In this document: one piece after another, positions 1 through 64,000 of the stretch
How the letters are laid out: the number at the start of each line of letters is the position of its first letter
How positions within the stretch are numbered: the first letter of the stretch is position 1
Source: Somniosus microcephalus
Lineage: Eukaryota
Length of the DNA stretch: 64,000 nt
Assembly: GCA_052327205.1 (NCBI GenBank)
Contig: JBMRGM010000038.1
Location: 35,650,001 to 35,714,000, forward strand
Direction of reading: 5' to 3'
Program-made: the position numbers and the translations under genes
The notes under the pieces: model-generated
The model's database searches: none
What the model saw: only the letters and a program-made list of their open reading frames with translations
What the model was told of the DNA's origin: nothing

Positions 1-317
1 AGGGGATTGTTAAGATAGCTGTTTTCCCTCGATGTGCCGTGTGTTCCCCATTCCCTGTATAAGTATAGTTATTTCGTATTTGCCTGTAATTTTATACTAG
101 TAACTTCTCATAAGATTGTGTTAATTTCTGTTTCAATAAAAATCTTGGTTTTCTCACATCCAAACCACCTGTGTACTCGAGTCTTTTCTGTATCGCCACC
201 TGTACCTAAGTCCGGTGTCTAGAACCCAGGGGCGTGGGAGCAATTCAAACCGCTCACAAACAGTCAGAGGCATAACTGACTGGGCGTACGCGCCACCCCA
301 CGCCACCACCCCCTACA
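1..317 (+). mobile_element. 3' part of an LTR (3' LTR or solo LTR) from a divergent relative of the ERV family in this window
   Basis: Shares blocks with the LTR at 57006-58530 in the same order (TCGATGTGCCGTGTGTTCCCCATT, AATAAAA, CCTAAGTCC..GTCTAGAACC) and ends CCCCCTACA at 317. Host minisatellite follows, not a PBS. Confidence 0.75.
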
Positions 318-826
318 AGAGTAAAGCTCCCTCTACACAGTCCCATCAAACACTCCCAGGGCAGGTACAGCATGGGTTAGATACAGAGTAGAGCTCCCTT
401 TACAATGTCCCATCAAACACTCCCAGGGCAGGTACAGCATGGGTTAGATACAGAGTAAAGCTACCTTTAAACTGTCGCATCAAACACTTCCTTGGCAGGT
501 ACAGCACGGGTTAGAAAAAGATTAAAGCTCCCTCTACACTCTCTTATCCAACACTCCCAGGGCAGATACAGCATGAGTTAGATACAGGTTACAGCCGGGT
601 TAGATACAGAGTAAAGCTCCCTCTACACTGTCCCATCAAACACTCCCAGGGCAGGTACAGCACGGGGTTAGATACAGAGTAAAGCTCCCTCTACACTGTC
701 CCATCAAACACTCACAGGGCAGGTACAGCACAGGTTAGATACAGAGTAAAGCTACCTCTTCACTGTCCCATCAAACACTCACAGGGCAGGTACAGCGCGT
801 GTTAGATACAGAGTAAAGCTCCCTCT
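318..826. repeat. 67-bp minisatellite (AGAGTAAAGCTCCCTCTACACTGTCCCATCAAACACTCCCAGGGCAGGTACAGCACGGGTTAGATAC)n
   Basis: Unit starts at 318, 385, 452 etc.; head-to-tail with point variants and no unique spacers. Confidence 0.95.
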
Positions 827-1422
827 GCTCTGCGCAAACAAGGTCCCAAATCCCAACCTCAGAGGATCACACCCTATTAACCACCTCCCTCAGATCTCAT
901 GTTCCCACAGCTCTGGCCATTTCTGGATCCTCCCCTTCCTTCACTCCACCATTGGCACCTTGGGATGTTCTTCTGCATTAAAGGTGCGATATGATGACAA
1001 GTTAGTGTTGTTCCAGTGTGACAGTCTCCATTTCCCATCACATCCTTGATCAGTCTGTATGAAACTAGACAATTGTACTTAGAGTGACTTTGCCTCTATT
1101 TTGGGGTTTTAATTGGATAGACTGTTTCTCCCTCGTGATGTCCTTTCTGTTATCAGCAGGGACGGGGGAGCTTGTCCTGTTTTACAGACTACGAGTTAGG
1201 GGCAATGGGTGAAGCTCAGTCCCATACTGATCATCTATAAGAGGTCCTCCCCACAAGAGACAGGACACCACTAACAAGAACAAAGTGTCTGTCCAAACTA
1301 ATGTCCCACAGTACATATCAACTGATTAAGGTCCAACTTTTCGATCCGGTACAATGAGGCAATGATCCCGTCCGCATCCAGCCATTTGTAGAAGCTTCTG
1401 GAAAACCCATTGGACTCCGAGT

Positions 1423-1700
1423 GTGTGCGTGCCAGGCTCCCTGGAGAGGGAGCGGGCAATGCCCACTGGTACACTCGAGACCGCCCGTGACCAGTGGGCA
1501 CCGCAGGGAATGGAGAGTCTTATTGACACGAGTCATAATATTATGGTTTACTTTTATGAGTTTCCTGTTGTTTTGTCGAAAGAACATTCTGTGTTTGAGT
1601 TCCTTTGTCAGTTGTGCCACCATAAAGAGGGAGGCCAGGTGTAAATTCGTTCCTCTGTTGATGACACCGGGACAACCCATGTCATTTTATGGCTCAATTT
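1423..1700 (+). mobile_element. 5'-truncated Tx1/L1-clade LINE 3' fragment (ORF2 C-terminus + 3' UTR); homologues at ~32260 and ~45402
   Basis: Translates as SLERERAMPTGTLETARDQWAPQGMESLIDTSHNIMV, paralogous to ALDMEYAVSTGTLEAFRDRWAPRRMECIITPGNQILI at 27925-28087. Clade assignment is from recall. Confidence 0.55.
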
Positions 1701-1714
1701 TTAAAAATCCACAT

Positions 1715-2120
1715 TAGACATAGGAACATCGGAACAGGAGGAGGCCATTCAGCTCCTCGAGCCTGTCGCTCCATTCAATGAGATCATGGCTGATCTGGGA
1801 CCTAACTCCTTATACCCGCCTTTGGCCCATATCCCTTAATACCTTTGGTTATCAAAAATCTATCAATCTCAGATTTAAAATTAACAATTGACCCAGCAAC
1901 AACTGCCGTTAACGGAAGAGAGTTCCAAACCTCTCCCACCCTTTGTGTGTAGAAGTGTTTCCTAATTTCACTTCTGAAAGATCTGGCTCTAATTTTTAGG
2001 CCATGTCCCCTTGTCCTGAACTCCCAACCAGCGGAAATAGTTTGTCTCTGTGTACCCTATCGGTTCCCCTTAATATCTTGAAAACGTCAATCAAATCACA
2101 CCTTAACATTGTAAATTCCG
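1715..2120 (-). mobile_element. CR1 LINE 3' fragment (homologues ~32550-32960, ~45693-46100)
   Basis: Begins ACATAGGAACA..GGAGGCCATTCAGC, the reverse complement of a CR1 3' tail; similar to the end of the CR1 at 55100-55368. Confidence 0.7.
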
Positions 2121-2747
2121 AGCTTTTCACCATTGGGAAAGTACGCTGATCTATCCTTTTTAGATCCAAAGTGGATGACTACTGTATTAATGGTGCCCAT
2201 CAAAATGTGCCCTTGTGTGACTCTTTCAGGTGGGGGTGATTGACCAAATTTTAATCGGCCATCCTGGCAATAAATCCATCAGTTCTGTCTTTTTTTTCCT
2301 TTTTTTATTATTCTTTTTTTTCTTTTTTTTCAAGTTTTATTTAAAGTTTTATTACTTTACAGTTGATTAGTTTAATCAAAAGAGCACCCCTATTGGTCGA
2401 ATGTTTTCTTAAGTTACAGTCAATTGCTTTAATCAAAAAGAGCAACCAAATTTTAAATTAATTTGTTCCTCTTTTGGTAGCACCAATCAAAAAAATAAAC
2501 AAATAAGCTGTAACTAATAGAACTTTAAATAAATGTTAACAAATCAAATCAGAATTTGGTTACAGATGATTTGTTCCTCTTTTTAAAGAACCAAATAATT
2601 TTGACAAATAAAACTGTAAATAAACCGTTAAAACTTCAACCGAACCCTAAGAAATCAAATTAAAATTTGGTTTTCCAGCCCAATTATGCACTCCAGTCCC
2701 CGCGGCGCCCACCGGTCACGGAAGTGACAGTTGATTTGTTTAACCAC

Positions 2748-2876
2748 CCAATCAAAAGAGAGTCACTCCGATTGGTTGAATTAAAATAGGCCCTCCTGGC
2801 AATAAATACATGAGTTCTGTCATTGGGTAGAAATTGTGGAGCTTGGGGTTAATTGACTCAGGTTGTGTGCATAAAA
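2748..2876 (+). promoter_or_regulatory. ZP3 copy A proximal promoter: CCAAT boxes + variant TATA (CATAAAA)
   Basis: CCAAT 2748, ATTGG 2771 and 2822, CATAAAA 2870-2876, about 50 nt before the ATG. Copies B and C have TATAAAA at the same place. Confidence 0.6.
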
Positions 2877-2920
2877 GGTGCTTGTTGATGGGTGCAGGGA
2901 TAGTTGAGTTGTTTAGTATC

Positions 2921-5784
2921 ATGGGGGATTTTGTAGTGAGGGGTTTGCTCCCAGTGCTGGTGTTAGTTGGAGCTGTTTGTTCCTCTGATATTTGGCAACA
3001 GTTTGGGGGCCAGAGGTTTCCATGGAGAAGAGTAAAAGTCACCCCTGGGCCTCAGAGAGTCCCTTCTCCTGGGTCTCCCTTTGGCTCCGGTTTCAGTGTG
3101 TCTGAGGGGCGCAGTGTGTCTCCACTGCAGACTGTGAGGGTGCAGTGTGGAGAGCACAACCTGCTGGTCAGGGTACAGATGGATTTATTTGGAACCAGGC
3201 ACCTGATTAAAGCTGCTGACCTGACCCTGGGGACGGCAGGTTGTCGGCCAACTGGGATCTACTCTCAGAACCACACCGTCCTCTTTGATTATGGGCTCCA
3301 TGAGTGTGGCAGCAGAGTGAGGGTAATGTGATTCCTCAACTCTTGCTCTAAGCTTGGAGTATGGATTAGACCCAATTCTTCATTCCTACTCTTGGTGAAA
3401 TGTCATTGATGTTGAGATTCCTGTCTCTTGCTTTTAAATCCTCAGACTTGTGTTGAATTATGCATTGTCCTTTTGCTTTAACTGGTTTTCCTTAGTCTCT
3501 CCAACAATGTCATGTCAGCACTATTGGCCTTGATCCTTGACTTGGTTCTTCCAAACTTTTCCTTCCTTACATCCTGTCTTGTGGATTTTCTGGTCACTGG
3601 GAATTCAGTTTAATGGTTCAGTTATCTACAATATTCAGCTTTTTATCTCCCACTCCGTGTAGAATACAGGGGAGCCTCGATTAAATGAGGATTTAATCTT
3701 GTTCTTTTCATTGCTCCAAATTATCAACCTCTGGCTCCTTTATTGAATCTTTATTCTGTTTAATTGTCTTGTGCTTGCAATCCCCCTCCTTGCTTTAGCT
3801 GCTGAGGCTGCACAACTTCCAACCACCTGAGTAGAATGTTGTCCATTTCTGAACCTGATGTCTTTCAGATGTCTGGAGATTTCCTGGTCTATGCCACCCA
3901 CCTGAACCACACCCCCAAGGCCCATGGATCTGTCATTGTGAGAACTAATGGAGCTGTCGTTCCCATTGAGTGCCACTATTTTAGGTAAGATTCTTTACAC
4001 TGTCGTGAATAACGTCTACAGCTGGTGTAGTTCTCTGACCTTGTCCTAAAATGGCTCCATTGTCTTTCCAGGAAGGGCAATGTGAGCAGTGACCCGATCA
4101 AGCCCACCTGGATCCCGTTCAGCTCCACCAAGTCTGGAGAGGGGCTTCTGTCATTCTCTCTGCACCTAATGAACGGTATGTGATGGGTGGATGGGGAATG
4201 ACTTCCTGTAGTCACCCACTGGCAGTTGTACCCAGTCTCCAACCCTTGTCCCTCTTGTACTTCAGATGACTGGCTCACAGAGCGCACCTCGACTGTCTAC
4301 TACCTGGGTGACCTCATTCACATTGAGGCCTCTGTTTCAATGACCAACCACATGCCCCTGAAGCTCTACATTGATCGCTGTGTCGCTACGTTAAGCCCAG
4401 ACACGGACTCCACCCCGAGATACAGCATCATTGACTACAATGGGTAAGGAGCACTCTGCTTTCTCCAGCTAGTCCTGTCTCAATGGCTTCTCTTGATTCA
4501 CTCAATGTCCCTTTTTTAAAAAATTATTTCTTCAGTTGCCTCCTGGACAGCAAAGCTGAGGACTCCTTCTCAACCTTCGTGTTGCCAAGAGACGGGCGTG
4601 AGCTGGACAAGCTCCACTTTGACCTGGATGCGTTCCGCTTCTTTGGAGATGACCGTTCCTTGGTAAGAGGAAGCCGACCATTGCAAAGTATTTACAGCCA
4701 ATCTGCATAACTGGCTTGTGCTCCACACGAGTGTCCTCCCACCCCTCTTCATCTAACTCTCCAACATATCCTTCTATTCCTTTCTCCCTCATGTGTTTAT
4801 CTAGCTTCCCCTTAAATGCATCTACACTATTTGCCTCAACCACTCCCTGTGGTAGTGAGTTCCACATTCTCACCACTCTCTGGGTAAAGAAGTTTCCCCT
4901 GAAATCCCTCTGCTGTATATCCTGTGATCCTATGAATCACTAACATTAACCACTTTTCTCTGTTTCTAGCCAGCTTGCTATCCATTCTGCTACTTGTCCC
5001 CTGAATCCACCTGTTCATTGAGTTCCCAAGTTGGGAGGGAGTCACTATATAATGACTTGTGTTGACTGTGTCCCTCAGATTTTCATCTCCTGTCACCTGA
5101 AGGTTGCTGCAGTGGATCGGAGAGATTCCATGAGCAAAGCTTGTACTTTCCAGAGGATGCAGAATGTGTAAGTGCCCCCTCTCTCCCTCAGGGATGTGTT
5201 GTGTGGGGAAGTGATGCCCAACCTGATTGTGAAACTGATTCTCTTGTTTAGCTGGGCCCCATTGGAAGTATCCAACAATGACATTTGTGCCTGTTGTCAC
5301 TTGGGCAACTGCAGTGCCACAAGGGAGTTTGGATTTGATTCCAGAGGAAGGAGGGATCTTGTACCTGAAGCTGGTAGGACATTGATTCTCTAGATGTTGG
5401 AGGTTGCCCTTTACCCTCTCTCTAACTGGAATGTTTGATATTGCAGCGAGTGATGCTGAATTGAAGTGGGAGGGTGAGGCCTCCCTTGGACCCCTGGTCA
5501 TTCTGGACACTGATGTGACCGACCTGGCAACCGAGTCCCTTAATGAGGTTGAGCAGCGGATGCAGGAGAGGTCTCCAGGTGGTGAGTTGGCCGACTGCTA
5601 GTTTCCATTTCCCCCTCAGTATTTCCTTCACTCACTGTTGGTTTCTCATTGCTGTTTAGGTGTGGAGTCTGAGGTGGTCCTGATGTTGGCCCTGACTGTG
5701 ACTGCTGTCTCTCTGATCTCTGCTTCGTTGATCGCCTTGTTCCTGTACAGGAAACACAAGCAAACCCTGCGCAACAACTTGTGA
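2921..5784 (+). CDS. zp3: Zona pellucida sperm-binding protein 3 (ZP3/ZPC), copy A, 9 exons, 465 aa
   Basis: Exons 2921-3322, 3869-3984, 4072-4175, 4266-4443, 4536-4662, 5079-5167, 5252-5373, 5447-5581, 5660-5784; all GT-AG, sum 1398 nt, open frame. Signal peptide; ZP-N ([35 protein letters not shown]); ZP-C ([43 protein letters not shown]); furin site RGRR; [12 protein letters not shown]; TM helix; AATAAA 5787-5792. Confidence 0.95.
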
Positions 5785-6229
5785 TTAATAAAGTGGTGAA
5801 ATTAGCAAATCTGTAATGGTTATTGCTTACATTTGGTCATTGATCAAGGCTGGGGATTTGCATTCTGAATATGGGAAGTTTTCCATATTTATTTACTTCC
5901 ATTAATGATTCTTGACCCAGTGGCATGCCTGCTGAGTGTATTTAAGCTTTTCACCAGATATCAGGCTACTGGGGTATCTGCCCCATTTCACTAGTTTATT
6001 AACAGCAACTTGGAAGTGTTTGCCTGGAGCGAGTTATCTTGGCCTGCTGTTTGTCCCTTGTTAAGGAGCTTTGTGGGGCTCTTGTGGAGTGAGGTTAGTG
6101 GGACTGATTATTGAGCCCCATGAAATTGCCATGTTCCTGGAAATTTTAATGCTGGGATTAGTTTATTACTAGAAGTGGAGGTTGTTTAGTCCTCTATAAC
6201 TGACTGGGATAATGAGTCTAAATGGGGTA

Positions 6230-6700
6230 GATGTCCATATTATAAAAATGATAGCCGCACTAGTGAGGGTGCAAAACATTTACTAGGATGATGCCAGAAC
6301 TGAGATTATTATTAGGAAAGATTGACCTGTTTGGGTTGCCTTCTTTTGGAAAGAGAAGGCTGAGGGTGTTTAAAATTACGACTGGGTTCGATGGGTTAGA
6401 TATCGAGATGTTTCCACTTGGGGGCAAGACCAGAACTAGGGGCCTGTAACTACAAGGTAGTAACTAACTAATGACTCCAATGGTGAATTCAGGAGAAACT
6501 TCTTTACCCAGAGAGTGGTGAGAATGTGGATCTCGCTAGCGCGGAGTGGTTGAGGCGAATGGTGTAGCTGCATTTAAGGGGGAGCTCGAAGCATGAGGGA
6601 GGAATAGAAGGATATGTTTGGGTGAGATGAAGGGTGGGAGGAGGCTCGTGTGGAGCATAGACTAGTTGGGATGAATAGCCTGTTTGTGTTGTCGATGGCT
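6230..6700 (+). mobile_element. Degenerate CR1 LINE 3' fragment (homologues ~19840-20310, ~36850-37310, ~50000-50460)
   Basis: Translates as ALARVQKTFTRMIPEL..RRLR.. and NFFTQRVV, matching the C-terminus of the intact CR1 ORF2 at 52342-55278. Confidence 0.8.
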
Positions 6701-6768
6701 TGTTAACCTGCAGGTTAACATCACCTGAGGAATTGCATCTCTGAAGGCCCCTTAAATGGCTTTCGGTG

Positions 6769-7004
6769 TTGGCCGTGGCTCAGTGGGCAGCACTCTAGCC
6801 TGAGTCGGAAGGTCGTAGGTTCAAATCCCACTATAGAAACCTTGAGTACAAAAGCCAGGCTGACGCCCCCAGTGCTGCACTGTCGGAGGTGCCATCTTTC
6901 GGATGAGAAGTTAAACCGAGGCCACTTCTGGCCCCTCGGGTGGATGTAAAAGATCCTATGACAGTTTTGGAAGAAGAGCAGGGGAGTTTTTCCCTCTGAC
7001 CAAT
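6769..7004 (+). mobile_element. tRNA-derived SINE (SacSINE1/DeuSINE-like), cut at 7004 by the ERV LTR
   Basis: Pol III A box TGGCTCAGTGG, B box GGTTCAAATCC, then a Deu-domain-like core. The uninterrupted paralogue is at 20385-20750. Confidence 0.8.
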
Positions 7005-7474
7005 TGTAGGGGGTTTCTCTTGCTCGGTCTGGTCTCCTGCCAGGCTTTGTGCAATAATTACCCTTGAGTGGTTCGACCCACTCCCCCTACGGTTCTAGAC
7101 CTTGGACTTAGATGCAGAGAACTGTAGTGCAGAGAAAGGACTCAATAGACCAGGTTGAATAGCACGAAATGGATGCTTTTATTTTGGAACAGTTTGAAGC
7201 ATTACAAAATACATGTCATAGGCACAGATTAAAGTAACTACAATCATGCACAAATTTATGAACTTGACTCTATGGAAATGGGGAGCACACGGCACATCGT
7301 AAAAGGGAAAACACATTACGATTTACCTTAACTCCCTCCCCTATACCTAAACTAAGTTTCGACCTGAGGAACTTGGGATCATGCTCACCACTCAAAATCG
7401 CGAAAAAGGGGGTTCGCAGCCTTTTGGCACCGCTTTCCGTCGTCACATGGATTTGGAAACTTCTGGCGCAGTCG

Positions 7475-7516
<42 letters not shown>

Positions 7517-8578
7517 GCGCTTGAGGCGGCGGGGTAGACACAGCCTCGATGAGCGCTCGTCAAGGTTGAAGATCAGCTACAAGCTGTTGAAGAACTGCAT
7601 GCAAATGGGAGAATTCTGAAGGTCTCTGGCCGGATGGTATGCCGAGGACCTTTCTCGCTCCCGCCTGGCTCGGTGGCTTTCCAGAGGGTTTCTTCTCCTT
7701 CGGCCTGGGTCGTCGATGATCTCCCGACCCCAGTACCCGGGCCACCCTTGTCATCTTCCCGTCGTCACCGAGCCTTGTCTGGCTGAACACCGACCACGTT
7801 GTCTTTTCACCGAAATTGTCCGTCCGAAGCGTCTTTAAAAAGACGAAGCGTCTTCATCGATTCCGAAACTACCGAGGTAGAAGAGGCGCCGATCTTGGAT
7901 CGGTGTAACCGTCACCGTCCGTCCTTCGTTCGTCCGTTCGTTCCGTCGATGACTCCGATCGTTCCCCGATTCACTCCGTAACTTTTGATGGACTTTCAAT
8001 CCATAGTTATACTCTTTTGGGACAGTCTTATCTCCCGCCAAATCATAGTCCTGTCTTTGTATTAATTTTGGCGGGCAGAAATCTCTGCAGGGGCGCTTTG
8101 TCTTGTAACGGGAGCCGGTGATAACTTAACTGGCCTTCCTGGCCGATAATGTCTTTTAATGTTTTTTACATTGTCATCGCGACTCGGTTCGCATATTGAC
8201 CGGTCCGGAGATTTTCCTTGATGGCTGTTAAACGGTTTCTCCTTTGTACAATAAATGGGTATGAGTGTTTTTGCATTGTCCGCCCATATCTTGATGGGCC
8301 CCATCCTGTACTTAGAATCCATTGAATATGTATGCTGTTTCCCTGAGTTTCGGTTCCCAGATACTGGCTTTCGCGGGCTTACTGTCTTCAATCCACAAGC
8401 CTGTCTGGCTTGCAGTAACAGAAATCAAACGGTCCAGAAAACTGATCACGAGGCCCGGCGGCCATTTTGTATGCCCTTTAATCAAAGGTTTTTCTGTGCA
8501 AGCTTACTTTGGTCAATAAACTGTCTTATTTTATCCTGTTTTCTTGCGTGATTATTGCTGAAAATTTCGAATCTTACA
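7005..8578 (-). repeat. 3' LTR of ERV copy 1 (1574 bp)
   Basis: Direct repeat of 17809-19369; termini TGTAAG...CCCCTACA on the minus strand; (CT)n at ~7478-7514; YY1-like AAAATGGCCGCC; AATAAAA near the U5 end. Confidence 0.95.
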
Positions 8579-8590
8579 GGCCCCCCTGTG
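8579..8590 (-). other. Polypurine tract (short: CACAGGGGGG-CC abutting the 3' LTR)
   Basis: G6 run 2 nt upstream of the LTR TG on the minus strand. Confidence 0.65.
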
Positions 8591-8966
8591 ATACTGATAG
8601 CTTGCTAGAGGTATCAATAATCCTTGGTGAGCAAATTTTCCCTGATTCCCCACGTCCAAACATTCCTGGCACTTAACTATCTATGACCCTCACGACACAT
8701 GCAGTTTCCATTTCCGAAAAAAACGAAAATTACCTTTTGCCCACTTGGACAATCATAGGCAGCATATCTTAAACTATAACACATTCATCTGTCAGATGTG
8801 CAGGGGTTGATACCTCCTTGCACCACCTGCATACACCTTTTATTAATCAAAAAACTTAAGAATGACTATTAACATAACAATATTCATATCCTTAAAACCA
8901 AAAACAAAACACGCAAATGACCAAAATCTAAAAATGGAGGGACGCTTAACCTTCAATACTAGCAGC

Positions 8967-10673
8967 TTAGAGTGGGGTGTCTTCTTCCCCCATTCGCACA
9001 TCGCGTTCTCTCCATTCTCCTGTGTTCTCGTGCCTCTGGAGGCGTTTGCCTCTTTTGCAATGCATGAAAAGCAAAAATATCACAATTAAAACCTGACACA
9101 CTACTAGGATGTGGGACGCTATTCTAATCCAGGCTGGGACCTCTATGTTAGTGAACAAGTCCCACCATGGTGGGATGGTTATGTCTAATATGTCTTTTCC
9201 TATCTCTAAAGTCTTCTGCTCCAGTGTGTAAAAATGTTTCTGTGAAACTATAACAGCTTTTAAAATCTTGGTGAGGTGTTCGGGAAGAGGGGGAATGACA
9301 TAACCAAAATGCGCGACGAATCGTTGCAAGTCTGTGAAATTCTCTTTGACAGTGAGGTGAACGGTGGAGGGTGCAGGAATGGGGACAATTCGTTGTTGTG
9401 CCACTTGAACCTCGGCCCTTGGTTTGAAACAGAAACTGCTATCACTGATCGAACACCACTCGTGTTGTCCGTAGCGGTAGTGAGGCGCTGCAGTGGTGAC
9501 GCAGTATGTCCCACCCCCGATATATGCTACCTGCGGGGGCACATGGTCCTCTGCCATTGCCTCCATGGTGCAATTTATCGGCTTCGCGCTAACGGTTCTG
9601 AACCTGCACTGTGGTTTCAAAAAGGCATTCAAGTGCTGGGGACACAAGATGATGTGTGCTCCCCGGCTCCGACATCTCGAGAGGTCGGTGCCTGTCATCG
9701 TACGCTCCCATCTGATGACGTAAGGCGGGACCACTGCGTAACGAATGTGTTCACCCCCCTGAATGACTCCAATGTTCTCCACCCTGTATACCGGGGCGGG
9801 CTTTGCTGCGGGACCCAACACCGGCATTCTTACCACTATTCCCATGATAGTATGATTCGAACGTCCGCAGTCCACTGGGACTGGGTACACTTCTGCAGCT
9901 AGTCTGAGCTGGCACGGGCTTAATGCATTCTCAAAAGGGTGGAGCGCTTGCAAGTGCTTGTTGCTGATCCAGGACGGGACCAAACCCTGTTTTAAATCCT
10001 CAAGATTACTGTGACCCTCGCCCAGTAACCACGCCCCGTATAGCACACAGGCCTCGTTTTGCGCAGCTTGATCGGACGCATTCCGATCCTCCTTAATGAG
10101 CGCATTTACTGTTCTCGCGTGTCTCTCCAGCTCAGCTATTATTTCCTTAAAGTGTAGTGTCATGGCCTGATCCTCATGTAACTCAGAACCCACTACCTTA
10201 TTTTCATCTGTCAGTATGTTCCTTAACTGGGCTTTTAAACCGTTGATCTGTGTCTGCAGCTCCACGTTATCTAGAGCGTTGACGACAGATGTCCCGGTAT
10301 TAAAAGCAGTGAATATGTCATTTACTGTACCCCTTCTTTGCCTCCCGACTCGATCCAAAACTTCTGGTGGTGTGGTGTATAATTTGTCTTTGTCGATGTC
10401 GGCAAAATCAAACTCGTAAAACTGTCTAAACATTCGGGTTAACAGGACCTGATATAATTGTTCCGTTTCTTTGGGACACCACTCCGGCAATCGTACCTCA
10501 GTGAGGTTTAAAATCACTGAGGCCACCGCGTAGTGTACCCCTTGGTACAGCACCTGACCGGTGGGTACCAATACTAAACCGTTCCCGGGTCCCTTGGTGG
10601 TGGTTGGGCACCCTTCTTTCTGGGCTAGTGCTCCGGAAGCGTGGGCAGGGGCTTGCGTGGGCGGGTGATGAGT
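8967..10673 (-). CDS. env: Env fusogen portion, class I paramyxovirus/pneumovirus-F-like
   Basis: Frame open from 10673 with no ATG/signal peptide at its start. RQRR furin site, fusion-peptide-like GTVNDIFTAFNTGTSVVNAL, heptad repeat, Cys-rich block, second heptad, TM (IASHILVVCQVLIVIFLLFMHC), short tail. Confidence 0.85.
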   Translation of the reverse strand, partial: THHPPTQAPAHASGALAQKEGCPTTTKGPGNGLVLVPTGQVLYQGVHYAVASVILNLTEVRLPEWCPKETEQLYQVLLTRMFRQFYEFDFADIDKDKLYTTPPEVLDRVGRQRRGTVNDIFTAFNTGTSVVNALDNVELQTQINGLKAQLRNILTDENKVVGSELHEDQAMTLHFKEIIAELERHARTVNALIKEDRNASDQAAQNEACVLYGAWLLGEGHSNLEDLKQGLVPSWISNKHLQALHPFENALSPCQLRLAAEVYPVPVDCGRSNHTIMGIVVRMPVLGPAAKPAPVYRVENIGVIQGGEHIRYAVVPPYVIRWERTMTGTDLSRCRSRGAHIILCPQHLNAFLKPQCRFRTVSAKPINCTMEAMAEDHVPPQVAYIGGGTYCVTTAAPHYRYGQHEWCSISDSSFCFKPRAEVQVAQQRIVPIPAPSTVHLTVKENFTDLQRFVAHFGYVIPPLPEHLTKILKAVIVSQKHFYTLEQKTLEIGKDILDITIPPWWDLFTNIEVPAWIRIASHILVVCQVLIVIFLLFMHCKRGKRLQRHENTGEWRERDVRMGEEDTPL

Positions 10674-11323
10674 TCAGTGGCGTTTACCGGAATAGGGGAG
10701 TATGGGGCTCCGCACGCTCGAGTGCTCACATCCCATCTCATCCCCTTTCCTTCATCCTGCCACTGCCTCTGGAAGAAGATGGATACGCCCTTGGGGCAAA
10801 CGTGTCTTGAACCCCACATACAGACATATATTCCTTCATCTGGTTCCCACCATTTGTCCCAACACACACGTAATTGTCCGTGAGTCCCCGTAATAGTCCG
10901 ATGGGTATTATTACCCAGTCGCTCCCACTCGACTGTAGAGTTCCTCATGTCTTTTCCCAGCTTTCGCAGCCACCACCATCGCCTTAGTGGTACGTTCCCA
11001 TTACACACCAGACAGATCCTCTTTCCCACGGTAACGCTGACTCTGGGTGCAAGGATCCTCACCCGAGGGCTCGTTAACGAAGTCTCTTGGTAGGCAAAAC
11101 CGAAATTGCTGGAGTATTCCGTAGAATTCGTTCCCAGCCAACCTGGCCATCTCCCCTGGTGGAAGTAGGTGGCGGTTTCCTCAGCCTCTCGCTCCCCTGT
11201 CCCATCCGTTGCGATGGGGGCCGTGTCCCCGGAACACCCGAAGATGATGACGTCCTTGGTGCGGCCTCGGTAGGCCCACCCGCACCCGATCGCCACGAAC
11301 ATGATGAGAATCTTTTTCATCAT
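10625..11323 (-). CDS. Signal peptide + immunoglobulin-like domain ORF; probable N-terminal part of env, separated by a -1 frameshift
   Basis: ATG 11323 (MMKKILIMFVAIGCGWA), 11 nt after a splice-acceptor-like TTTTATTGGTTACAG. Ig motifs VSVTVGKRICLVC / WWWLRK / GQLRV / DEGIYVC. Overlaps the F-like frame at 10673-10625. Confidence 0.7.
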   Translation of the reverse strand: MMKKILIMFVAIGCGWAYRGRTKDVIIFGCSGDTAPIATDGTGEREAEETATYFHQGRWPGWLGTNSTEYSSNFGFAYQETSLTSPRVRILAPRVSVTVGKRICLVCNGNVPLRRWWWLRKLGKDMRNSTVEWERLGNNTHRTITGTHGQLRVCWDKWWEPDEGIYVCMWGSRHVCPKGVSIFFQRQWQDEGKGMRWDVSTRACGAPYSPIPVNATELITRPRKPLPTLPEH

Positions 11324-11514
11324 ATCCCAGGTTTCTGTAACCAATAAAATGATGTAGCCGGGCTCCCAATAGGTGCTGGCCTAATTAAATGGACGCGCGG
11401 GTTCCTGGACCCCGCTCCTAAACAAGCACACGTACCGGGCAGACTACAAAATCGTACTCTTAACATATCTTAACACCGTATACTTTATATTCCTTAAACT
11501 ATCACCATAATTAC

Positions 11515-14500
11515 CTAACTTAACTTATGTACAGCGCCGCCCTCCGTGGGGCGGCCAACTGAATCCCTGTGAGGGCTGTCGCGCGCCACACCCTGCGGTG
11601 GGGCTGCACTGGCCTTCAGCTTTGATCCCCCGCAGCCTGTCGCTGTTGAACGGGAACCATGCCTTCCTGGGGCTGCTCTAAACTGAGGTTGGGAAAAATG
11701 GGGAGAATCTGGCCAAAACTTTCTGGGCTGGGGCGCTCGAGCCGACCTACGAGGGGCTGCTTTGTGTGGGGCTCCCGGGGCTGATGGACCGGGGGTCGGG
11801 ACTGTCACCGTCACAGCCTGTGGTTCCTCCACAGCTGCCGGCTCCAGCTCCCCTCCCTCAGGCTCCGCCCCCTGGGGTCGGGATTTGTGGCTTCCGACTC
11901 CACCTCACCTGTCCCTACAGGTAGTGAGTCTCCGCCCCCATTCCCTACCTCCCCCAAGCTTGAGTCGAGGGCGGGATCGTCGTCCTCTGACTCTTCCCCC
12001 TCCGTGATTGGGTCTAAGGGGAGGTCGAGCTGTTCGGGCTCTTCCTCGTCCGAATCCCAATCCAGAGGGGAGACCTCCCACTCCGATGGGGTGGCCCCTC
12101 CCTTCAAGCAGGCTACTGTTCCAGCCTGTGTGGTCTGTGACTCTGTTACAGGCTGAGGATCTTTGTTCTCAGACCTGGTCCCTTTTGTTGGCCCTTGTGC
12201 ACCCGGTTTAAACAGTTTACACTGGTTAATGTGAAACCATTTGGTACGTCGGGGCACCTTCACTGCATAAACCATGGGGCTGGCCTTGTCTACAATGCTG
12301 TAAGGTCCCATGTACAATGGTTCAAAACTCCCTACCCTGGCGTAGTTTTGGACCATGACCTGGTCTCCGACTACCCACTCTTGTTGCTTACGAGGTTCCA
12401 GTAACAGTCGGTTTCCCCGATGCTGTCTTCCCATGTTCCCAGCCGCCTGCCCATAAATCTGTTTCAGGCGCTCCAAAAGGGTTTGGACGAATTTGTCTCG
12501 TTTCACCTCTCGGAGCTGGCCCTCAGTGAGCACCGGGGCTAGTACATGGGTGGGTGTTCGCATGATCCTTCCAGTCATTAATTCGTGCGGGGAATACCCC
12601 GTACTTTTGGACTGGCTGGCTCGGATCCCCATGAGGACTAAAGGCAGGACCTCCGCCCATTTCTGGGGCGAGCCCATTGTCTCTTTCCTCAGCTTTTCCT
12701 TGAGGGTCCGATTCATGCGTTCAACAATCCCGGATGACTGGGGATTGTATGCTACGTGCCACTTCCCCTCAATGCCCAAGAGCATGAGGGCGTTCTGCAT
12801 TACTTGACCGGTGAACTGACTCCCTTGGTCGGACTCTACAAAACGGGGGAGTCCCCACCGTGAGAACACTTCCCGAATCAAGATCTTAGCAGTGCCCAGT
12901 GCCGTAGCTGTTCTGCACGGGAAGGCTTCTACCCATTTGGTGAACACATCTACCAGGACAAGGCAGTACTTATATCCTCCCTGGGCGGCGGGCAGGGGCC
13001 CTATGTAGTCGACCTGAATCGACTGCCATGCTCCCTCTACCCTCCTGATGTGCCCCATGGGCATCTTCCTTTTGTGGGGGTCTGGGTTGTTTGCAGCGCA
13101 CACAAGACAGCTTGTGCAGAAATCGCGGACATCGTCCCGAAGTCCCGGCCACCATCCCGCCTGCTCTACCCGCTGCCAGGTAACCTCAGGCCCGGGGTGT
13201 CCCGCCCCTGGACCCTCGTGGGCCAGTTGCAGGAATTCCCTCCGGTGCTGCTGCGGCACAACCCACTGCTCCCCTCGGAACAGCATGCCTTCTTTGACTG
13301 AGAGGGCTGCCGTACTGTACGGACCCTCTACCTGCTTGCCTTCTGTGATGGCTTTTAGGACTGTTTTTAGGGCGGGATCCAGGGTTTGGATGGTCTTTAG
13401 GTCTGGGGGCGGTGTCACCCCTGTGTTCCCTGGAATTCCCTCCCTGCCTTGGATCGCCGCCACGGGTCCGGGTTCATAGGGGTCCCAGAGAATGCCATTG
13501 CGGGCACCCTCCCTGGCTAGCGCATCCGCCTGCTGGTTGCCCTGACTGCGGGGTTCTGTGGTGGAATGAGCCTTCACCTTATGGATGAACACCTCCCCTT
13601 CCTCTCCCACAGCTGCCAGGATCTTTTCTAGCAAGGGCTTAACTGTTAAAGGCCGCCCGTCCGCGGAGGTATATCCGCGTCGGGACCAGATGGCGAGGTA
13701 CTCTGTACACGAATTGCATGTGAACATGCTGTCTGAGCAAATCGTGTATGGGGTTGGGAAAATCTCGGGGTGGGTAACCACGTACGCCACCGCGGACAGT
13801 TCAGCCTGCTGTGCGCTCATAGTGCTGGGGAGCTTAATTGCCAGGGCAATGTTTGCCGCAGGGTCATAAACTCCACACCCTGTGAGTCGTTCGCCAGCAG
13901 ATACTGTGCTAGAACCGTCTACGTAGATTTTGCGGCCTGTGGGGTGTATCCCGGCCCGTAAACCTATGTTGACCTCCCATACCCCTTCTACGGAACACCG
14001 ATGGGCTGTCCCGGGATATGCCATGTTGGCTGCGAGCCTTGGCGCGCAGAGGCCTTTAACTTTGAGATCCATCTGGGAAAGGAGGAGGGTCCAGCGCGCA
14101 ATCTGAGTGCTGCTTACGGTCCCATCCTTAATCCTTCCATCCAGAAGCATCTTTGTGGGGGTGTGATGGGTGAGGAGCGTGATGGGAGAGGTTCCTGTGA
14201 AGATCACTGATCTGTTCACAGCCCAATGCGTGGCCAGGAGATGCCGTTCGCAATTGGAGAAACTCCTCTCTACATCCGTGAGCACCCTGGAGGAATAAAC
14301 TACCGGTCTCAGCTTGCCGTGCCGCTCCTGGAGCAACACGGCGCTCAGGCTGTCCCCACTGGCGGCTACCTCAGAACTCCTCTCCCCCATCTATGGCCCC
14401 TAGGGCTGGCGCGGTCTGCAGATCTCTTTTCAACTTCTCGAATGCTGCCTGGCACCCCTCATCCCAAGACCACTCGACTCCCTTGTGTAAGAGTCGAAGT

Positions 14501-15873
14501 AGCGGGGCTGCTGTGGCAGCATAGTCCTCGATGAAATCTCTGCAGCACCCGGTCAAACCCAAAAAGGACCTTACACCCGTTACTGTGTTGGGAATCGGCA
14601 GATCTTGTATTGATTCCCTTCTGGCCTTATCTATGGCTCTTTCCCCAGCGCGGAGGGCCAGACCCAGGAATTTGACTTCCTGCTGGCCGATCTGGGCTTT
14701 CTTCGGGTTTACTTTGAAACCCTTCCTTTCTAACAGTTCCAACAGTTCGGCTAATAGTGGGCCGTGCTCCTCCCTTGTGTCCGTGAACAGGAGTAGGTCG
14801 TCCACATACTGTACTATCTGGTTGGGCTGGCTAAACTCTTTTAAACTCCCCGCCATGCATTGATGGAAAATGCTGGGGCTGTTGTGAAAACCCTGTGGCA
14901 AGCAGTTCCAAGTGTACTGTTGCCCTTTGAAAGTAAAGGCAAACTTGTACTGATCCTCCCGCCGCAGCGGAATGGACCAGAAACCGTTCGAGATGTCCAG
15001 CACCGTGAACGTGGTCGCCGATGCTGGAATACTCCCTATTAGGTCTGCAACTGCTGCTACCGTGGGCGCGCAGGCTGGGATGTTACTATTGAGGACTCTG
15101 TAGTCCACCGTGGCTCTCCACGAATTGTCCGGCTTCTTTACCGGCCATAATGGGGAGTTCACGTGAGTGGCTATTGTTCTCAATACGCCCTGCTGCACCA
15201 ATGAAGATATTGCGGTCTCCATGTCGGGTTCTGCCTCCTTGGGGAAGTTATACTGCTTTTGGGGTCGGATCATGGGGTCCCCGTCTACGCTGACTTCAAA
15301 CCCAGTGACTCTCCCACAGTCGTGCTTGTGGGTGGCAAACGCGGTCAGATTTTCCGACACACACGCCTGCAAGTTCGTTGGGACGTTCGCTACCATGAGC
15401 TCGAGATCGTAACCTCCTGACAGCTTCATGGTGCACAGGGCCCCCTTTTCTTCCTTCCCTGGGATTACGACTACCTTACCTAAACCGCTCTCGGCTCCCC
15501 AGAGACAGTGATTTCTCAGGTCCACGAGGATCCCGTGTTCCACCAAGAAATCAGCCCCGAGGATGCCTTTTCCACCCCCCTCACTCCACTTCAATAGGAT
15601 ACACGTCCATGTGGTGTGGAGTGCTCCCAGATGAATGGAGAGCGGGATGGAGTACGCGCCAGCCTGTTCTCTGCCTGTGAAACCCACTACTAAGTATGGA
15701 GCCTGGGCGGACAGAGGTGAGGCAAAAGGTTTATCTGTGTGGATCACGGTACACGAAGCTCCCGTATCCAACAGGTAACTACCCTTTTGTCTTTCCACCT
15801 CCATCTCCACCACAGGTCTTCTCCAGGCGTCATAGCGGAGCGGACACAGGTAGACGGGCTGCGCAGGCGTCAG
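11515..15873 (-). pseudogene. pol: pol of ERV copy 1 (PR-RT-tether-RNase H-IN), frameshifted
   Basis: LLDTGA; NSPLWPVKK; LPQGFHNSP; YVDD; YVDGSS..SAQQAEL..SDS; H-H-C-C; QVDYIGP/SDQGSQF/GIVERMN; GPY. A 5-nt deletion (TTCTG) at ~14372 relative to copy 2, and a probable second -1 shift near 11870. Confidence 0.9.
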
Positions 15874-17805
15874 TCATTTAGGTGTTTCGGTTGGGGTCTC
15901 GGGAGCGATAGGGCTGTTGGCGACCGCTACCTTCCCCTGCCAGGTCATCAGAGACCGCATAGTCTCCAAGACTGACTCGATCGTAGCGGGATCCACAACC
16001 GCACCACCCCCTGTTGTTGGGGCAGTGGCTACGGTTGGGTTCTGGACTGGTGCTGGGGCAGCGGTCTGGGCTTGGGCTTGGACTGGTGTTGGGACAACGA
16101 TCTGGCCGTGGGCTAGGACTTGGGCTTGGGCTCGGGCTTGGGCTGCGGCGAACGCTCTCTCTCTCTTATCCTTCCATGGATTTCTACAGTCCTTGCGCCA
16201 ATGACCCTCCTTCCCACACCCGTAACAACTGCTGTTGGCTTGGGGAGGGCGATTTCCCTCCTGATGCCATTCCTTTTTAGCAGAAGCTGCGGGCCTCACC
16301 TCATGCACCTTTCCTTTTACAACAGGCGTTTTCCTACCCTTGTTGTTCCTGTAACTGATCGTGAGCTGATCAAGTACTAGTTCCTCCGTGGAGCGGGCGT
16401 TAGTGGGGTCAAACCATGCTTTGGCCTGCTCCCTCACTATTGGCAAGCAACCTGCTACCAGGCACCGAAGCCAATGAGCCCTTTGTTCATCATTTAGCGC
16501 GTTCCGTTCCGGTCCTCCCGGGCAGCTGCGCCGATACACGGGCCACAACCTTCCGGCGAAAACCCGTGGGGGTTCTCCCTCTAGCTGCACTGTCTTTTCT
16601 AAACAGAGGAACGGAGTTCCGTCACCCTCTCCTATAATCTCCAGGATCTCGTCCCGTAACAACTCATAGTCCCTGTGCCCTCTCTTGCTCTCGTCAGGGA
16701 GACACTGGAGGAGCGAGCTGTCCAGGGAGAACAGCAGCATTTTAGACTGTTCAACCCCGTCGCAGTCATTGACTGCTGCGGTCTGCTCCACGTCCCTGAA
16801 ATGCACGGAGGGATCTCCTGACTCGGAGAGTTTTGGGATGTGACTTATCATTGCCCTCAGCTGTTGTGCGCTGTGGGGCATTATGATCTGATTCACAAGG
16901 GGTCCATCATCGCCATTGTCTTCATTCGGACCGAGCCTCCGGTGTCTAGTTGGACACACCGGCGCCGGTCCCGACTCTACTATCTGGTGTTGCTCTACCT
17001 CAAGAATCTCTTCATCTACCGTCTCCGTCTCCTTCCCCGGAGTCCAAGACTCATCATAAGCAGGAGGCGCAGAGGGTTCGGGGGTTGGTTCCCGAACTAT
17101 CTCTTGTGGAATCGGTCTTTTGGATTCCTTGGCTAGCAATAGCTGGCTCGCTGGTGGATTTATGAGACACACCAACCCGTTTGCCTTGGCTAGGGCCATT
17201 CTCAGGTCCTCTTGCTCCCGACGGCAAGTGCTGTGGTCGGTGCTCTCAGATCTATCCTCCATGGCCATCTTATATGCTGCCCTGGCTCCCAGAAGTTTTT
17301 CCTCTTGGGTCTCTATTTGCTTAGCTAGACGGAAACACCTGTCTCTCATTCTACCTTCACTGGCCTTGGCCTCAATGACCTGACATTTTAAATACTCTAC
17401 CCGGGTTTCGTGGCAGCGAGTTGTGGAGTGGCGTTCCTGATTCAGCGCGTTAAGCGATTCAATCAGTTTCTGACCTCCCGCAACCTTTTCCTCTACGTCT
17501 GTAAGCAACCCTTTGATCTGGGCTGTTTGTGCTGCAACGACTTGGTCCAAAAGCTGGACTTGCTTCTTGTAGCACATCAGCCAGACCGCCTTTTCTACAG
17601 ATTTCTTATGCTCTTTACCCTTTGTCCACTTGATGGCTGCGTCTAGCGGGCGCCTATCCCTTAATAGGTCCGATATCCATTGTTTTGTGAGGTTGACTTT
17701 TCCAAAAACATAATCTGCTATTCTTTCATCCATCACATTTCGTTTATTCAGACCTTGATCTAACACACTACTTTCCTGCTGCCAAGGTCCTGCCGCGGTC
17801 GCCAT
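15874..17805 (-). CDS. gag: Gag (643 aa), intact
   Basis: Coiled-coil N-half, overlapping late domains PSAPPAY, capsid-like region, single zinc knuckle CYGCGKEGHWRKDC. Ends in TGA in frame with pol. Confidence 0.9.
   Translation of the reverse strand: MATAAGPWQQESSVLDQGLNKRNVMDERIADYVFGKVNLTKQWISDLLRDRRPLDAAIKWTKGKEHKKSVEKAVWLMCYKKQVQLLDQVVAAQTAQIKGLLTDVEEKVAGGQKLIESLNALNQERHSTTRCHETRVEYLKCQVIEAKASEGRMRDRCFRLAKQIETQEEKLLGARAAYKMAMEDRSESTDHSTCRREQEDLRMALAKANGLVCLINPPASQLLLAKESKRPIPQEIVREPTPEPSAPPAYDESWTPGKETETVDEEILEVEQHQIVESGPAPVCPTRHRRLGPNEDNGDDGPLVNQIIMPHSAQQLRAMISHIPKLSESGDPSVHFRDVEQTAAVNDCDGVEQSKMLLFSLDSSLLQCLPDESKRGHRDYELLRDEILEIIGEGDGTPFLCLEKTVQLEGEPPRVFAGRLWPVYRRSCPGGPERNALNDEQRAHWLRCLVAGCLPIVREQAKAWFDPTNARSTEELVLDQLTISYRNNKGRKTPVVKGKVHEVRPAASAKKEWHQEGNRPPQANSSCYGCGKEGHWRKDCRNPWKDKRERAFAAAQARAQAQVLAHGQIVVPTPVQAQAQTAAPAPVQNPTVATAPTTGGGAVVDPATIESVLETMRSLMTWQGKVAVANSPIAPETPTETPK
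17787..17804 (-). other. Primer-binding site, tRNA-Arg(UCG)
   Basis: TGGCGACCGCGGCAGGAC, 4 nt from the LTR, is complementary to ...GTCCTGCCGCGGTCG-CCA, the vertebrate tRNA-Arg-TCG 3' end as recalled. Confidence 0.8.
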
Positions 17806-17808
17806 TTC

Positions 17809-19369
17809 TGTAGGGGGTTTCTCTTGCTCGTTCTGGTCTCCTGCCAGGCGTTGTGCAATAATTACCCTTGAGTGGTTTGACCCACTCCCCCTATGGTTCT
17901 AGACCTTGGACTTAGATGCAGAGAACTGTAGTGCAGAGAAAGGACTCAATAGACCAGGTTGAATAGCACGAAATGGATGCTTTTATTTTAAACAGTTTGA
18001 AGCATTACAAAATACATGTCATAGGCACAGATTAAAGTAACTACAATCATGCACAAATTTATGAACTTGACTCTATGGAAATGGGGAACACACGGCACAT
18101 CGAAAAAGGGAAAACACATTACGATTACCCTTAACTCCCTCCCCTATACCTAAACTAAGTTTTGACCTGAGGAACTTGGGATCATGCTCACCACTCTCAA
18201 AATCGCGAAAAAGGGGGTTCGCAGCCTTTTGGCACCGCTTTCCGTCGTCACGTGGATTTGGAAACTTCTGGCGCAGTCGATATTCTCTCTCTCTCTCTCT
18301 CTCGAGGCGGCGGGGTAGACACAGCCTCGATGAGCGCTCGTCAAGGTTGAAGATACCTAAGTCTGTTGTCGATTTTTGTTCATGGAGCAGAACAACAACC
18401 CAATGGGATGTTGAGATACGGAAGTGTCAGGCCCGGAATGTCCTTTCTCTCTGGCCTGGATCGTCGGTTTTCCTGAGGGTGTCTTCTCCTTCGGCCTGGG
18501 TCATCGATGATCTCCCGACCCCAGTACCCGGGCCACCCTCGTCGTCTTCTCGTCGTGGCCGAGCCTTGTCTGGCTGAACACCGACCACGTTGTCTTTTCA
18601 CCGAAATTGTCCGTCCGAAGCGTCTTTAAAAAGACGAAGCGTCTTCATCGATTCCGAAGCTACCGAGGTAGAAGAGGCGCCGATCCTGGATCGGTGTAAC
18701 CGTCACCGTCCGTCCTTCATTCGTCCGCTCGTTCCGTCGATGACTCCAATCGTTCTCCGATTCACTCCGTAACTTTTGATGGACTTTCAATCCATAGTTA
18801 TACTCTTTTGGGACAGTCTTATCTCCCGCCAAATCATAGTCCTGTCTTTGTATTAATTTTGGCGGGCAGAAATCTCCGCAGGGGCGCTTTGTCTTGTAAC
18901 GGGAGCCGGTGATAACTTAACTGGCCTTCCTGGCCGATAATGTCTTTTAATGTCTTTTACATTGTCATCGCGACTCGGTTCGCATATTGATCGGTCCGGA
19001 GATTTTCCTTGATGGCTGTTAAACGGTTTCTCCTTTGTACAATAAATGGGTATGAGTGTTTTTGCATTGTCCGCCCATATCTTGATGGGCCCCATCCTGT
19101 ACTTAGAATCCATTGAATATGTATGCTGTTTCCCTGAGTTTCGGTTTCCCGATACTGGCTTTCGCGGGCTTACTGTCTTCAATCCACAAGCCTGTCTGGC
19201 TTGCAGTAACAGAAATCAAACGGTCCAGAAAACTGATCACGAGGCCCGGCGGCCATTTTGTATGCCCTTTTATCAAAGGTTTTTCTGTGCAAGCTTACTT
19301 TGGTCAATAAACTGTCTTATTTTATCCTGTTTTCTTGCGTGATTATTGCTGAAAATTTCGAATCTTACA
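17809..19369 (-). repeat. 5' LTR of ERV copy 1 (1561 bp)
   Basis: Highly similar to 7005-8578 except a non-homologous ~115-nt block (~18355-18470) and (CT)n length. Confidence 0.95.
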
Positions 19370-20620
19370 CAAGCAAACCCTGCGCAACAACTTGTGATTA
19401 ATAAAGTGGTGAAATTAGCAAATCTGTAATGGTTATTGCTTGCATTTGGTCATTGATCAAGGCTGGGGATTTGCATTCTGAATACAGGAAGTTTTCCATA
19501 TTTATTTACTTCCATTAATGATTCTTGACCCAGTGGCATGCCTACTGAGTGTATTTAATCTTTTCACCAGATATCAGGCTACTGGGGTATGTGCCCCATT
19601 TCACTAGTTTATTAACAGCAACTTGGAAGTGTTTGCCTGGAGCGAGTTATCTTGGCCTGCTGTTTGTCCCTTGTTAAGGAGGTTTGTGGGGCTCTTGTGG
19701 AGTGAGGTTAGTGGGACTGATTATTGAGCCCCATGAAATTGCAACGTTCTGGAAATTTTAATGCTGGGATTAGTTTATTACTAGAAGTGGAGGTTCTTTA
19801 GTCCTCTATAACTGACTGGGATAATAAGTCTACATGGGGTAGATATCCATATTCTAAAAATGATAGCGGCACTAGCGAGGGTGCAAAAAACATTTACTAG
19901 GATGATTCCAGAACTGAGATTATTCTTATTAGGAAAGATTGACCTGTTTGGGATGCCTTCTTTAGGAAAGAGAAGGCTGAGGGTGTTTAAAATTATGACT
20001 GGGTTCGATGGGTTAGATATCGAGATGTTTCCACTTGGGGGCAAGACCAGAACTAGGGGCCTGTAACTACAAGGTAGTAACTAACTAATGACTCCAATGG
20101 TGAATTCAGGAGAAACTTCTTTACCCAGAGAGTGGTGAGAATGTGGATCTCGCTATCACGGAGTGGTTGAGGCGAATGGTGTAGCTGCATTTAAGGGGGA
20201 GCTCTAAGCATGAGGGAGGAAGGATATGCTGTTTGGGTGAGATGAAGGGTGGGAGGAGGCTCGTGTGGAGCATGGACTAGTTGGACTGAATAGCCTGTTT
20301 CTGTGCTGTCGATGGCTTGTTAACCTGCAGGATTAGTCACCTGAGGAACTGCATCTCTGAAGGCCCCTTCAATGGCTTTCGGTGTTGGCCGTGGCTCAGT
20401 GGACAGCGCTCTAGCCTGAGTCGGAAGGTCGTAGGTTCAAATCCCACTATAGAAACCTTGAGTACAAAAGCCAGGCTGACACTCCCAGTGCTGCACTGTC
20501 GGAGGTGCCATCTTTCGGATGAGAAGTTAAACCGAGGCCACTTCTGGCCCCTCGGGTGGATGTAAAAGATCCTGTGGCACTTTTGGAAGAAGAGCAGGGG
20601 AGTTCTTCCCTCTGACCAAT
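19370..20620 (+). repeat. Orphan 3' end of another ZP3 unit (last codons, polyA signal, downstream flank); paralogous to 5757-7004
   Basis: Starts CAAGCAAACCCTGCGCAACAACTTGTGATTAATAAA and aligns with 5757-7004 with scattered substitutions and indels. Confidence 0.9.
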
Positions 20621-20750
20621 TGTTATCCATCAGCCAACATCATAAGATGATCTGGCCATTATCACATTGCTGTTTGTAGGCTCTTGATGGGCTGCCATGT
20701 TTCTGACAATAGTGACTACATTTCAAAAGTAATTCATTGGTTATGAAATG
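20385..20750 (+). mobile_element. SacSINE1/DeuSINE-like SINE (homologues 37381-37750, 50535-50900)
   Basis: A/B boxes, Deu-like core, CATTGCTGTTTGT..CAGTGACTAC tail. Confidence 0.8.
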
Positions 20751-22856
20751 CATTTTTTAATTTGTTCATGGAGTGTGGGTGTCACTGGCAAGGCCTGCAT
20801 TTATTGCCCATCCCTAGTTAGCCTTGAGAATGTGGTGGTGAGCTGCCTTCTAGTCCAGTTGGTCAGTGTGCTGTTGGAGAGTTCCAGGATTTTGACCCAG
20901 TGACGATGAAGGATCGACGATATACTTGCAAGTCGGGATGGTGTGTGACTTGGAGGTGGTGGTGTTCCCATATGCCTGCTGCCCTTGTCCTTCTAGGTGG
21001 TAGAGGTCGCGGGTTTGGGAGGTGCTGCCGAAGAAGCCTTGGCGAGATGCTGCAGTGCGCCAGTGCTGGAGGGAGTGAATGTTTAAGGTGTTGGTGTGAC
21101 ATCCTGAATCTGGGTATGGCGCTGTATAAATAAGATTGTTCTTTCTAAACATCTGACGTGAGTTTGGGACCTACAATAAAATATAATTATCCCTAACCAA
21201 CATACTAGGTCCCCAATAGGGATTCAGTTGCCGTACTGGATCTCCAACAGCAGGTGGGGATAGAATCCATATCAACTTAACGAGCACAGTTTTGTATCTC
21301 TTGTGGCTGACCCTGGTCAGTGAATGCTGGCTGAAATCTGCAGTAGAACTGTTGTCAATACTTAACCACTTACATTTATGTAGCCCCTTCAACGTACTGA
21401 AATGTCCCAAGGTGCTTCACAGAAGCCCTATTGAATAAAATTTGACACCAAGCCACATACGGAGATATTAGGGCAGATGACCAAAAGCTTGTGCAAGAGG
21501 TAGGTTTTAAGGAGGAGGGAGTGCTGGAGAGGTTTAGGGAGGGAATTCCAGAGTTTGGGGCCCAGGCAGCTGAAGGCAAGGCTGCCAATGGTGGAGCGAT
21601 TACATAGAAACATAGAAGATAGGAGTAGGCCGCTTGAGCCTGCTCTGCCATTCAATGCGATCATGGCTGATCATCCAAATTCAGTACCCGATCCCTGCTA
21701 TCTCCCCATAACCCCTTGATCCCTTTAGCCTTAAGAAATGTATCCAACTCCTTCTTGAATATATCTAATGAATTGGCCTCTGCTGCCTTCTGTGGTAGAG
21801 AACTCCACAGGTTCACCACGCTGTGGGTGAAGAAATTCCTCCTTCAGCGACTGGTGCACAAGGTCACCCAGGTCTCGTTGCACTTCCCCTTCTCCCAATC
21901 TATTGCCATTCAGATAATCTGCCTTCCTGGTTTTGCCACCAAGTGGATAACCTCACATTTATCCACGTTATATTGCTTCTGCCCAATCACCCAACCTGTA
22001 AATCATCCTGTAGTTTCTCGGCATCCTCCTCACAGCACACACGCCCACCCAGCTTTGTGTCGTCTGCAAATTTAGAGATATTGCATCAATTCCCTTGTCT
22101 AGATCATTAATATATATATTGTGAATAGCTGGGGTCCAAGGACCGATCCCTGCGGTACCCCACTAGTCACTGCCTTCCACTCAGAAAAAGACCCGTTTAT
22201 TCCAACTCTTTGCTTTCTATCTGCCAACCAGTTCTCTATCCAAGTCAGTACCTTGCCCCCAATCCCATGTGCCCTAACTTTACATACAAATCTCTTATGT
22301 GGGACCTTAATCGAAAGCCTTCTGAAAGTCCAAATACACCACATCCACTGTGTTAAGTATGTGTATTGTATTGAACAATTAACACAAAGACTTAAACGTA
22401 TAACTCAAACAAGTCTTTACTGGTTGGAGGTAGGGACTATACTGAATACAAGATTACTGCACAGTGCTTATATACCGATGTGTTCACCCCCGGTATTACG
22501 TCTACAGCAGCCTGAGAAAGTAGTACATCTCTTAAGGTGGAACAGGCTTAAGCTCTCTTAAGGTGGAACAGGTTACATACACAACACTCCTCCCTTCTTA
22601 GCTTTATAGTCATCCCCCCATTTAACATAACGTAATAACATATATACATATATAACTTCATGTTTAACGTAACATATCACAGATTCAGTCTCTGCGGAAA
22701 ACAGTTCACAGATTCAATCTCTGTGGTGTAGTCGGTTCACGTTACTCATTCAATAGTCCTTTCATGGATTTAACAGCTTGAACTTCCGAACTGATTTGGC
22801 TCCGTTCGGAGGGACCACGTGTGTGATCTGGTAGAGGTGATAATGGTTCAGATGGG

Positions 22857-25172
22857 TCATCTTCTGTTTTTACTTTTCCTTTTCTGCTTCTTGGAGACTC
22901 TCTGGGCTCCATTGTCAGCTGCCACAGCTGCCAGCTGCATGCGCAGTTCCTCCTTCTCTTCCTCCTGTTTCCGTCGTAGAGCCAGCTTCTCCCGATGTTC
23001 CGTAGACTTTTGGTGCTCCTCCATGATTTCTGCACTTTGGGAGTCGAAGTTACAAGCTGGGCAGGACAGGGCATCGTAATATTCGGTGTCGTCCACCAGG
23101 TCATGGTAATATTCGGTGTCGTCCTGAACTAGACCAGTGAGAGGGTCGTCTATTTCCTCCATACCCAGCTGGACGTTAGCCAGCTCTTGTTCCAAATCCA
23201 GACATCTTTCCTGAAGAGACTTCTTCATGTGTACCTCTGCATCCAGCTTTTTCTGGGCTTTCAGCAAATCGTTTACTAGTGACCTCATTTGTGATTTTAA
23301 TACTTCAACTTCCTTTGGAGATTGATTGATCGGACTATGCAATCCCTCTACCCGAGCGGCTGTTTCAGCGGTCTGTTGTTCTACATTGACGTGAGTCAGC
23401 GTACTTTTGGCATCCAATGGCTGCTCTGTTGCAGTCGTTTCAGTCTGTGTCGTCACATCAGCCATCTCAATGACTTTTGAGAGCTCCGAACCCTTTTCCT
23501 TTGAAGATCGCAGCTCGTGTTCAAGTTTTTCCCATTTCAGAGTCTTGTCCCTCAGCATATGAAGGAGTTGGCTGACCGTTAACTCTTCTGACACCAGATT
23601 ATGGCACGCACCTTCAGAACCTGAATCAGCTTTGATTCATTCGGCCTCCTCGCGCAGATGGTTGGTGTGCTCCTGCTCCATTTTCTCCATCAGTTGCTTC
23701 TGTTGCCTTTCCAGATTCTCCCACTCTGTAACAAAGAACTTTTTTATTTCATTCATCTCTTGCTCAAAACGGCGAATCATTTGTTCTAATTGCTGTTGTA
23801 GTTTGAAATGGAGTTGAGTTCGAGCCCAGTGTCCCTCAAAAATGTGCATATCAGTAGACTTGACAGACTCAGAATTCTCTGTTAAACTATGTTGTTGTTG
23901 CTCAGTGGAATTCTGTGCTGAAACTTTGTCTTTTGCACATGGGTTGGTCTTACCATCATCAGTTCTAGAGTCTGGGCTGATTATCTGCACCGAGTTCTCA
24001 CTCTTTATGGCTTTTAGTGAATGCCAGTCCATATTTATGTTTCTAAACCACTCCCGGCCTAGTAGTGGTGGACCTCCCTCCGGTAGCACATATAAGTCCA
24101 TTATTTGACTTCCTTCGCCCTTGTTGGCCACTGCAACCTTTATTGTCCCGATGGGGTACACTCTCTGCCCCGTGTAGGTTGTCAATATAATCTCCGTATC
24201 CTGTAGGGGAATATGTTGGAATAACCTTCTGTAATCTTTCTTATTCATGACCGACAATGCCGATCCAGTGTCCAATTCCATTTTTACTTGGACTCCTTCT
24301 ATCTGAAGAGTAACCCAAATTGTCTGGAGGTCTGCACCCTTACCAACGTTGAGTACCCTTAAGCTAGCCAGTTCAATACTGCTTAAGCCAGCCAGTTCAT
24401 TACTGCTAGCGTCTGAATCGGACTCCTGTTCGGCCACCTTGTGTACCTTTGCGTATTTCCCTTGCGGTGACTTCTTGTTGCTGGTCTTCTTCCCTGACCT
24501 GCATACTCTAGCTATGTGTCCAAGCTTACCACATGTTCTGCATTCTTGGTTTTTAAACCAACACTGGTTCTGATCATGCGTTGTCTTTCCACAACGATAA
24601 CATTTAACAGAACTCACACCCAATTTGTGTGCACTGAGCTCCGGTGACCGTAGCTGCATTACTGCCGTGCCTCTCGCTGCGGCTTCGTGTGCTGCTGCCA
24701 TAGTGACCGCCTTCTCAAGCGTCAGCTCATTCTCCTCGAGCAGTCGCTTTTGTGTATCCTGTTTAAATAAACCACACACAAATTTGTCTCGTAGTGCATC
24801 TGTCAGTCCCATTCCAAACTGGCACTATTTCGCTAATTTACGCAATTCCAGCAAATATTCAGCATTGCTTTCATGCTGTAGCTGCCTTCTGTCGTAAAAT
24901 TTAAATCGTTCCGCTAGCATCAGCGGCGTGGGGTTTAGATGATCTTTCAGGACAGTAACAATCTCATCGAACGTCTTACCCGCCGGTTCATCTGGTGATA
25001 ACAGGTGTTTCAATTGCCCGTATGTCTTCGCACCCATTAAATTTAATAATGTTAGAGCTTTATCTTGGTCACGAATTTTATTGGCCTTACAATAATTTTT
25101 TACTCTTTCAACATATATGGCCCAATCTTCGAGGTCACTATCAAAGGTGCTAATATTCCCGTGTTTAGGCAT
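22857..25172 (-). pseudogene. Gag-protease fused in frame to STK10/SLK-, optineurin- and DNAJC21-like segments (771 codons, two in-frame stops)
   Basis: ORFs 24825-25172, 23637-24812 and 22857-23594 share one frame (TAG 24825-27, TGA 23637-39). Mag-type Gag ([24 protein letters not shown]), two CCHC knuckles, ELDTGS..LLGREW protease, then coiled coils and a C-x2-C-x12-H-x5-H finger. Confidence 0.8.
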
Positions 25173-25309
25173 TGTAGATTTGCAATTTCTCAGATTTTAT
25201 TTTCTTTACTTGTTATCAAAGATGGCGGCTTCCCGCTCTTGCCGTCGTCCTCCGCCCACAAAATGGCGGTTTTCCCGCGCTTGGCGGTCTTCATCCGTCC
25301 CCCGACGCC

Positions 25310-25660
25310 GTCTCCCTTCAGCCCCCGAGTGCGGCCCTTATCTTCGCCGCGATCGCCCGAGTGCGGCCCTTATCAGCGGATGCAATCGATGGCCCGGCTG
25401 CGCCTCGCACTTGAAAGCGGCCCGGCCCTTATCAGTGCTTGCGATCGATGGCCCGGCTGCGCCTCGCACTCCAAAGCCCTTATCTCCCGATCGCGATCAA
25501 TGGCCCGCGCTGTGCACCGCGGCTCTCGCGCCTTCAATTTCTGCAGCCGCTGCCCTTTCAGCACGAGTGCGGCCCTTATCGGTGGTTGCGATCGATGGCC
25601 CGGCTGCGCCCCTCACTTCAAAGCGGCCCGGCCCTTATCTGCCTATCGCTATCGCCCTGT
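25310..25660. repeat. GC-rich ~59-bp imperfect tandem repeats in the Gypsy 5' leader
   Basis: Recurrent GGCCCTTATC...GCGATCGATGGCCCGGCTGCGCC units. Confidence 0.8.
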
Positions 25661-27244
25661 ACCTGTCTTCCCCAGCCCTATCTTCTACTCCGGTTCACAA
25701 GCTGATGGAGGCTTCAGGGTCCTAATGCCTGTTGCTTCCATTGGGGTGGTGAGAGGTGAGGTTTGAAACCTCTCTTCAACCGCCGTGGAATAACTGCCGC
25801 AGGGTAAGAACCTGACTCATCGCCAGTGTTAAGTATGTGTATTGTATTGAACAATTAACACAAAGACTTAAACGTATAACTCAAACAGGTCTTTACTGGT
25901 TGGAGGTAGGGACTATACTGAATACAAGATTACTGCACAGTGCTTATATACCGATGCGTTCACCGCCGGTATTACGTCTACAGCAGCCTGAGAAAGTAGT
26001 ACATCTCTTAAGGTGGAACAGGCTTAAGCTCTCTTAAGGTGGAACAGGTTACATACACAACACACTGGTTCTCCCTTATCTATTTTACTAGTGACATCCT
26101 CAAAAAATTCCAGTAGATTAGTCGAGCACGATTTACCTTTTGTAAATCCATGTTGACTTTGTCCGATCCTGTCTCTGTTTTCCAAGTGCTCTGCTATTAC
26201 ATCTTTTATAATGGACTCTAGCACTTTCCCCACTACCGATGTCAGGCTCACCGAGACCTGTAATTCCCCGTTTTCTCTCTACCACCTTTTTTGAATAGTG
26301 GGGTAACATTAGCTACCCTTCAATCCATGGGTACTGTTCCAGAGTCCATCGAATGTTGGAAGATGATCAGCAATGCATCTACTATTTCTAGGGCCACTTC
26401 CTTAATTACGTTAGGATGTAGATTATCAGGCCCTGGGGATTTATCGGCCTTCAATCCCATCAATTTCCCTAACACCATTTCCCTACAAATACTGATTTCT
26501 TTCAGTTCCTCCCTTTCATCGGACACTATGTTCCCCGACATTTCTGGGAGGTTATTTGTGTCCCCCTTTGTGAAGACAGAACCAAAATATGTATTTAATT
26601 GGTCTGCTATTTCTTTGTTCCCCATTATAAATTCCCCAGTTGGGGATGCTCAAGAGGCCAAAATTGAAGGAGCGCAGAGCTTGCGGAGGGTTGTGGGGCT
26701 GGAGGAGGTTGGAGGGATTTCAAAACAACGATGAGAATTTTAAAAATCAAGGCGTTGCTTAACCGGGAATCAATGTAGTTCAGCGATGGGTGAATGGGAC
26801 TTGGTGTGAGTTAGGATACGGGCAGCTGAGTTTTGGACGGCCTCAAGTAAATGGCGGGTAGTGCGTGGAAGGTCAGCATTGGAATAGTCGAGACTACAGG
26901 CGAATAGAGATGTGGCAGTCAGTCTCACCTGGGTTTAGTGAGTGTCTACACAAAGCCTCATACACAACATACAAAAAGTTGATGTGCATTCACACTGAAG
27001 TCTTCCAATAAATATGTATAATCACAGAAGTGCTTGTTTGAGTAAACCAGTTAACATTTTATACACAGCCAGCACACCTCGCCTCACCCCCTAAACAGCT
27101 GCCATCAAAGCCCAGTTGCTGTATTATTTTGTGGGTCTGTGCTCGGGTTAGCAGCCCTCCAGGATTGTCCCAGAGTCTCCAGGAATTAAAAGATTCATCT
27201 CTGGGAGCCTGGCACGTCCTGAGTTCATGATAGGTGCGGTATTC

Positions 27245-27675
27245 CCAGAAGGTTGTGGGTTCGAGTCCCACTCCAGTGACGAGAGCACATTAATGCAGGC
27301 TGACACTCTAGTGCCACTGCTGAGGGAGCGCCGCACTGTCGGAGGTGTCATCTTTCGGATGAGACGTTAAACCGAGGGCCCGTCTGCCCCCTCAGGTGGA
27401 TGTAAAAGATCCCATGGCCACTATTTCGTAGAAGAGCAGGGAGTTATCCCCTGGTGTCCTAGCCAATATTTATCCCTCAATCAACATCACTAAAAACAGA
27501 TTATCTGGTCATTATCACATTGCTGTTTGTGGGAGCATGCTGTGTGCAAATTGGCTGCCGTGTTTCCTACATTACAACAGTGACTGCGCTCCAAAAAGTA
27601 CCTCATTGGCTGTAAAGCGTTTGGGATGTCCTGAGGCTGTGAAAGGCGCGATATAAATGCAAGTCTTTCTTTCTT
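27245..27675 (+). mobile_element. SacSINE1/DeuSINE-like SINE (related copy 40325-40750)
   Basis: B box GGTTCGAGTCC, Deu-like core, tail GTGAAAGGCGCGATATAAATGCAAGTCTTT. Confidence 0.8.
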
Positions 27676-27679
27676 TTAC

Positions 27680-28087
27680 AGGCGACTTTGGGCCGATGGT
27701 TCCCAAAGCTCTCCACCCAATGGGGGCACTTTGGTTTGGTTTTTGGTTGATGACATCACCCAGTGTCTTCCTATTGGTGGTTTTGGAGAAGGTCAACCCA
27801 ATCTCTGCCTCTTTCTTTATCATAGGCAACGGCCTATTAAAAGTCAACCACGTGCTCCCTTTTTAAAGGGTCGCAAACGATAAGGTCTGTAAATTAACAT
27901 AAATTTGAAAGGAACCTTAACAAATCAAATTAAAATTTGGTTGCCGGGGGTGATGATGCACTCCATTCTCCGCGGCGCCCACCGGTCGCGGAAGGCCTCA
28001 AGCGTGCCAGTGGATACCGCGTACTCCATATCCAGGGCCACCTGGGCACGAACGTGGCCGCGGAAGAGAGGCAGGCAATCGGGCAGC
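27680..28087 (-). mobile_element. Tx1/L1-clade LINE 3' fragment (homologue ~40760-41167)
   Basis: LPDCLPLFRGHVRAQVALDMEYAVSTGTLEAFRDRWAPRRMECIITPGNQILI* followed by 3' UTR-like sequence. Confidence 0.6.
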
Positions 28088-28108
28088 TCTTTCCCACCCT
28101 CTTTCCAG

Positions 28109-28980
28109 TTGCCTGTTGACACAGCCGAGGCGAAAACTCCCTTTCGTCTTCTGTGTCGCCGCGAGATCACCGGGACAAGCTCTGGTTCAACCTGGATGCG
28201 TTCCGCTTCTTTGAGGATGCCAGGGACCTGGTAAGAGTTGGCCAGATGTTGGAAGGTAAGACGGTGAGCGTTGACGCTGAGTAACTCCTGGATGTGTCTC
28301 CTGCAGATCTTCATCAGTTGCCACCTGAGAGTAGCTGCAGCAGATCAAAGGCCGGATTCGGTCAACAAAGCCTGTTCCTTCCATGGTGGACCTCTTTCTT
28401 TTTGGCGTATGGATGCATTCTGACTGATGGCTTGCTTCCTTGTTTAGATGGTCCCTGGTGAACGAGTTGGGCCTGTCCCTGGTGGAAGGATCCAATGAGG
28501 TTTGTGCCTGTTGTGATGGGGGCAACTGCAGGGCCCAGAGATTGCGATCTGGAGGAAGACCACACTCCAGGTGCAGGAGGGAGGTCCCATCTGAGCTTGG
28601 AATGTTGTGTTGGGTGTTGAGGGTGAAGAAGGATGTTTTGTAACTGGATGGAACTAATTGTTGCAGAGTCTGAGCCTGTGTGGGAGAGAGAGGCCTCACT
28701 TGGACCTCTGATCGTTCTGGATGTAGATCTGGACCTGGTTCATTCGGTGGATAGTGAAGCTGTTGGGACTCGTGAGGATGTTCCGAGTTCTTATCGAGGT
28801 GAGTGTTGATTGTATGAAAACCCAATTCCAGTCCTGTGACTCCTGACTCCATATTGGCTTCTCGTTCTCGGCAGGTGATGTGTGTTCTGAGCTACTTCTG
28901 GTCGTGGCTGTGACGTTGGCAGCTGAGGTCCTGATCTCCGCCTCTCTGGTGGCCTTCCTACTGTCCAGGAAACACAACTG
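28109..28980 (+). pseudogene. 5'-truncated ZP3-paralog pseudogene (exons 5-9 only), copy 1
   Basis: DKLWFNLDAFRFF, IFISCHLRV..NKACSF, VCACCDGGNC, RCRR, ASLGPLIVL, TM, AATAAA 29027. Lesions: frameshift in exon 5, 37-nt deletion removing the exon 6 donor, exon 7 donor GT>GA, exons 1-4 absent. Confidence 0.85.
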
Positions 28981-30594
28981 AATCCTCTCCCTCAATTGAG
29001 CTGCTTTATTTGTCAAAAAATGCTTCAATAAAATTGAAATGTGACTTGGTTGAGTTACAGTCTTTGGTGTTGAACTGGTTTTTAAATACACTGTCATGGT
29101 GGTTTGACCTAAGTTGTCTAAATGACACTAGACCAGTTTTGGAGGCCTATATTTAACTGACAATTTCACCACACACCGCTCAGTTTTGGGTAGTTGAAAG
29201 TAGGCATTTGCACCTGGAATAAGATTGTGGCCTTAATGGGATGGCAACTGGAATCATACAGCACAGAAAGAGGCCATTCGGCCCATCGTGCCTGTGCTGG
29301 CTCTTTGAAAGAGCTCTCCAATTAGTCCCACTCCCCCCAGCTCTTCCCCATATCCCTGCCATTTTCACCTCTTTGTATTTATCCAATTCCCATTTTTGAA
29401 AGACACTATTGAATCTGCTTCCACCGCCCTTTCAGGGAGCGTGTTCCAGATCACAACTTCTTCTTTATATTAGAAGTCTCCTCATCTCTGGCTCTCTTGT
29501 CAATGATGTTATTTACTAACCCTTCTGTCAGTGGAAACCGTTTCTCCTTATTTACTTTAATCAAAACCCTTACCATTTTGAACCCCTCCCTTGACCTTCT
29601 CTGCTCTAAGGAGAACAATCCCAGCTTCTCTGCAGTAATATTGTGACCTTTGTAAAGGGATGAAAGCGATGGGGAGTTTCTGCCATCTTTCTAGAGCGAG
29701 TAGATGGGGTTACAGACACCCAGCTAGGAGTCCGCTGTGAGAAGGTTCCAGTCCCACATCGGGGTCAAGAGACTAGACCAAAGCAGCATCTCCTTAATTG
29801 GCCATCTTGCTCCTTGTCCACTGGCGGTAGGTGTGTCTTGGCCTCGTACTGTCACTCTGCTGGCTCTGTTCCACATTTAACATCCCTTAAAGGTTAGTTA
29901 CAATTGCCTTTTTGAATATAGTGATGTAACCTACCACCCACCATCACACATGGGTGGGTAGTGGAATCAAACAGTGCTGAGGGGATTGGTAAATGATCAA
30001 TTATCTTTTTCATTGCACTCTGGCTTCTGGTGCATTTCCCCCACCCGCCCAAAATCCTTCGCCCACCCCACCTCCCATCACCCCCTGTTGGTGGCCGTGC
30101 CTTCAGACATCTGGCACCTCAGCTCAGACATTCTCTCCCTAAAACCCTCAACCTCTCCTCCTAATACATTGCTTCAAACCTACATCAGTGTCCAGGCATT
30201 TACCTGTCCTAATGTCTCCTCCTTTGACTGTCACGTTTTTGTCTGATTTACGTGAGTTGAATGCTTTGCTTAGTTGAACATTGGGCGGTGTAACAAGGCA
30301 CCAATGCAACCAGATGGTGAGGATAAAGGGGCAGGAATATAAGATGGCCATTAACAGATCAAATGAAGAATTTAAGAGGACATTCTTTACACAGAATGTG
30401 GAACATGGAGTGGTTGAAGCAGATACATTTGGAGTTGAGATACAGATCGACCATGATCGAATTGAATGGCAGAACAGGCTCGAGGGCCTGAATGGACTCC
30501 TCCTGTTCATTTGTAAAGGAGGCTGGTAGCATAGATGAGGGAGAATGAAATAGAGGGCTCTGTGGGGTGGGGAGTTAGATAGAAAGCAAAGCAC

Positions 30595-31685
30595 GCTCTA
30601 CGCTGTCCCATCAAACACTCCCAGGGCAGCAAGAGTACGGGTTAGATACAGAGTAAAGCTCCATCTACACTGTCTCATCAATCACTCCCAGCGCAGGTAC
30701 AGCATAAGTTAGATACTGTTGTGTCCCCTTGTGTTTTTATTACTATGTAATACAGACACTTTTAACTCCTTTTTAGTTTACAGCTTTTACTCAGTGCTTT
30801 CATGATGTTGCTGCCGCATGGTGCGGAGTGATACAAGATGTCCGACCTTGCACTGTGCACTGCCTGACACAGTGTGCCACATAGCAGTATAAATGCACTA
30901 ACCAAAGTAGTTCCATATAACAATGTAACAAGTAGTTCCATTGAATAATGTGATAATATAACGATGTAACAGATACAGGTTACAGCATGAGTTAGATACA
31001 GAGTAAAGCTCCCTCTACACTGTCCCATCAAGCACTCCCAGTGCAGCTACAGCGCGGGTTAGATACAGAATAAAGCTCCCTTTACAATGTCACGTCAAAA
31101 TCTCCCAGGGCAGGTACAGCACGGGTTAGATATAGAGTAACGCTCCCTCTACACTGTCACTTCAAACAGTCCCAGGACACGCACAGCATGGGTTAGATAC
31201 AGAGTAAAGCTCCCTCTGCACTGTCCCATGAAACACTCCCAGGGCAGGTACAGCACGGTTAGATACAGAGTAAAGCTCCCTCTACACTGTCCCATCAAAT
31301 ACTCCCAGGACAGGTACAGCACGGGTCAGATACAGAGTAAAGCTCCCTTTAAACTGTCCCATCAAACACTCCCAGGGCAGGTACAGCATAGGTTAGATAC
31401 AGAGTAAAGCTCCCTTTAGACTGTCGCATCAAACTCTCCCATGGCAGATACAGCATGAGTTAGATACAGAGTAAAGCTCCCTCTACACTACCCCATCAAA
31501 CACTCCCAAGGCAGGTACAGCACGGGTTAGACACAGAGTAAAGCTCTCTTTACAATGTCCCATCAAACTACTCCCAGGGCAGGTACAGCACGGGTTAGAT
31601 GGAGAGTAAAGCTCCCTCTACACTGTCGCATCAAACACTCCCAGGGCAGGTAGAGCACGGGTTAGATACACAGTAAAGCTCCCTG
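30595..31685. repeat. 67-bp minisatellite array interrupted by a solo LTR
   Basis: Same unit as 318-826. Confidence 0.9.
30717..30971 (-). mobile_element. Solo LTR (255 bp), TSD GATAC
   Basis: TGTT...AACA termini, GATAC at 30712-30716 and 30972-30976; empty site at 581-585 in unit A. Confidence 0.8.
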
Positions 31686-33382
31686 TGCTCTGCGCAAAAA
31701 AGGTCCCAAATCCCAACCTCAGAGGATCAGACCCTATTAACCACCTCCCTCAGATTTCATGTTCCCACAGCTCGGCCATTTGTGGATCCTCCCCTTCCTT
31801 CACTCCACCATTGGCACCTTGGGATGTTTTTCTGCATTAAAGGTGCGATATGATGACAAGTTGGTGTTGTTGTTCCAGTGTGACAGTCTCCATTTACCAT
31901 CACACTCTTTATCAGACTGTATGAAACAGGACAATTGCAATTAGAGTGACTTTGCCTCTATTAGGGGGTTTTAATTGGATAGACTGTTTCCCCCTCGTGA
32001 TGTCCTTTTATTAATCAGCAGGGACGGGGGAGCTTGTCCAGTGGGTGAAGCTCAGGCCCACACTGATCATCTATAAGGGGTCCTCCCCACAAGGGACAGG
32101 ACACCACTAACAAGAACAAAGAGCCTGTCCGAACTAATGTCCCACAGTACACATCAACTGATTAAGGTCCAACTTTCCGATCCGGTTCAATGAGGCAATG
32201 ATCCCGTCCGGATCCAGCCACTTGTAGAAGCTTCTGGAAAACCCATTGGACTCCGAGTGTTTGCACGCCAGGCTCCCTGGAGAGGGAGCGGGCAATGCCC
32301 ACCGGTACACTCGAGGCCTCCCGCAACCGATGGGCACCGCAGGGAGTGGAGAGTCTTATCGACACGAGTAACATAATTATGATTTACTTTTATGAGTTTC
32401 CTGTTGTTTTGTCGAAAGAACATTCTGTGTTTGAGTTCCTTTGTTAGTTGTGCCAACTTAAAGAGGGAGGCCAGGTATAAATTCGTTCCTCTGTTGATGA
32501 CACCGGGACAACCCATGTCATTTTATGGCTCAATTAAAGAAATCCACATTAGACATAGGAACATGGGAACAGGAGGAGGCCATTCAGCCTCTCGAGCCTG
32601 TCGCCTCATTCAATGAGATCATGGCTGATCTGGGACCTAACTCCATATACCCGCCTTTGGCCCATATCCCTTAATACCTTTGGGTATCAAAAATCTATCA
32701 ATCTCAGATTTAAAATTAACAATTGACCCAGCAACAACTGCCGTTAGCGGAAGAGAGTTCCAAACCTCTCCCACCCTTTGTGTGTAGAAGTGTTTCCTAA
32801 CTTCACTTCTGAAAGATCTGGCTCTAATTTTTAGGCTATGTCCCCTTGTCCTGAACTCCCAACCAGCGGAATTAGTTTGTCTCTGTGTACCCTATCGGTT
32901 CCCCTTAATATCTGGAAAACTTCAATCAAATCACCCCTTAACTTTCTAAATTCCGAGCTTCTCACCATTGGGAAAGTACGCTGATCTATCCTTTTTAGAT
33001 CCAAAGTGGATGACTACTGTATTAATGGTGCCCATCAAAATGTGCCCTTGTGCGACTCTTTCAGGTGGGGGTGATTGACCAAATTGTAATAGGCCCTCCT
33101 GGCAATAAATCCATCAGTTCTGTCTTTCTTTTCCTTTTTTTATTATTTTTTTTTCTTTTTTTTCAAGTTTTATTTCAAGTTTTATTAATTTACAGTTGAT
33201 TAGTTTAATCAAAAGAGCACCCCTAATTGGTCGAATGTTTTCTTAAGTTACAGTCAATTGCTTTAATCAAAAAGAGCAGCCAAATTTTAAATTAATTTGT
33301 TAAGGTTCCTTTAAAGTTTTATTTATAAACTAATTGGTTAATCACCCACACAAAAAAGATTACTGTAGATTTGCTTAACCAC

Positions 33383-33520
33383 CCAATCAAAAGGGTCACT
33401 CCGATTGGTTGAATTAAAATAGGCCCTCCTGGCAATAAATCCATGAGTTCTGTGATTGGGTAGAAATTGTGGAGCTTGGGGTTAATCGGCTCAATGTGAC
33501 TGCAGGTTGTGTGTATAAAA
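33383..33520 (+). promoter_or_regulatory. ZP3 copy B promoter (CCAAT boxes, TATAAAA 33514-33520)
   Basis: CCAAT 33383, ATTGG 33404 and 33455, TATA about 50 nt before the ATG. Confidence 0.65.
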
Positions 33521-33564
33521 GGTGCTTGTTGATGGGTGCAGGGATAGTTGAGTTGTTTAGTATC

Positions 33565-36408
33565 ATGGGGGATTTTGTAGTGAGGGGTTTGCTCCCAGTG
33601 CTGGTGTTAGTTGGAGCTGTTTGTTCCTCTGATATTTGGCAACAGTTTGGGGGCCAGAGGTTTCCATGGAGAAGAGTAAAAGCCACCCCTGGGCCTCAGC
33701 GAGTCCCTTCTCCTGGGTCTCCCTTTGGCTCCGGTTTCAGTGTGTCTGAGGGGCGCAGTGTGTCTCCACTGCAGACTGTGAGGGTGCAGTGTGGAGAGCA
33801 CAACCTGCTGGTCAGGGTACAGATGGATTTATTTGGAACCAGGCACCTGATTAAAGCTGCTGACCTGACCCTGGGGACGGCAGGTTGTCCGTCAACTGGG
33901 ATCTACTCTCAGAACCACACTGTCCTCTTTGACTATGGGCTGCATGAGTGTGGCAGCAGAGTGAAGGTAATGTGATTCCTCAACTCTTGCTCTAAGCTTG
34001 GTGTCTGGAATAGACCCAACTTGTTTTTCCTACCCTGATTCCTGTCTCCTGCTTTTAAAACCTCCAGACTTGTGTTGAATTATGTATTGTCCTTTGCTTT
34101 AACTGGTTTTCCTGAGTGTCTCCAACTTTGATCTCGGCCTTATTGGCCTTGATCCTTCACTTAGTTCTTAACTTTTCCTTCCTTACATCCTGTCTTGTGG
34201 ATTTTCAGGTCACTGGGGGTTTAGTTATCTACAATATTGAGTTTTTTTTCTTCCACTCCTTTGTATCAGAATACAGGGGAGTCTGGCTTAAATGAGGCTT
34301 TAATCTTGTTCTATTCATTGCTCTAAATTATCAACCTGTGGCTCCTTTTATTGAAGTGAAGCTGTCCTTTCATTGAATCTTTATTCTGTTTAATTGTCTT
34401 GTGCTTGCAATCCCCCTCCTTGCTTTAGCTGCTGAGGCTGCACAACTTCCAACCACCTGAGTAGAATGTTGTCCATTTCTGAACCTGATGTCTTTCAGAT
34501 GTCTGGAGATTTCCTGGTCTACGCCACCCACCTGAACCACACCCCCAAGGCCCATGGATCTGTCATTGTGAGAACTAATGGAGCTGTCGTTCCCATTGAG
34601 TGCCACTATTTTAGGTAAGATTCTTTACACTGTCGCAAATAACGTCTACAGCTGGTGTAGTTCTCTGACCTTGTCCTAAAATGGCTCCGTTGTCTTTCCA
34701 GGAAGGGCAATGTGAGCAGTAACCCGATCAAGCCCACCTGGATCCCGTTCAGCTCCACCAAGTCTGCAGAGGGGCTTCTGTCATTCTCTCTGCGCCTAAT
34801 GAACGGTATGTGATGGGTGGATGTGGAATGATTTCCTGTAGTCACCCATTGGCAGTTGTACCCAGTCTCCAACCCTTGTCCCTCTTGTACTTCAGATGAC
34901 TGGCTCACAGAGCGCACCTCGACTGTCTACTACCTGGGTGACCTCATTCACATTGAGGCCTCTGTTTCAATGACCAACCACATGCCCCTGAAGCTCTACA
35001 TTGATCGCTGTGTCGCTACGTTGAGCCCAGACGAGGACTCCGCCCCGAGATACAGCATCATTGACTACAATGGGTAAGGAGCACTCTGCTTTCTCCAGCT
35101 GATCCTGTCTCAATGGCTTCGCTTGATTCACTCCATGTCCCTTTCTTAAAATTATTTCTTCAGTTGCCTCCTGGACAGCAAAGCTGAGGACTCCTTCTCA
35201 ACCTTCGTGTTGCCAAGAGACGAGCGTGAGCTGGACAAGCTCCACTTTGACTTGGATGCCTTCCGCTTCTTTGGCGATGATCGTTCCTTGGTAAGAGGAA
35301 GCCGACCGCTGCAAAGTATTTACAGCCAATCTGCATAACTGGGTTGTGCTCCACATGAGTGTCCTCCCACTCCTCTTCATCTAACTCTTCAACATATCCT
35401 TCTATTCCTTTCTCCCACCTGTGTTTATCTAGCTTCCCCTTAAATGAATCTACACTATTCGCCTCAACCACTCCCTGTGGTAGCGAGTTCCACATTCTCC
35501 CCACTCTCTGGGTAAAGAAGTTTCTCCTGAAATCCCTCTGCTGTATATCCTGTGATCCTATGAATCACTAACATTAACCACTTTTCTCTGTTTCTAGCCA
35601 GCTTGCTATCCATTCTGCTACTTGTCCCCTGAATCCACCTGTTCATTGAGTTCCCAAGTTGGGAGGGAGTCACTATATAATGACTTGTGTTGACTGTGTC
35701 CCTCAGATTTTCATCTCCTGTCACCTGAAGGTTGCTGCAGTGGATCGGAGAGATTCCATGAGCAAAGCTTGTACTTTCCAGAAGATGCAGAATGTGTAAG
35801 TGCCCCCTCTCCCTCAGGGATGTGTTGTGTGGGGAAGTGATGCCCAACCTGATTGTGAAACTGATTCTCTTGTTTAGCTGGGCTCCATTGGAAGTATCCA
35901 ACAATGACGTTTGTGCCTGTTGTCACTTGGGCAACTGCAGTGCCACAAGGGAGTTTGGATTTGATTCCAGAGGAAGGAGGGATCTTGTACCTGAAGCTGG
36001 TAGGACATTGATTCTCTAGATGTTGGAGGTTGCCCTTTACCCTCTCTAACTGGAATGTTTGATATTGCAGGGAGTGATGCTGAATTGAAGTGGGAGGGTG
36101 AGGCCTCCCTTGGACCCCTGGTCATTCTGGACACTGATGTGACAGACCTGGCAACCGAGTCCCTTAATGAGGTTGAGCAACGGATGGCGGAGAGGTCTCC
36201 AGGTGGTGAGTTGGCCGACTGCTAGTTTCCATTTCCCCCTCAGTATTCCCTTCACTCACTGTTGGTTTCTCATTGCTGTTTAGGTGCGGAGTCTGAGGTG
36301 GTCCTGATGGTGGCCCTGACTGTGACTGCTGTCTCTCTGATCTCTGCTTCGTTGATCGCCTTGTTCCTGTACAGGAAACGCAAGCAAACCCTGCGCAACA
36401 ACTTGTGA
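33565..36408 (+). CDS. zp3: ZP3 copy B, 9 exons, 465 aa, intact
   Basis: Exons 33565-33966, 34499-34614, 34702-34805, 34896-35073, 35164-35290, 35707-35795, 35878-35999, 36071-36205, 36284-36408; same lengths and phases as copy A. Confidence 0.95.
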
Positions 36409-38764
36409 TTAATAAAGTGGTGACATTAGCAAATCTGTCATGGTTATTGCTTGCATTTGGTCATTGATCACGGCTGGGGATTTGCATTCTGAATATGGGA
36501 AGTTTTCCATATTTATTTACTTCCATTAATGATTCTCGACCCAGTGGCATGCCTGCTGAGTGTATTTAAGCTTTTCACCAGATATCGGGCTACTGGGGTA
36601 TGTGCCCCATTTCACTAGTTTATTAACAGCAACTTGGAAGTGTTTGCCTGGAGCGAGTTATCTTGGCCTGCTGTTTGTCCCTTGTTAAGGAGGTTTGTGG
36701 GGCTCTTGTGGCGTGAGGTTAGTGGGACTGATTATTGAACCCCATGAAATTGCAACGTTCCTGGAAATTTTAATGCTGGGATTAGTTTATTACTAGAAGT
36801 GGAGGTTCTTTAGTCCTCTATAACTGACTGGGATAATAAGTCTACATGGGGTAGATGTCCATATTATAAAAATGATAGCGGCACTAGCGAGGGTGCAAAA
36901 AACATTTACTAGGATGATGCCAGAACTGAGATTTGGCTTATTAGGAAAGATTGACCTGTTTGGGTTGCCTTCTCTAGGAAAGAGAAGGCTGAGGGTGTTT
37001 AAAATTATGACTGGGTTAGATGGGTTAGATATCGATGTTTCCACTTGTGGGCAAGACCAGAACTCAGGGCCTGTAACTACAAGGTAGTAACTAACTAATG
37101 ACTCCAATGGTGAATGCAGGAGAAACTTCTTTACCCAGAGAGTGGTGAGAATGTGGATCTCGCTATCACGGAGTGGTTGAGGCGAATGGTGTAGCTGCAT
37201 TTAAGGGGGAGCTCTAAGCATGAGGGAGGAAGGATATGCTGTTTGGGTGGGAGGAGGCTCGTGTGGAGCATAGACTAGTTGGACTGAATAGCCTGTTTCT
37301 GTGCTGTCGATGGCTTGTTAACCTGCAGGATTAGTCACCTGAGGAATTGCATCTCTGAAGGCCCCTTAAATGGCTTTCGGTCTTGGCCGTGGCTCAGTGG
37401 ACAGCGCTCTAGCCTGAGTCGGAAGGTCGTAGGTTCAAATCCCACTATAGAAAGCTTGAGTACAAAAGCCAGGCTGACACTCCCAGTGCTGCACTGTCGG
37501 AGGTGCCATCTTTCGGATGAGAAGTTAAACCGAGGCCACTTCTGGCCCCTCGGGTGGATGTAAAAGATCCTGTGGCACTTTTTGGAAGAAGAGCAGGGGA
37601 GTTCTTCCCTCTGACCAATTGTTATCCATCAGCCAACATCATAAGATGATCTGGCCATTATCACATTGCTGTTTGTAGGCTCTTGATGGGCTGCCATGTT
37701 TCTGACAACAGTGACTACATTTCAGAAGTAATTCATTGGTTATGAAGTGCATTTTTTAATTTGTTCATGGGATGTGGGTGTCACTGCCAAGACCTGCATT
37801 TATTGCCCATGCCTAGTTAGGCTTGAAGGTGGTGGTGGTGGTGGTGGTGGTGGTGGTGGTGAGCTGCTTTCTAGTCCAGCTGCAGTTTGTGCAGTTGGGC
37901 AGGGAGTTGTAGGATTTTGACCCAGCGACTATGAAGGGACGGCGATATATTTCCAAGTCAGGATGGTGTGTGACTTGGAGGGGAACTTGGAGGTGCTGGT
38001 GTTCCCATGCGCCTGCTGCCCTTGTCCTTCTAGCTGGTAGAGGTCATGGATTTAGGAGATGCTGCCGAAGAAGCCTTGGTGAGTTGCTGCAGTGCATCTT
38101 GTCGATGGTACACACTGCAGCCACAGTGTGCCGGTGGTGGAGGGAGTGAATGTTTAAGGTGTTGGTGGGACATCCTGAACGTGGTATGGTGCTGTATAAA
38201 TAAAAGATTGTTCTTTCTAAACATCTCTGACGTGAGTGTGGGACCTACAATAAAAAATAATTATGTCTAACCAACATACTAGGTCCCCAAGTGGGATTGA
38301 GTTGCCGTACTGGATCTCCAACATCAGGTGGGGCTAGAATCTACACAAACTTAACGAGCACACTTTTGTATCTCTCGTGGCCGACCCTGGTCAGTGAATG
38401 CTGGCTGAAATCTGCAGTAGGACTGTTGTCAATACTTAACCACTTACATTTATGTCGCCCCTTCAACGTACTGAAATGTCCCAGAAGCGCTTTCAATTAA
38501 AATTTGACACCAAGCCACATAAGGAGATATTTGGGCAGATAACCAAAAGCTTGGTCAAAGAGGGAGCTATTAAGGAGCATGGAGCGCTGGAGAGGTTTAG
38601 GGAGGGAATTCCAGAGCTTGGGGCCCAGGCAGCTGAAGACAAGGCCGCCAACGGTGGAGCGATTGAAATCTGGGATCCTCCAGAGGGCAGAATTGGAGAA
38701 GTGCAGATATCTCGGAGACGGGGGTGTTGTAGGGCTGGAGGCCTCAGGATGTCCCAAAGCGCTT

Positions 38765-39140
38765 TACTTTTGAAATGGAGTCACTGTCGTAATGTGGGAA
38801 ACGCAGCAGCCAATTTGCAAGCTTCCAAAAACAGCAATGTGAAAATGACCAGATAATCTGTATTTAGTGATGTTGATTGAGGGATAAATATTGTCCCCAG
38901 GACACTGGGGAGAACTCCTCCTGCTCTTCTTCCAATAGCAGCCGTAGGATCTTTTACATTCACCTAAGAGGGCAGATGGGACCTCGGTTTAACGTTTCAC
39001 CCAAAAGATGGCACCTCTGACAGTGCAGCACTCCCTCAGCATTGCACTGGGAGTGTCAGCCTGGATTATGGGCTCAAGTCTCTGGAGTGGGACTTGAACC
39101 CTCGACCTTCTGACTCCGAGGCAAGTGTGCTACCGGCTGA
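38765..39140 (-). mobile_element. SacSINE1/DeuSINE-like SINE, minus strand (homologue ~51880-52295)
   Basis: Reverse complement of the SINE core and B box (GGGACTTGAACC). Confidence 0.75.
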
Positions 39141-39709
39141 CACCTTTAAGATGATCTACTGTTGGGGCAGGTTTCAGGTTAACATCTGCAATTATATGGT
39201 TCCTTACCACGTTAAAATGCCTCACAACACTTCAGGCAGTGAATTACATTTGAAGATCAGAGACTCTTCTGCCTGCGATGGGGGTAGAAACTTTTGAGCA
39301 CGTGCGGTGGGAGCGGTTTTCTGTCGGACCGCCAATCAGATGAGTTTGTTGGCTCAGGTGTCTCTGAACCCCCGAGGTTCGCAGCGCAGCGGGAGGCCGT
39401 TCAGCCCATCTATTCAGTGCCAGCTCTCTCTCTCCGATGCAGCAATCCAAACCTGCCTCTCCGAGACTTCCAGTGCAGGGGTCGTAGTCATGTCCTCGAC
39501 TCAGCGGCTGAGCGTTCCGGCTCACGATGGTCAGGCAGTTCCCACTTCAGCCCTGTCTTTTTTGTTGGCATTTCATCACAAAGACTGCGCAAAAAGTGTC
39601 AGGCAGATTGCTGGGAGGACTGTGCCAAGGCCCCATTGCCATGGGAACAAGCTGGCTTGGTTAGGCAGTGTAGGCCACACCTGTCCAAAATGGTAAATCA
39701 GCCGTCACT

Positions 39710-40305
39710 GTCCAAAACTAATCCCACTGATCTACTCTCTTCCCATAGCCCTGTATAAATGCCAAACTAACCCCACTGCCCCGCTCTCTCTCCATAGCCC
39801 TGTATCAATCCCAAACTAATCCCACTGGCCCGCTCTACCCGAATAGCCCTGTATCAATCTCCAAACTAATCCCACTGCCCCGCTCTCTCCCCATAGCCCT
39901 GTATCAATCCCAAACTAATCCCACTGCCCCGCTCTCTCTCCACAGCCCTGTATCAATCCCAAACTAATTCCACTGCCCCACTCTCTCCCCATAGCCCTGT
40001 ATCAATCCCAAACTAATTCCACTGCCCCACTCTCTCCCCAAAGCCCTGGATCAGTCCCAAACTAATCCCACTGCCCCGCTCTCTCCCCATAGCCCTGTAT
40101 CAATCCCAAACTAACCCCACTGCCCCGCTCTCTCCCCATAGCCCTGTATCAATCCAAAACTAATCCCACTACCCCGCTCTCTCCATAACCCTGTATCGAT
40201 CCCAAACTAATCCCACTGCCCCGCTCTCTCCCCATAGCCCTGTATCAATCCTAAACTAATCCCACTGCCCTGCTCTCTCCATAACCCTGTATCGATCCCA
40301 AACTC
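39710..40305. repeat. 49-bp minisatellite (ATCAATCCCAAACTAATCCCACTGCCCCGCTCTCTCCCCATAGCCCTGT)n, ~12 units
   Basis: Head-to-tail repeats read directly. Confidence 0.95.
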
Positions 40306-41188
40306 ACCCTTGCATCTGACTTAGACGGTTGTGGATTTAAGTCCCACTCCAGAGACTCGAGCATAATAATCTAGGCTGACACCCCAGGGCAGGACTGAGG
40401 GAGTGCTGCACTGTCGGAGGTGCCGTCCTTCGGCTGCAATGCTAAACTGAGGCCCCGTCTTCCCTCTCAGATGGACGTAATAGATCCCATGGCCACTATT
40501 TCGTAGAAGAGCAGGGGAGTTATCTCCAGGTGTCCTGGCAAATATTTATCCCTCAATCAACATCACTAAAAACAGATGATCTGGTCATTATCCCGTTGCT
40601 GTTTGTGGGAGCTTGCTGTGCGCAAATTGCTGCTTTCTTTCCGACATTACAATAGTGACTGCGCTCCAAAAAGTACCTCATTGGCTGTAAAGCGCTTTGG
40701 GATGTCCTGAGGTTGTGAAAGGCGCTATATAAATACAAGTCTTTATTTTTTTCTTTTACAGGCGACTTTGGGCCGATGGTTCCCAAAGCTCTCCACCCAA
40801 TGGGGGCACTTTGGTTTGGTTTTTGGTTGATGACATCGCCCAGTGTCTTCCTATTGATGGTTTTGGAGAAGGTCAACCCAATCTCTGCCTCTTTCTTTAT
40901 CATAGGCAACGGCCTATTAAAAGTCAACCACGTGCTCCCTTTTTAAAGGGTCGCAAACGATAAGGTCTGTAAATTAACATAAATTTGAAAGGAACCTTAA
41001 CAAATCAAATTAAAATTTGGTTGCCGGGGGTGGTGATGCACTCCATTCTCCGCGGCGCCCATCGGTCGCGGAAGGCCTCAAGCCTGCCAGTGGATACCGC
41101 GTACTCCATATCCAGGGCCACCCGGGCGCGAACGTGGCCGCGGAAGAGAGGCAGGCAATCGGGCAGCTCTTTCCCACCCTCTTTCCAG

Positions 41189-42098
41189 TTGCCTGTTGAC
41201 ACAGCCGAGGCGAAAACTCCCTTTCGTCTTCTGTGTCGCCGCGAGATCACCGGGACAAGCTCTGGTTCAACCTGGATGCGTTCCGCTTCTTTGAGGATGC
41301 CAGGGACCTGGTAAGAGTTGGCCAGATGTTGGAAGGTAAGACGGTGAGCGTTGACGCTGAGTAACTCCTGGATGTGTCTCCTGCAGATCTTCATCAGTTG
41401 CCACCTGAGAGTAGCTGCAGCAGATCAAAGGCCGGATTCGGTCAACAAAGCCTGTTCCTTCCACAAGCCAGCCAACCGGTGAGAGGAATCTACCCCCGAA
41501 TGGTGGACCTCTTTCTTTTTGGCGTATGGATGCATTCTGACTGATGGCTTGCTTCCTTGTTTAGATGGTCCCTGGTGAACGAGTTGGGCCTGTCCCTGGT
41601 GGAAGGATCCAATGAGGTTTGTGCCTGTTGTGATGGGGGCAACTGCAGGGGCGAGAGATTGCGATCTGGAGGAAGACCACACTCCAGGTGCAGGAGGGAG
41701 GTCCCATCTGAGCTTGGAATGTTGTGTTGGGTGTTGAGGGTGAAGAAGGATGTTTTGTAACTGGATGGAACTAATTGTTGCAGAGTCTGAGCCTGTGTGG
41801 GAGAGTGAGGCCTCACTTGGACCTCTGATCGTTCTGGATGTAGATCTGGACCTGGTTCATTCGGTGGATAGTGAAGCTGTTGGGACTCGTGAGGATGTTC
41901 CGAGTTCTTATCGAGGTGAGTGTTGATTGTATGAAAACCCAATTCCAGTCCTGTGACTCCTGACTCCATATTGGCTTCTCGTTCTCGGCAGGTGATGTGT
42001 GTTCTGAGCTACTTCTGGTCGTTGCTGTGACGTTGGCAGCTGGGGTCCTGATCTCCGCCTCTCTGGTGGCCTTCCTACTGTCCAGGAAACACAACTGA
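41189..42098 (+). pseudogene. 5'-truncated ZP3-paralog pseudogene (exons 5-9), copy 2
   Basis: As 28109-28980 but retains the exon 6 end and donor (41464-41500); shares the exon 5 frameshift and the GA donor. Confidence 0.85.
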
Positions 42099-43714
42099 AT
42101 CCTCTCCCTCAATTGAGCTGCTTTATTTGTCAAAAAATGCTTCAATAAAATTGAAATGTGACTTGGTTGAGTTACAGTCTTTGGTGTTGAACTGGTTTTT
42201 AAATACACTGTCATGGTGGTTTGACCTAAGTTGTCTAAATGACACTGGACCAGTTTTGAAGGCCTATATTTAACTGAGAATTTCACCACACACCGCTCAG
42301 TTTTGGGTAGTTGAAAGTAGGCATTTGCACCTGGAATAAGATTGTGGCCTTAATAGGATGGCAACTGGAATCATACAGCACAGAAAGAGGCCATTCGGCC
42401 CATCGTGCCTGTGCTAGCTTTTTGAAAGAGCTCTCCAATTAGTCCCACTCCCCCCGGCTCTTCCCCATATTCCTGCCATTTTCACCTCTTTGTATTTATC
42501 CAATTCCCATTTTTGAAAGAGACTATTGAATCTGCTTCCACCGCCCTTTCAGGCAGCGTGTTCCAGATCACAACAACTTCTTTATATTAGAAGTCTCCTC
42601 ACCTCTGGCTCTCTTGTCAATGACGTTATTTACTAACCCGTCTGCCAGTGGAAACCGTTTCTCCTTATTTACTTTAATCAAAACCCTTACCATTTTGAAC
42701 CCCTCCCTTGACCTTCTCTGCTCTAAGGAGAACAATCCCAGCTTCTCTGCAGTAATATTGTGACCTTTGTAAAGGGATGAAAGCGATGGGGAGTTTCTGC
42801 CATCTTTCTAGAGCGAGTAGATGGGGTTACAGACACCCAGCTAGGAGTCCGCTGTGAGAAGGTTCCAGTCCCACATCGGGGTCAAGAGACTAGACCAAAG
42901 CAGCATCTCCTTAATTGGCCATCTTGCTCCATGTCCACTGGCGGTAGGTGTGTCTTGGCCTCGTACTGTCACTCTGCTGGCTCTGTTCCACATTTAACAT
43001 CCCTTAAAGGTTAGTTACAATTGCCTTTTTGAATATAGTGATGTAACCTACCACCCACCATCACACATGGGTGGGTAGTGGAATCAAACAGTGCTGAGGG
43101 GATTGGTAAATGATCAATGATCTTTTTCATTGCACTCTGGCTTCTGGTGCATTTCCCCCACCCGCCCAAAATCCTTCGCCCACCCCACCTCCCATCACCC
43201 CCTGTTGGTGGCCGTGCCTTCAGACATCTAGCCCCTAAGCTCAGACATTCTCTCCCTAAATCCCTCAACCTCTCCTCCTAATACATTGCTTCAAACCTAC
43301 ATCAGTGTCCAGGCATTTACCTGTCCTAATGTCTCCTCCTTTGACTCTGTCACGTTTTTGTCTGATTTACGTGAGTTGAATGCTTTGCTTAGTTGAACAT
43401 TGGGCGGTGTAACAAGGCACCACTGCAACCAGATGGTGAGGATAAAGGGGCAGGAATATAAGATGGCCATTAACAGATCAAATTAAGAATTTAGGAGGAC
43501 ATTCTTTACACAGAATGTGGAACATGGAGTGGTTGAAGCAGATATATTTGGAGTTGAGATACAGATCGACCATGATCGAATTGAATGGCAGAACAGGCTC
43601 GAGGGCCTGAATGGACTCCTCTTGTTCATTTGTAAAGGAGGCTGGTAGCATAGATGAGGGAGAATGAAATAGAGGGCTCTGTGGGGTGGGGAGTTAGATA
43701 GAAAGCAATGCACG

Positions 43715-44800
43715 CTCTACGCTGTCCCATCAAACACTCCCAGGGCAGCAAGAGTACGGGTTAGATACAGAGTAAAGCTCCGTCTACACAGTCTCATCAA
43801 TCACTCCCAGCGCAGGTACAGCATAAGTTAGATACTGTTGTGTCCCCTTGTGTTTTTATTACTATGTAATACAGACACTTTTAACTCATTTTTGGTTTAC
43901 AGCTTTTACTCAGTGCTTTCATGATGTTGCTGCCGCATGGTGCGGAGTGATACAAGATGTCCGACCTTGCACTGTGCACTGCCTGACACAGTGTGCCACA
44001 TAGCAGTATAAATGCACTAACCAAAGTAGTTCCATATAACAATGTAACAAGTAGTTCCATTTAACAATGTGATAATATAACGATGTAACAGATACAGGTT
44101 ACAGCATGAGTTAGATACAGAGTAAAGCTCCCTCTACACTGTCCCATCAAGCACTCCCAGTGCAGCTACAGCACGGGTTAGATACAGAATAAAGCTCCCT
44201 TTACAATGTCACGTCAAAATCCCCCAGGGCAGGTACAGCACGGGTTAGATATAGAGTAACGCTCCCTCTACACTGTCACTTCAAACAGTCCCAGGACACG
44301 CACAGCATGGGTTAGATACAGAGTAAAGCTCCCTCTGCACTGTCCCATGAAACACTCCCAGGGCAGGTAGCGCACGGTTAGATACAGAGTAAAGCTCCCT
44401 CTACACTGTCCCATCAAATACTCCCAGGACAGGTACAGCACGGGTCAGATACAGAGTAAAGCTCCCTTTAAACTGTCCCATCAAACACTCCCAGGGCAGG
44501 TAGCGCACGGTTAGATACAGAGTAAAGCTCCCTCTACACTGTCCCATCAAATACTCCCAGGACAGGTACAGCACGGGTCAGATACAGAGTAAAGCTCCCT
44601 TTAAACTGTCCCATCAAACTCTCCCAAGGCAGGTACAGCACGGGTTAGACACAGAGTAAAGCTCTCTTGACAATGTCCCATCAAACACTCCCAGGGCAGG
44701 TACAGCACGGGTTAGATGGAGAGTGAAGCTCCCTCTACACTGTCGCATCAAACACTCCCAGGGCAGGTAGAGCACGGGTTAGATACACAGTAAAGCTCCC
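43715..44800. repeat. 67-bp minisatellite array with solo LTR
   Basis: Same unit as 318-826. Confidence 0.9.
43836..44090 (-). mobile_element. Solo LTR (255 bp), TSD GATAC; duplicated with the unit
   Basis: Near-identical to 30717-30971 with the same flanks. Confidence 0.8.
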
Positions 44801-46525
44801 TGTGCTCTGCGCAAACAAGGTACCAAATCCCAACCTCAGAGGATCAGAGCCTATTAACCACCTCCCTCAGATTTCATGTTCCCACAGCTCGGCCATTTGT
44901 GGATCCTCCCCTTCCTTCACTCCACCGTTGGCACCTTGGGATGTTTTTCTGCATCAAAGGTGCGATATGATGACAAGTTGGTGTTGTTGTTCCAGTGTGA
45001 CAGTCTCCATTTACCATCACACTCTTTATCAGACTGTATGAAACAGGGCAATTGCAATTAGAGTGACTTTGCCACTATTTTGGGGTTTTAATTGGATAGA
45101 CTGTTTCCCCCTCGTGATGTCCTTTTAGTTATCAGCAGGGACGGGGGAGCTTGTCCTGTTTTGCAGACTACGAGTTAGGGGCAGTGGGTGAAGCTCAGGC
45201 CCACACTGATCATCTATAAGGGGTCCTCCCCACAAGGGACAGGACACCACTAACAAGAACAAAGAGTCTGTCCGAACTAATGTCCCACAGTACATATCAA
45301 CTGATTAAGGTCCAACTTTCCGATCCGGTAAAATGAGGCAATGATCCCATCCGGATCCAGCCACTTGTAGAAGCTTCTGGAAAACCCATTGGACTCCGAG
45401 TGTTTGCGCGCCAGGCTCCCTGGAGAGGGAGCGGGCAATGCCCACCGGTACACTCGAGGCCTCCCGCAACCGATGGGCACCGCAGGGAATGGAGAGTCTT
45501 ATCGACACGAGTAACATAATTATGATTTACTTTTATGAGTTTCCTGTTGTTTTGTCGAAAGAACATTCTGTGTTTGAGTTCCTTTGTTAGTTGTGCCAAC
45601 TTAAAGAGGGAGGCCAGGTATAAATTCGTTCCTCTGTTGATGACACCGGGACAACCCATGTCATTTTATGGCTCAATTAAAGAAATCCACATTAGACATA
45701 GGAACATGGGAACAGGAGGAGGCCATTCAGCCCCTCGAGCCTGTCGCCTCATTCGATGAGATCATGGCTGATCTGGGACCTAACTCCATATACCTGTCTT
45801 TGGCCCATATCCCTTAATAACTTTGGTTATCAAAAATCTATCAATCTCAGATTTAAAATTAACAATTGACCCAGCAACAACTGCCGTTAGCGGAAGAGAG
45901 TTCCAAACCTCTCCCACCCTTTGTGTGTAGAAGTGTTTCCTAACTTCACTTCTGAAAGATCTGGCTCTAATTTTTAGGCTATGTCCCCTTGTCCTGAACT
46001 CCCAACCAGCGGAATTAGTTTGTCTCTGTGTACCCTATCGGTTCCCCTTAATATCTGGAAAACTTCAATCAAATCACCCCTTAACTTTCTAAATTCCGAG
46101 CTTCTCACCATTGGGAAAGTACGCTGATCTATCCTTTTTAGATCCAAAGTGGATGACTACTGTATTAATGGTGCCCATCAAAATGTGCCCTTGTGGGACT
46201 CTTTCAGGTGGGGGTGATTGACCAAATTGTAATAGGCCCTCCTGGCAATAAATCCATCAGTTCTGTCTTTCTTTTCCTTTTTTTATTCTTTTTTTTTCTT
46301 TTTTTTCAAGTTTTATTTAAAGTTTTATTAATTTACAGTTGATTAGTTTAATCAAAAGAGCACCCCTAATTGGTCGAATGTTTTCTTAAGTTACAGTCAA
46401 TTGCTTTAATCAAAAAGAGCAGCCAAATTTTAAATTAATTTGTTAAGGTTCCTTTAAAGTTTTATTTATAAACTAATTGGTTAATCACCCACACAAAAAA
46501 GATTACTGTAGATTTGCTTAACCAC

Positions 46526-46663
46526 CCAATCAAAAGGGTCACTCCGATTGGTTGAATTAAAATAGGCCCTCCTGGCAATAAATCCATGAGTTCTGTGATT
46601 GGGTAGAAATTGTGGAGATTGGGGTTAATTGTCTCAATGTGACTGCAGGTTGTGTGTATAAAA
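46526..46663 (+). promoter_or_regulatory. ZP3 copy C promoter (CCAAT boxes, TATAAAA 46657-46663)
   Basis: Same arrangement as copy B. Confidence 0.65.
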
Positions 46664-46707
46664 GGTGCTTGTTGGTGGGTGCAGGGATAGTTGAGTTGTT
46701 TAGTATC

Positions 46708-49557
46708 ATGGGGGATTTTGTAGTGAGGGGTTTGCTCCCAGTGCTGGTGTTAGTTGGAGCTGTTTGTTCCTCTGATATTTGGCAACAGTTTGGGGGCCAG
46801 AGGTTTCCATGGAGAAGAGTAAAAGCCACCCCTGGGCCTCAGCGAGTCCCTTCTCCTGGGTCTCCCTTTGGCTCCGGTTTCAGTGTGTCTGAGGGGCGCA
46901 GTGTGTCTCCACTGCAGACTGTGAGGGTGCAGTGTGGAGAGCACAACCTGCTGGTCAGGGTACAGATGGATTTATTTGGAACCAGGCACCTGATTAAAGC
47001 TGCTGACCTGACCCTGGGGACGGCAGGTTGTCCGTCAACCGGGATCTACTCTCAGAACCACACTGTCCTCTTTGACTATGGGCTCCATGAGTGTGGCAGC
47101 AGAGTGAAGGTAATGTGATTCCTCAACTCTTGCTCTAAGCTTGGTGTCTGGAATAGACCCAACTTGTTTTTCCTACCCTGATTCCTGTCTCCTGCTTTTA
47201 AAACCTCCAGACTTGTGTTGAATTATGTATTGTCCTTTGCTTTAACTGGTTTTCCTGAGTGTCTCCAACTTTGATCTCGGCCTTATTGGCCTTGATCCTT
47301 CACTTAGTTCTTAACTTTTCCTTCCTTACATCCTGTCTTGTGGATTTTCAGGTCACTGGGGGTTTAGTTATCTACAATATTGAGGTTTTTTTCTTCCACT
47401 CCTTTGTATCAGAATACAGGGGAGTCTGGCTTAAATGAGGCTTTAATCTTGTTCTATTCATTGCTCTAAATTATCAACCTGTGGCTCCTTTTATTGAAGT
47501 GAAGCTGTCCTTTCATTGAATCTTTATTCTGTTTAATTGTCTTGTGCTTGCAATCCCCCTCCTTGCTTTAGCTGCTGAGGCTGCACAACTTCCAACCACC
47601 TGAGTAGAATGTTGTCCATTTCTGAACCTGATGTCTTTCAGATGTCTGGAGATTTCCTGGTCTACGCCACCCACCTGAACCACACCCCCAAGGCCCATGG
47701 ATCTGTCATTGTGAGAACTAATGGAGCTGTCGTTCCCATTGAGTGCCACTATTTTAGGTAAGATTCTTTACACTGTCGCAAATAACGTCTACAGCTGGTG
47801 TAGTTCTCTGACCTTGTCCTAAAATGGCTCCGTTGTCTTTCCAGGAAGGGCAATGTGAGCAGTAACCCGATCAAGCCCACCTGGATCCCGTTCAGCTCGA
47901 CCAAGTCTGGAGAGGGGCTTCTGTCATTCTCTCTGCGCCTAATGAACGGTATGTGATGGGTGGATGTGGAATGATTTCCTGTAGTCACCCATTGGCAGTT
48001 GTACCCAGTCTCCAACCCTTGTCCCTCTTGTACTTCAGATGACTGGCTCACAGAGCGCACCTCGACTGTCTACTACCTGGGTGACCTCATTCACATTGAG
48101 GCCTCTGTTTCAATGACCAACCACATGCCCCTGAAGCTCTACATTGATCGCTGTGTCGCTACGTTAAGCCCAGACACGGACTCCACCCCGCGATACAGCA
48201 TCATTGACTACAATGGGTAAGGAGCACTCTGCTTTCTCCAGCTAGTCCTGTCTCAATGGCTTCTCTTGATTCACTCCATGTCCCTTTTTAAAAAAATTAT
48301 TTCTTCAGTTGCCTCCTGGACAGCAAAGCTGAGGACTCCTTCTCAACCTTCGTGTTGCCAAGAGACGGGCGTGAGCTGGACAAGCTCCACTTTGACCTGG
48401 ATGCGTTCCGCTTCTTTGGAGATGACCGTTCCTTGGTAAGAGGAAGCCGACCATTGCAAAGTATTTACAGCCAATCTGCATAACTGGGTTGTGCTCCACA
48501 TGAGTGTCCTCCCACCCCTCTTCATCTAACTCTCCAACATATCCTTCTATTCCTTTCTCCCACCTGTGTTTATCTAGCTTCCCCTTAAATGAATCTACAC
48601 TATTCGCCTCAACCACTCCCTGTGGTAGCGAGTTCCACATTCTCACCACTCTCTGGGTAAAGAAGTTTCCCCTGAAATCCCTCTGCTGTATATCCTGTGA
48701 TCCTATGAATCACGAACATTAACCACTTTTCTCTGTTTCTGGCCAGCTTGCTATCCATTCTGCTACTTGTCCCCTGAATCCACCTGTTCATTGAGTTCCC
48801 AAGTTGGGAGGGAGTCACTATATAATGACTTGTGTTGACTGTGTCCCTCAGATTTTCATCTCCTGTCACCTGAAGGTTGCTGCAGTGGATCGGAGAGATT
48901 CCATGAGCAAAGCTTGTACTTTCCAGAAGATGCAGAATGTGTAAGTGCCCCCTCTCTCCCTCAGGGATGTGTTGTGTGGGGAAGTGATGCCCAACCTGAT
49001 TGTGAAACTGATTCTCTTGTTTAGCTGGGCTCCATTGGAAGTATCCAACAATGACGTTTGTGCCTGTTGTCACTTGGGCAACTGCAGTGCCACAAGGGAG
49101 TTTGGATTTGATTCCAGAGGAAGGAGGGATCTTGTACCTGAAGCTGGTAGGACATTGATTCTCTAGATGTTGGAGGTTGCCCTTTACCCTCTCTCTAACT
49201 GGAATGTTTGATATTGCAGGGAGTGATGCTGAATTGAAGTGGGAGGGTGAGGCCTCCCTTGGACCCCTGGTCATTCTGGACACTGATGTGACAGACCTGG
49301 CAACTGAGTCCCTTAATGAGGTTGAGCAACGGATGGCGGAGAGGTCTCCAGGTGGTGAGTTGGCCGACTGCTAGTTTCCATTTCCCTCTCAGTATTTCCT
49401 TCACTCACTGTTGGTTTCTCATTGCTGTTTAGGTGTGGAGTCTGAGGTGGTCCTGATGGTGGCCCTGACTGTGACTGCTGTCTCTCTGATCTCTGCTTCT
49501 TTGATCGCCTTGTTCCTGTACAGGAAACACAAGCAAACCCTGCGCAACAACTTGTGA
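46708..49557 (+). CDS. zp3: ZP3 copy C, 9 exons, 465 aa, intact
   Basis: Exons 46708-47109, 47642-47757, 47845-47948, 48039-48216, 48309-48435, 48852-48940, 49025-49146, 49220-49354, 49433-49557. Confidence 0.95.
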
Positions 49558-52305
49558 TTAATAAAGTGGTGAAATTAGCAAATCTGTCATGGTTATTGCT
49601 TACATTTGGTCATTGATTTAAGGCTGGGGATTTGCATTCTGAATATGGGAAGTTTTCCATATTTATTTACTTCCATTAATGATTCTCGACCCAGTGGCAT
49701 GCCTGCTGAGTGTATTTAATCTTTTCACCAGATATCGGGCTACTGGGGTATCTGCCCCATTTCACTAGTTTATTAACAGCAACTTGGAAGTGTTTGCCTG
49801 GAGCGAGTTATCTTGGCCTGCTGTTTGTCCCTTGTTAAGGAGGTTTGTGGGGCTCTTGTGGAGTGAGGTTCGTGGGACTGATTATTGAACCCCATGAAAT
49901 TGCAATGTTCCTGGAAATTTTAATGCTGGGATTAGTTTATTACTAGAAGTGGAGGTTGTTTAGTCCTCTATAACTGACTGGGATAATGAGTCTACATGGG
50001 GTAGATGTCCATATTCTAAAAATGATAGCGGCACTAGCGAGGGTGCAAAAAACATTTACTAGGATGATGCCAGAACTGAGATTTGGCTTATTAGGAAAGA
50101 TTGACCTGTTTGGGTTGCCTTCTCTAGGAAAGAGAAGGCTGAGGGTGTTTAAAATTATGACTGGGTTAGATAGAGATGTTTCCACTTGTGGGCAAGACCA
50201 GAACTCAGGGCCTGTAACTACAAGGTAGTAACTAACTAATGACTCCAATGGTGAATGCAGGAGAAACTTCTTTACCCAGAGAGTGGTGAGAATGTGGATC
50301 TCGCTATCACGGAGTGGTTGAGGCGAATGGTGTAGCTGCATTTAAGGGGGAGCTCTAAGCATGAGGGAGGAAGGATATGCTGTTTGGGTGAGATGAAGGG
50401 TGGGAGGAGGCTCGTGTGGAGCATGGACTAGTTGGACTGAATAGCCTGTTTCTGTGCTGTCGATGGCTTGTTAACCTGCAGGATTAGTCACCTGAGGAAT
50501 TGCATCTCTGAAGGCCCCTTAAATGGCTTTCGGTCTTGGCCGTGGCTCAGTGGACAGCGCTCTAGCCTGAGTCGGAAGGTCGTAGGTTCAAATCCCACTA
50601 TAGAAAGCTTGAGTACAAAAGCCAGGCTGACACTCCCAGTGCTGCACTGTCGGAGGTGCCATCTTTCGGATGAGAAGTTAAACCGAGGCCACTTCTGGCC
50701 CCTCGGGTGGATGTAAAAGATCCTGTGGCACTTTTTGGAAGAAGAGCAGGGGAGTTCTTCCCTCTGACCAATTGTTATCCATCAGCCAACATCATAAGAT
50801 GATCTGGCCATTATCACATTGCTGTTTGTAGGCTCTTGATGGGCTGCCATGTTTCTGACAACAGTGACTACATTTCAGAAGTAATTCATTGGTTATGAAG
50901 TGCATTTTTTAATTTGTTCATGGGATGTGGGTGTCACTGCCAAGACCTGCATTTATTGCCCATGCCTAGTTAGGCTTGAAGGTGGTGGTGGTGGTGGTGG
51001 TGAGCTGCTTTCTAGTCCAGCTGCAGTTGGGCAGGGAGTTGTAGGATTTTGACCCAGCGACTATATGAAGGGACGGCGATATATTTCCAAGTCAGGATGG
51101 TGTGTGTGTGTGACTTGGAGGGGAACTTGGAGGTGCTGGTGTTCCCATGCGCCTGCTGCCCTTGTCCTTCTAGCTGGTAGAGGTCATGGATTTGGGAGAT
51201 GCTGCCGAAGAAGCCTTGGTGAGTTGCTGCAGTGCATCTTGTAGATGGTACACACTGCAGCCACAGTGTGCCGGTGGTGGGGGGAGTGAATGTTTAAGTT
51301 GTTGGTGGGACATCCTGAACGTGGTATGGTGCTGTATAAATAAAAGATTGTTCTTTCTAAACATCTCTGACGTGAGTGTGGGACCTGCAATAAAAAATAA
51401 TTATGTCTAACCAACATACTAGGTCCCCAAGTGGGATTGAGTTGCCGTACTGGATCTCCAACATCAGGTGGGGCTAGAATCCACACAAACTTAACGAGCA
51501 CACTTTTGTATCTCTCGTGGCCGACCCTGGTCAGTGAATGCTGGCTGAAATCTGCAGTAGGACTGTTGTCAATACTTAACCACTTACATTTATGTCGCCC
51601 CTTCAACGTACTGAAATGTCCCAGAAGCGCTTTCAATTAAAATTTGACACCAAGCCACATAAGGAGATATTAGGGCAGATAACCAAAAGCTTGGTCAAAG
51701 AGGGAGGTATTAAGGAGCATGGAGCGCTGGAGAGGTTTAGGGAGGGAATTCCAGAGCTTGGGGCCCAGGCAGCTGAAGACAAGGCCACCAACGGTGGAGC
51801 GATTGAAATCTGGGATCCTCCAGAGGGCAGAATTGGAGAAGTGCAGATATCTCGGAGACGGGGGTGTTGTAGGGCTGGAGGCCTCAGGATGTCCCAAAGC
51901 GCTTTACAGCCAATGAAGTACTTTTGAAATGGAGTCACTGTCGTAATGTGGGAAACGCAGCAGCCAATTTGCAAGCTTCCAAAAACAGCAATGTGAAAAT
52001 GACCAGATAATCTGTATTTAGTGATGTTGATTGAGGGATAAATATTGTCCCCAGGACACTGGGGAGAACTCCTCCTGCTCTTCTTCCAATAGCAGCCGTA
52101 GGATCTTTTACATTCACCTAAGAGGGCAGATGGGACCTCGGTTTAACGTTTCACCCAAAAGATGGCACCTCTGACAGTGCAGCACTCCCTCAGCATTGCA
52201 CTGGGAGTGTCAGCCTGGATTATGGGCTCAAGTCTCTGGAGTGGGACTTGAACCCTCGACCTTCTGACTCAGAGGCAAGTGTGCTACCGGCTGACACCTT
52301 TAAGA

Positions 52306-55300
52306 GGGGAGGTTTGCTAGCACTGCTGGGGGGGGTTTAAACTAACTTGGCAGGGGGATGGGGTACAGAGTGGAGCTATAGTAGGGGGTGATTTACAGCC
52401 AAATACAGAGGGAAAAATAAGTCAGCTGGGAAGGCAAAGCAAATATGTGAAGGCAAAAGAGAATATGGCAGGGCTGGAAGGCATTTATTTTAATGCAAGG
52501 AGTCTTGCAAATAAGGTGGATGAACTGAAGTTGTTGTTGAACACATGGGAGTACGATATTGTTGCTATCACGGAGACATGGTTGAGGGAGGGTCAGGACT
52601 GGCAGCTCAATATTCCGGGGTATAGAATCTTCAGGCGAGACAGAGGGGGGTGTAAAAGGGGAGGGGGTGTTGCAATATTAATTAAGGAGTCAATTACTGC
52701 TGTAAGGAGGGATGATATATTAGCGGGTTCCTCTAATGAGGCCATATGGGTAGAACTTAAAAACAAAAAGGGGGCAAGCACTTTGCTGGGAGTGTACTAT
52801 AGGCCCCCAAACAGTCAGGGGGAGATAGAGGAACAGATATGTAGGCAAATCTCAGAAAAGTGTGAAAATAATAGGGTAATAATAGTGGGGGATTTCAACT
52901 TCCCCAATATAAATTGGGACAGTCAGAGTGTGAAAGGCTTAGAGGGTGCAGAATTCTTAAAGTGCATCCAGGAGAGCTTTTTGAGCCAACATGTAGAAAG
53001 TCCTACAAGAGAGGGGGCGGTACTGGACCTAATTCTGGGGAATGTAGCCGGGCAAGTGGTGGAAGTGTCAGTAGGAGAGCATTTTGGCGACAGTGACCAC
53101 AATTCGGTGAGATTTAAGGTGGTCATGGAAAAAGACAAAGACGGCCCGGAAATAAGGGTTCTAAATTGGGGGAAGGCCGATTTTAATATGATAAGGCAGG
53201 ATCTGGCCAAATTGGACTGGGAGCAGCTACTTATAGGAAAATCCGCATCAAAACAGTGGGAGACTTTCAGAAGGGAAATAGAGAGAGTACAACGCCAACA
53301 TGTTCCTGTAAAGGTCAAGGGTGGGACCAACAAGCAAAGGGAACCTTGGATGACAAGGGATATACAAAAATGTATTAGAAATAAAAGGGGGGCTTTTGGC
53401 AGTTACAAAAGACTAAAGACGGAAGAAGCCCTCGAGGAGTATAAAAAATGCAGGGGCATACTTAAAAAAGAAATTAGGAGGGCGAGGAGGGGCCATGAAA
53501 TAACACTGGCGAGCAAAATAAAGGAAAATCCTAAGATGTTTTATAAGTATATTAAGGGCAAGAGGATAACCAGGGAAAGGGTAGGGCCCATTAGGGACCA
53601 AAGTGGCAATCTGTGTGTAGAGCCAGATGATGTAGGCGGGGTTTTAAATGAATTTTTTGCATCTGTGTTCACTATGGAGAAAGACGATGCAGACATAGAA
53701 ATCGGGCAAGGGGGCTGTGACATACTTGAACATATTAGCATCGAGAGGGAGGAGGTGCTAGCGGTTTTAGCGGGCCAAAAAGTGGATAAATCCCCAGGCC
53801 CAGACGAGATGTATCCCAGGCTGCTGTGGGAGGCAAAGGAGGAGATTGCAGGGGCTCTGACACAAATTTTCAGAACCTCTCTGGCCACAGGGGATGTACC
53901 AGAGGACTGGAGAACAGCTAACGTAGTACCATTATTCAAGAAGGGTAGCAGGGATAAACCAGGGAATTACAGGCCAGTGAGCCTAACATCTGTGGTAGGG
54001 AAATTATTGGAAAAAATTCTGAGGGACAAAATTAGTCTCCACTTGGAGAGGCAAGGATTAATCGGGGATTGTCAGCATGGCTTTGTCAAGGGTAAATCAT
54101 GTCTGACAAATCTGATTGAATTTTTCGAGGGGGTGACTAGGGGGGTGGATGAGGGAAATGCTGTGGATGTGGTTTACATGGACTTCAGTAAAGCTTTTGA
54201 CAAAGTCCCGCATAGGAGACTGGTCAAGAAGGTAAGAGCCCATGGGATCCAGGGTGCCTTGGCGCGTTGGATCCTAAACTGGCTGAGTGGCAGGAGGCAG
54301 AGGGTGATGGTCGAAGGTTGCTTTTGTGACTGGAAGCCTGTGTCCAGTGGGGTACCTCAGGGATCGGTGCTGGGTCCCTTGTTGTTTGTGATCTACATAA
54401 ATGATTTGGATGAGAATGTAAAAGGTATGATCAGTAAGTTCGCAGATGACACGAAAATTGGTGGGGTGGTAAATTGTGAGGAGGAAAGCCTCAGGCTACA
54501 GGACGATATAAACGGGTTGGTCAGATGGGCGGAAAAGTGGCAAATGGAATTTAACCCTGAAAAGTGCGAGGTGATGCATTTTGGACGGACAAATAAGGCA
54601 AGGGAATACACAATGAGTGGTAGGACCCTAGGAAGTACAGAGGGTCAGAGGGACCTTGGTGTACATGTACATAGATCCCTGAAGGCAGCGGAACAGGTAG
54701 ATAAGGTGGTTAAAAAGGCATATGGGATACTTGCCTTCATTAGCCGAGGCATAGAATATAAGAGCAGGGAGGTTATGATGGAACTGTACAAAACGCTGGT
54801 GAGGCCACAGCTGGAGTACTGTGTGCAGTTCTGGTCGCCTCACTATAGGAAGGATGTGATTGCTTTGGAGAGGGTGCAGAGAAGATTCACCAGGATGTTA
54901 CCTGGGATGGAGCGCCTCAGCTATGAAGAGAGGCTGGACAGGCTGGGGTTGTTTTCCTTGGAGCAAAGAAGGCTGAGGGGGGACCTGATTGAGGTGTACA
55001 AAATGATGAGGGGCATAGATAGGGTAGACAAAGAGGAACTTTTCCCCTTAGTAGGGGGGTCAATAACAAGGGGGCATAGATTCAGGGTAAGGGGCAGGAG
55101 ATTTAGAGGGGATTTGAGGAGGAACTTTTTCACCCAGAGGGTGGTTGGAATGTGGAACTCAATGCCTGAAAGGGTGGTAGAGGCAGGAACCCTCACAACA
55201 TTCAAGAAGCATTTGGATGAGCACTTGAAATGCCATTGCATACAAGGCTATGGACCAAATGCTGGAAAATGGGATTAGACTGGACAGGGATGGATGGGCG

Positions 55301-55368
55301 GCGCAGACACGATGGGCCGAAGGGCCTCTTTCTGTGCTGTAAAATTCTATGACTCTATGACTCTATGA
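52306..55368 (+). mobile_element. Young 5'-truncated CR1 LINE (last codons of ORF1, complete ORF2, 3' UTR, (CTATGACT)n tail)
   Basis: Absent from the paralogous site in unit B (CTTTAAGATGATCTACT at ~39144); ATGA microhomology with the tail; no long TSD. Confidence 0.95.
52342..55278 (+). CDS. CR1 ORF2: APE endonuclease + reverse transcriptase, uninterrupted
   Basis: YFNARS, ITETWL, YRPP, GDFN, SDH; KSPGPD, NYRPVSLT, QHGF, DFSKAFD, GVPQGSVLGP, FADD. Frame is open from the ORF1 overlap at 52342; first ATG at 52465. Confidence 0.95.
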   Translation, partial: LTWQGDGVQSGAIVGGDLQPNTEGKISQLGRQSKYVKAKENMAGLEGIYFNARSLANKVDELKLLLNTWEYDIVAITETWLREGQDWQLNIPGYRIFRRDRGGCKRGGGVAILIKESITAVRRDDILAGSSNEAIWVELKNKKGASTLLGVYYRPPNSQGEIEEQICRQISEKCENNRVIIVGDFNFPNINWDSQSVKGLEGAEFLKCIQESFLSQHVESPTREGAVLDLILGNVAGQVVEVSVGEHFGDSDHNSVRFKVVMEKDKDGPEIRVLNWGKADFNMIRQDLAKLDWEQLLIGKSASKQWETFRREIERVQRQHVPVKVKGGTNKQREPWMTRDIQKCIRNKRGAFGSYKRLKTEEALEEYKKCRGILKKEIRRARRGHEITLASKIKENPKMFYKYIKGKRITRERVGPIRDQSGNLCVEPDDVGGVLNEFFASVFTMEKDDADIEIGQGGCDILEHISIEREEVLAVLAGQKVDKSPGPDEMYPRLLWEAKEEIAGALTQIFRTSLATGDVPEDWRTANVVPLFKKGSRDKPGNYRPVSLTSVVGKLLEKILRDKISLHLERQGLIGDCQHGFVKGKSCLTNLIEFFEGVTRGVDEGNAVDVVYMDFSKAFDKVPHRRLVKKVRAHGIQGALARWILNWLSGRRQRVMVEGCFCDWKPVSSGVPQGSVLGPLLFVIYINDLDENVKGMISKFADDTKIGGVVNCEEESLRLQDDINGLVRWAEKWQMEFNPEKCEVMHFGRTNKAREYTMSGRTLGSTEGQRDLGVHVHRSLKAAEQVDKVVKKAYGILAFISRGIEYKSREVMMELYKTLVRPQLEYCVQFWSPHYRKDVIALERVQRRFTRMLPGMERLSYEERLDRLGLFSLEQRRLRGDLIEVYKMMRGIDRVDKEELFPLVGGSITRGHRFRVRGRRFRGDLRRNFFTQRVVGMWNSMPERVVEAGTLTTFKKHLDEHLKCHCIQGYGPNAGKWD

Positions 55369-55932
55369 TCTACTGTTGGGGCAGGTTTCCGGTTTATTGA
55401 TAACATCTGCAATTATATGGTTCCTTACCACGTTAAAATGCCTCACAACACTTCAGGCAGTGCATTACATTTGAAGATCACAGACTCTTCTGCCTGCGAT
55501 GGGGGTAGAAACTTTTGAGCACGTGCGGTGGGAGCGGTTTTCTGTCGGACCGCCAATCAGATGAGTTTGTTGGCTCAGGTGTCTCTGAACCCCCGAGGTT
55601 TGCAGCGCAGCGGGAGGCCGTTCAGCCCATCAAATCAGTGCCAGCTCTCTCTCTCCGATGCAGCATTCCAAACCTGCCTCTCCGAGACTTCCAGTGCAGG
55701 GGTCGTAGTCATGTCCTCGACTCAGCGGCTGAGCGTTCCGGCTCACGATGGTCAGGCAGTTCCCACTTCAGCCCTGTCTTTTTTGTTGGCATTTCATCAC
55801 AAAGACTACGCAAAAAGTGTCAGGCAGATTGCTGGGAGGACTGTGCCAAGGCCCCATTGCCATGGGAACAAGTTGGCTTGGTTAGGCAGTGTGGGCCACA
55901 CCTGTCCAAAATGGTAAATCAGCCGTCACTGT

Positions 55933-57005
55933 CCAAAACTAATCCCACTGATCTACTCTCTTCCCATAGCCCTGTATCAATGCCAAACTAACCCCACTGC
56001 CCCGCTCTCTCTCCATAGCCCTGTATCAATCCCAAACTAATCCCACTGGCCCGCTCTACCCGAATAGCCCTGTATCAATCTCCAAACTAATCCCACTGCC
56101 CCGCTCTCTCCCCATAGCCCTGTATCAATCCCAAACTAACCTGACTGCCCCACATGGTCCCCATAGCCCTGTATCAATCCCAAACTAATCCCACTGCCCC
56201 GCTCTCTCTCCACAGCCCTGTATCAATCCCAAACTAATTCCACTGCCCCACTCTCTCCCCATAGCCCTGTATCAATCCCAAACTAATTCCACTGCCCCAC
56301 TCTCTCCCCATAGCCCTGTATCAATCCCAAACCAATTCCACTGCCCCACTCTCTCCCCAAAGCCCTGGATCAATCCCAAACTAATCCCACTGCCCCGCTC
56401 TCTCCCCATAGCCCTGTATCAATCCCAAACTAATCCCACTGCCCCGCTCTCTCCCCATAGCCCTGTATCAATCCCAAACTAACCTGACTGCCCCACATGG
56501 TCCCCATAGCCCTGTATCAATCCCAAATTAACCCCACTGCCCCGCTCTCTCTCCATAGCCCTGTATCAATCCCAAACTAATCCCACTGGCCCGCTCTACC
56601 CGAATAGCCCTGTATCAATCTCCAAACTAATCCCACTGCCCCGCTCTCTCCCCATAGCCCTGTATCAATCCCAAACTAACCTGACTGCCCCACATGGTCC
56701 CCATAGCCCTGTATCAATCCCAAACTAATTCCACTGCCCCACTCTCTCCCCATAGCCCTGTATCAATCCCAAACTAATTCCACTGCCCCACTCTCTCCCC
56801 ATAGCCCTGTATCAATCCCAAACTAATTCCACTGCCCCACTCTCTCCCCATAGCCCTGTATCAATCCCAAACTAATTCCACTGCCCCACTCTCTCCCCAA
56901 AGCCCTGGATCAATCCCAAACTAATCCCACTGCCCCGCTCTCTCCCCATAGCCCTGTATCAATCCCAAACTAATCCCACTGCCCCGCTCTCTCCCCATAG
57001 CCCTG
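55933..57005. repeat. 49-bp minisatellite, ~22 units, with a 540-bp higher-order duplication; ends at the ERV copy 2 LTR
   Basis: Variant units recur at 540-bp spacing (56042/56582; 56141/56681; 56359/56899). Confidence 0.9.
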
Positions 57006-58530
57006 TGTAAGATTCGCAATTTTCAGCAAAAATCACGCAAGAAAACTGGATAAAATAAGACTGTTTATTGACCAAAGTAAGCTTGCACAGAAAAACCTTT
57101 GATAAAAGGGCATACAAAATGGCCGCCAGGCCCCGTGATCAGTTTATGAACCATTTTATTTCTGTTACTGCAAGCCAGACAGGCTTGTGGATTGAAGACA
57201 GTGAGCCCACGAAAGCCAGTCTCTGGGAACCGAAACTCAGAGCAACAGCATACATATTCAATGGATTATAAGTACAGGATGGGGCCCATCAAGATATGGG
57301 CGGACAATGTAAAAACACTTATACCCATTTATCGTACAAAGGAAAAACCGTTTAGCAGCCATCAAGGAAAATGTCCGGACCGATCAATATGCGAACCGAG
57401 CCACGGTGACAATGCAAAAGACATTGAAAGACATTATCGGCCAGGAAGGCCAGTTTAAGTTATCACCGGCTCCGTTACAAGACAAAGCGCCCCTGCAGAG
57501 ATTTCTGCCCGCCAAAATTAATACAAAGACAGGACTATGATTTGGCGGGAGATAAGACTGTCCCAAAAGAGTATAACTATGGATTGAAAGTCCATCTAAG
57601 TTACTTCGGACTTCGGGTTACTTGAACAACTTCTTCGACTTCAGGCTTCCATTTCTTCAAGAACTTTCTTCTACGAGGAACGAACGAAGGGCGGACGGTG
57701 CCCGGATCGGCGCCTCTTCCACTTCGGCAGATCGATGAAAACGTTTTCGTCTTTTTAAAGACGGACGGTTTCGGAAAAAGGACAACGTGGTCGGTGTTCA
57801 GCCAAACAAGGCTCGGCCACGACGAGAAGACGACGAGGGTGGCCCGGGTACTGGGGTCGGGAGATCATCGACGACCCAGGCCGACGGAGAAGAAACCCTC
57901 TGGAGGACTGGCGATCTAGGCCACAAGATTCTCCCATGTGCATAACCTGCATCTAGGTCTGCTCCATGAACAAAAACCCACGATTGTGGATCTCAACCTT
58001 AACGAGCGCTCATCGAGGCTGGGTCTACCCCACCGCCTCGAGGGAGGAGAGAATATCGACTGCGCCAGAAGTTTCCAAATCCACGTGACGACGGAAAGCG
58101 GTGCCAAAAAGGCTGCGAACCCCCCTTTCTCGCGATTTCGAGAGTGGTGAGCATGATCCCAAGTTCCCCAGGTCGAAACTTAGTTTAGGTATAGGGGAGG
58201 GAGTTAAGGGAAATCGTAATGTGTTTCCCCTTTTTCGATGTGCCGTGTGTTCCCCATTTCCATAGAGTCAAGTTCATAAATTTGTGCATGATTGTAGTAA
58301 CTTTAATCTGTGCCTATGACATGTATTTTGTAATGCTTCAAACTGTTTAAAAATAAAAGCATCCATTTCGTGCTATTCAACCTGGTCTATTGAGTTCTTT
58401 CTCTGCACTACTGTTCTCTGCACCTAAGTCCAAGGTCTAGAACCGTAGGGGGAGTGGGTCGAACCACTCAAGGGTAATTATTGCACGAAGCCTGGCAGGA
58501 GACCAGAAAGAGCAAGAGAAGCCCCCTACA
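57006..58530 (+). repeat. 5' LTR of ERV copy 2 (1525 bp)
   Basis: TGTAAG...CCCCCTACA; YY1-like CAAAATGGCCGCC at 57115; AATAAAA at ~58352. Confidence 0.92.
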
Positions 58531-58533
58531 GAA

Positions 58534-60462
58534 ATGGCGACCGCGGCAGGACCTTGGCAGCAGGAAAGTAGTGTGTTAGATCAAGATCTGAATAAACGAA
58601 ATGTGATGGATGAAAGAATAGCAGATTATGTTTTCGGAAAAGTCAACCTCACAAAACAATGGATATCTGATCTACTAAGGGATAGGCGCCCGCTAGACGC
58701 AGCCATCAAGTGGACAGCGGGTAGAGAGCATAAGAAATCTGTAGAAAAGGCGGTCTGGCTGATGTGCTACAAGAAGCAAGTCCAGCTTTTGGACCAGGTA
58801 GTTGCAGCACAGACAGTCCAGATCAACGGCTTGCTTAAAGGCGTAGAGGAAAAGGTTGCGGGAGGTCAAAAACTGATTGAATCGCTTGACGTGCTGAACC
58901 AGGAACGCCGCTCTGTAATTCGCTGCCACGAAACCCGGGTAGAATATTTAAAATGTCAGGTCGTTGAGGCCAAGGCCAGTGAAGGTAGAATGAGAGAGAG
59001 GTGTTCCCGTCTAGCCAAACAAGTAGATGCCCAAGAGGAAAAGCTCCTGGGAGCCAGGGCAGCATATAAGATGGCCATGGAGGATAGATCTGAGAACACC
59101 GACCACAGCACTTGCCGCCGGGAGCTAGAGGACCTGAGAAAGGCCCTAGCGAAGGCAAACGGGTTGGTGTGTCTCATAAATCCACCAGCGAGTCAGCTGT
59201 TGCTAGCCAAGGAATCCAAAAGACCGATTCCACAAGAGGCAGTTGGGGTACCAACCCCCGAACCTTCTGCGCCTCCTGCCTATGAGGAGTCTTGGACTCC
59301 GGGACAGGAGACGGAGACGGTAGAGGAAGAGAGCCCTGAGGTAGAGCAACCCCAGACAGTAGAGTCGGGGTCGGCGCCAATGTGTCCAACGAGACACCGG
59401 AGGATCGGTCCAAATGAAGAAAATGGCGATGACGGACCCCTTGAGAGTCAGATCATAATGCCTCATAGCGCACGACAGCTAAGAGAGATGATAAGTCACA
59501 TCCCAAAACTCTCCGAGTCAGGAGATCCCTCCGTGCATTTCAGGGACGTGGAGCAGACCGCAGCAGTCAATGACTGCGACGGGGTTGAACAGTCTAAAAT
59601 GCTGCTGTTCTCCCTGGACAGTTCGCTCCTCCAGTGTCTCCCTGACGAGAGCAAGAGAGGGCACAGGGACTATGAGTTGCTACGGGATGAGATTCTGGAG
59701 ATCATGGGAGAGGGGGACGGAACTCCGTTCCTCCGTTTAGAAAAGACAGTGCAGCTAGAGGGAGAACCCCCACGGGTTTTCGCCGACAGGTTGTGGCCAG
59801 TGTATCGGCGCAGCTGCCCGGGCGGGCCGGCCCGGGCCGGGCTGGATGGCGAACAAAGGGCTCACTGGCTTCGGTGCCTGGCAGCAGGTTGCCTGCCAGT
59901 AGTGAAGGAACAGGCCAAAGCATGGTTTGACCCCACTAACGCCCGCTCCACGGAGGAAGTAGTACTAGATCAGCTCACGATCAGTTATAGAAACAACAAG
60001 GGCAAGAAAACGCCTGTTGTGAAAGGAAAGGTGCATGAGGTGAGACCCGCAGCCTCTGCTAAAAAGGAATGGCGTCAGGAGGGAAATCGCCATCCCCAAG
60101 CAAATAGCATTTGTTACGGGTGTGGGAAGGAGGGTCATTGGCGCAAGGACTGTAGGAATCCTTGGAAGGATAAGAGGGAGAGAGCGTTCGCCGCAGCCCA
60201 AGATCAAGCCCAAGCCCGAGTCGCCAACGGCCCGAGAGTTTACCCAACACCAGCACAACCACAAGTGCAGGCCGCTGCCCCAACACCAGTCCAGAACCCA
60301 ACCGTAGCCTCTGCCCCGAATAAAGGGGGTGGTGCGGTTGTGGACCCCGCTGCGATCGAGTCAGTCTTGGAGACTATGCGGTCTCTGATGACCTGGCAGG
60401 GGAAGGTAGCGGTTGCTAACAGCCCTATCGCCCCCGAGACCCCAGCCGAAACACCTAAATGA
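58534..60462 (+). CDS. gag: Gag (642 aa), intact
   Basis: Closely similar to the copy 1 Gag; PSAPPAY, CCHC knuckle; TGA in frame with pol. Confidence 0.9.
   Translation: MATAAGPWQQESSVLDQDLNKRNVMDERIADYVFGKVNLTKQWISDLLRDRRPLDAAIKWTAGREHKKSVEKAVWLMCYKKQVQLLDQVVAAQTVQINGLLKGVEEKVAGGQKLIESLDVLNQERRSVIRCHETRVEYLKCQVVEAKASEGRMRERCSRLAKQVDAQEEKLLGARAAYKMAMEDRSENTDHSTCRRELEDLRKALAKANGLVCLINPPASQLLLAKESKRPIPQEAVGVPTPEPSAPPAYEESWTPGQETETVEEESPEVEQPQTVESGSAPMCPTRHRRIGPNEENGDDGPLESQIIMPHSARQLREMISHIPKLSESGDPSVHFRDVEQTAAVNDCDGVEQSKMLLFSLDSSLLQCLPDESKRGHRDYELLRDEILEIMGEGDGTPFLRLEKTVQLEGEPPRVFADRLWPVYRRSCPGGPARAGLDGEQRAHWLRCLAAGCLPVVKEQAKAWFDPTNARSTEEVVLDQLTISYRNNKGKKTPVVKGKVHEVRPAASAKKEWRQEGNRHPQANSICYGCGKEGHWRKDCRNPWKDKRERAFAAAQDQAQARVANGPRVYPTPAQPQVQAAAPTPVQNPTVASAPNKGGGAVVDPAAIESVLETMRSLMTWQGKVAVANSPIAPETPAETPK
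58535..58552 (+). other. Primer-binding site, tRNA-Arg(UCG), overlapping the gag ATG
   Basis: GAAA-TGGCGACCGCGGCAGGAC directly after the LTR CA. Confidence 0.8.
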
Positions 60463-63400
60463 CTGACGCCCGCGCAGCCCATCTACTTGTGTCCGCTCCG
60501 CTATGACGCTTGGAGAAGACCTGTGGTGGAGATGGAGGTGGAGAAACAAAGGGGTAGTTACCTGTTGGATACGGGAGCTTCGTGTACCGTGATCCACACA
60601 GACAAACCTTTTGCCTCACCTCTGTCCGCCCAGGCTCCATATTTAGTAGCGGGTTTCACAGGTAGAGCACAGGCTGGCGCGCACTCCCTCCCGCTCTCCA
60701 TTCAGTTGGGAGCGCTCCACACCACATGGACGTGCATCCTATTGAAGTGGAAAGAGGGGGGGGGAAAGGCATCCTCGGGGCTGATTTCTTGGTGGAACAC
60801 GGGATCCTCGTGGACCTGAGAAATCACTGTCTCTGGGGAGCCGAGGGCGGTTTAGGTAAGGTAGTCGTAATCCCGGGGAAGGAAGAAAAGGGGGCCCTGT
60901 GCACTATGAAGCCATCAGGAGGTTACGATCTCGAGCTCATGATAACAAACGTCCCAACGGACTTGCAGGCGCGTGTGTCAGAAAATCTGACCGCGTTCGC
61001 CACCCACAAGCACGACTGCGGGAGAGTCACTGGGTTCGAAGCCAGCGTAGACGGGGACCCCATGATCCGACCCCAAAAGCAGTATAATTTCCCCAAGGAG
61101 GCAGAACCCGACATGGAGACAGCAATATCTTCATTGGTACAGCAGGGCGTGTTGAGGATGATAGCCACCCACGTGAACTCCCCATTATGGCCGGTAAAGA
61201 AACCGGACAATTCGTGGAGAGCCACGGTGGACTATAGAGTCCTCAATAGTAATATCCCAGCCTGCGCGCCCACGGTAGCAGCAGTTGCAGACTTAATAGG
61301 GAGTATTCCAGCATCGGCGACCACATTCACGGTGCTGGACATCTCGAACGGTTTTTGGTCCATTCCGCTGCGGCGGGAGGACCAGTACAAGTTTGCCTTT
61401 ACTTTCAAAGGGCAACAGTACACCTGGAACTGCTTACCACAGGGTTTTCACAACAGCCCCAGCATTTTCCATCAGTGCATGGCGGGGAGTTTGAAAGAGT
61501 TCAGCCAGCCCAACCAGATAGTGCAGTATGTGGACGACTTACTCCTGTTCACAGATACAAGGGAGCAGCACGGCCCACTGTTAGCCGAATTGTTGGAACT
61601 GTTAGAAAGGAAGGGTTTCAAAGTAAACCCAAAGAAAGCCCAGATCGGCCAGCAGGAAGTTAAATTCCTGGGTCTGGCCATCCGCGCTGGGGAAAGAGCC
61701 ATAGATAAGGCCAGACGGGAATCTATACAAGATCTGCCGATTCCCAACACAGTAACGGGTGTAAGGTCCTTTTTGGGATTGACCGGGTACTGCAGAGATT
61801 TCATCGAGGACTATGCTGCCACAGCGGCCCCGCTACTTCGACTCTTACACAAGGGAGTCGAGTGGTCTTGGGACGAGGGGTGCCAGGCAGCATTCGAGAA
61901 GTTGAAAAGAGATCTGCAGACCGCGCCAGCCCTAGGGGCCATAGATGGGGGAGAGGAGTTCTTTCTGGAGGTAGCCGCTAGTGGGGACAGCCTGAGCGCA
62001 GTGCTGCTCCAAGAGCGGCACGGCAAGCTAAGACCAGTAGTTTATTCCTCCAGGGTGCTCACGGATGTGGAGAGGAGTTTCTCCAATTGCGAACGGCATC
62101 TCCTGGCCACGCATTGGGCTGTGAACAGATCAGTGATCTTCACAGGGACCTCTCCCATTACGCTCCTCACCCATCACACCCCCACGAAGATGCTTCTGGA
62201 CGGGAGGATTAAGGATGGGACCATAAGCAGCGCTCGGATTGCGCGCTGGACCCTCCTCCTTTCCCAGATGGATCTCAAAGTCAAAGGCCTCTGCGCGCCA
62301 AGGCTCGCAGCCAATATGGCATATCCCGGGACAGCCCATCAATGTTCCGTAGAAGGGGTATGGGAAGTTAACATAGGTTTACGGGCCGGGATACATCCCA
62401 CGGGCCGCGAGATCTACGTAGACGGTTCTAGCACTGTAGCTGACGGCAAGCGACTCACAGGGTGTGGAGTTTATGACCCTGCGGCAAACATTGCCCTGGC
62501 AATTAAGCTCCCCAGCACTATGAGCGCGCAGCAGGCTGAACTGTCCGCGGTGGCATACGTGGTTACCCACCCCGAGATTTTCCCAACCCCATACACGATT
62601 TGCTCAGACAGCATGTTCACGTGCAATTCGTGTACAGAGTACCTCGCCATCTGGTCCCGACGCGGGTACACCTCCGCGGACGGGCGGCCTTTAACAGTTA
62701 AGCCCTTGCTGGAGAAGATCCTAGCAGCTGTGGGGGAGAAAGGAGAGGTGTTCATCCATAAGGTGAAGGCTCACTCCATTACAGAACCCCGCAGTCAGGG
62801 CAACCAGCAGGCGGATGCGCTAGCCAGGGAGGGTGCCCGCAACGGCATTCTCTGGGACCCATACGAACCCGGACCCGTGGCGGCGATCCAAGGCAGGGAG
62901 GGAATTCCCGGGAACACAGGGGTGACACTGCCCCCAGACCTAAAGACCGTCCAAACCCTGGATCCCGCCCTAAAAGCAGTCCTAAAAGCCATCACAGAGG
63001 GCAAACAGGTAGAAGGTCCGTACAGTACGGCAGCCCTCACAGTCAAAGAAGGTATGCTGTTCCGAGAGGAGCAGTGGGTTGTGCCGCAGCAGCACCGAAG
63101 GGAATTCCTGCAATTGGCCCACGAGGGTCCAGGAGCGGGACACCCCGGACCTGAGGTCACCTGGCAACGGGTGGAGCAGGCGGGATGGTGGCCGGGACTT
63201 CGGGACGATGTCCGCGAGTTCTGCGCAAGCTGTCTTGTGTGTGCTGCTAACAACCCAGACCCCCACAAAAGGAAGGTGCCCATGGGGCACATCAGGAGGG
63301 TAGAGGGACCATGGCAGTCGATTCAGGTCGACTACATAGGGCCCCTGCCCGCCGCCCAGGGAGGCTATAAGTACTGCCTTGTCCTGGTAGATGTGTTCAC

Positions 63401-64000
63401 CAAATGGGTAGAAGCCTTCCCGTGCAGAACAGCTACGGCACTGGGTACTGCTAAGATCTTGATTCGGGAAGTGTTCTCACGGTGGGGACTCCCCCGTTTT
63501 GTAGAGTCCGACCAAGGGAGTCAGTTCACCGGTCAAGTAATGCAGAACGCCCTCAGGCTCTTGGGCATTGAGGGAAAGTGGCACGTAGCATACAATCCCC
63601 AGTCATCCGGGATTGTTGAGCGTATGAATCGGACCCTCAAGGAAAAGCTGAGGAAAGAGACAATGGGCTCGCCCCAGAAATGGGCGGAGGTCCTGCCTTT
63701 AGTCCTCATGGGGATCCGAGCCAGCCAGTCCAAAAGCACGGGGTATTCCCCGCACGAGTTAATGACTGGAAGGATCATGCGAACACCCACCCATGTGCTA
63801 GCCCCGGTGCTCACTGAGGGCCAGCTCCGAGAGGTGAAACGGGACAAATTCGCCCAAACCCTCTTGGAGCGCCTGAGACAGATTTATGGGCAGGCGGCTG
63901 GGAACATGGGAAGACAGCACCAGGGAAATAAACTGTTGTTGGAACCTCGGAAACAACAAGAGTGGGTAGTCGGGGACCAGGTCATGGTCCGAAACTACGC
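60463..64000 (+). CDS. pol: pol of ERV copy 2 (partial; single 1-nt deletion at ~60765 in a G9A3 run, otherwise open to the window end)
   Basis: LLDTGA in the gag frame; after 60768 the -1 frame carries RT, tether, RNase H and IN, with no stop indicated by the ORF track up to 64000. Confidence 0.85.

What the first reader, a model, noticed from the sequence alone, without database searches (positions are those of the whole stretch)
8967..11337. Retroviral env built from signal peptide + Ig domain + paramyxovirus-F-like fusogen
Seen: a splice-acceptor-like site, ATG 11323, a signal peptide and a clear Ig signature (V-x-V-G-x3-C-L-V-C, W strand, D-E-G-I-Y-V-C). An overlapping -1 frame then carries an F-like protein (early RQRR, fusion peptide, HRA, Cys-rich core, HRB, TM). 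Established: lokiretrovirus Env resembles Mononegavirales F. Inference: one ~785-aa Env with an N-terminal Ig module serving as attachment domain or immune decoy, broken here by a 1-nt loss at 10673-10625. The alternative is a separate secreted Ig protein. I am not aware of an Ig-F architecture being described.
Basis: partly seen in the sequence, partly recalled or inferred. Interest (0 to 1): 0.8.

Follow-up and report, generated by a model that had tools for sequence, protein, structure and literature searches.

The report
Antibody-like head on shark retrovirus envelope
A high-copy endogenous retrovirus, likely of a shark or ray and likely kin to snakehead fish retrovirus, encodes in most copies one envelope protein whose fusion part is predicted to fold like paramyxovirus F and whose front carries a likely antibody-fold domain that probably binds target cells; this copy is frameshifted.

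Summary
Observation confirmed. The two frames are one env gene: in 18 of 20 genomic copies the Ig motif and the F core share one stop-free frame. The break near 10632 is in this insertion and its duplicate only. The C-terminal part is predicted to be paramyxo/pneumovirus-F-like (Foldseek E 2e-11; VIA Z 11). The Ig head is likely but weakly shown: invariant Cys/Trp pattern, Ig chains in the fold search at Z 5.0-5.5, every sequence score below cut-off. The lokiretrovirus label is not supported. RT has P-Q-G where 24 of 24 published Loki RTs have P-F-G, and groups (98/96) with a record that reads as snakehead retrovirus (SnRV). SnRV Env is homologous (hhalign 96%) and shows a weak Ig-like N-terminal motif; Loki Envs have no head. 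Relatives in sharks and frogs carry different heads or none. Best reading: an SnRV-like retrovirus with a class Ib fusogen and a swappable N-terminal attachment head; receptor binding is inferred. The scan noted the Ig-F Env before in two other genomes, with Loki as closest known. I found no paper describing it in 10 searches.

The parts
17809..19369 (-). 5' LTR (TG...CA), ~1.56 kb
   Evidence: differs from the 3' LTR at 53 mismatches (BLAST) or 87 of 1,547 columns (MAFFT)
17787..17804 (-). Primer-binding site for tRNA-Arg(TCG), overlapping the likely gag start codon at 17805
   Evidence: the matching tRNA 3' end has 341 exact genome matches; ARAGORN calls tRNA-Arg(TCG) in 3 of 4 loci checked
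15874..17805 (-). gag with one CCHC knuckle, ending in TGA in frame with pol (readthrough inferred)
   Evidence: the same in-frame gag-stop-pol layout is in L084
11811..15873 (-). pol: PR-RT-tether-RNase H-IN, broken by a frameshift near 14371-14390 in this copy; SnRV-like RT
   Evidence: (RT_RNaseH then RNase_H); copy 2 carries a single 1,386-codon pol frame
11335..11352 (-). Likely env splice acceptor (T-rich tract + CAG)
   Evidence: kept in 20 of 20 copies, similar in 6 of 6 subfamily copies; no spliced read seen
11267..11323 (-). Env start and likely signal peptide (aa 1-19)
   Evidence: hydropathy only
11069..11266 (-). N-terminal arm of the head (aa 20-85) with two conserved Cys positions; the model uses part of it in the Ig sandwich
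   Evidence: fold matches span aa 31-174
10754..11068 (-). Likely Ig-fold core (aa 86-190): B-strand Cys107, C-strand Trp117-119, D-E-G-I-Y-V-Cys168
10611..10753 (-). Pro/Thr-rich linker holding the one-base frameshift (near 10632) of this copy
   Evidence: least conserved segment (47% identity, pN/pS 0.62)
10344..10610 (-). F2-equivalent start of the F core (CPTTTKGPGNGLVL...)
   Evidence: (F matches begin at aa 244-246)
10332..10343 (-). Furin-type site RQRR (aa 328-331)
   Evidence: aligns with the basic site of L084 Env
9123..10331 (-). F1-equivalent ectodomain: putative fusion peptide, HRA helices, Cys-rich beta core, HRB
8967..9122 (-). TM anchor and cytoplasmic tail, stop at 8969-8967
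7005..8578 (-). 3' LTR, preceded by a short purine run

Best explanation
This is the frameshifted env gene of a high-copy endogenous retrovirus, likely of the snakehead-retrovirus-like (SnRV, clade Huo) group in a likely cartilaginous fish; in most copies it is one reading frame encoding a likely signal peptide, a likely Ig-fold head, a Pro/Thr linker and a fusogen predicted to fold like paramyxovirus F, and the head would serve as the attachment domain. Shown: one ORF across the junction in 18 of 20 copies; head cysteines invariant; head and core under purifying selection; Env homology to L084 (SnRV). Predicted: F fold (strong), Ig fold (moderate). Inferred: a spliced env mRNA; furin cleavage at RQRR leaving head+F2 linked to F1; a trimer in which the N-terminal head, placed like the coronavirus spike S1, binds a cell-surface receptor or glycan and stands in for the separate attachment protein (HN/H/G) of paramyxoviruses; refolding of HRA/HRB then drives fusion. 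This copy could at most make a truncated, secretable head.
For: One ORF: (18 of 20 cross the junction; 9 of 20 to the TM); ~790-800-codon frames with the same head in subfamilies 57-79% identical; RNA reads of a related organism carry the in-frame form in 37 of 44 and 26 of 35 reads; skate relative P0002 has head and core in one protein. F fold: AF2 core mostly pLDDT 75-93; Foldseek hPIV3 F E 1.9e-11 with only F proteins among the rows shown; VIA Z 11.0 PIV5 F, Z 8.1 foamy Env. Ig: all 34 non-fusogen rows (17-50) of the wide search map to aa ~31-174, rmsd 2.4-3.4 A over 73-85 residues; 28 name Ig-superfamily or antibody chains, 6 are inferred antibody chains. The head profile's best PDB hit is the CRTAM Ig domain, Cys/Trp/Cys in register, E 0.029. 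Ig_3 rings in 16 of 56 family members, next family 3. 8 of 8 head Cys are invariant in 9 of 9 subfamily copies; pN/pS 0.29 in the Ig core vs 0.18-0.37 in F parts. SnRV kinship: RT 42% identical to L084, in one clade 98/96; Env profile vs L084 Env 95.9%, E 6e-9, 354 columns; both prime on tRNA-Arg. Precedent for the role: gamma-type Env RBD-C is a modified IgV (10.1101/2024.03.17.585361, passages); F is a minimal scaffold that takes receptor-binding modules at its N-terminus or inside (PMC11468914, passages).
Against: Ig support is weak at every single test. Z 5.0-5.5 is under the tool's caution level of 8 and near its usual rank-50 background. Most of the head models at pLDDT under 70. The single-sequence model failed (pLDDT 33, no Ig match). 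hhalign against 25 host V domains scored 19.5, reached by at least 1 of 60 column shuffles (max 19.9). Atlas scores of 0.81-0.83 are in the range of shuffled proteins. No binding data exist. The head is as conserved as the core, which does not show the variability an exposed receptor-binding domain may have. One relative (P0044) and all Loki Envs seen lack a head, so a head is not required for this fusogen type. No Loki or foamy RT was in the tree, and several RT relatives are auto-named NYNRIN-like, a label also compatible with Loki. No spliced read was seen.
Confidence: 0.6

Rival explanations
1. Same single Env, but the Ig-like head is an immune decoy or shield (mimics a host Ig-superfamily ligand or masks the F core) rather than the attachment domain.
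For: Head-less relatives exist (P0044; 17 of 17 Loki Env N-termini), so the F core may attach unaided. The head has three N-glycan sequons at 66, 128, 138 and one in the linker at 214. The best weak matches are immune receptors (CRTAM, CD8).
Against: No close host Ig homologue among 48 hits in 1.84 billion proteins; mimicry would be expected to leave host similarity. Retroviruses have no second glycoprotein, and N-terminal modules on Env and on class Ib scaffolds are receptor-binding where tested.
Confidence: 0.17
2. The head is a Cys/Trp-rich beta domain of another fold; the Ig motif is partly coincidence and AF2 bias towards the commonest beta-sandwich.
For: All sequence scores are below cut-off; hhalign is within the shuffle range; Z 5.5 at best; 8 Cys and many Trp are atypical for Ig; the model draws strands from aa 31-60, before the motif-defined domain.
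Against: Pfam, the PDB profile search, the fold search and the Atlas all point to Ig, with the B-Cys, C-Trp and F-Cys register right. Unrelated heads of relatives also score as Ig above their shuffles (P0013 25.9 vs 15.5; P0039 18.1 vs 14.0; P0018 17.0 vs 14.2).
Confidence: 0.15
3. The element is a lokiretrovirus that gained an Ig head.
For: Dual RNase H and an F-type Env with a basic cleavage site; the F core opens with the same GP.xG.VL motif as Loki Env; NYNRIN-like names among RT relatives.
Against: RT motif B is LPQG vs PFG in 24 of 24 Loki rows; LDISNGFWSI is identical to the SnRV row (by eye); RT groups with L084; Loki was found in 0 of 6 cartilaginous-fish genomes; dual RNase H is shared by all retroviruses.
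Confidence: 0.06
4. Two genes: a secreted Ig protein and a separate fusogen, or programmed frameshifting.
For: The window copy and L001 have two overlapping frames.
Against: L001 is a duplicate including flanks (99.4-99.7%), so this is one event; 18 of 20 copies, copy 2, other subfamilies and most RNA reads are in frame.
Confidence: 0.02

Closest known systems
Snakehead retrovirus (SnRV) and SnRV-like ERVs (clade Huo; PMC6001957 passages; elephant-shark CmiERV lineage I, PMC4422223 passages)
   Same: RT 42% identical and in one clade; in-frame gag-stop-pol; tRNA-Arg primer; homologous Env core; weak Ig-like motif at the Env N-terminus (Pfam V-set E 0.21; Atlas 0.86-0.93 with low recognition).
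   Different: SnRV Env is ~1,130 aa with a ~500-aa N-terminal part; here the head plus linker is ~220 aa. The heads are not detectably homologous (hhalign 6%). Arg(TCG) vs Arg(ACG). No paper found calling SnRV Env F-like or Ig-bearing; the original SnRV paper was not held.
Lokiretrovirus Env (Wang & Han 2020, PMC7947760; parts 1-3 of 4 of the main text and parts of the supplement read)
   Same: F-type Env with signal, basic cleavage site, coiled coils and TM; same opening motif of the F core.
   Different: Loki Env starts the F core within about 10 aa of the signal in 17 of 17 N-termini seen (18 of 23 listed Envs seen, one a fragment); Loki RT has PFG; Loki not found in 6 cartilaginous-fish genomes.
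Foamy virus Env (Fernandez et al. 2024, PMC11468914; passages)
   Same: Retroviral Env on the paramyxo/pneumovirus F (class Ib) scaffold with its own receptor-binding module; Z 8.1 to 8rm0.
   Different: The foamy RBD is a novel fold inserted inside, before the furin site; here the module is N-terminal and likely Ig.
Gammaretroviral RBD-C (MLV, FeLV, Env-Pb1; bioRxiv 10.1101/2024.03.17.585361; passages)
   Same: N-terminal IgV-like domain, Pro-rich linker, exchanged between Env lineages.
   Different: It sits on a gamma-type SU/TM, not on an F scaffold; no sequence similarity shown here.
Paramyxo/pneumovirus F
   Same: Predicted fold of aa ~244-655, cleavage site, HRA/HRB.
   Different: F has no N-terminal head and relies on a separate attachment protein; identity only 6-15%.

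Membership tests
Lokiretrovirus | gag-pol-env between LTRs with tether + RNase H | tested here: met
   shared with all retroviruses, not diagnostic
Lokiretrovirus | Env similar to Mononegavirales F with basic cleavage site | tested here: met
Lokiretrovirus | RT of the Loki type (P-F-G in motif B in 24 of 24 published rows) | tested here: not met
   window RT has LPQG, as do 15 of 15 canonical retrovirus rows seen (read by eye)
Lokiretrovirus | RT falls in the Loki clade of a tree with Loki references | not testable with these tools
   no Loki RT was returned by the sequence tools; the tree has none
Lokiretrovirus | Integrase closest to CGIN1 | not tested
   only automatic 'NYNRIN-like' names of RT relatives
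SnRV-like retroviruses (clade Huo) | RT groups with SnRV | tested here: met
   15-row clade 98/96 with L084 among 32 rows, apart from gamma-like and bird rows; no foamy or ERV-L reference by name
SnRV-like retroviruses (clade Huo) | Env homologous to SnRV Env | tested here: met
   hhalign 95.9%, E 6e-9; plain BLASTP finds nothing significant
SnRV-like retroviruses (clade Huo) | tRNA-Arg primer and in-frame gag-stop-pol | tested here: met
   features read from L084, not from a definition in print
Class Ib (F-type) fusogen | F domain I-III fold with HRA/HRB, cleavage site and TM | tested here: met
   predicted model only: Foldseek E 1.9e-11, VIA Z 11.0
Class Ib (F-type) fusogen | Trimer, cleavage and fusion activity | not testable with these tools
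   needs bench work
Immunoglobulin superfamily domain | B-strand Cys, C-strand Trp, D-x-G-x-Y-x-C in register | tested here: met
   Cys107, Trp117-119, Cys168, 61 aa apart; Cys invariant in 9 of 9
Immunoglobulin superfamily domain | Pfam score over the curated cut-off | tested here: not met
   Ig_3 13-17 bits vs 30; best E 0.004
Immunoglobulin superfamily domain | Two-sheet Ig sandwich in a confident model | tested here: inconclusive
   Z 5.0-5.5, rmsd 2.4-3.4 A, 73-85 aligned, pLDDT mostly under 70
Gamma-type Env (SU/TM) | Short TM hairpin with ISD and CX6CC; gamma SU fold | tested here: not met
   no CX6CC in the Cys list; the C-terminal part matches F

The most novel reading that the evidence does not exclude
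SnRV-like retroviruses, including the culturable snakehead retrovirus, are a third retroviral lineage (after Loki and foamy viruses) that enters cells with a paramyxovirus-F-type fusogen, and they solve attachment as coronaviruses do, with an exchangeable N-terminal head, repeatedly an Ig-fold domain of separate origin. With the F-like matches of walleye epsilonretrovirus Envs, this would make the F-type Env the likely ancestral retroviral envelope.
Probability: 0.4. Interest if true: 0.78.

Novelty: new variant of a known kind. Interest (0 to 1): 0.57.

Why it matters
F-type retroviral Envs were described for Loki (no head) and foamy viruses (internal RBD). This adds the SnRV-like clade, said to have the widest host range among retroviruses, and an N-terminal Ig-like head, a layout predicted possible for class Ib scaffolds but not found in the papers searched. 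Because Loki, foamy and SnRV-like lineages are all deep-branching, it bears on whether the first retroviral Env was F-like. It also gives a small soluble domain with which receptors of fish retroviruses could be sought. Limits: the Ig fold is moderately supported, function is untested, and this locus is a broken copy of an abundant repeat.

Tried and rejected
Single-sequence PDB searches of both env parts: nothing meaningful. Family profile vs PDB sequences found no F protein. The first head profile was spoiled by the zinc fingers of P0008 and rebuilt. Single-sequence AF2 of the head failed and its fold search is meaningless. hhalign head vs host V domains not above shuffles. Search for longer proteins with the head profile: none among 4,271 candidates, 654-2,000 aa only; weak evidence. 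PDB searches with P0039 (none) and P0013 (antibody heavy chains, E 0.054 or worse). No RNA holder listed for the stretch; reads of a related organism covered the element on both strands without joints, so they say little on splicing or on expression of any one copy. Contig runs only confirm high copy number and both junction forms at relaxed likeness. Rfam and tRNA scans of the window: none. LTR dating rejected, since the provirus looks recombinant. Pattern failed because tRNA genes lack CCA; repeated. Scripts 105 and 106 stopped on a regex error; finished. Literature: 10 searches found no Ig-F Env or F-like SnRV Env; Calcraft 2024 and Hart 1996 were not held and could contain such a statement; bioRxiv supplements were not seen. 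No complex prediction was run.

Full report
Observation. They lie in a provirus on the minus strand: LTRs 17809-19369 and 7005-8578, gag with a CCHC knuckle, pol with PR, RT, tether, RNase H and IN. Pol is also frameshifted here.

One gene. A DNA search of the own genome (6.45 Gb) scored 40 of 4,125 candidates, all 98-100% identical. In the 20 fetched, the Ig motif and the start of the F core share a stop-free frame in 18, and 9 run from the head to the TM. The two exceptions are the window and L001, which is a duplicate including flanks: one event. The window differs from a natural unbroken copy by a single one-base gap, near 10632 in the Pro/Thr linker. RNA reads of a related organism show the in-frame form in 37 of 44 and 26 of 35 reads. 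Copy 2 crosses the junction in frame. Subfamilies 57-79% identical carry the same head in frames of up to ~790-800 codons. A separate secreted Ig gene is therefore rejected.

F core. Sequence alone barely shows it (Pfam E 0.039; PDB profile nothing). AlphaFold2 of a natural full-length copy with a 56-row alignment modelled aa ~240-650 mostly at pLDDT 75-93, with low-confidence gaps at 308-352 and 374-392. Foldseek gave hPIV3 F at E 1.9e-11 and only paramyxo/pneumovirus F among the rows shown. VIA-align gave Z 11.0 to PIV5 F and 8.1 to foamy Env; rmsd values are large (5-29 A) because helices are placed differently. It is not a gamma-type SU/TM.

Head. Several weak lines agree. Ig_3 rings in 16 of 56 family members (best E 0.004). 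The head profile's best PDB hit is the CRTAM Ig domain with B-Cys, C-Trp and F-Cys in register (E 0.029; an unrelated ArfGAP follows at 0.051). All 34 non-fusogen rows of the wide fold search fall on aa ~31-174 at Z 5.0-5.5; 28 name Ig or antibody chains. The Atlas lists Ig clusters at 0.81-0.83. Against this: none passes a threshold, hhalign vs host V domains was reached by a shuffle, and the head models poorly. I put the Ig fold at about 0.8. The head is functional in some way: 8 of 8 cysteines are invariant in 9 subfamily copies and pN/pS is 0.29-0.34, like the core (uncorrected, pS near saturation, pairs not independent). No host Ig protein appeared among 48 hits in 1.84 billion proteins, so any capture is old.

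Not a lokiretrovirus. In Wang and Han's RT alignment (supplement parts 67-68, read by eye) 24 of 24 Loki rows have P-F-G in motif B; this RT has L-P-Q-G like 15 of 15 canonical rows seen, and its LDISNGFWSI matches the SnRV row exactly. A scan of viral contigs with an RT profile returned one record, L084, whose RT reads as that SnRV row. The window RT is 42% identical to it and both lie in a 15-row clade (98/96) among 32 rows (no Loki or foamy reference was available, so the tree shows kinship with SnRV, not exclusion from Loki). The Env family profile matches L084 Env at 95.9%. Both use tRNA-Arg and an in-frame gag stop. Loki was absent from 6 of 6 cartilaginous-fish genomes in that paper, while SnRV-like ERVs are known from elephant shark (PMC4422223, passages). 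The host here is likely a shark or ray: nearest Envs are from Rhinoraja, Pristiophorus and Rhincodon, and the genome has germline-joined V-J genes (the meaning of that trait is recalled).

Heads vary across the family. Loki Envs begin the F core right after the signal (17 of 17 N-termini seen). Relatives found here carry the same head (skate), other Ig-like heads (P0013, P0018, P0039 above their shuffles; P0047 by motif only), a Cys-rich non-Ig head (P0012, P0022) or none (P0044). L084 Env has a weak Ig-like motif at its start. Whether all these Envs sit beside SnRV-like pol was not tested, except for L084.

Mechanism. Shown: gene layout, single ORF, conservation. Predicted: folds. Inferred: spliced env mRNA (acceptor motif conserved; no spliced read), furin cleavage, trimer, and attachment by the head. 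The last rests on analogy: retroviruses have one glycoprotein; gamma-type Envs use an N-terminal modified IgV as RBD and exchange it; the F scaffold accepts receptor-binding modules at its N-terminus or internally. Decoy or shield remains possible.

Literature seen. PMC7947760: parts 1-3 of 4 of the text, supplement parts 1, 67, 68 and searches. Passages only: PMC9040795, PMC6001957, PMC11468914, PMC12583693, PMC11521997, PMC4977317, PMC4422223, bioRxiv 2023.10.26.564294 and 2024.03.17.585361; PMC13709493 passages and part of section 1. Not held: Calcraft 2024, Hart 1996. Ten searches found no Ig-headed F-type Env and no statement that SnRV Env is F-like. Two earlier scan notes report the same Ig-F Env in other genomes with Loki as closest known; I confirmed the architecture on this family only, and my SnRV reading came before that look-up.

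Verdict. Real, and a new variant of a known kind: class Ib retroviral Env with a likely Ig head, in the SnRV-like clade. Interest 0.57; higher if the clade-wide reading holds.

Noticed in passing
L084:6131-9535: The Env of this record (its RT reads as the SnRV row in Wang & Han's data) is homologous to the F core and starts with an Ig-like B-Cys/C-Trp/F-Cys pattern; support for the Ig call is weak.
   Followed up: partly
window 5757-7004 and 19370-20620: The provirus is flanked by a ~1.25-kb direct duplication of the host tandem unit and lacks a clean short target-site duplication; its LTRs differ more (3.5-5.6%) than env copies do (1-2%). Likely a recombinant of two insertions in a tandem array.
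   Followed up: partly
window 17787-17805: The tRNA-Arg(TCG) primer site overlaps the likely gag start codon, four bases after the LTR, leaving almost no leader; packaging signals may lie in the long LTR or in gag.
   Followed up: partly
P0012, P0022, P0013, P0018, P0039, P0044, P0047: Same F core with different heads: Cys-rich non-Ig (P0012 Mustelus, P0022), Ig-like (P0013 Chiloscyllium, UniRef name 'Ig-like domain-containing'; P0018 and P0047 frogs; P0039), or none (P0044, sister to P0039 at bootstrap 100). Heads are not detectably homologous to this one.
   Followed up: partly
model of P0001 vs BFVD: Predicted Envs of walleye epsilonretroviruses (WEHV1 E 1.5e-11, WDSV E 1.1e-5) and the glycoprotein of a fish filovirus (E 8.8e-13) match the model alongside F proteins.
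   Followed up: no
P0008, P0003 (Pristiophorus gene models): A zinc-finger model runs into the env signal and head, and a Niban-like model starts with part of the F core; likely splicing into or out of ERV copies, or annotation artefacts.
   Followed up: no
window 57004-64000 and L051: Copy 2 (+ strand) has an open gag and a 1,386-codon pol frame; its env is frameshifted inside the head, not at the junction, and its LTRs are 98.6% identical.
   Followed up: yes
G000:C38:36093600-36114600 (L001, L052, L053): The provirus and its flanks recur ~441 kb away at 99.4-100% identity: segmental duplication or an assembly duplicate.
   Followed up: partly
L054-L060, L069, L074, L078: Light-chain-like V genes joined to J in the germline, a trait of cartilaginous fish (recalled); used as a host clue.
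   Followed up: no
window 251-6900, 30500-37600, 43700-50800: The host background is a ~13-kb tandem unit with 67-bp and 49-bp minisatellites; Rfam finds nothing.
   Followed up: no

Follow-up and report, generated by a model that had tools for sequence, protein, structure and literature searches.

The element described here belongs to a family in whose founder the place of pol was taken by exons 8 to 12 of the host gene STK10, present for exactly one turn and in back-spliced order, and the evidence argues strongly that the template for this replacement was a circular RNA. The reading that we consider probable is that of a non-autonomous Gypsy lineage with a circle-founded history, in which the cargo of host sequence serves mainly as an in-frame spacer.

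The window element and its host-derived cargo

Within the window, the 64-kb stretch of Somniosus microcephalus DNA that was analyzed, a young pol-less Gypsy copy occupies positions 22351-26062 on the minus strand. Its 5' LTR (26062-25827) and 3' LTR (22586-22351) are each 236 nt long and have 3 mismatches between them, and the 5-bp target site duplication, CACTG, stands on the plus strand at 22346-22350 and 26063-26067; 28 of 30 family copies have a perfect target site duplication. The primer-binding site (25817-25826), which presumably matches the 3' end of tRNA-Ser, abuts the 5' LTR, the polypurine tract lies at 22587-22600, and the 5' leader holds GC-rich repeated units (25355-25639; family D2); a tRNA gene search of the 64-kb window found none. 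The single frame (25172-22857; 771 codons) begins with a Gag capsid region (24618-25172), for which omega between lineages is about 0.2, followed by two CCHC knuckles (24501-24602), one of them with a Pfam match below the curated cut-off, and an aspartic protease (24042-24314; aa 287-377), whose Pfam match is likewise below cut-off and whose catalytic Asp is conserved in all 35 copies compared. Pfam placed a PKK domain above cut-off at aa 458-581 (E = 1.6e-11) and found no RT, RNase H, or integrase on the frame; the sole leftover of pol is an integrase C-terminal remnant, present twice (22677-22697 and 22706-22726), that aligns with the end of the parent carrying pol.

The first-pass annotation had already recognized the young LTR element with these features, the 771-codon frame with two stops, the doubled PQRLNL*-type remnant, and the lack of RT, RNase H, and integrase, and all of these were recovered. 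The stops, at codons 116 (capsid region) and 512 (STK10 coiled coil), are private to this insertion, as had been suspected, occurring in 1 of 35 independent copies plus its duplicate, L002. The multi-copy family with an open frame that had been expected also exists, with ~1,800 copies (1,814) in the 6.4-Gb genome and the frame open in 25 of the 30 best-matching copies and 7 of 10 copies picked by position. The pattern counts used here (1,814, 2,393, 1,138, and 12,185) allowed at most two mismatches, with controls of 0, and supersede first-look candidate totals of 23,843, 42,280, and 84,201, which are not copy numbers. The family is transcribed in sense, as the whole ORF was covered ~80-865x on one strand versus 5-46x on the other in the stranded RNA run X6; run X7 had no strand bias.

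Beyond the protease, the frame is built from STK10, optineurin (OPTN), and DNAJC21, the three donors originally named, the last of them established at the protein level only. The start of the STK10 cargo, first placed at 23840, is near 24004 instead, and the cargo comprises four pieces in circularly permuted order. Two pieces of exon 9 (23827-24004) are separated by a 69-nt in-frame deletion; an exon 11/12 coiled coil (23626-23837), spanning a host intron, has a 417-nt in-frame deletion upstream; and the tail of the captured circle, consisting of the end of exon 8 and the start of exon 9 (22865-22745), is out of frame and mostly beyond the stop codon in the window family. In the window frame, the STK10 insert aligns in two pieces of 56% and 74% identity. 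The optineurin segment (23152-23634) spans three host introns and is 69% identical to shark optineurin over aa 526-674, and a 258-nt in-frame deletion removed the part bearing DDSFVEI, which we take to be the LIR of OPTN. The DNAJC21-derived segment (22860-23150) opens with a 30-nt tandem duplication and contributes a C2H2 finger (23060-22992), an acidic run, and a basic tail. Its finger (aa 695-736) is 55% identical to DNAJC21 (pairwise E = 1e-9); a direct database search with the tail of the window element gave no match, and the less diverged insert of the sister locus L049 matched DNAJC21 in a database search (E = 3e-16). The proposal of intronless captures holds for STK10 and OPTN, in which exon junctions compared with the host gene demonstrate intron loss, whereas for DNAJC21 host exons were located for aa 1-147 only, and a search of the following 50 kb, a region that holds gaps, did not reveal the later ones, including the finger exon. 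These matches and the crossing of host introns rule out that the segments yield only generic coiled-coil hits. The kinase, J, and ubiquitin-binding domains of the donors are absent from the cargo. A search for Gag fusions of such cargo elsewhere covered the 150 best-ranked of 526 representatives and found none; the 7 whose names were checked proved to be ordinary kinases of the STK10/SLK type or had no name, and no such fusion was named among 105 hits.

The STK10 founder and its pol-bearing parent

The origin of the permuted order is preserved in family A, which is 98.4-100% identical to the host STK10 exons and carries them in the order mid-9, 10, 11, 12, 8, start of 9. The exon 12-to-8 join sits exactly at the host GT donor and AG acceptor and is present in 1,138 genomic copies; the window family has lost this junction and retained the permuted order. 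Only the circle exons were captured (exons 8-12; 1,245 nt in total, stop-free), and the captured length in the founder equals one unit plus the shared motif. Outside the cargo, family A is ~96% identical to its parent, L120, which carries RT, RNase H, and integrase in Gypsy order, has database matches named Gypsy, and with 12,185 copies outnumbers the cargo carriers. Entry and exit of the capture are at one host site, the two junctions sharing 12 and 6 nt with the parent, and the 12-mer is the longest word common to the parent pol and the STK10 circle. During minus-strand synthesis, RT would have switched from the integrase end of the parent RNA to a back-spliced STK10 circle packaged alongside it and, after one complete round of copying, switched back to the parent where the RT region starts, so that pol was replaced; loss of the template to RNase H may have forced the exit after a single turn.

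Later captures and selection on the frame

Pieces of OPTN, DNAJC21, and, in sister families, a fourth cargo of Ig repeats would then have been added from mRNA by further microhomology switches, partly in separate branches, and subsequently trimmed and recombined, and the shift of the triple cassette onto another LTR-Gag-PR backbone would have produced the window family. Template switching, as first suggested, is borne out by the 3-12 nt common to both sides at every junction measured; the later junctions share 9, 7, 8, 4, 4, 4, and 3 nt, a set that does not include the DNAJC21 and Ig junctions, and the STK10-OPTN join of the window element has a 9-nt overlap in the host alignment and no anchor in the separate junction measurement. 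Measured deletions of 21, 69, 258, and 417 nt are all multiples of 3. The branch architectures and their tree are observed, cargo was swapped between branches, and the order of captures given here is the probable one. DNAJC21 occurs without OPTN in L095, and the LTR-Gag-PR of the window family traces to a different pol-bearing lineage; with a first donor that was in all likelihood a back-spliced circle, these results modify the earlier picture of simply serial capture in one lineage.

Selection on the fusion protein had also been proposed, and this stands for Gag-protease and for continuity of the frame, with only weak signs on cargo residues. Gag-protease is clearly under purifying selection (omega about 0.2-0.3), and the frame has clearly been maintained by selection as well, with indels all multiples of 3 in 5 of the 6 indel-bearing copies of the window family. 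On cargo amino acids (omega 0.5-1.9), selection is weak or absent: variants shared among window-family copies are 22N:22S in Gag-PR versus 28N:6S in the cargo. The cargo is nevertheless not fully neutral, as comparison of STK10 plus OPTN with their host counterparts yields 46.5N:27.5S (omega 0.48-0.65; p = 0.002 at kappa 1 and 0.068 at kappa 3), and the out-of-frame STK10 tail stands at 7N:2S, which counts against a pure spacer.

In the spacer reading that we favor, the element would make its own Gag-protease and borrow RT, RNase H, and integrase from its abundant pol-bearing relatives. The cargo would be kept mainly as a soluble in-frame spacer, doing what pol did in the single-ORF parent, so that translation continues to a stop close to the 3' end and finishes with a basic tail; the RNA may thereby be protected and able to attract its own Gag in cis, and the host function of the cargo would be of little importance. 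The exchange of cargo between branches fits this reading, as does part of DNAJC21 in L049 being read out of its native frame. Such a model might expect a cargo-free deletion allele, and the absence of a pol-deletion allele at the founder junction (0 matches at up to one mismatch) counts against it, although one may have existed transiently.

It is conceivable, but unlikely, that a circRNA-founded lineage is evolving a new accessory protein, selected at the level of the element, from at least four captured and shuffled host genes, with the cargo aiding particle targeting or defense evasion. Slightly less likely still, the capture history would be the same, and the polypeptide would work for the element as a coiled-coil, finger, and basic-tail module that is either cut free by the protease or stays attached to Gag and that binds host partners, directs particles to their target, or acts as an autophagy decoy. 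The missing cargo-free allele fits such a working module, as do the weak trace of purifying selection in the STK10 coiled coil (STK10 part alone versus host, omega 0.36-0.50), the four zinc ligands kept in 35 of 35 copies amid ~19 residue changes, and a basic C-terminus reached by three routes, namely the integrase tail (A), a shifted poly-Arg tail (B), and the native DNAJC21 frame (C). However, the lineage-wide N:S ratio is near that of singletons (48:24), shared cargo variants are mostly nonsynonymous, the LIR-like motif of OPTN was deleted in the window family, and cargos were freely swapped. Omega for the finger is 1 or more in the two in-register comparisons on which it rests (L049 and L100; 10 of 12 rows, one codon out of register, were excluded), and positive selection there was not significant.

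RNA-level camouflage is improbable. Small RNAs against the cargo would also strike STK10, OPTN, or DNAJC21, making silencing costly to the host, an idea described for plant elements (PMC13317346) and compatible with the high transcription of the family, but it leaves the strict frame keeping unexplained, identity of the cargo to the host has fallen to 76-95% in the window family, and relatives that carry pol and no cargo are present in greater numbers. Equally improbable is a linear source of the permuted STK10, through trans-splicing or a tandem exon duplication since lost: a comparison of introns 7 and 12 of host STK10 revealed no inverted repeats, and circSTK10 itself was not observed, which counts against the circle step, but the 80 kb of host sequence examined contain a single copy of each of exons 8-12, and both the restriction to circle exons and the one-unit length speak for the circle.

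Relation to known systems

The hallmarks of Ty3/Gypsy are present (LTRs with TG...CA ends, 5-bp target site duplication, primer-binding site, and polypurine tract), and the pol order PR-RT-RH-IN is found in the parent L120 and absent from the window element, which lacks its own RT, RNase H, and integrase and is therefore not an autonomous Gypsy. Its lineage probably belongs to the Mag clade. The nucleocapsid has two CCHC arrays, a Mag-clade feature also given to Micropia/Mdg3 in the available text of PMC2577118. A literature search, with subscription journals mostly outside its coverage, found no paper on the shark family. Defective transducing retroviruses such as E26 gag-myb-ets, in which in-frame host sequence replaces pol, depend on a helper; unlike E26, the shark family has no env, was amplified in the germ line, and gives no sign that the cargo keeps host activity. 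Maize Bs1 is a low-copy element. It is likewise an LTR element with three host-gene segments in a chimeric ORF, reported to be transcribed and translated, but it is a plant element, and the accessible portion of the source mentions no circular donor for it (PMC13317346).

The mouse circRFWD2 pseudogenes share the non-colinear junction at splice sites, the restriction to circle exons, the LTR association, and the multi-copy state (33 high-confidence), and the mechanism behind circRNA pseudogenes was called mysterious (Dong et al. 2016, PMC4897178, as far as its available text goes). In the shark family, by contrast, one can see the parent element, the two switch points, and a length of one turn, there are 1,138 junction copies, and the circle-derived sequence lies within an open Gag fusion. 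The LTR retrocopies of zebrafish, chicken, mouse, and human, again as presented in the accessible text (Tan et al. 2016, PMC5131818), resemble the shark family in holding incomplete, intron-free mRNA between LTRs, in the microsimilarity where templates were switched, and in their multi-gene chimeras (including a four-gene mouse case), sense transcription, and re-transposition as non-autonomous elements. Each species has only a few such loci, and most of the older ones (14 of 21) are broken, whereas the shark family has copies in the thousands, a single frame joined to a Gag-PR that is under purifying selection, a probable circular donor, and a series of steps that can be seen. The initial impression that no vertebrate LTR family of this build had been described is correct for the scale and not for the kind, which is in print.

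The family offers a probable nucleotide-level natural record of the passage from circular RNA to genomic DNA, the step left open by the available text of PMC4897178, by a route in which an LTR RT enters via microhomology, copies one turn, and exits. Host-gene capture here underlies a successful vertebrate retrotransposon radiation (~4,000 copies), as opposed to rare dead retrocopies, and because the intermediates are preserved, whether selection acts on frame, RNA, or protein can be asked directly. There are also practical implications for Somniosus microcephalus, in which thousands of 87-99% identical STK10, OPTN, and DNAJC21 fragments will confound expression calls, and those with the back-splice junction will confound circRNA calls. 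LTR retrocopies, circRNA pseudogenes, and maize Bs1 make such elements known in kind; the scale of the shark family and its visible stepwise mechanism are new.

The window element and its relatives

The pol-less Gypsy element described in the first-pass annotation was upheld on the minus strand at 22351-26062, with its LTRs (236 nt, three mismatches between the pair), target-site duplication (TSD), PBS, and PPT, and a single 771-codon frame, with two stops inside, encoding Gag knuckles and a protease; a domain search of this frame found no RT, RH, or IN. As the annotation had proposed, it has sister copies, mostly with open frames. A DNA search of the 6.4-Gb genome, for which sharks gave the best protein matches, returned 39 full-length matches at 97-100%. 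Among 30 fetched copies, picked by likeness to the window element, 25 were open to codon 771, four were broken, one was unscorable, and 28 had perfect TSDs; in a second sample of 10, picked by position from the junction-pattern list, seven were open to the normal tail, four of these with in-frame deletions. Genome-wide, the junction between protease and STK10 was counted 1,814 times. Both stops were found in one of 35 independent copies (five duplicates removed beforehand) and in L002, which duplicates the element's entire locus with four mismatches in 6,712 nt, consistent with their proposed origin after insertion. LTR pairs differ at only 30 of 5,428 sites (23 of 24 copies scored), and judged from this divergence the family is young.

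The insertion has split the RT frame of a LINE, presumably CR1/L2-like (window 22000-22345 and 26068-26400), and a dispersed repeat pair of 84-88% identity, which we take to be SINE-like, lies at 20487-20689 and 27327-27542. Some copies have been duplicated with their flanks, as two segmental pairs (L001/L002 and L007/L008) and a tandem array with ~5.7-kb spacing (L017, L021, L026, and L028; C6:2.76-2.78 Mb).

Origin and assembly of the cargo

The proposed STK10 and OPTN donors were confirmed with shark proteins and with the genome's own genes, on C8 and C17, respectively. Identity between the window inserts and host exons is 76-95%, and the inserts span exon-exon junctions, crossing one STK10 and three OPTN introns within the ORF and the STK10 8/9 intron beyond the stop. 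DNAJC21 held as a donor at the protein level; no host exon matching the insert was found, nor any DNAJC21 exon beyond aa 147 in 50 kb with assembly gaps (G000:C1:2603001-2675274). Two A-runs in the host OPTN exons (L088:7781-7793 and 8346-8366) are each out of step by one base with the element and the shark protein, probably through assembly errors. The STK10 exon 10 donor is GC rather than GT (L080:683), an intronless, open STK10 C-terminus copy with 97% identity (L067; G000:C3:354658271-354658948) is a separate retrocopy, and STK10 introns harbor two degraded pol-bearing Gypsy relatives (L081 and L086; 65-70% nt), one directly before exon 8.

Searching with host proteins identified sister families, including a founder, family A, which encodes Gag-protease, STK10 aa 385-704, STK10 aa 290-388, and an integrase tail in a single frame, open to 848 codons in 9 of 16 top-scoring loci. 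Its cargo matches host exons at 98.4-100% in the order 9, 10, 11, 12, 8, 9 (numbering that supposes a single coding exon ahead of the fetched ones). The join from exon 12 to exon 8, with 1,138 genomic occurrences, falls exactly on the splice donor and acceptor and is in frame because exons 8-12 match in phase and sum to 1,245 nt. L120, a locus picked at random, contains a pol-bearing element that, cargo aside, is ~96% identical to family A, and its type of RT-start junction occurs 12,185 times. The cargo replaces this pol between two sites sharing 12 and 6 nt with one host position, so that the insert amounts to the shared motif and one turn of a probable circle of exons 8-12; no word common to pol and this circle is longer than the 12-mer. 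A route in which pol was deleted first predicts an empty, cargo-free allele, and none was found in the genome search. Across the randomly placed loci L113-L127, this Gypsy clade makes up 7,932 of 150,000 bases (5.3%).

Family B carries a 417-nt STK10 deletion and an added OPTN segment, and DNAJC21 was added in L049 and L092-L103. One of these loci, L095, has the STK10 circle with its back-splice junction and DNAJC21 without OPTN, showing that captures took place in separate branches. The STK10-to-integrase junction of the later-cargo families occurs 2,393 times. Four loci on G000:C1 (L128-L131, at 108.97, 296.81, 249.31, and 215.75 Mb) instead bear a fourth cargo, tandem titin/obscurin-like Ig domains (PDB matches) that sit within STK10 exon 8 and are in frame at three of the loci. 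The cassette also appears to have switched backbone through recombination, since the Gag-protease of the window family clusters with L122, a different lineage that has pol (FastTree support 0.997), and its dS from family A is 0.94, versus ~0.14-0.18 between cargo and host.

Selection, expression, and the role of the cargo

The most likely mechanism is that the element provides its own Gag and protease, helpers would supply pol, and a stop-free filler would be required where pol stood, any host activity of the filler being secondary. The main rival is that the cargo itself works, in line with the earlier proposal that the fusion protein was selected. That proposal stood for Gag-protease and for the frame: omega for Gag-protease is ~0.2 between lineages (22N:22S for variants shared among copies; near 1, at few sites, for the protease alone between families A and B), all measured deletions are multiples of 3, and indels are all multiples of 3 in five of six indel-bearing copies. 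For cargo residues the signal is weak or absent: shared variants are 28N:6S and differences from the host 46.5N:27.5S (singletons similar, 48:24), the latter comparison excluding the OPTN codons at the A-run offsets and having its omega pushed downward by host-branch synonymous changes. The exception is mild constraint on the STK10 coiled coil, measured against the host. The finger retains its ligands at an omega of at least 1, and a basic C-terminus arises repeatedly, via three routes.

Between 62 and 72% of words were present in five sequencing runs from two studies with three organism labels, perhaps from species other than that of the window. The whole ORF was covered in RNA run X6, with a ~tenfold excess on the strand that sense transcripts should give, and in X7, with no strand bias; intronic read-through may add to both.

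We found no description of this family in the literature searched, and the supplements of PMC4897178 and PMC5131818 may contain closer cases. The element is real and a variant on an already known kind: its mode of action resembles that of LTR-mediated retrocopies and transducing retroviruses, and it has the structure of a circRNA-derived retrocopy, and runs parallel to Bs1.

What the first reader, a model, noticed from the sequence alone, without database searches (positions are those of the whole stretch)
23181..23600. Captured optineurin central coiled coil
Seen: [81 protein letters not shown]. Recalled human OPTN [77 protein letters not shown] matches in order. OPTN is an autophagy receptor and TBK1 adaptor. 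A fragment carried on a Gag fusion could act as a decoy, which is speculation.
Basis: partly seen in the sequence, partly recalled or inferred. Interest (0 to 1): 0.75.

Follow-up and report, generated by a model that had tools for sequence, protein, structure and literature searches.

The report
Shark retrotransposon carrying stolen gene pieces
This is an intron-free piece of a shark's own optineurin gene, carried inside a young jumping gene with more than 1,600 copies whose enzyme genes are replaced by pieces of host genes (the first likely copied from a circular RNA), and the optineurin piece is likely filler rather than a working decoy.

Summary
Confirmed and extended. Window 23634-23152 (minus strand) is spliced optineurin (OPTN): parts of five host exons, three introns missing, 69% identical to a shark OPTN. 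It lies in a 3.7-kb non-autonomous Gypsy-type LTR element with one frame: Gag, protease, STK10 piece, OPTN piece, zinc-finger piece; no RT, RNase H or integrase. The STK10/OPTN junction occurs 1,631 times; LTR pairs differ by 0.37%; 20 of 40 sampled copies keep the frame open, this copy has two stops. Sister families preserve the steps. The earliest cargo is one full lap of a 1,245-nt STK10 exon circle with an exact back-splice junction, likely a captured circRNA; OPTN and other host pieces then replaced parts of it at short microhomologies. The decoy idea is weak: the N-terminal, LIR, UBAN and zinc-finger regions are absent and OPTN codons drift near neutrally (30 changes against 34 expected), whereas Gag-protease is conserved (88 against 153). 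The mechanism is known (LTR-mediated retroposition, maize Bs1); the scale, in-frame serial capture and circRNA lap were not found in ten literature searches.

The parts
26063..26067 (.). 5-bp target-site duplication (5' side of the element)
   Evidence: same five bases as 22346-22350; RNA reads of other LINE copies join 22345 to 26063, i.e. the empty site
25827..26062 (-). 5' LTR, 236 nt, TG...CA
   Evidence: 3 mismatches to the 3' LTR
25809..25826 (-). primer-binding-site-like motif next to the 5' LTR
   Evidence: nearly the same motif in the copies listed; matching tRNA not tested
24400..25172 (-). Gag with CCHC knuckle; in-frame stop at 24827-24825 in this copy
   Evidence: zf-CCHC above cut-off; translation
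24042..24314 (-). aspartic protease
   Evidence: PF13975 E 2e-5, PF13650 E 7e-5, both just under their curated cut-offs
23626..24004 (-). four spliced or deleted pieces of host STK10 (PKK coiled coil); in-frame stop at 23639-23637 in this copy
   Evidence: 87-95% nt to exons of the host gene on G000:C8; PF12474 E 3e-10; sister cargo 95% to shark STK10
23152..23634 (-). spliced host OPTN: part of coding exon 3, then exons 5-8 (aa 131-144 and 228-384)
22874..23150 (-). degenerate C2H2-jaz zinc finger and acidic/basic tail from a third host gene (DNAJC21-like; name recalled)
   Evidence: two exons of a host gene at G000:C1 4.79 Mb match 23025-22928 (82%) and 22901-22874 (100%), and 98%/93% in a sister copy; PF12171 E 9e-9 in a sister copy
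22745..22865 (-). STK10 remnant from exons upstream of the 5' STK10 pieces (permuted order), almost all past the stop at 22859-22857
   Evidence: 86-93% nt to host STK10 exons for aa about 326-390
22587..22602 (-). polypurine tract
22351..22586 (-). 3' LTR, 236 nt
22346..22350 (.). 5-bp target-site duplication (3' side); the element splits a LINE reverse-transcriptase fragment
   Evidence: the two flanks match consecutive residues (to 347, from 354) of one LINE ORF

Best explanation
The segment is spliced host OPTN sequence fused in frame behind Gag-protease in a young, non-autonomous Gypsy-type LTR element with at least 1,631 copies; it was likely picked up by reverse-transcriptase template switching and likely serves as filler that keeps the frame open rather than as a working OPTN decoy. 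Inferred order: (1) an autonomous Gag-Pol element lost RT-RNase H-integrase to one lap of an STK10 circular RNA; (2) OPTN exons 3-8 replaced part of that lap; (3) trimming, a zinc-finger capture and internal deletions followed; (4) the cassette likely moved onto a different Gag-protease/LTR chassis and amplified. Copies would be moved by RT and integrase of autonomous relatives, their own Gag likely favouring their own RNA; the protease would cut the cargo off where Pol used to begin.
For: SHOWN. Introns absent. LTRs, TSD, PBS, PPT, no pol. Relatives with Gag-PR-RT-RH-IN exist; in sister elements the cargo starts at their PR/RT linker and ends at their integrase tail. In 3 of 3 copies tested the STK10 cargo aligns over 1,259 nt at 98.8-99.4% to a doubled 1,245-nt exon circle (415 codons, no stop), entering and leaving at the same 11-14 nt. 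The last exon's donor is joined exactly to the first exon's acceptor; 922 exact copies of that junction; motif in 17 of 19 PKK loci examined. Shared words at switch points: 9 nt STK10/OPTN entry, 8 nt OPTN/STK10 exit, 7 nt with one mismatch at the exon 3-to-5 deletion. Intermediates exist: OPTN 131-428 or 131-406 at 2.5-3.6% from host in the three measured (L177-L186), 131-384 (L167, L172, L174), plus zinc finger (L168, L173, L175), plus this tail (L169). OPTN piece: 30 amino-acid changes against 34.1+-2.8 expected (P 0.10; 0.05-0.22 in six other copies); Gag-PR 88 against 152.9 (0 of 300 simulations as low). Stem to this family 0.31 in gag against 0.055 in OPTN, identity step near codon 370-390. 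Run X19: depth 470-1235 on the likely sense side against 11-51 over the OPTN bins. INFERRED: template switching, circRNA origin, trans-mobilisation, cis-preference of Gag, cleavage of cargo, chassis swap.
Against: Selection for an open frame is only modestly supported: 9 of 10 junctions or indels on this lineage are in frame, but 45-60% of random microhomologies between these genes are in frame too (85% in one small class), giving about P 0.005-0.05 by hand, and the element was noticed because of its long frame. The STK10 piece shows some constraint (18-19 against 24-25 changes, P 0.01-0.03 in three related copies) and the OPTN deficit, though not significant, points the same way, so cargo is not proven neutral. 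The exact autonomous helper was not found (nearest RT-bearing elements about 65-75% in gag). No host STK10 circRNA was looked for. Run X20 shows little strand bias, and reads cannot be assigned to copies. No protein evidence.
Confidence: 0.7

Rival explanations
1. The OPTN coiled coil is kept as a decoy or dominant-negative partner that oligomerises with host OPTN and shields the element's particles from selective autophagy or TBK1 signalling.
For: Sense transcripts are abundant in one run; 20 of 40 copies are open; OPTN oligomerises (PMC5962687, passages); the most amplified family lost the LIR-like motif that older families keep (label recalled); slight deficit of amino-acid changes.
Against: N-terminal, UBAN and zinc-finger regions absent; near-neutral codons; sister families amplify with STK10 only, Ig repeats or a myosin-tail-like coil instead; LIR-keeping families are also numerous (1,005 first-look candidates, 40 scored).
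Confidence: 0.12
2. Any long helical or rod-like tail helps the Gag-protease precursor assemble or dimerise, so the element is selected for coiled-coil cargo of any origin.
For: STK10 PKK, OPTN, a Myosin_tail_1 piece and another helical piece are coiled coils; weak constraint on the STK10 piece.
Against: Ig repeats and zinc fingers are also carried; GAG/GAA-rich coiled-coil mRNAs would share short words with STK10 anyway (inference).
Confidence: 0.1
3. Pure hitchhiking: neither cargo protein nor frame matters, and in-frame junctions reflect codon-phase bias of microhomology plus ascertainment.
For: Null in-frame rate is already 45-60%; the last junction is out of frame in this family.
Against: Shared indels among 40 copies keep the frame (24-nt loss in 18 copies, 33-nt loss in 11, a longer tail in 8 of which 5 are open end to end), while 8 of 12 private indels in the 37 well-aligned copies break it (some 1-nt ones may be assembly errors).
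Confidence: 0.08

Closest known systems
LTR-mediated retroposition in metazoans (Tan et al. 2016, PMC5131818; passages read)
   Same: Partial spliced mRNA replaces internal retrotransposon ORFs, microsimilarity at switch points, both LTRs kept, further rounds as a non-autonomous element, some with several parent genes.
   Different: There a handful of cases per species (5 of 7 zebrafish retrocopies); here one lineage with thousands of copies, an open Gag-PR-cargo frame in half of them and a preserved series of intermediates.
Maize Bs1 (as described in PMC5131818)
   Same: LTR element carrying exonic pieces of three host genes.
   Different: Bs1 has 1-5 copies and one piece out of frame; this family has at least 1,631 copies with three host pieces in one frame, in a vertebrate.
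circRNA-derived pseudogenes (Dong et al. 2016, PMC4897178; part 1 of 2 read)
   Same: Reversed exon order with a back-splice junction; LTR sequence enriched in the flanks of mouse circRFWD2 copies.
   Different: That paper calls the mechanism mysterious and counts 33 copies; here both switch points are visible, the lap is complete, it replaces pol in frame, and 922 exact junction copies exist.
Intronless OPTN copies in a shark genome preprint (10.1101/2024.09.09.611499; passages and section 7 read)
   Same: Single-exon OPTN copies matching several exons, with LINEs or LTRs within 1 kb.
   Different: Treated there as retrogenes among lineage-specific gene duplications discussed for longevity; no Gag fusion, copy number, STK10 or circRNA is mentioned in the parts read. 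Whether those copies are elements of this kind was not tested; its supplements could not be seen.
Transducing retroviruses with gag-onc fusions (recalled)
   Same: Host exons fused to Gag in place of replication genes; helper-dependent.
   Different: No env and Gypsy-type relatives here; no sign that the cargo protein is selected for activity.

Membership tests
Ty3/Gypsy LTR retrotransposon, non-autonomous derivative | Paired TG...CA LTRs with target-site duplication | tested here: met
   236-nt LTRs, 5-bp TSD; 38 of 40 copies have both LTRs, 32 of 38 a perfect TSD
Ty3/Gypsy LTR retrotransposon, non-autonomous derivative | PBS and polypurine tract | tested here: met
   priming tRNA not identified
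Ty3/Gypsy LTR retrotransposon, non-autonomous derivative | Gag with CCHC knuckle and aspartic protease | tested here: met
   (protease models slightly under cut-off)
Ty3/Gypsy LTR retrotransposon, autonomous | RT-RNase H-integrase in that order | tested here: not met
   absent between the LTRs; present in relatives L197 and L191/L192
Mag clade of Gypsy | RT phylogeny with named Mag elements | not tested
   resemblance of PBS and 5-bp TSD is recalled only
LTR-mediated retrocopy | Introns lost | tested here: met
   three exon-exon joins in this copy
LTR-mediated retrocopy | Host piece replaces internal ORFs, with microsimilarity at switch points | tested here: met
LTR-mediated retrocopy | Secondary retroposition with shared junctions | tested here: met
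   1,631 exact junction matches, 0 in the reversed control
circRNA-derived retrocopy (STK10 cargo) | Downstream donor joined exactly to upstream acceptor | tested here: met
   sister families; in the window copy the junction is overwritten by OPTN and only the permuted order remains
circRNA-derived retrocopy (STK10 cargo) | No parent sequence from outside the circle exons | tested here: met
   five elements compared with the host gene; full lap in 3 of 3
circRNA-derived retrocopy (STK10 cargo) | Host makes this circRNA | not testable with these tools
   back-splice reads would also come from the 922 genomic copies
Functional OPTN paralogue or decoy | N-terminal NEMO-like (TBK1-binding) region, UBAN, zinc finger | tested here: not met
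   outside aa 131-144 and 228-384; the TBK1 assignment is recalled
Functional OPTN paralogue or decoy | LC3-interacting motif | tested here: not met
   inside the deleted aa 145-227; kept in older families; motif label recalled
Functional OPTN paralogue or decoy | Purifying selection on the protein | tested here: inconclusive
   30 against 34.1 expected, P 0.10
Functional OPTN paralogue or decoy | Binding to host OPTN or partners | not tested
   no complex prediction run

The most novel reading that the evidence does not exclude
A vertebrate Gypsy lineage swapped its entire pol for exactly one lap of an in-frame host circular RNA and, selected to keep one long open frame, became a mobile exon-shuffling platform: thousands of young, transcribed copies carry in-frame mosaics of STK10, OPTN, Ig repeats, a myosin-tail-like coil and a zinc finger, with each step still in the genome. 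This would give a direct mechanism for circRNA retrotransposition and mean that some apparent shark gene duplications, OPTN among them, are transposon cargo.
Probability: 0.6. Interest if true: 0.82.

Novelty: new variant of a known kind. Interest (0 to 1): 0.72.

Why it matters
It shows, with both switch points and all intermediates, how an LTR element can copy a circular RNA, a step left open in the paper that defined circRNA-derived pseudogenes. It is a vertebrate Bs1-like system hundreds of times more amplified, so whether captured cargo is selected for frame, shape or function can be tested on thousands of copies. It also warns that multi-copy intronless OPTN or STK10 calls in large shark genomes may be transposon cargo and not adaptive paralogues.

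Tried and rejected
SLK as source of the PKK piece: rejected, the best 120 listed hits are STK10 where named. A first dN/dS of about 0.4 against host OPTN was dropped: it included out-of-frame codons at two single-base extras in the host assembly and ignored the mutation spectrum; one search replaces it. PDB search with the window piece: 0 hits at E 1. Atlas search of the OPTN piece: uninformative coils. Representatives search: 7 hits, best a shark OPTN, no fusion protein. Tail search against the protein database: none. The zuotin-domain search found another gene and RAD1 synteny did not lead to the zinc-finger host; a DnaJ search gave no domain near it; two patterns gave 0 matches. The name DNAJC21 therefore rests on recalled motifs (PDB and Pfam gave nothing for its last exon; Atlas neighbours include a ZUO1-domain cluster at 0.87). 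The Ig cargo's best PDB hits are titin, its host locus was not mapped. No RNA holder listed in the run index; raw reads were laid instead. No earlier findings on this genome. Complex and structure prediction were not run: a coiled-coil pass would not separate the rivals. Ten literature searches listed no description of this family; passages of PMC13320880 and 10.64898/2026.06.26.734816 had nothing on it; subscription papers, repeat databases and preprint supplements were not seen.

Full report
Observation. The quoted peptide lies in the minus-strand frame 23636-22857. A search with the last 257 residues of a natural open copy returned 20 proteins, all optineurins of sharks and rays, best 69% identity at E 2.9e-46, covering OPTN aa 228-384 and, weakly, 131-144. 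The genome's own OPTN gene was found through the NEMO domain and mapped exon by exon on C17. The window matches part of coding exon 3 and exons 5, 6, 7 and the start of 8 at 76-94% nucleotide identity, with the three GT-AG introns missing.

The carrier. The piece sits in a 3.7-kb element with 236-nt LTRs (25827-26062 and 22351-22586, 3 mismatches), a 5-bp target-site duplication, a PBS-like motif and a polypurine tract, inserted into a LINE fragment. One frame, 25172 to 22857, encodes Gag with a CCHC knuckle, an aspartic protease, a PKK coiled coil, the OPTN piece and a zinc-finger tail. There is no RT, RNase H, integrase or env. This copy has stops at 24827 and 23639. A 26-nt word across the STK10/OPTN junction occurs 1,631 times, 0 times reversed. 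Of 40 copies picked from the first 100 listed on C1 (mostly avoiding those already ranked), 38 have both LTRs, differing by 0.37% on average, 17 pairs identical, and 20 are open from the Gag start to a natural end. The family is young.

Other cargo in the same frame. The PKK piece is STK10: a longer sister cargo is 95% identical to a shark STK10, and window 24004-23626 matches host exons on C8 at 87-95%. The tail matches two exons of a host gene on C1 with proper splice edges; its 5' part lies beyond an assembly gap, and the name DNAJC21 is recalled from motifs.

History preserved in the genome. Searches with the PKK family and with OPTN stretches absent from the window found sister families. 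Autonomous relatives with Gag-PR-RT-RH-IN exist; in the sister elements the cargo begins at the PR/RT linker and ends at the integrase tail. The simplest cargo is STK10 in permuted order: from inside the large exon through three more exons, then back to the exon before the large one and on to the starting point. The back join is exact, donor to acceptor, and occurs 922 times. The five exons total 1,245 nt, 415 codons without a stop, and in 3 of 3 copies tested the cargo aligns over 1,259 nt at 98.8-99.4% to this circle written twice. One lap with the same short word at entry and exit is what reverse transcription round a circular RNA would leave; a tandem exon duplication was not seen in the 80 kb of host gene examined, and trans-splicing cannot be excluded. 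I put the circRNA origin at about 0.8. OPTN aa 131-428 then replaced part of the lap, entering at a shared 9-nt word; three such copies are 2.5-3.6% from the host. Later forms are trimmed to aa 384 at another shared word, gain the zinc finger, gain this tail, and finally lose aa 145-227. The window family's Gag lies on a stem of 0.31 against 0.055 for its OPTN, with an identity step at the end of the protease, which suggests that the cassette moved to another chassis; long-branch placement in the gag tree is uncertain.

What the cargo does. Substitutions were re-dealt among sites of the same base and CpG state. OPTN piece against host: 30 amino-acid changes, 34.1+-2.8 expected, P 0.10 (0.05-0.22 in six other copies of the family; 0.09-0.84 in 13 older copies). 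STK10 piece: 18-19 against 24-25, P 0.01-0.03. Gag-protease between families: 88 against 153. Copies share ancestry, so these are not independent tests. The piece lacks the NEMO-like N-terminus, CC2-LZ/UBAN and zinc finger and all OPTN stretches with solved structures (29-106, 144-178, 504-591, 636-667); only a NEMO fragment overlaps its last 40 residues. The frame looks better kept than the residues: 9 of 10 junctions and indels on this lineage are in frame, against a null of 45-60% (about P 0.005-0.05 by hand, with ascertainment bias), and shared indels among the 40 copies keep it while 8 of 12 private ones break it (three badly aligned copies left out). A likely reason is RNA stability or packaging of a Gag-Pol-like message; this is inference. 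In run X19 the OPTN bins have depth 470-1235 on the side that normally marks sense RNA and 11-51 on the other, although copies lie in both orientations about equally (834 and 797); X20 shows little bias.

Comparison. The mechanism is LTR-mediated retroposition (PMC5131818, passages), with maize Bs1 as the closest multi-gene case (1-5 copies) and circRNA-derived pseudogenes (PMC4897178, part 1 of 2) as precedent for the STK10 lap. A shark genome preprint lists single-exon OPTN copies near LINEs or LTRs as retrogenes (10.1101/2024.09.09.611499, section 7 and passages); its supplements were not seen and may say more, and I make no claim about which assembly G000 is. Ten searches of the open library found no account of this family.

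Verdict. Real capture (about 0.98), new variant of a known kind. Filler in a frame-keeping non-autonomous element 0.7; decoy 0.12; shape selection 0.1; pure hitchhiking 0.08. Interest 0.72, carried by the circRNA lap, the scale and the preserved series more than by OPTN itself.

Noticed in passing
G000:C17 85884786-85885360 (L065:786-1360): The host OPTN gene has two extra single bases in runs of A at the exon 5/6 edges that would shift its frame; contigs of X1 and X2 and 12 of 13 reads of X20 lack the second one, so these are likely assembly errors. Such errors would also lower the count of open element copies.
   Followed up: partly
L084-L098; L209, L210, L216; L088, L096, L097; L169:3-2183: Sister elements carry other in-frame cargos: Ig I-set repeats (best PDB hits titin), a Myosin_tail_1 coil (cingulin-like, recalled), an unidentified Cys/His-containing insert, and a further helical insert in a strongly diverged copy.
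   Followed up: partly
L032 (G000:C38 36.11 Mb): A copy 99.95% identical to the window's, with the same TSD and a stop at the same place: a segmental duplicate, not a new insertion.
   Followed up: yes
window 1-6900, 30500-37600, 43700-50700: Tandem units about 13 kb apart with a ZP-N domain exon at 33439-33975: a zona pellucida gene array.
   Followed up: no
window 7000-19400 (minus) and 57000-64000 (plus): Another LTR element with Gag, retroviral-type protease, RT, two RNase H matches and integrase, then ORFs at 11380-10625 and 10673-8967 with no Pfam match; a 92-96% identical inverted copy runs off the window end.
   Followed up: no
window 52321-55278: Open 985-codon LINE frame with endonuclease and RT.
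   Followed up: no
L239-L245; G000:C40 6.88 Mb: The first Rad1-matching exon occurs at 75 further places beside purine-rich repeats; 0 of 7 inspected belong to this LTR family.
   Followed up: partly
L083 (G000:C3 354.66 Mb): Intron-free copy of the STK10 3' end among LINE fragments, a separate processed copy.
   Followed up: no
window 23588-23655: RNA reads show an in-frame 60-nt deletion variant across the STK10/OPTN junction and a few hundred reads with a different sequence joined to OPTN exon 5, suggesting further subfamilies.
   Followed up: no
runs X1-X11: The cargo stretch is held at 0.48-0.71 of its words under three coded organism labels in four studies; X3 covers all 30 bins of the element.
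   Followed up: partly

Follow-up and report, generated by a model that had tools for sequence, protein, structure and literature searches.

A C2H2 zinc finger that protein comparisons securely trace to the host protein DNAJC21 is the final module in a mosaic ORF (Gag-protease-cargo), assembled from several genes, of a high-copy LTR retrotransposon of Somniosus microcephalus. We analyzed a 64,000-nucleotide stretch of this genome, hereafter the window, in which the element and its parts lie on the minus strand. Most of the host-derived cargo evolves near the neutral rate yet keeps its frame, and the finger ligands stand apart: among 134 independent insertions, no inherited amino-acid change was found at the four ligands, compared with 29 at the other 19 finger sites. 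On balance, we favor the interpretation that the finger would serve as a zinc-stabilised folded module which, with a basic tail, is kept by selection on the element and not as a copy of the host function.

The element spans 22351-26062 (3712 bp) and is bounded by two 236-bp LTRs: the 5′ LTR (25827-26062), with TG...CA ends, is identical to the 3′ LTR (22351-22586) at 233 of the 236 positions. A TGGCG-type primer-binding site (PBS) lies one base after the LTR (25809-25826), a polypurine tract (PPT) occupies 22587-22602, and the whole is flanked by a target-site duplication (TSD) of CACTG (22346-22350, second copy 26063-26067) within a remnant of a CR1-type LINE reverse transcriptase. A 5-bp TSD was also found in sister copies, and RNA reads from CR1 sites without the insertion leave out exactly 3717 bases. 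The LTRs, PBS, PPT and TSD, together with the relatedness of the gag-CCHC-protease part to a complete gypsy element described below (L084), identify the element as a non-autonomous derivative of Ty3/gypsy; from its PBS and gag features, it may belong to the Mag clade of gypsy. It is not an autonomous gypsy element, because its own reverse transcriptase (RT), RNase H and integrase are absent: none of the three was detected in the window element or in the family ORFs that we read, and the RT in one copy (L102) belongs to a LINE joined to a truncated family copy.

In place of RT, RNase H and integrase, the single ORF carries host pieces, captured as mRNA in the case of optineurin and probably also in those of STK10 and DNAJC21, the order in frame being gag, two CCHC knuckles, protease, spacer, PKK coil, optineurin coil and DNAJC21 piece. 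The gag part occupies 24501-25172 (knuckles at 24501-24602) and the aspartyl protease 24024-24326, with its DTG at 24261-24275 (Pfam gag-asp_proteas, E 2e-5). The captured PKK coiled coil of the STK10/SLK family lies at 23640-23831 (Pfam PKK, E 3e-10), and an adjoining piece in a sister copy fits STK10 slightly better than SLK. The captured optineurin coiled coil (23151-23634), which is spliced, has an internal deletion and shows 69% identity to shark optineurin, joins six host exon pieces (from C17) from which the introns are missing, the feature that marks LTR-mediated mRNA capture. The DNA identity of five of these exon pieces to the host is 96-99% in copy L103 and 76-94% in the window. The window copy has two in-frame stops, one in gag (24825-24827) and one adjoining the PKK coil (23637-23639); among its 20 closest relatives, 13 read through the whole stretch examined, down to the tail, without a stop.

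Elsewhere in the window, a retrovirus-like element (7005-19371, minus strand) encodes gag with CCHC, protease, RT, two RNase H domains and integrase; its long terminal repeats are ~1.4 kb, and a related inverted copy extends from about 57004 to 64000 on the plus strand. Two of its ORFs (8967-10673 and 10625-11380) had no Pfam match, and its double RNase H presumably resembles that of lokiretroviruses. A ZP-N (zona pellucida) exon is present three times, at about 2859, 33439-33975 and about 46646, in copies that are 99% identical and belong to a tandem array of ~13-kb units, one of which is expanded and contains both LTR elements.

The finger itself (22995-23063) has the ligand pattern C-x2-C-x12-H-x5-H. 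A six-frame scan of the window finds one such pattern, compared with 0.03 per shuffled window (30 shuffles), and a chance motif was rejected as the explanation of the finger. The peptide quoted in the initial annotation is present as claimed, on the minus strand, and the frame-preserving 30-nt tandem duplication described there is real (23064-23123; the repeat match covers 23067-23124, with period 30 and 92% match); it lies before the finger, its repeated unit is the acidic DDTEYY itself, and it is missing from some sister copies. Behind the finger come a DNAJC21-derived helix (22944-22994) and a basic tail (22857-22904), which comprises QRVSKKQKR and a few element-derived residues (22860-22904) and ends at a stop codon (22857-22859). 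An untranslated remnant of an acidic and integrase-type tail follows (22742-22856), which is in frame in other lineages.

Both the similarity to DNAJC21 and the capture by a mobile element, as proposed in the annotation, were borne out. In a pairwise comparison, the window ORF and white-shark DNAJC21 were identical at 23 of 42 residues (55%, E 9e-11), and QRVSKKQKR is present letter for letter in the white-shark protein; a similar tail motif lies at most 140 a.a. from the finger in 62 of 120 DNAJC21 orthologues. When the cargo of a sister copy was used as the query, there were 18 matches: 17 optineurins and white-shark DNAJC21 (E 7e-3). Against Pfam zf-C2H2_jaz (PF12171), a profile suggested in the annotation, the window finger scored 14.1 bits and fell below the curated cut-off of 22.6 bits, whereas the less diverged, near-host fingers of sister copies scored 30-36 bits. 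The DNAJC21 origin is secure from these comparisons, because the near-host-identical sister fingers, found at 29 of the 30 loci from the PF12171 search, bridge the gap to the window finger.

Other routes were less informative about the finger: the finger region alone gave no homologue among 216 longer-protein candidates and only generic finger clusters below 0.9 in the ESM Atlas, a PDB sequence search with the 259-aa ORF gave no match, and PF21884 led to DNAJC2 and not to DNAJC21. Exons 1-4 of host DNAJC21 were located on C1 of the genome; the finger exon was not found within 400 kb around them, a region with assembly gaps. The LTRs, the TSD, the fusion to gag and the thousands of copies rule out that the piece is a paralogue or a processed pseudogene of the host gene. 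With the first zinc finger of DNAJC21/Jjj1 (PF12171; zf-met, PF12874), the element piece shares the ligand spacing, the acidic and helical flanks and the QRVSKKQKR tail. Unlike DNAJC21, it has no J domain, ZHD or second finger and is not a working DNAJC21, and the lysine patch and core Phe of the first finger are gone in the window lineage.

The family is large. A 16-mer from the tail region had 5,550 exact matches in the genome (control, 1), a motif before the finger had 11,918 (control, 22), and a variant of the pre-finger motif had 1,861 further matches. Since the 11,918 matches include paired duplicated units, which account for 15 pairs among the first 100 matches listed, we estimate that there are ~10,000 finger-carrying copies. 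Activity was recent, because the LTR pairs across family copies are mostly 98-100% identical. The tail anchor was used to pick 90 copies; a finger is present in 70 of these and absent from 20, and the finger-less copies carry STK10 alone or STK10 and Ig domains. One lineage, of 195 copies, carries two different fingers in tandem, and both are intact in 8 of the 9 copies read. The nested structures of the cargo suggest that STK10 was gained first and DNAJC21 second (as in L091), with optineurin or another coil following.

A complete related gypsy element (L084) has RT, RNase H and integrase in that order, and its gag-protease is 59-65% identical to that of the family. Its C-terminal tail, PTTPP...RRYPDRVRK, resembles the old integrase-type tail of the family. 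L084 is a candidate for the helper, although its LTRs gave no match, and for the source type of the old C-terminus. A second helper candidate is a complete related gypsy element that contains a family copy (L098), its gag-protease having 72% DNA identity to L161. Two RNA runs, chosen by species label, contained family reads in every bin, which are not assignable to the window copy. In run X6, first mates were ~8-40 times more frequent on the plus strand over most ORF bins, which means RNA of the coding strand, assuming a usual stranded library; the strands were nearly even in X7. Three contig sets of unrecorded kind, with three organism codes, covered the whole element.

The cargo pieces across the family are mostly coils or tandem domains. 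The STK10 cargo of L161, L140 and L091 is permuted, the C-terminal PKK coil being followed by a segment that ends the kinase domain, an order that a circular RNA would give. The finger-less L132, L160 and L188 carry two or three titin/obscurin-type Ig I-set domains in the same slot, presumably donated by obscurin. L137 and L188 have an insert with a QVDG-x-DD motif directly after the protease, which we take to resemble the taspase cleavage region of KMT2A; the post-protease spacer in all lineages may be a remnant of this insert. A myosin-tail-like coiled coil (Pfam E 1e-14), presumably cingulin-like, is the cargo of L090 and L023-L032, and an ESM Atlas search with the L090 cargo found unrelated coiled coils only. 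L228 has another coiled coil upstream of optineurin, which we assume to be ANKRD24-like. At about 66.8-68.8 Mb on C1, the insertions L173/L176, L174/L177 and L248/L249 share flanks, ~1.2 Mb apart, and these identical-flank pairs are a large segmental duplication or an assembly duplication.

We evaluated selection by counting a change in at least two copies as inherited and by using single-copy (private) changes as the neutral baseline, with a dN/dS of 0.66. The ligands were tested on copies picked by motifs outside the finger, blind to the ligands, in three sets (70, 29 of 30 and 39 of 40); for the third, 40 copies were fetched from 49 further places, and L264 was unplaced. L223 was left out, as were all PF12171-picked copies, the latter because they had been selected for intact fingers, and dropping four segmental duplicates gave the 134 independent insertions. 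The counts are minimum states per column and are not tree-based; the lineages recombine. While none of the inherited changes in this sample hit a ligand, 5 of the 21 rare (post-insertion) changes did (binomial P 0.0024, Fisher 0.0096; Fisher 0.045 without one misframed copy). With the per-site rate of optineurin as the null (107 copies, in which 111 of 162 columns had changed), the ligand P was ~0.01; with a cargo-wide null, in the first sample alone, it was 0.05. An inherited Cys-to-Tyr ligand change in L248/L249 was rejected, since the two are one insertion duplicated with its flanks. The ligands are thus more conserved among copies than the neighboring residues, in agreement with the initial annotation, and because they stay constant as the other finger positions vary, the captured piece is likely a folded module and not filler.

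Inherited dN/dS in 90 copies was 0.17 in the capsid-like part of gag, 0.06 in the knuckles and 0.29 in the protease (p < 1e-5 versus the baseline), and it lay at the baseline level in STK10 (0.54), optineurin (0.53) and the whole finger (0.88). In 60 copies, 23 of the 30 inherited indels up to the finger were in frame, compared with 13 of 36 private indels and 8 of 21 inherited indels after the finger. Regarding the end of the ORF, 116 of the 134 insertions have the DNAJC21-frame tail and 9 have an Arg-rich integrase-type tail, the frame in these 9 continuing past the DNAJC21 tail, which is the NLS-like tail of the annotation; the C-terminus is basic, with at least six K/R in the last 12 residues, in 126 of 134. 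The baseline-level value of the whole finger, the spread of the finger-less copies and the loss of the core Phe count against the folded module.

Pairwise dN/dS between lineages was calculated with one copy per lineage, and the 15 of 28 pairs that were computable are not independent. In three pairs of later lineages, dN/dS was 0.23-0.33 in the finger versus 0.58-0.69 in optineurin (dN difference, p 1e-4 to 0.017). Between the near-host and window lineages, dN/dS was 1.6 in the finger and 0.5 in optineurin, with equal dS. Between the window lineage and lineage III, the finger is far more distant (dS 0.38) than the adjoining optineurin (dS 0.06), and the fingers were therefore swapped as modules. 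A more far-reaching proposal, which we advance tentatively, is that the pol-less element built a new functional C-terminal domain from a host chaperone finger, which would have been captured, re-surfaced, then brought under purifying selection, swapped and duplicated. The re-surfacing would correspond to a rapid run of amino-acid changes, at a dN/dS of about 1.6, leading to the window lineage, and the advantage might be a Gag polyprotein better at hijacking helper particles or entering the nucleus.

The captured pieces could instead be neutral filler: selection would act on the open frame alone, through RNA length or stability, and the few master lineages would have kept the ligands by chance. 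A cargo dN/dS at the private baseline, a frame held up to the finger and relaxed beyond it, and the thriving of finger-less lineages (20 of 90) are what such filler would give; in addition, 2 of the 5 optineurin Cys/His columns are also free of inherited change, and Pro1 and Ser19 of the finger are likewise invariant. However, the absence of ligands among the 29 inherited changes yielded P of 0.002-0.05 under three nulls, Cys/His sites elsewhere in the cargo changed at 9 of 14 positions in the first sample, the low dN of the later lineages is specific to the finger, and the two-finger lineage was amplified. We consider filler unlikely on this evidence.

The finger surface bears on what the module may bind. 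The window type has 1 K/R and 5 D/E, compared with 6-8 K/R in 120 host orthologues; K5, N15, K20 and K21, which are invariant in 120 of 120 orthologues, are replaced in the window finger, as is the Phe/Leu core position 7. A fold model with 34 orthologues aligned predicted a beta-beta-alpha fold (pLDDT 88) and leans on those orthologues, and a single-sequence model of the window finger was all helix, with no finger. Foldseek with the finger model returned no match under E 0.001, the nearest folds being the U1-C, SF3A and TUT1 fingers, all weak (E 0.9-3). Human DNAJC21 is described, in the cited passage, as a J-protein of 60S maturation with two C2H2 fingers (PMC6710477).

By analogy with U1-C/matrin-type fingers, which bind RNA, the finger and basic tail might bind nucleic acid, for RNA packaging or as a chromatin tether. 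The weak resemblance to those folds would agree with this, as would the basic tail (126 of 134) and the helix that has become basic again in some lineages (4-5 K/R). Against it, the two finger types sampled most often contain 1-2 K/R and 5 D/E, the host-invariant lysines are gone, the element has its own strongly conserved CCHC knuckles, and the fingers of the yeast orthologue Jjj1, in its C-terminal region, are reported in the cited passage to bind a protein, Rei1 (PMC2854368). We regard this role as improbable for the family; for the window-copy finger, nucleic-acid binding is unlikely, because the charge is lost, host-invariant residues are replaced and the yeast fingers are reported to bind protein, with the tail and the more basic lineages leaving room for it. 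The earlier claim of selection for a nucleic-acid-binding finger thus divides: selection on the ligands stands, at P about 0.002-0.05 depending on the null, and nucleic-acid binding does not fit the window lineage (1 basic, 5 acidic). Least credible of all is a decoy or hook for the host partner of DNAJC21 (ZNF622/Rei1, pre-60S ribosomes) that would favor translation of element RNA: the contact of Jjj1 with Rei1 through its C-terminal finger region (PMC2854368, same passage) and the nearly host-identical early lineages would suit it, but most host-invariant surface residues are changed in the most abundant lineages, and near-host fingers make up just 11 of 70 in the first finger-carrying sample.

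We therefore return to the interpretation favored above, in which selection on the element keeps a folded module, stabilised by zinc, together with a basic tail; beyond the observed origin, position, copy number, frame retention and ligand conservation of the finger, the working of such a module can be outlined as follows. The DNAJC21 piece may have entered by template switching onto a host mRNA within the particle of a helper element. The element's own polyprotein would act in cis, as the purifying selection on gag, knuckles and protease suggests, and would co-assemble with a helper supplying RT and integrase. The coils would serve mainly as a spacer that has to remain open in frame. The finger and basic end may have taken the place of the lost integrase C-terminus, where they could aid stability or folding, nuclear entry or the binding of a protein partner. 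Since the surface was remodelled from basic to acidic in the window lineage, such a partner is probably not that of the host finger.

LTR-mediated capture is already known. In the cited passages on LTR-mediated retrocopies of metazoans (Tan et al. 2016, PMC5131818), internal ORFs are likewise partly replaced by host mRNA between intact LTRs, in sense and often in frame, with template switching at microsimilarity, and multi-gene chimeras are foreseen; those retrocopies are single- or few-copy, whereas the shark chimera has ~10,000 copies in many lineages, selected gag and protease, and residue-level selection on a captured domain. The maize element Bs1 (PMC13317346, PMC7264820) also combines pieces of three host genes in the chimeric ORF of one LTR element, but it is a plant element, and the cited passages give no high copy number, intermediate-lineage series or site-level test. 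The crocodilian ERVs with KIT-ligand or nectin3 (PMC4299795) carry captured host mRNA under purifying selection in a vertebrate LTR element, in one case in place of a viral gene. According to the passages available, however, they have whole domains in separate ORFs and 6-9 copies, while the shark element is a pol-less gypsy in which Gag-protease is fused to a finger of 23 residues whose surface was remodelled. Searches of titles and abstract beginnings on shark and elasmobranch LTR elements and on DNAJC21 in retrotransposons, in literature outside Repbase and subscription journals, returned nothing on this family. The new point is the site-specific selection on a captured mini-domain in a high-copy parasite.

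It is customary to regard host fragments in LTR elements either as passengers or as raw material that the host can use. Most of the cargo in the shark element does drift, yet a single module of 23 residues shows signs of selection at precisely its metal ligands. The ~10,000 recent copies are natural replicates with which to ask whether a non-autonomous element can profit from captured protein domains, and a comparison set is ready in lineages with no finger, with one finger of several surface types and with two fingers. If the element did build a new domain from the host finger, this would be domain invention arising purely from competition among parasites, with its stages still present in one genome.

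What the first reader, a model, noticed from the sequence alone, without database searches (positions are those of the whole stretch)
23625..23837. Captured STK10(LOK)/SLK PKK coiled-coil segment
Seen: [69 protein letters not shown]. Recalled STK10 (..[42 protein letters not shown]..) and SLK (..KLQQQREQIFRRFEQEM..EQEHTNRLRDEAKRIK..) align without gaps. This is the non-catalytic coiled-coil region of the kinase.
Basis: partly seen in the sequence, partly recalled or inferred. Interest (0 to 1): 0.7.

Follow-up and report, generated by a model that had tools for sequence, protein, structure and literature searches.

The report
Retrotransposon that swallowed host circular RNAs
The kinase fragment is one piece of cargo in a shark jumping-gene family with thousands of copies whose members carry parts of five host genes; three of these parts are joined end-to-start exactly at splice sites, so they were likely copied from circular RNAs, which points to how circular RNAs get written back into a genome and multiplied.

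Summary
Confirmed, on the minus strand: STK10 coding exons 11-12 (PKK, E 6.5e-12). It lies in a 3.7-kb non-autonomous Ty3/Gypsy element (22351-26062) in frame behind Gag-protease, followed by optineurin, DNAJC21 and more STK10. The genome holds 5,219 exact copies of a spliced STK10 exon junction. The founding type replaced RT-RNaseH-integrase of a parent still in the genome with STK10 exons 9(part)-10-11-12|8-9(part): the exon 12|8 join sits exactly on host donor and acceptor (844 exact copies), and the insert is one turn of the 1,245-nt exon 8-12 circle plus an 11-nt microhomology. Sister subfamilies carry two more exact back-splice joins (an ANKRD24-like gene; a TBC-domain gene, again one full turn). 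Best reading: reverse-transcriptase template switching onto co-packaged circular RNAs, serially, with amplification by the parent. The frame is usually kept open (25 of 40 unbiased copies), but cargo amino acids drift nearly neutrally; the window's two stops are sporadic decay. Gene capture by LTR elements and circRNA-derived pseudogenes are each published; parent, both crossovers, repeated circle capture and this scale were not found in my searches. The circles themselves were not shown in RNA.

The parts
22346..22350 (.). 5-bp target-site duplication, left copy (right copy 26063-26067); the target is a LINE remnant
   Evidence: RNA reads joining the two flanks of the empty repeat
25827..26062 (-). 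5' LTR, 236 nt, TG...CA
   Evidence: 3 differences between the LTRs
25809..25826 (-). primer-binding-site-like sequence directly after the 5' LTR (primer tRNA not identified)
   Evidence: sequence only
24315..25172 (-). Gag with two zinc knuckles; stop codon at 24825-24827 in this copy
24005..24314 (-). aspartic protease, in frame with Gag and cargo
   Evidence: PF13975, PF13650 just under cut-off here; over cut-off in relatives
23827..24004 (-). two pieces of STK10 coding exon 9 (internal in-frame deletion)
   Evidence: 94% and 90% to host exon 9
23626..23837 (-).
23152..23634 (-). optineurin: five spliced host exons or parts of them, colinear, in frame
   Evidence: 76-94% per exon
22866..23151 (-). 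DNAJC21-derived zinc-finger segment; reading frame ends at 22857-22859
   Evidence: less decayed relative L135: 59-71% to named DNAJC21 proteins; host source exon not located
22745..22865 (-). STK10 exon 8 end spliced to exon 9 start, placed AFTER exons 11-12 (permuted order), now beyond the stop
   Evidence: 93%, 89%, 86%
22587..22602 (-). polypurine tract
22351..22586 (-). 3' LTR, 236 nt

Best explanation
The segment is cargo of a non-autonomous Ty3/Gypsy retrotransposon whose founder replaced its RT-RNaseH-integrase region with one full turn of STK10 exons 8-12 in back-spliced order, likely because the reverse transcriptase switched at short microhomologies onto a co-packaged circular RNA and back. 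Shown: parent, both crossovers, three exact donor-to-upstream-acceptor joins, copy numbers, transcription. Inferred: that the templates were circles; that copying stops after about one turn because the enzyme returns to the entry microhomology and/or RNase H has cut the template there; that the parent supplies RT and integrase in trans; that optineurin, DNAJC21, ANKRD24-like and TBC-gene pieces were added in that order by the same switching. The cargo most likely works as an in-frame filler that keeps the Gag-protease transcript translatable to its end, with little selection on its amino acids.
For: Host STK10 exons mapped. L031 carries e9(part)-e10-e11-e12|e8-e9(part) at 98.7-100%, join exactly at e12 donor and e8 acceptor; exons sum to 1,245 nt, no stop in frame; span between flanking motifs is 1,256 = 1,245 + 11 in 10 of 13 copies, 3 had a changed motif. 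844 exact junction motifs and 5,219 exact e8|e9 spliced motifs, reversed-pattern controls 0. Parent: of 16 loci read from 20 pattern matches, 9 run on into pol after the same 11-nt motif; PR-RT-RH-IN order; that motif is the only exact match of 11 nt or more between circle and the parent's PR-IN region; the integrase-tail crossover matches the same STK10 motif at 7 of 8. Second join: ANKRD24-like late-exon donor to upstream big-exon acceptor in 6 loci printed. Third join: TBC-domain gene, last-exon donor to an acceptor 45 kb upstream, start and end of the insert overlapping by 4 nt. Normal upstream exon end shares only 2 nt with the STK10 donor exon end. Open frame in 25 of 40 unbiased copies. 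Gag-protease constrained (ratio 0.20-0.43, P<=0.01), cargo 0.39-0.92 by the same counting. RNA reads cover the whole element.
Against: No circle was shown in RNA; junction reads cannot be told from element transcripts. The window copy itself has lost the back-splice join (optineurin replaced it); only the permuted order remains. The ANKRD24-like insert is well under one turn in the copies read. Optineurin is colinear and DNAJC21's source exon was not found, so 2 of 5 cargos have no back-splice evidence. No inverted repeats between STK10 introns 7 and 12 at E<1e-5 (100). Cargo shows some excess of silent changes (P 0.003-0.07 at transition bias 2, mostly not significant at 8), so a weak protein role is open. 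The window subfamily's Gag-protease sits on a long branch apart from its cargo relatives, so order of events there involves recombination and was not tested with a rooted test.
Confidence: 0.8

Rival explanations
1. The templates were linear RNAs with repeated exons (trans-splicing or a tandem exon duplication), not circles.
For: Such RNAs give the same donor-to-upstream-acceptor join and offer the entry motif twice; sequence alone cannot separate them.
Against: Each of STK10 exons 8-12 occurs once in the 110 kb of host gene read; three unrelated genes would each need it; circles are the common source of such joins (established knowledge; PMC4897178).
Confidence: 0.07
2. Circles were first turned into DNA or processed copies by another route (for example a LINE), and recombined into the Gypsy element afterwards.
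For: An intronless STK10 3' retrocopy beside LINE sequence exists at C3:354.66 Mb, so LINE-type copying of STK10 RNA occurs here.
Against: That copy covers aa 753-977, outside the circle; inserts have no poly(A), are all in sense and in frame, and have microhomology with the recipient at both ends, as in LTR template switching (PMC5131818).
Confidence: 0.07
3. The enzyme jumped within ordinary linear mRNA at exon-end AG/CAG microhomologies and so mimicked back-splicing.
For: Exon ends share AG or CAG; reverse transcriptases can make false circle junctions (search listing of bioRxiv 10.1101/259556).
Against: Only 2 nt are shared at the STK10 join while the circle holds 130 AG; other junctions of the family use 4-11 nt mid-exon (30, 54); all three permuted joins hit both splice sites exactly; a one-turn insert would need four switches.
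Confidence: 0.03
4. On function: the cargo is selected as a protein, a coiled-coil tail on Gag (or freed by the protease) that aids particle assembly or interferes with host partners such as optineurin-dependent autophagy.
For: All five cargos are in frame and largely coiled-coil or charged; cargo-bearing copies are abundant; silent changes are in some excess; transcribed.
Against: Cargo pieces are deleted and swapped freely; amino-acid ratio 0.55-0.9 in the older subfamilies against 0.2-0.43 for Gag-protease; optineurin's C-terminal domains are not captured.
Confidence: 0.25

Closest known systems
circRNA-derived pseudogenes (Dong et al. 2016, PMC4897178; read part 1 of 2 of the text, i.e. 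the whole letter up to the acknowledgments; supplements not read)
   Same: Non-colinear exon-exon join, no poly(A), LTR sequence in the flanks (33 high-confidence circRFWD2 copies in mouse).
   Different: There the mechanism is called mysterious and the LTR link is an enrichment; here the parent element, both crossovers and the one-turn length are visible, three genes are involved, the inserts are in frame with Gag-protease, and copies number 844 (join intact) to 5,219.
LTR-mediated retroposition (Tan et al. 2016, PMC5131818; passages from two term searches read, supplements not read), including the mouse four-gene 'Super' retrocopy and maize Bs1 as described there
   Same: Internal ORF replaced by spliced host RNA, microhomology at switch points, both LTRs kept, further rounds as non-autonomous elements, multi-gene chimeras.
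   Different: The word 'circular' does not occur in its main text; its cases have few copies (Bs1 1-5); here captures are serial along a ladder of co-active subfamilies with thousands of copies.
Transducing retroviruses carrying gag-onc fusions (recalled, no call)
   Same: Replication-defective genome with pol replaced by spliced host sequence fused to gag, helper-dependent.
   Different: No env, a Gypsy rather than a retrovirus; cargo non-catalytic, permuted and weakly constrained.

Membership tests
Non-autonomous Ty3/Gypsy LTR retrotransposon | Paired LTRs with TG...CA ends, target-site duplication, PBS and PPT | tested here: met
   primer tRNA not identified
Non-autonomous Ty3/Gypsy LTR retrotransposon | Related autonomous element with PR-RT-RH-IN order, no env; those domains missing in the derivative | tested here: met
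   (2 of 2 parents scanned); for the window copy
Non-autonomous Ty3/Gypsy LTR retrotransposon | Mobilised in trans by the parent | not testable with these tools
   inferred from dispersed copies with own TSDs and LTR pairs 97.7-100% alike (36 of 40 copies with both LTRs found)
Mag clade of Gypsy (label recalled: two zinc knuckles, 5-bp TSD) | RT phylogeny with reference elements | not tested
   no reference sequences at hand; literature search gave no usable definition
LTR-mediated retrocopy (Tan 2016) | Spliced host RNA replacing internal ORF with microsimilarity at switch points | tested here: met
circRNA-derived retrocopy, high confidence (Dong 2016) | Back-splice junction at true splice sites | tested here: met
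   STK10, ANKRD24-like, TBC gene (81), all in relatives of the window copy
circRNA-derived retrocopy, high confidence (Dong 2016) | Back-splice junction present in the window copy itself | tested here: not met
   deleted by the optineurin/DNAJC21 captures; only circle exons in permuted order remain (Dong's low-confidence class)
circRNA-derived retrocopy, high confidence (Dong 2016) | The parent circular RNA is detected in the transcriptome | not testable with these tools
   element transcripts carry the same junction; no RNase-R data

The most novel reading that the evidence does not exclude
Circular RNAs are the preferred cargo of LTR-element capture: this Gypsy lineage has repeatedly copied host circles about one turn at a time (STK10 and the TBC gene exactly; optineurin from 8 nt inside one exon to about 4 nt before the end of another, i.e. 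one turn of a six-exon circle less about 12 nt; DNAJC21 possibly), nested them in frame behind Gag-protease and amplified them thousands of times, so LTR elements keep a fossil record of germline circRNAs and act as a circle-based exon-shuffling machine.
Probability: 0.5. Interest if true: 0.88.

Novelty: new variant of a known kind. Interest (0 to 1): 0.76.

Why it matters
How circular RNAs are reverse transcribed into genomes was left open by the paper that found such copies. Here donor gene, parent element, both crossover points and the products coexist in one genome, three times over, giving a testable rule (entry and exit at the same point of the circle) and a way to mine genomes for ancient germline circRNAs. 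It also warns that circRNA calls and gene models in sharks can be swamped by hundreds of genomic back-splice junctions.

Tried and rejected
Stop at 23637-23639 as a family trait or read-through signal: it was in 39 of the 40 top hits' class only because the query carried it (38 of 39 fetched hits); in the unbiased sample it is in 3 of 24 copies that have the site, in three subfamilies, with no linked variants, and 124 of 145 and 151 of 151 RNA reads lack it: rejected. Strong selection on cargo suggested by uncorrected NG86 ratios near 0.4 (69) weakened to 0.55-0.9 once transition bias was modelled. DNAJC21 source: the PF21884 locus on C17 does not hold the segment and looks like a DNAJC2-type gene (name recalled); the first four DNAJC21 exons lie at C1:2.65-2.68 Mb but the zinc-finger exon was not in the next 190 kb; a protein search was swamped by element copies and a splice-site pattern found nothing. 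PDB and Atlas did not name the cargos. An 'empty-site' element without insert was not seen among 16 loci read. No indexed holder was on record as RNA; two raw RNA runs under the same species label as a holder were laid instead. No tRNA genes in the window. Literature: searches found the two precedents but no report of this family or of serial circle capture by an LTR element; the library lacks most subscription papers and repeat databases were not searched. No structure or complex prediction was run.

Full report
Observation. It matches Pfam PKK at E 6.5e-12 and shark STK10 at about 80%. It is the end of a frame that runs Gag - two zinc knuckles - aspartic protease - STK10. The frame sits in an element at 22351-26062 with 236-nt LTRs differing at 3 sites, a 5-bp target duplication, a PBS-like sequence and a polypurine tract, inserted in a LINE remnant. 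It has no RT, RNase H or integrase.

Further cargo in the window copy. Behind the stop, in frame, lies optineurin (69% to shark optineurin), then a zinc-finger piece that in a less decayed relative matches proteins named DNAJC21, then STK10 again. Against the host genes (STK10 at C8:167.17-167.28 Mb, optineurin at C17:85.87-85.91 Mb) the order is exon 9 parts, exon 11, exon 12, five optineurin exons, DNAJC21, exon 8, exon 9 start. All junctions are intronless. Exon numbers are mine, counted from coding exons.

The founder type. Searching the genome with full STK10 returned copies holding aa 376-704 followed by aa 290-389. In L031 these are exon 9 (part), 10, 11, 12, then 8 and 9 (part), 98.7-100% identical to the host. 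The 12|8 join lies exactly at the host GT donor and AG acceptor. Exons 8-12 total 1,245 nt with no stop in frame. The insert spans 1,256 nt, one turn plus an 11-nt motif repeated at both ends, in 10 of 13 copies; 3 had a changed motif. Exact pattern counts give 844 copies of the back-splice join and 5,219 of the exon 8|9 join, controls 0; these are lower bounds.

The parent. A pattern ending at the left crossover gave 20 matches; of 16 read, 9 continue into pol and 7 are STK10-type variants. Seven parent loci were fetched; they are 5.3-5.7 kb where both LTRs were found, with PR-RT-RH-IN in one frame in three of them. The parent shares the 11-nt motif with STK10 exon 9, the only exact match of that length between the circle and the parent's PR-IN region; in two parents the integrase tail matches the same motif at 7 of 8 letters at the right crossover; 2,650 nt were replaced. 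Either the enzyme entered at the tail and left after one turn, or the circle went in at one site and RT-IN was deleted afterwards; both need a circular or tandemly repeated template.

Two more back-splice joins. Sister subfamilies carry an ANKRD24/ankycorbin-like piece in which the donor of a late 66-nt exon is joined to the acceptor of the large upstream exon (6 loci printed of 7 tried); this insert is less than one turn. Three of 40 sampled copies carry, inside that piece, a 164-residue coiled coil from a gene at C3:347.97-348.01 Mb with upstream RabGAP-TBC exons (5 of 75 frames hit; the name EVI5 is recalled). Its first 20 nt are the end of the last captured exon, joined to an acceptor 45 kb upstream, and it ends where it began, with a 4-nt overlap: a second full turn, later shortened by an internal deletion. 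Optineurin is colinear but runs from about 8 nt inside one exon to about 4 nt before the end of another, which fits a near-complete turn without proving it. The DNAJC21 source exon was not found. Human circEVI5 is in print (listing; passages of PMC8342614 did not give its exons).

Family dynamics. The first 40 rows (an unbiased stretch of C1) split into 24 window-like, 8 optineurin+DNAJC21, 5 STK10-only and 3 with ANKRD24-like plus TBC cargo; 25 of 40 are open from the Gag start to the natural end; LTR pairs, found in 36, are 97.7-100% alike. A Gag-protease tree of 37 single copies gives a ladder from parent and STK10-only types through optineurin, DNAJC21, ANKRD24-like to TBC types, while the window type has a long branch of its own (midpoint root, no clade test). 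The window's two stops are sporadic. RNA runs under a matching species label cover the whole element; in X20 first mates lie mostly on the plus strand, which in most stranded libraries means the element's sense strand. These runs are not from the sequenced individual.

Selection. Counting single-site changes against a mutation model, Gag-protease gives ratios 0.20-0.43 (P<=0.01, 6 of 6 copies) and cargo 0.39-0.92, significant only at low transition bias (6 copies, not independent). The frame is kept, the residues largely are not. I therefore favour an in-frame filler role; a weak protein role stays open.

Mechanism and status. Shown: anatomy, parent, crossovers, three exact back-splice joins, copy numbers, transcription. 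Inferred: circular templates, co-packaging, template switching, the one-turn stop, trans-mobilisation, order of captures. Against: circles not seen in RNA, no inverted intron repeats at STK10, two cargos without a join.

Comparison. Tan 2016 (passages read) describes LTR capture of mRNA by microhomology, including multi-gene chimeras, without circles in the main text. Dong 2016 describes 33 LTR-associated circRFWD2 copies and leaves the mechanism open. Unread supplements of both may hold closer cases. Eight literature searches found no report of this family or of serial circle capture. It works like an LTR-mediated retrocopy and its founder meets the high-confidence circRNA-retrocopy test; the window copy alone meets only the low-confidence one. 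Verdict: real, a new variant of a known kind, interest 0.76.

Noticed in passing
window 7005-19371 (-) and 57004-64000 (+): Two copies (92% alike, inverted) of an endogenous retrovirus-like element: long LTR-like repeats, gag with zinc knuckle, a stop between gag and pro-pol, RT, two RNase H hits, integrase, and further long frames at 8967-11380 without Pfam match.
   Followed up: no
window 2831-3331, 33439-33975, 46582-47118: ZP-N domain exons in three copies of a 13-30 kb segmental repeat, 94-97% alike: a tandem zona-pellucida-type gene array (the third copy not scanned).
   Followed up: no
window 52321-55278 (+): 985-aa open LINE ORF2 (endonuclease + RT), followed by a 49-bp tandem array; 67-bp arrays at 251-953, 30933-31736, 44052-44863.
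   Followed up: no
L040 (G000:C38:36.11 Mb): Same element with the same flanks as the window copy: a segmental duplicate, not a new insertion.
   Followed up: yes
L078 (G000:C3:354658271-354658948): Separate intronless STK10 retrocopy, aa 753-977 at 97%, open, directly behind LINE sequence.
   Followed up: partly
L170-L171 (G000:C13:62867070-62870608): A member of the family carrying ANKRD24-like cargo sits in an intron of the ANKRD24-like gene itself, between exons of the inferred circle.
   Followed up: no
tree; Derived subfamilies have drifted up to about 20% from the parent in Gag-protease while STK10-only copies remain within about 1% of the host gene, yet all have near-identical LTR pairs: much faster cycling in the cargo-rich lineages.
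   Followed up: no
Runs labelled as three organisms hold 0.5-0.7 of the window element's words, so the subfamily is probably shared by close species.
   Followed up: partly
L135 3855-4115 (-): The first nine residues of the DNAJC21 piece resemble a stretch that lies after the zinc finger in shark DNAJC21 (P0362), hinting at a fourth permuted capture.
   Followed up: partly
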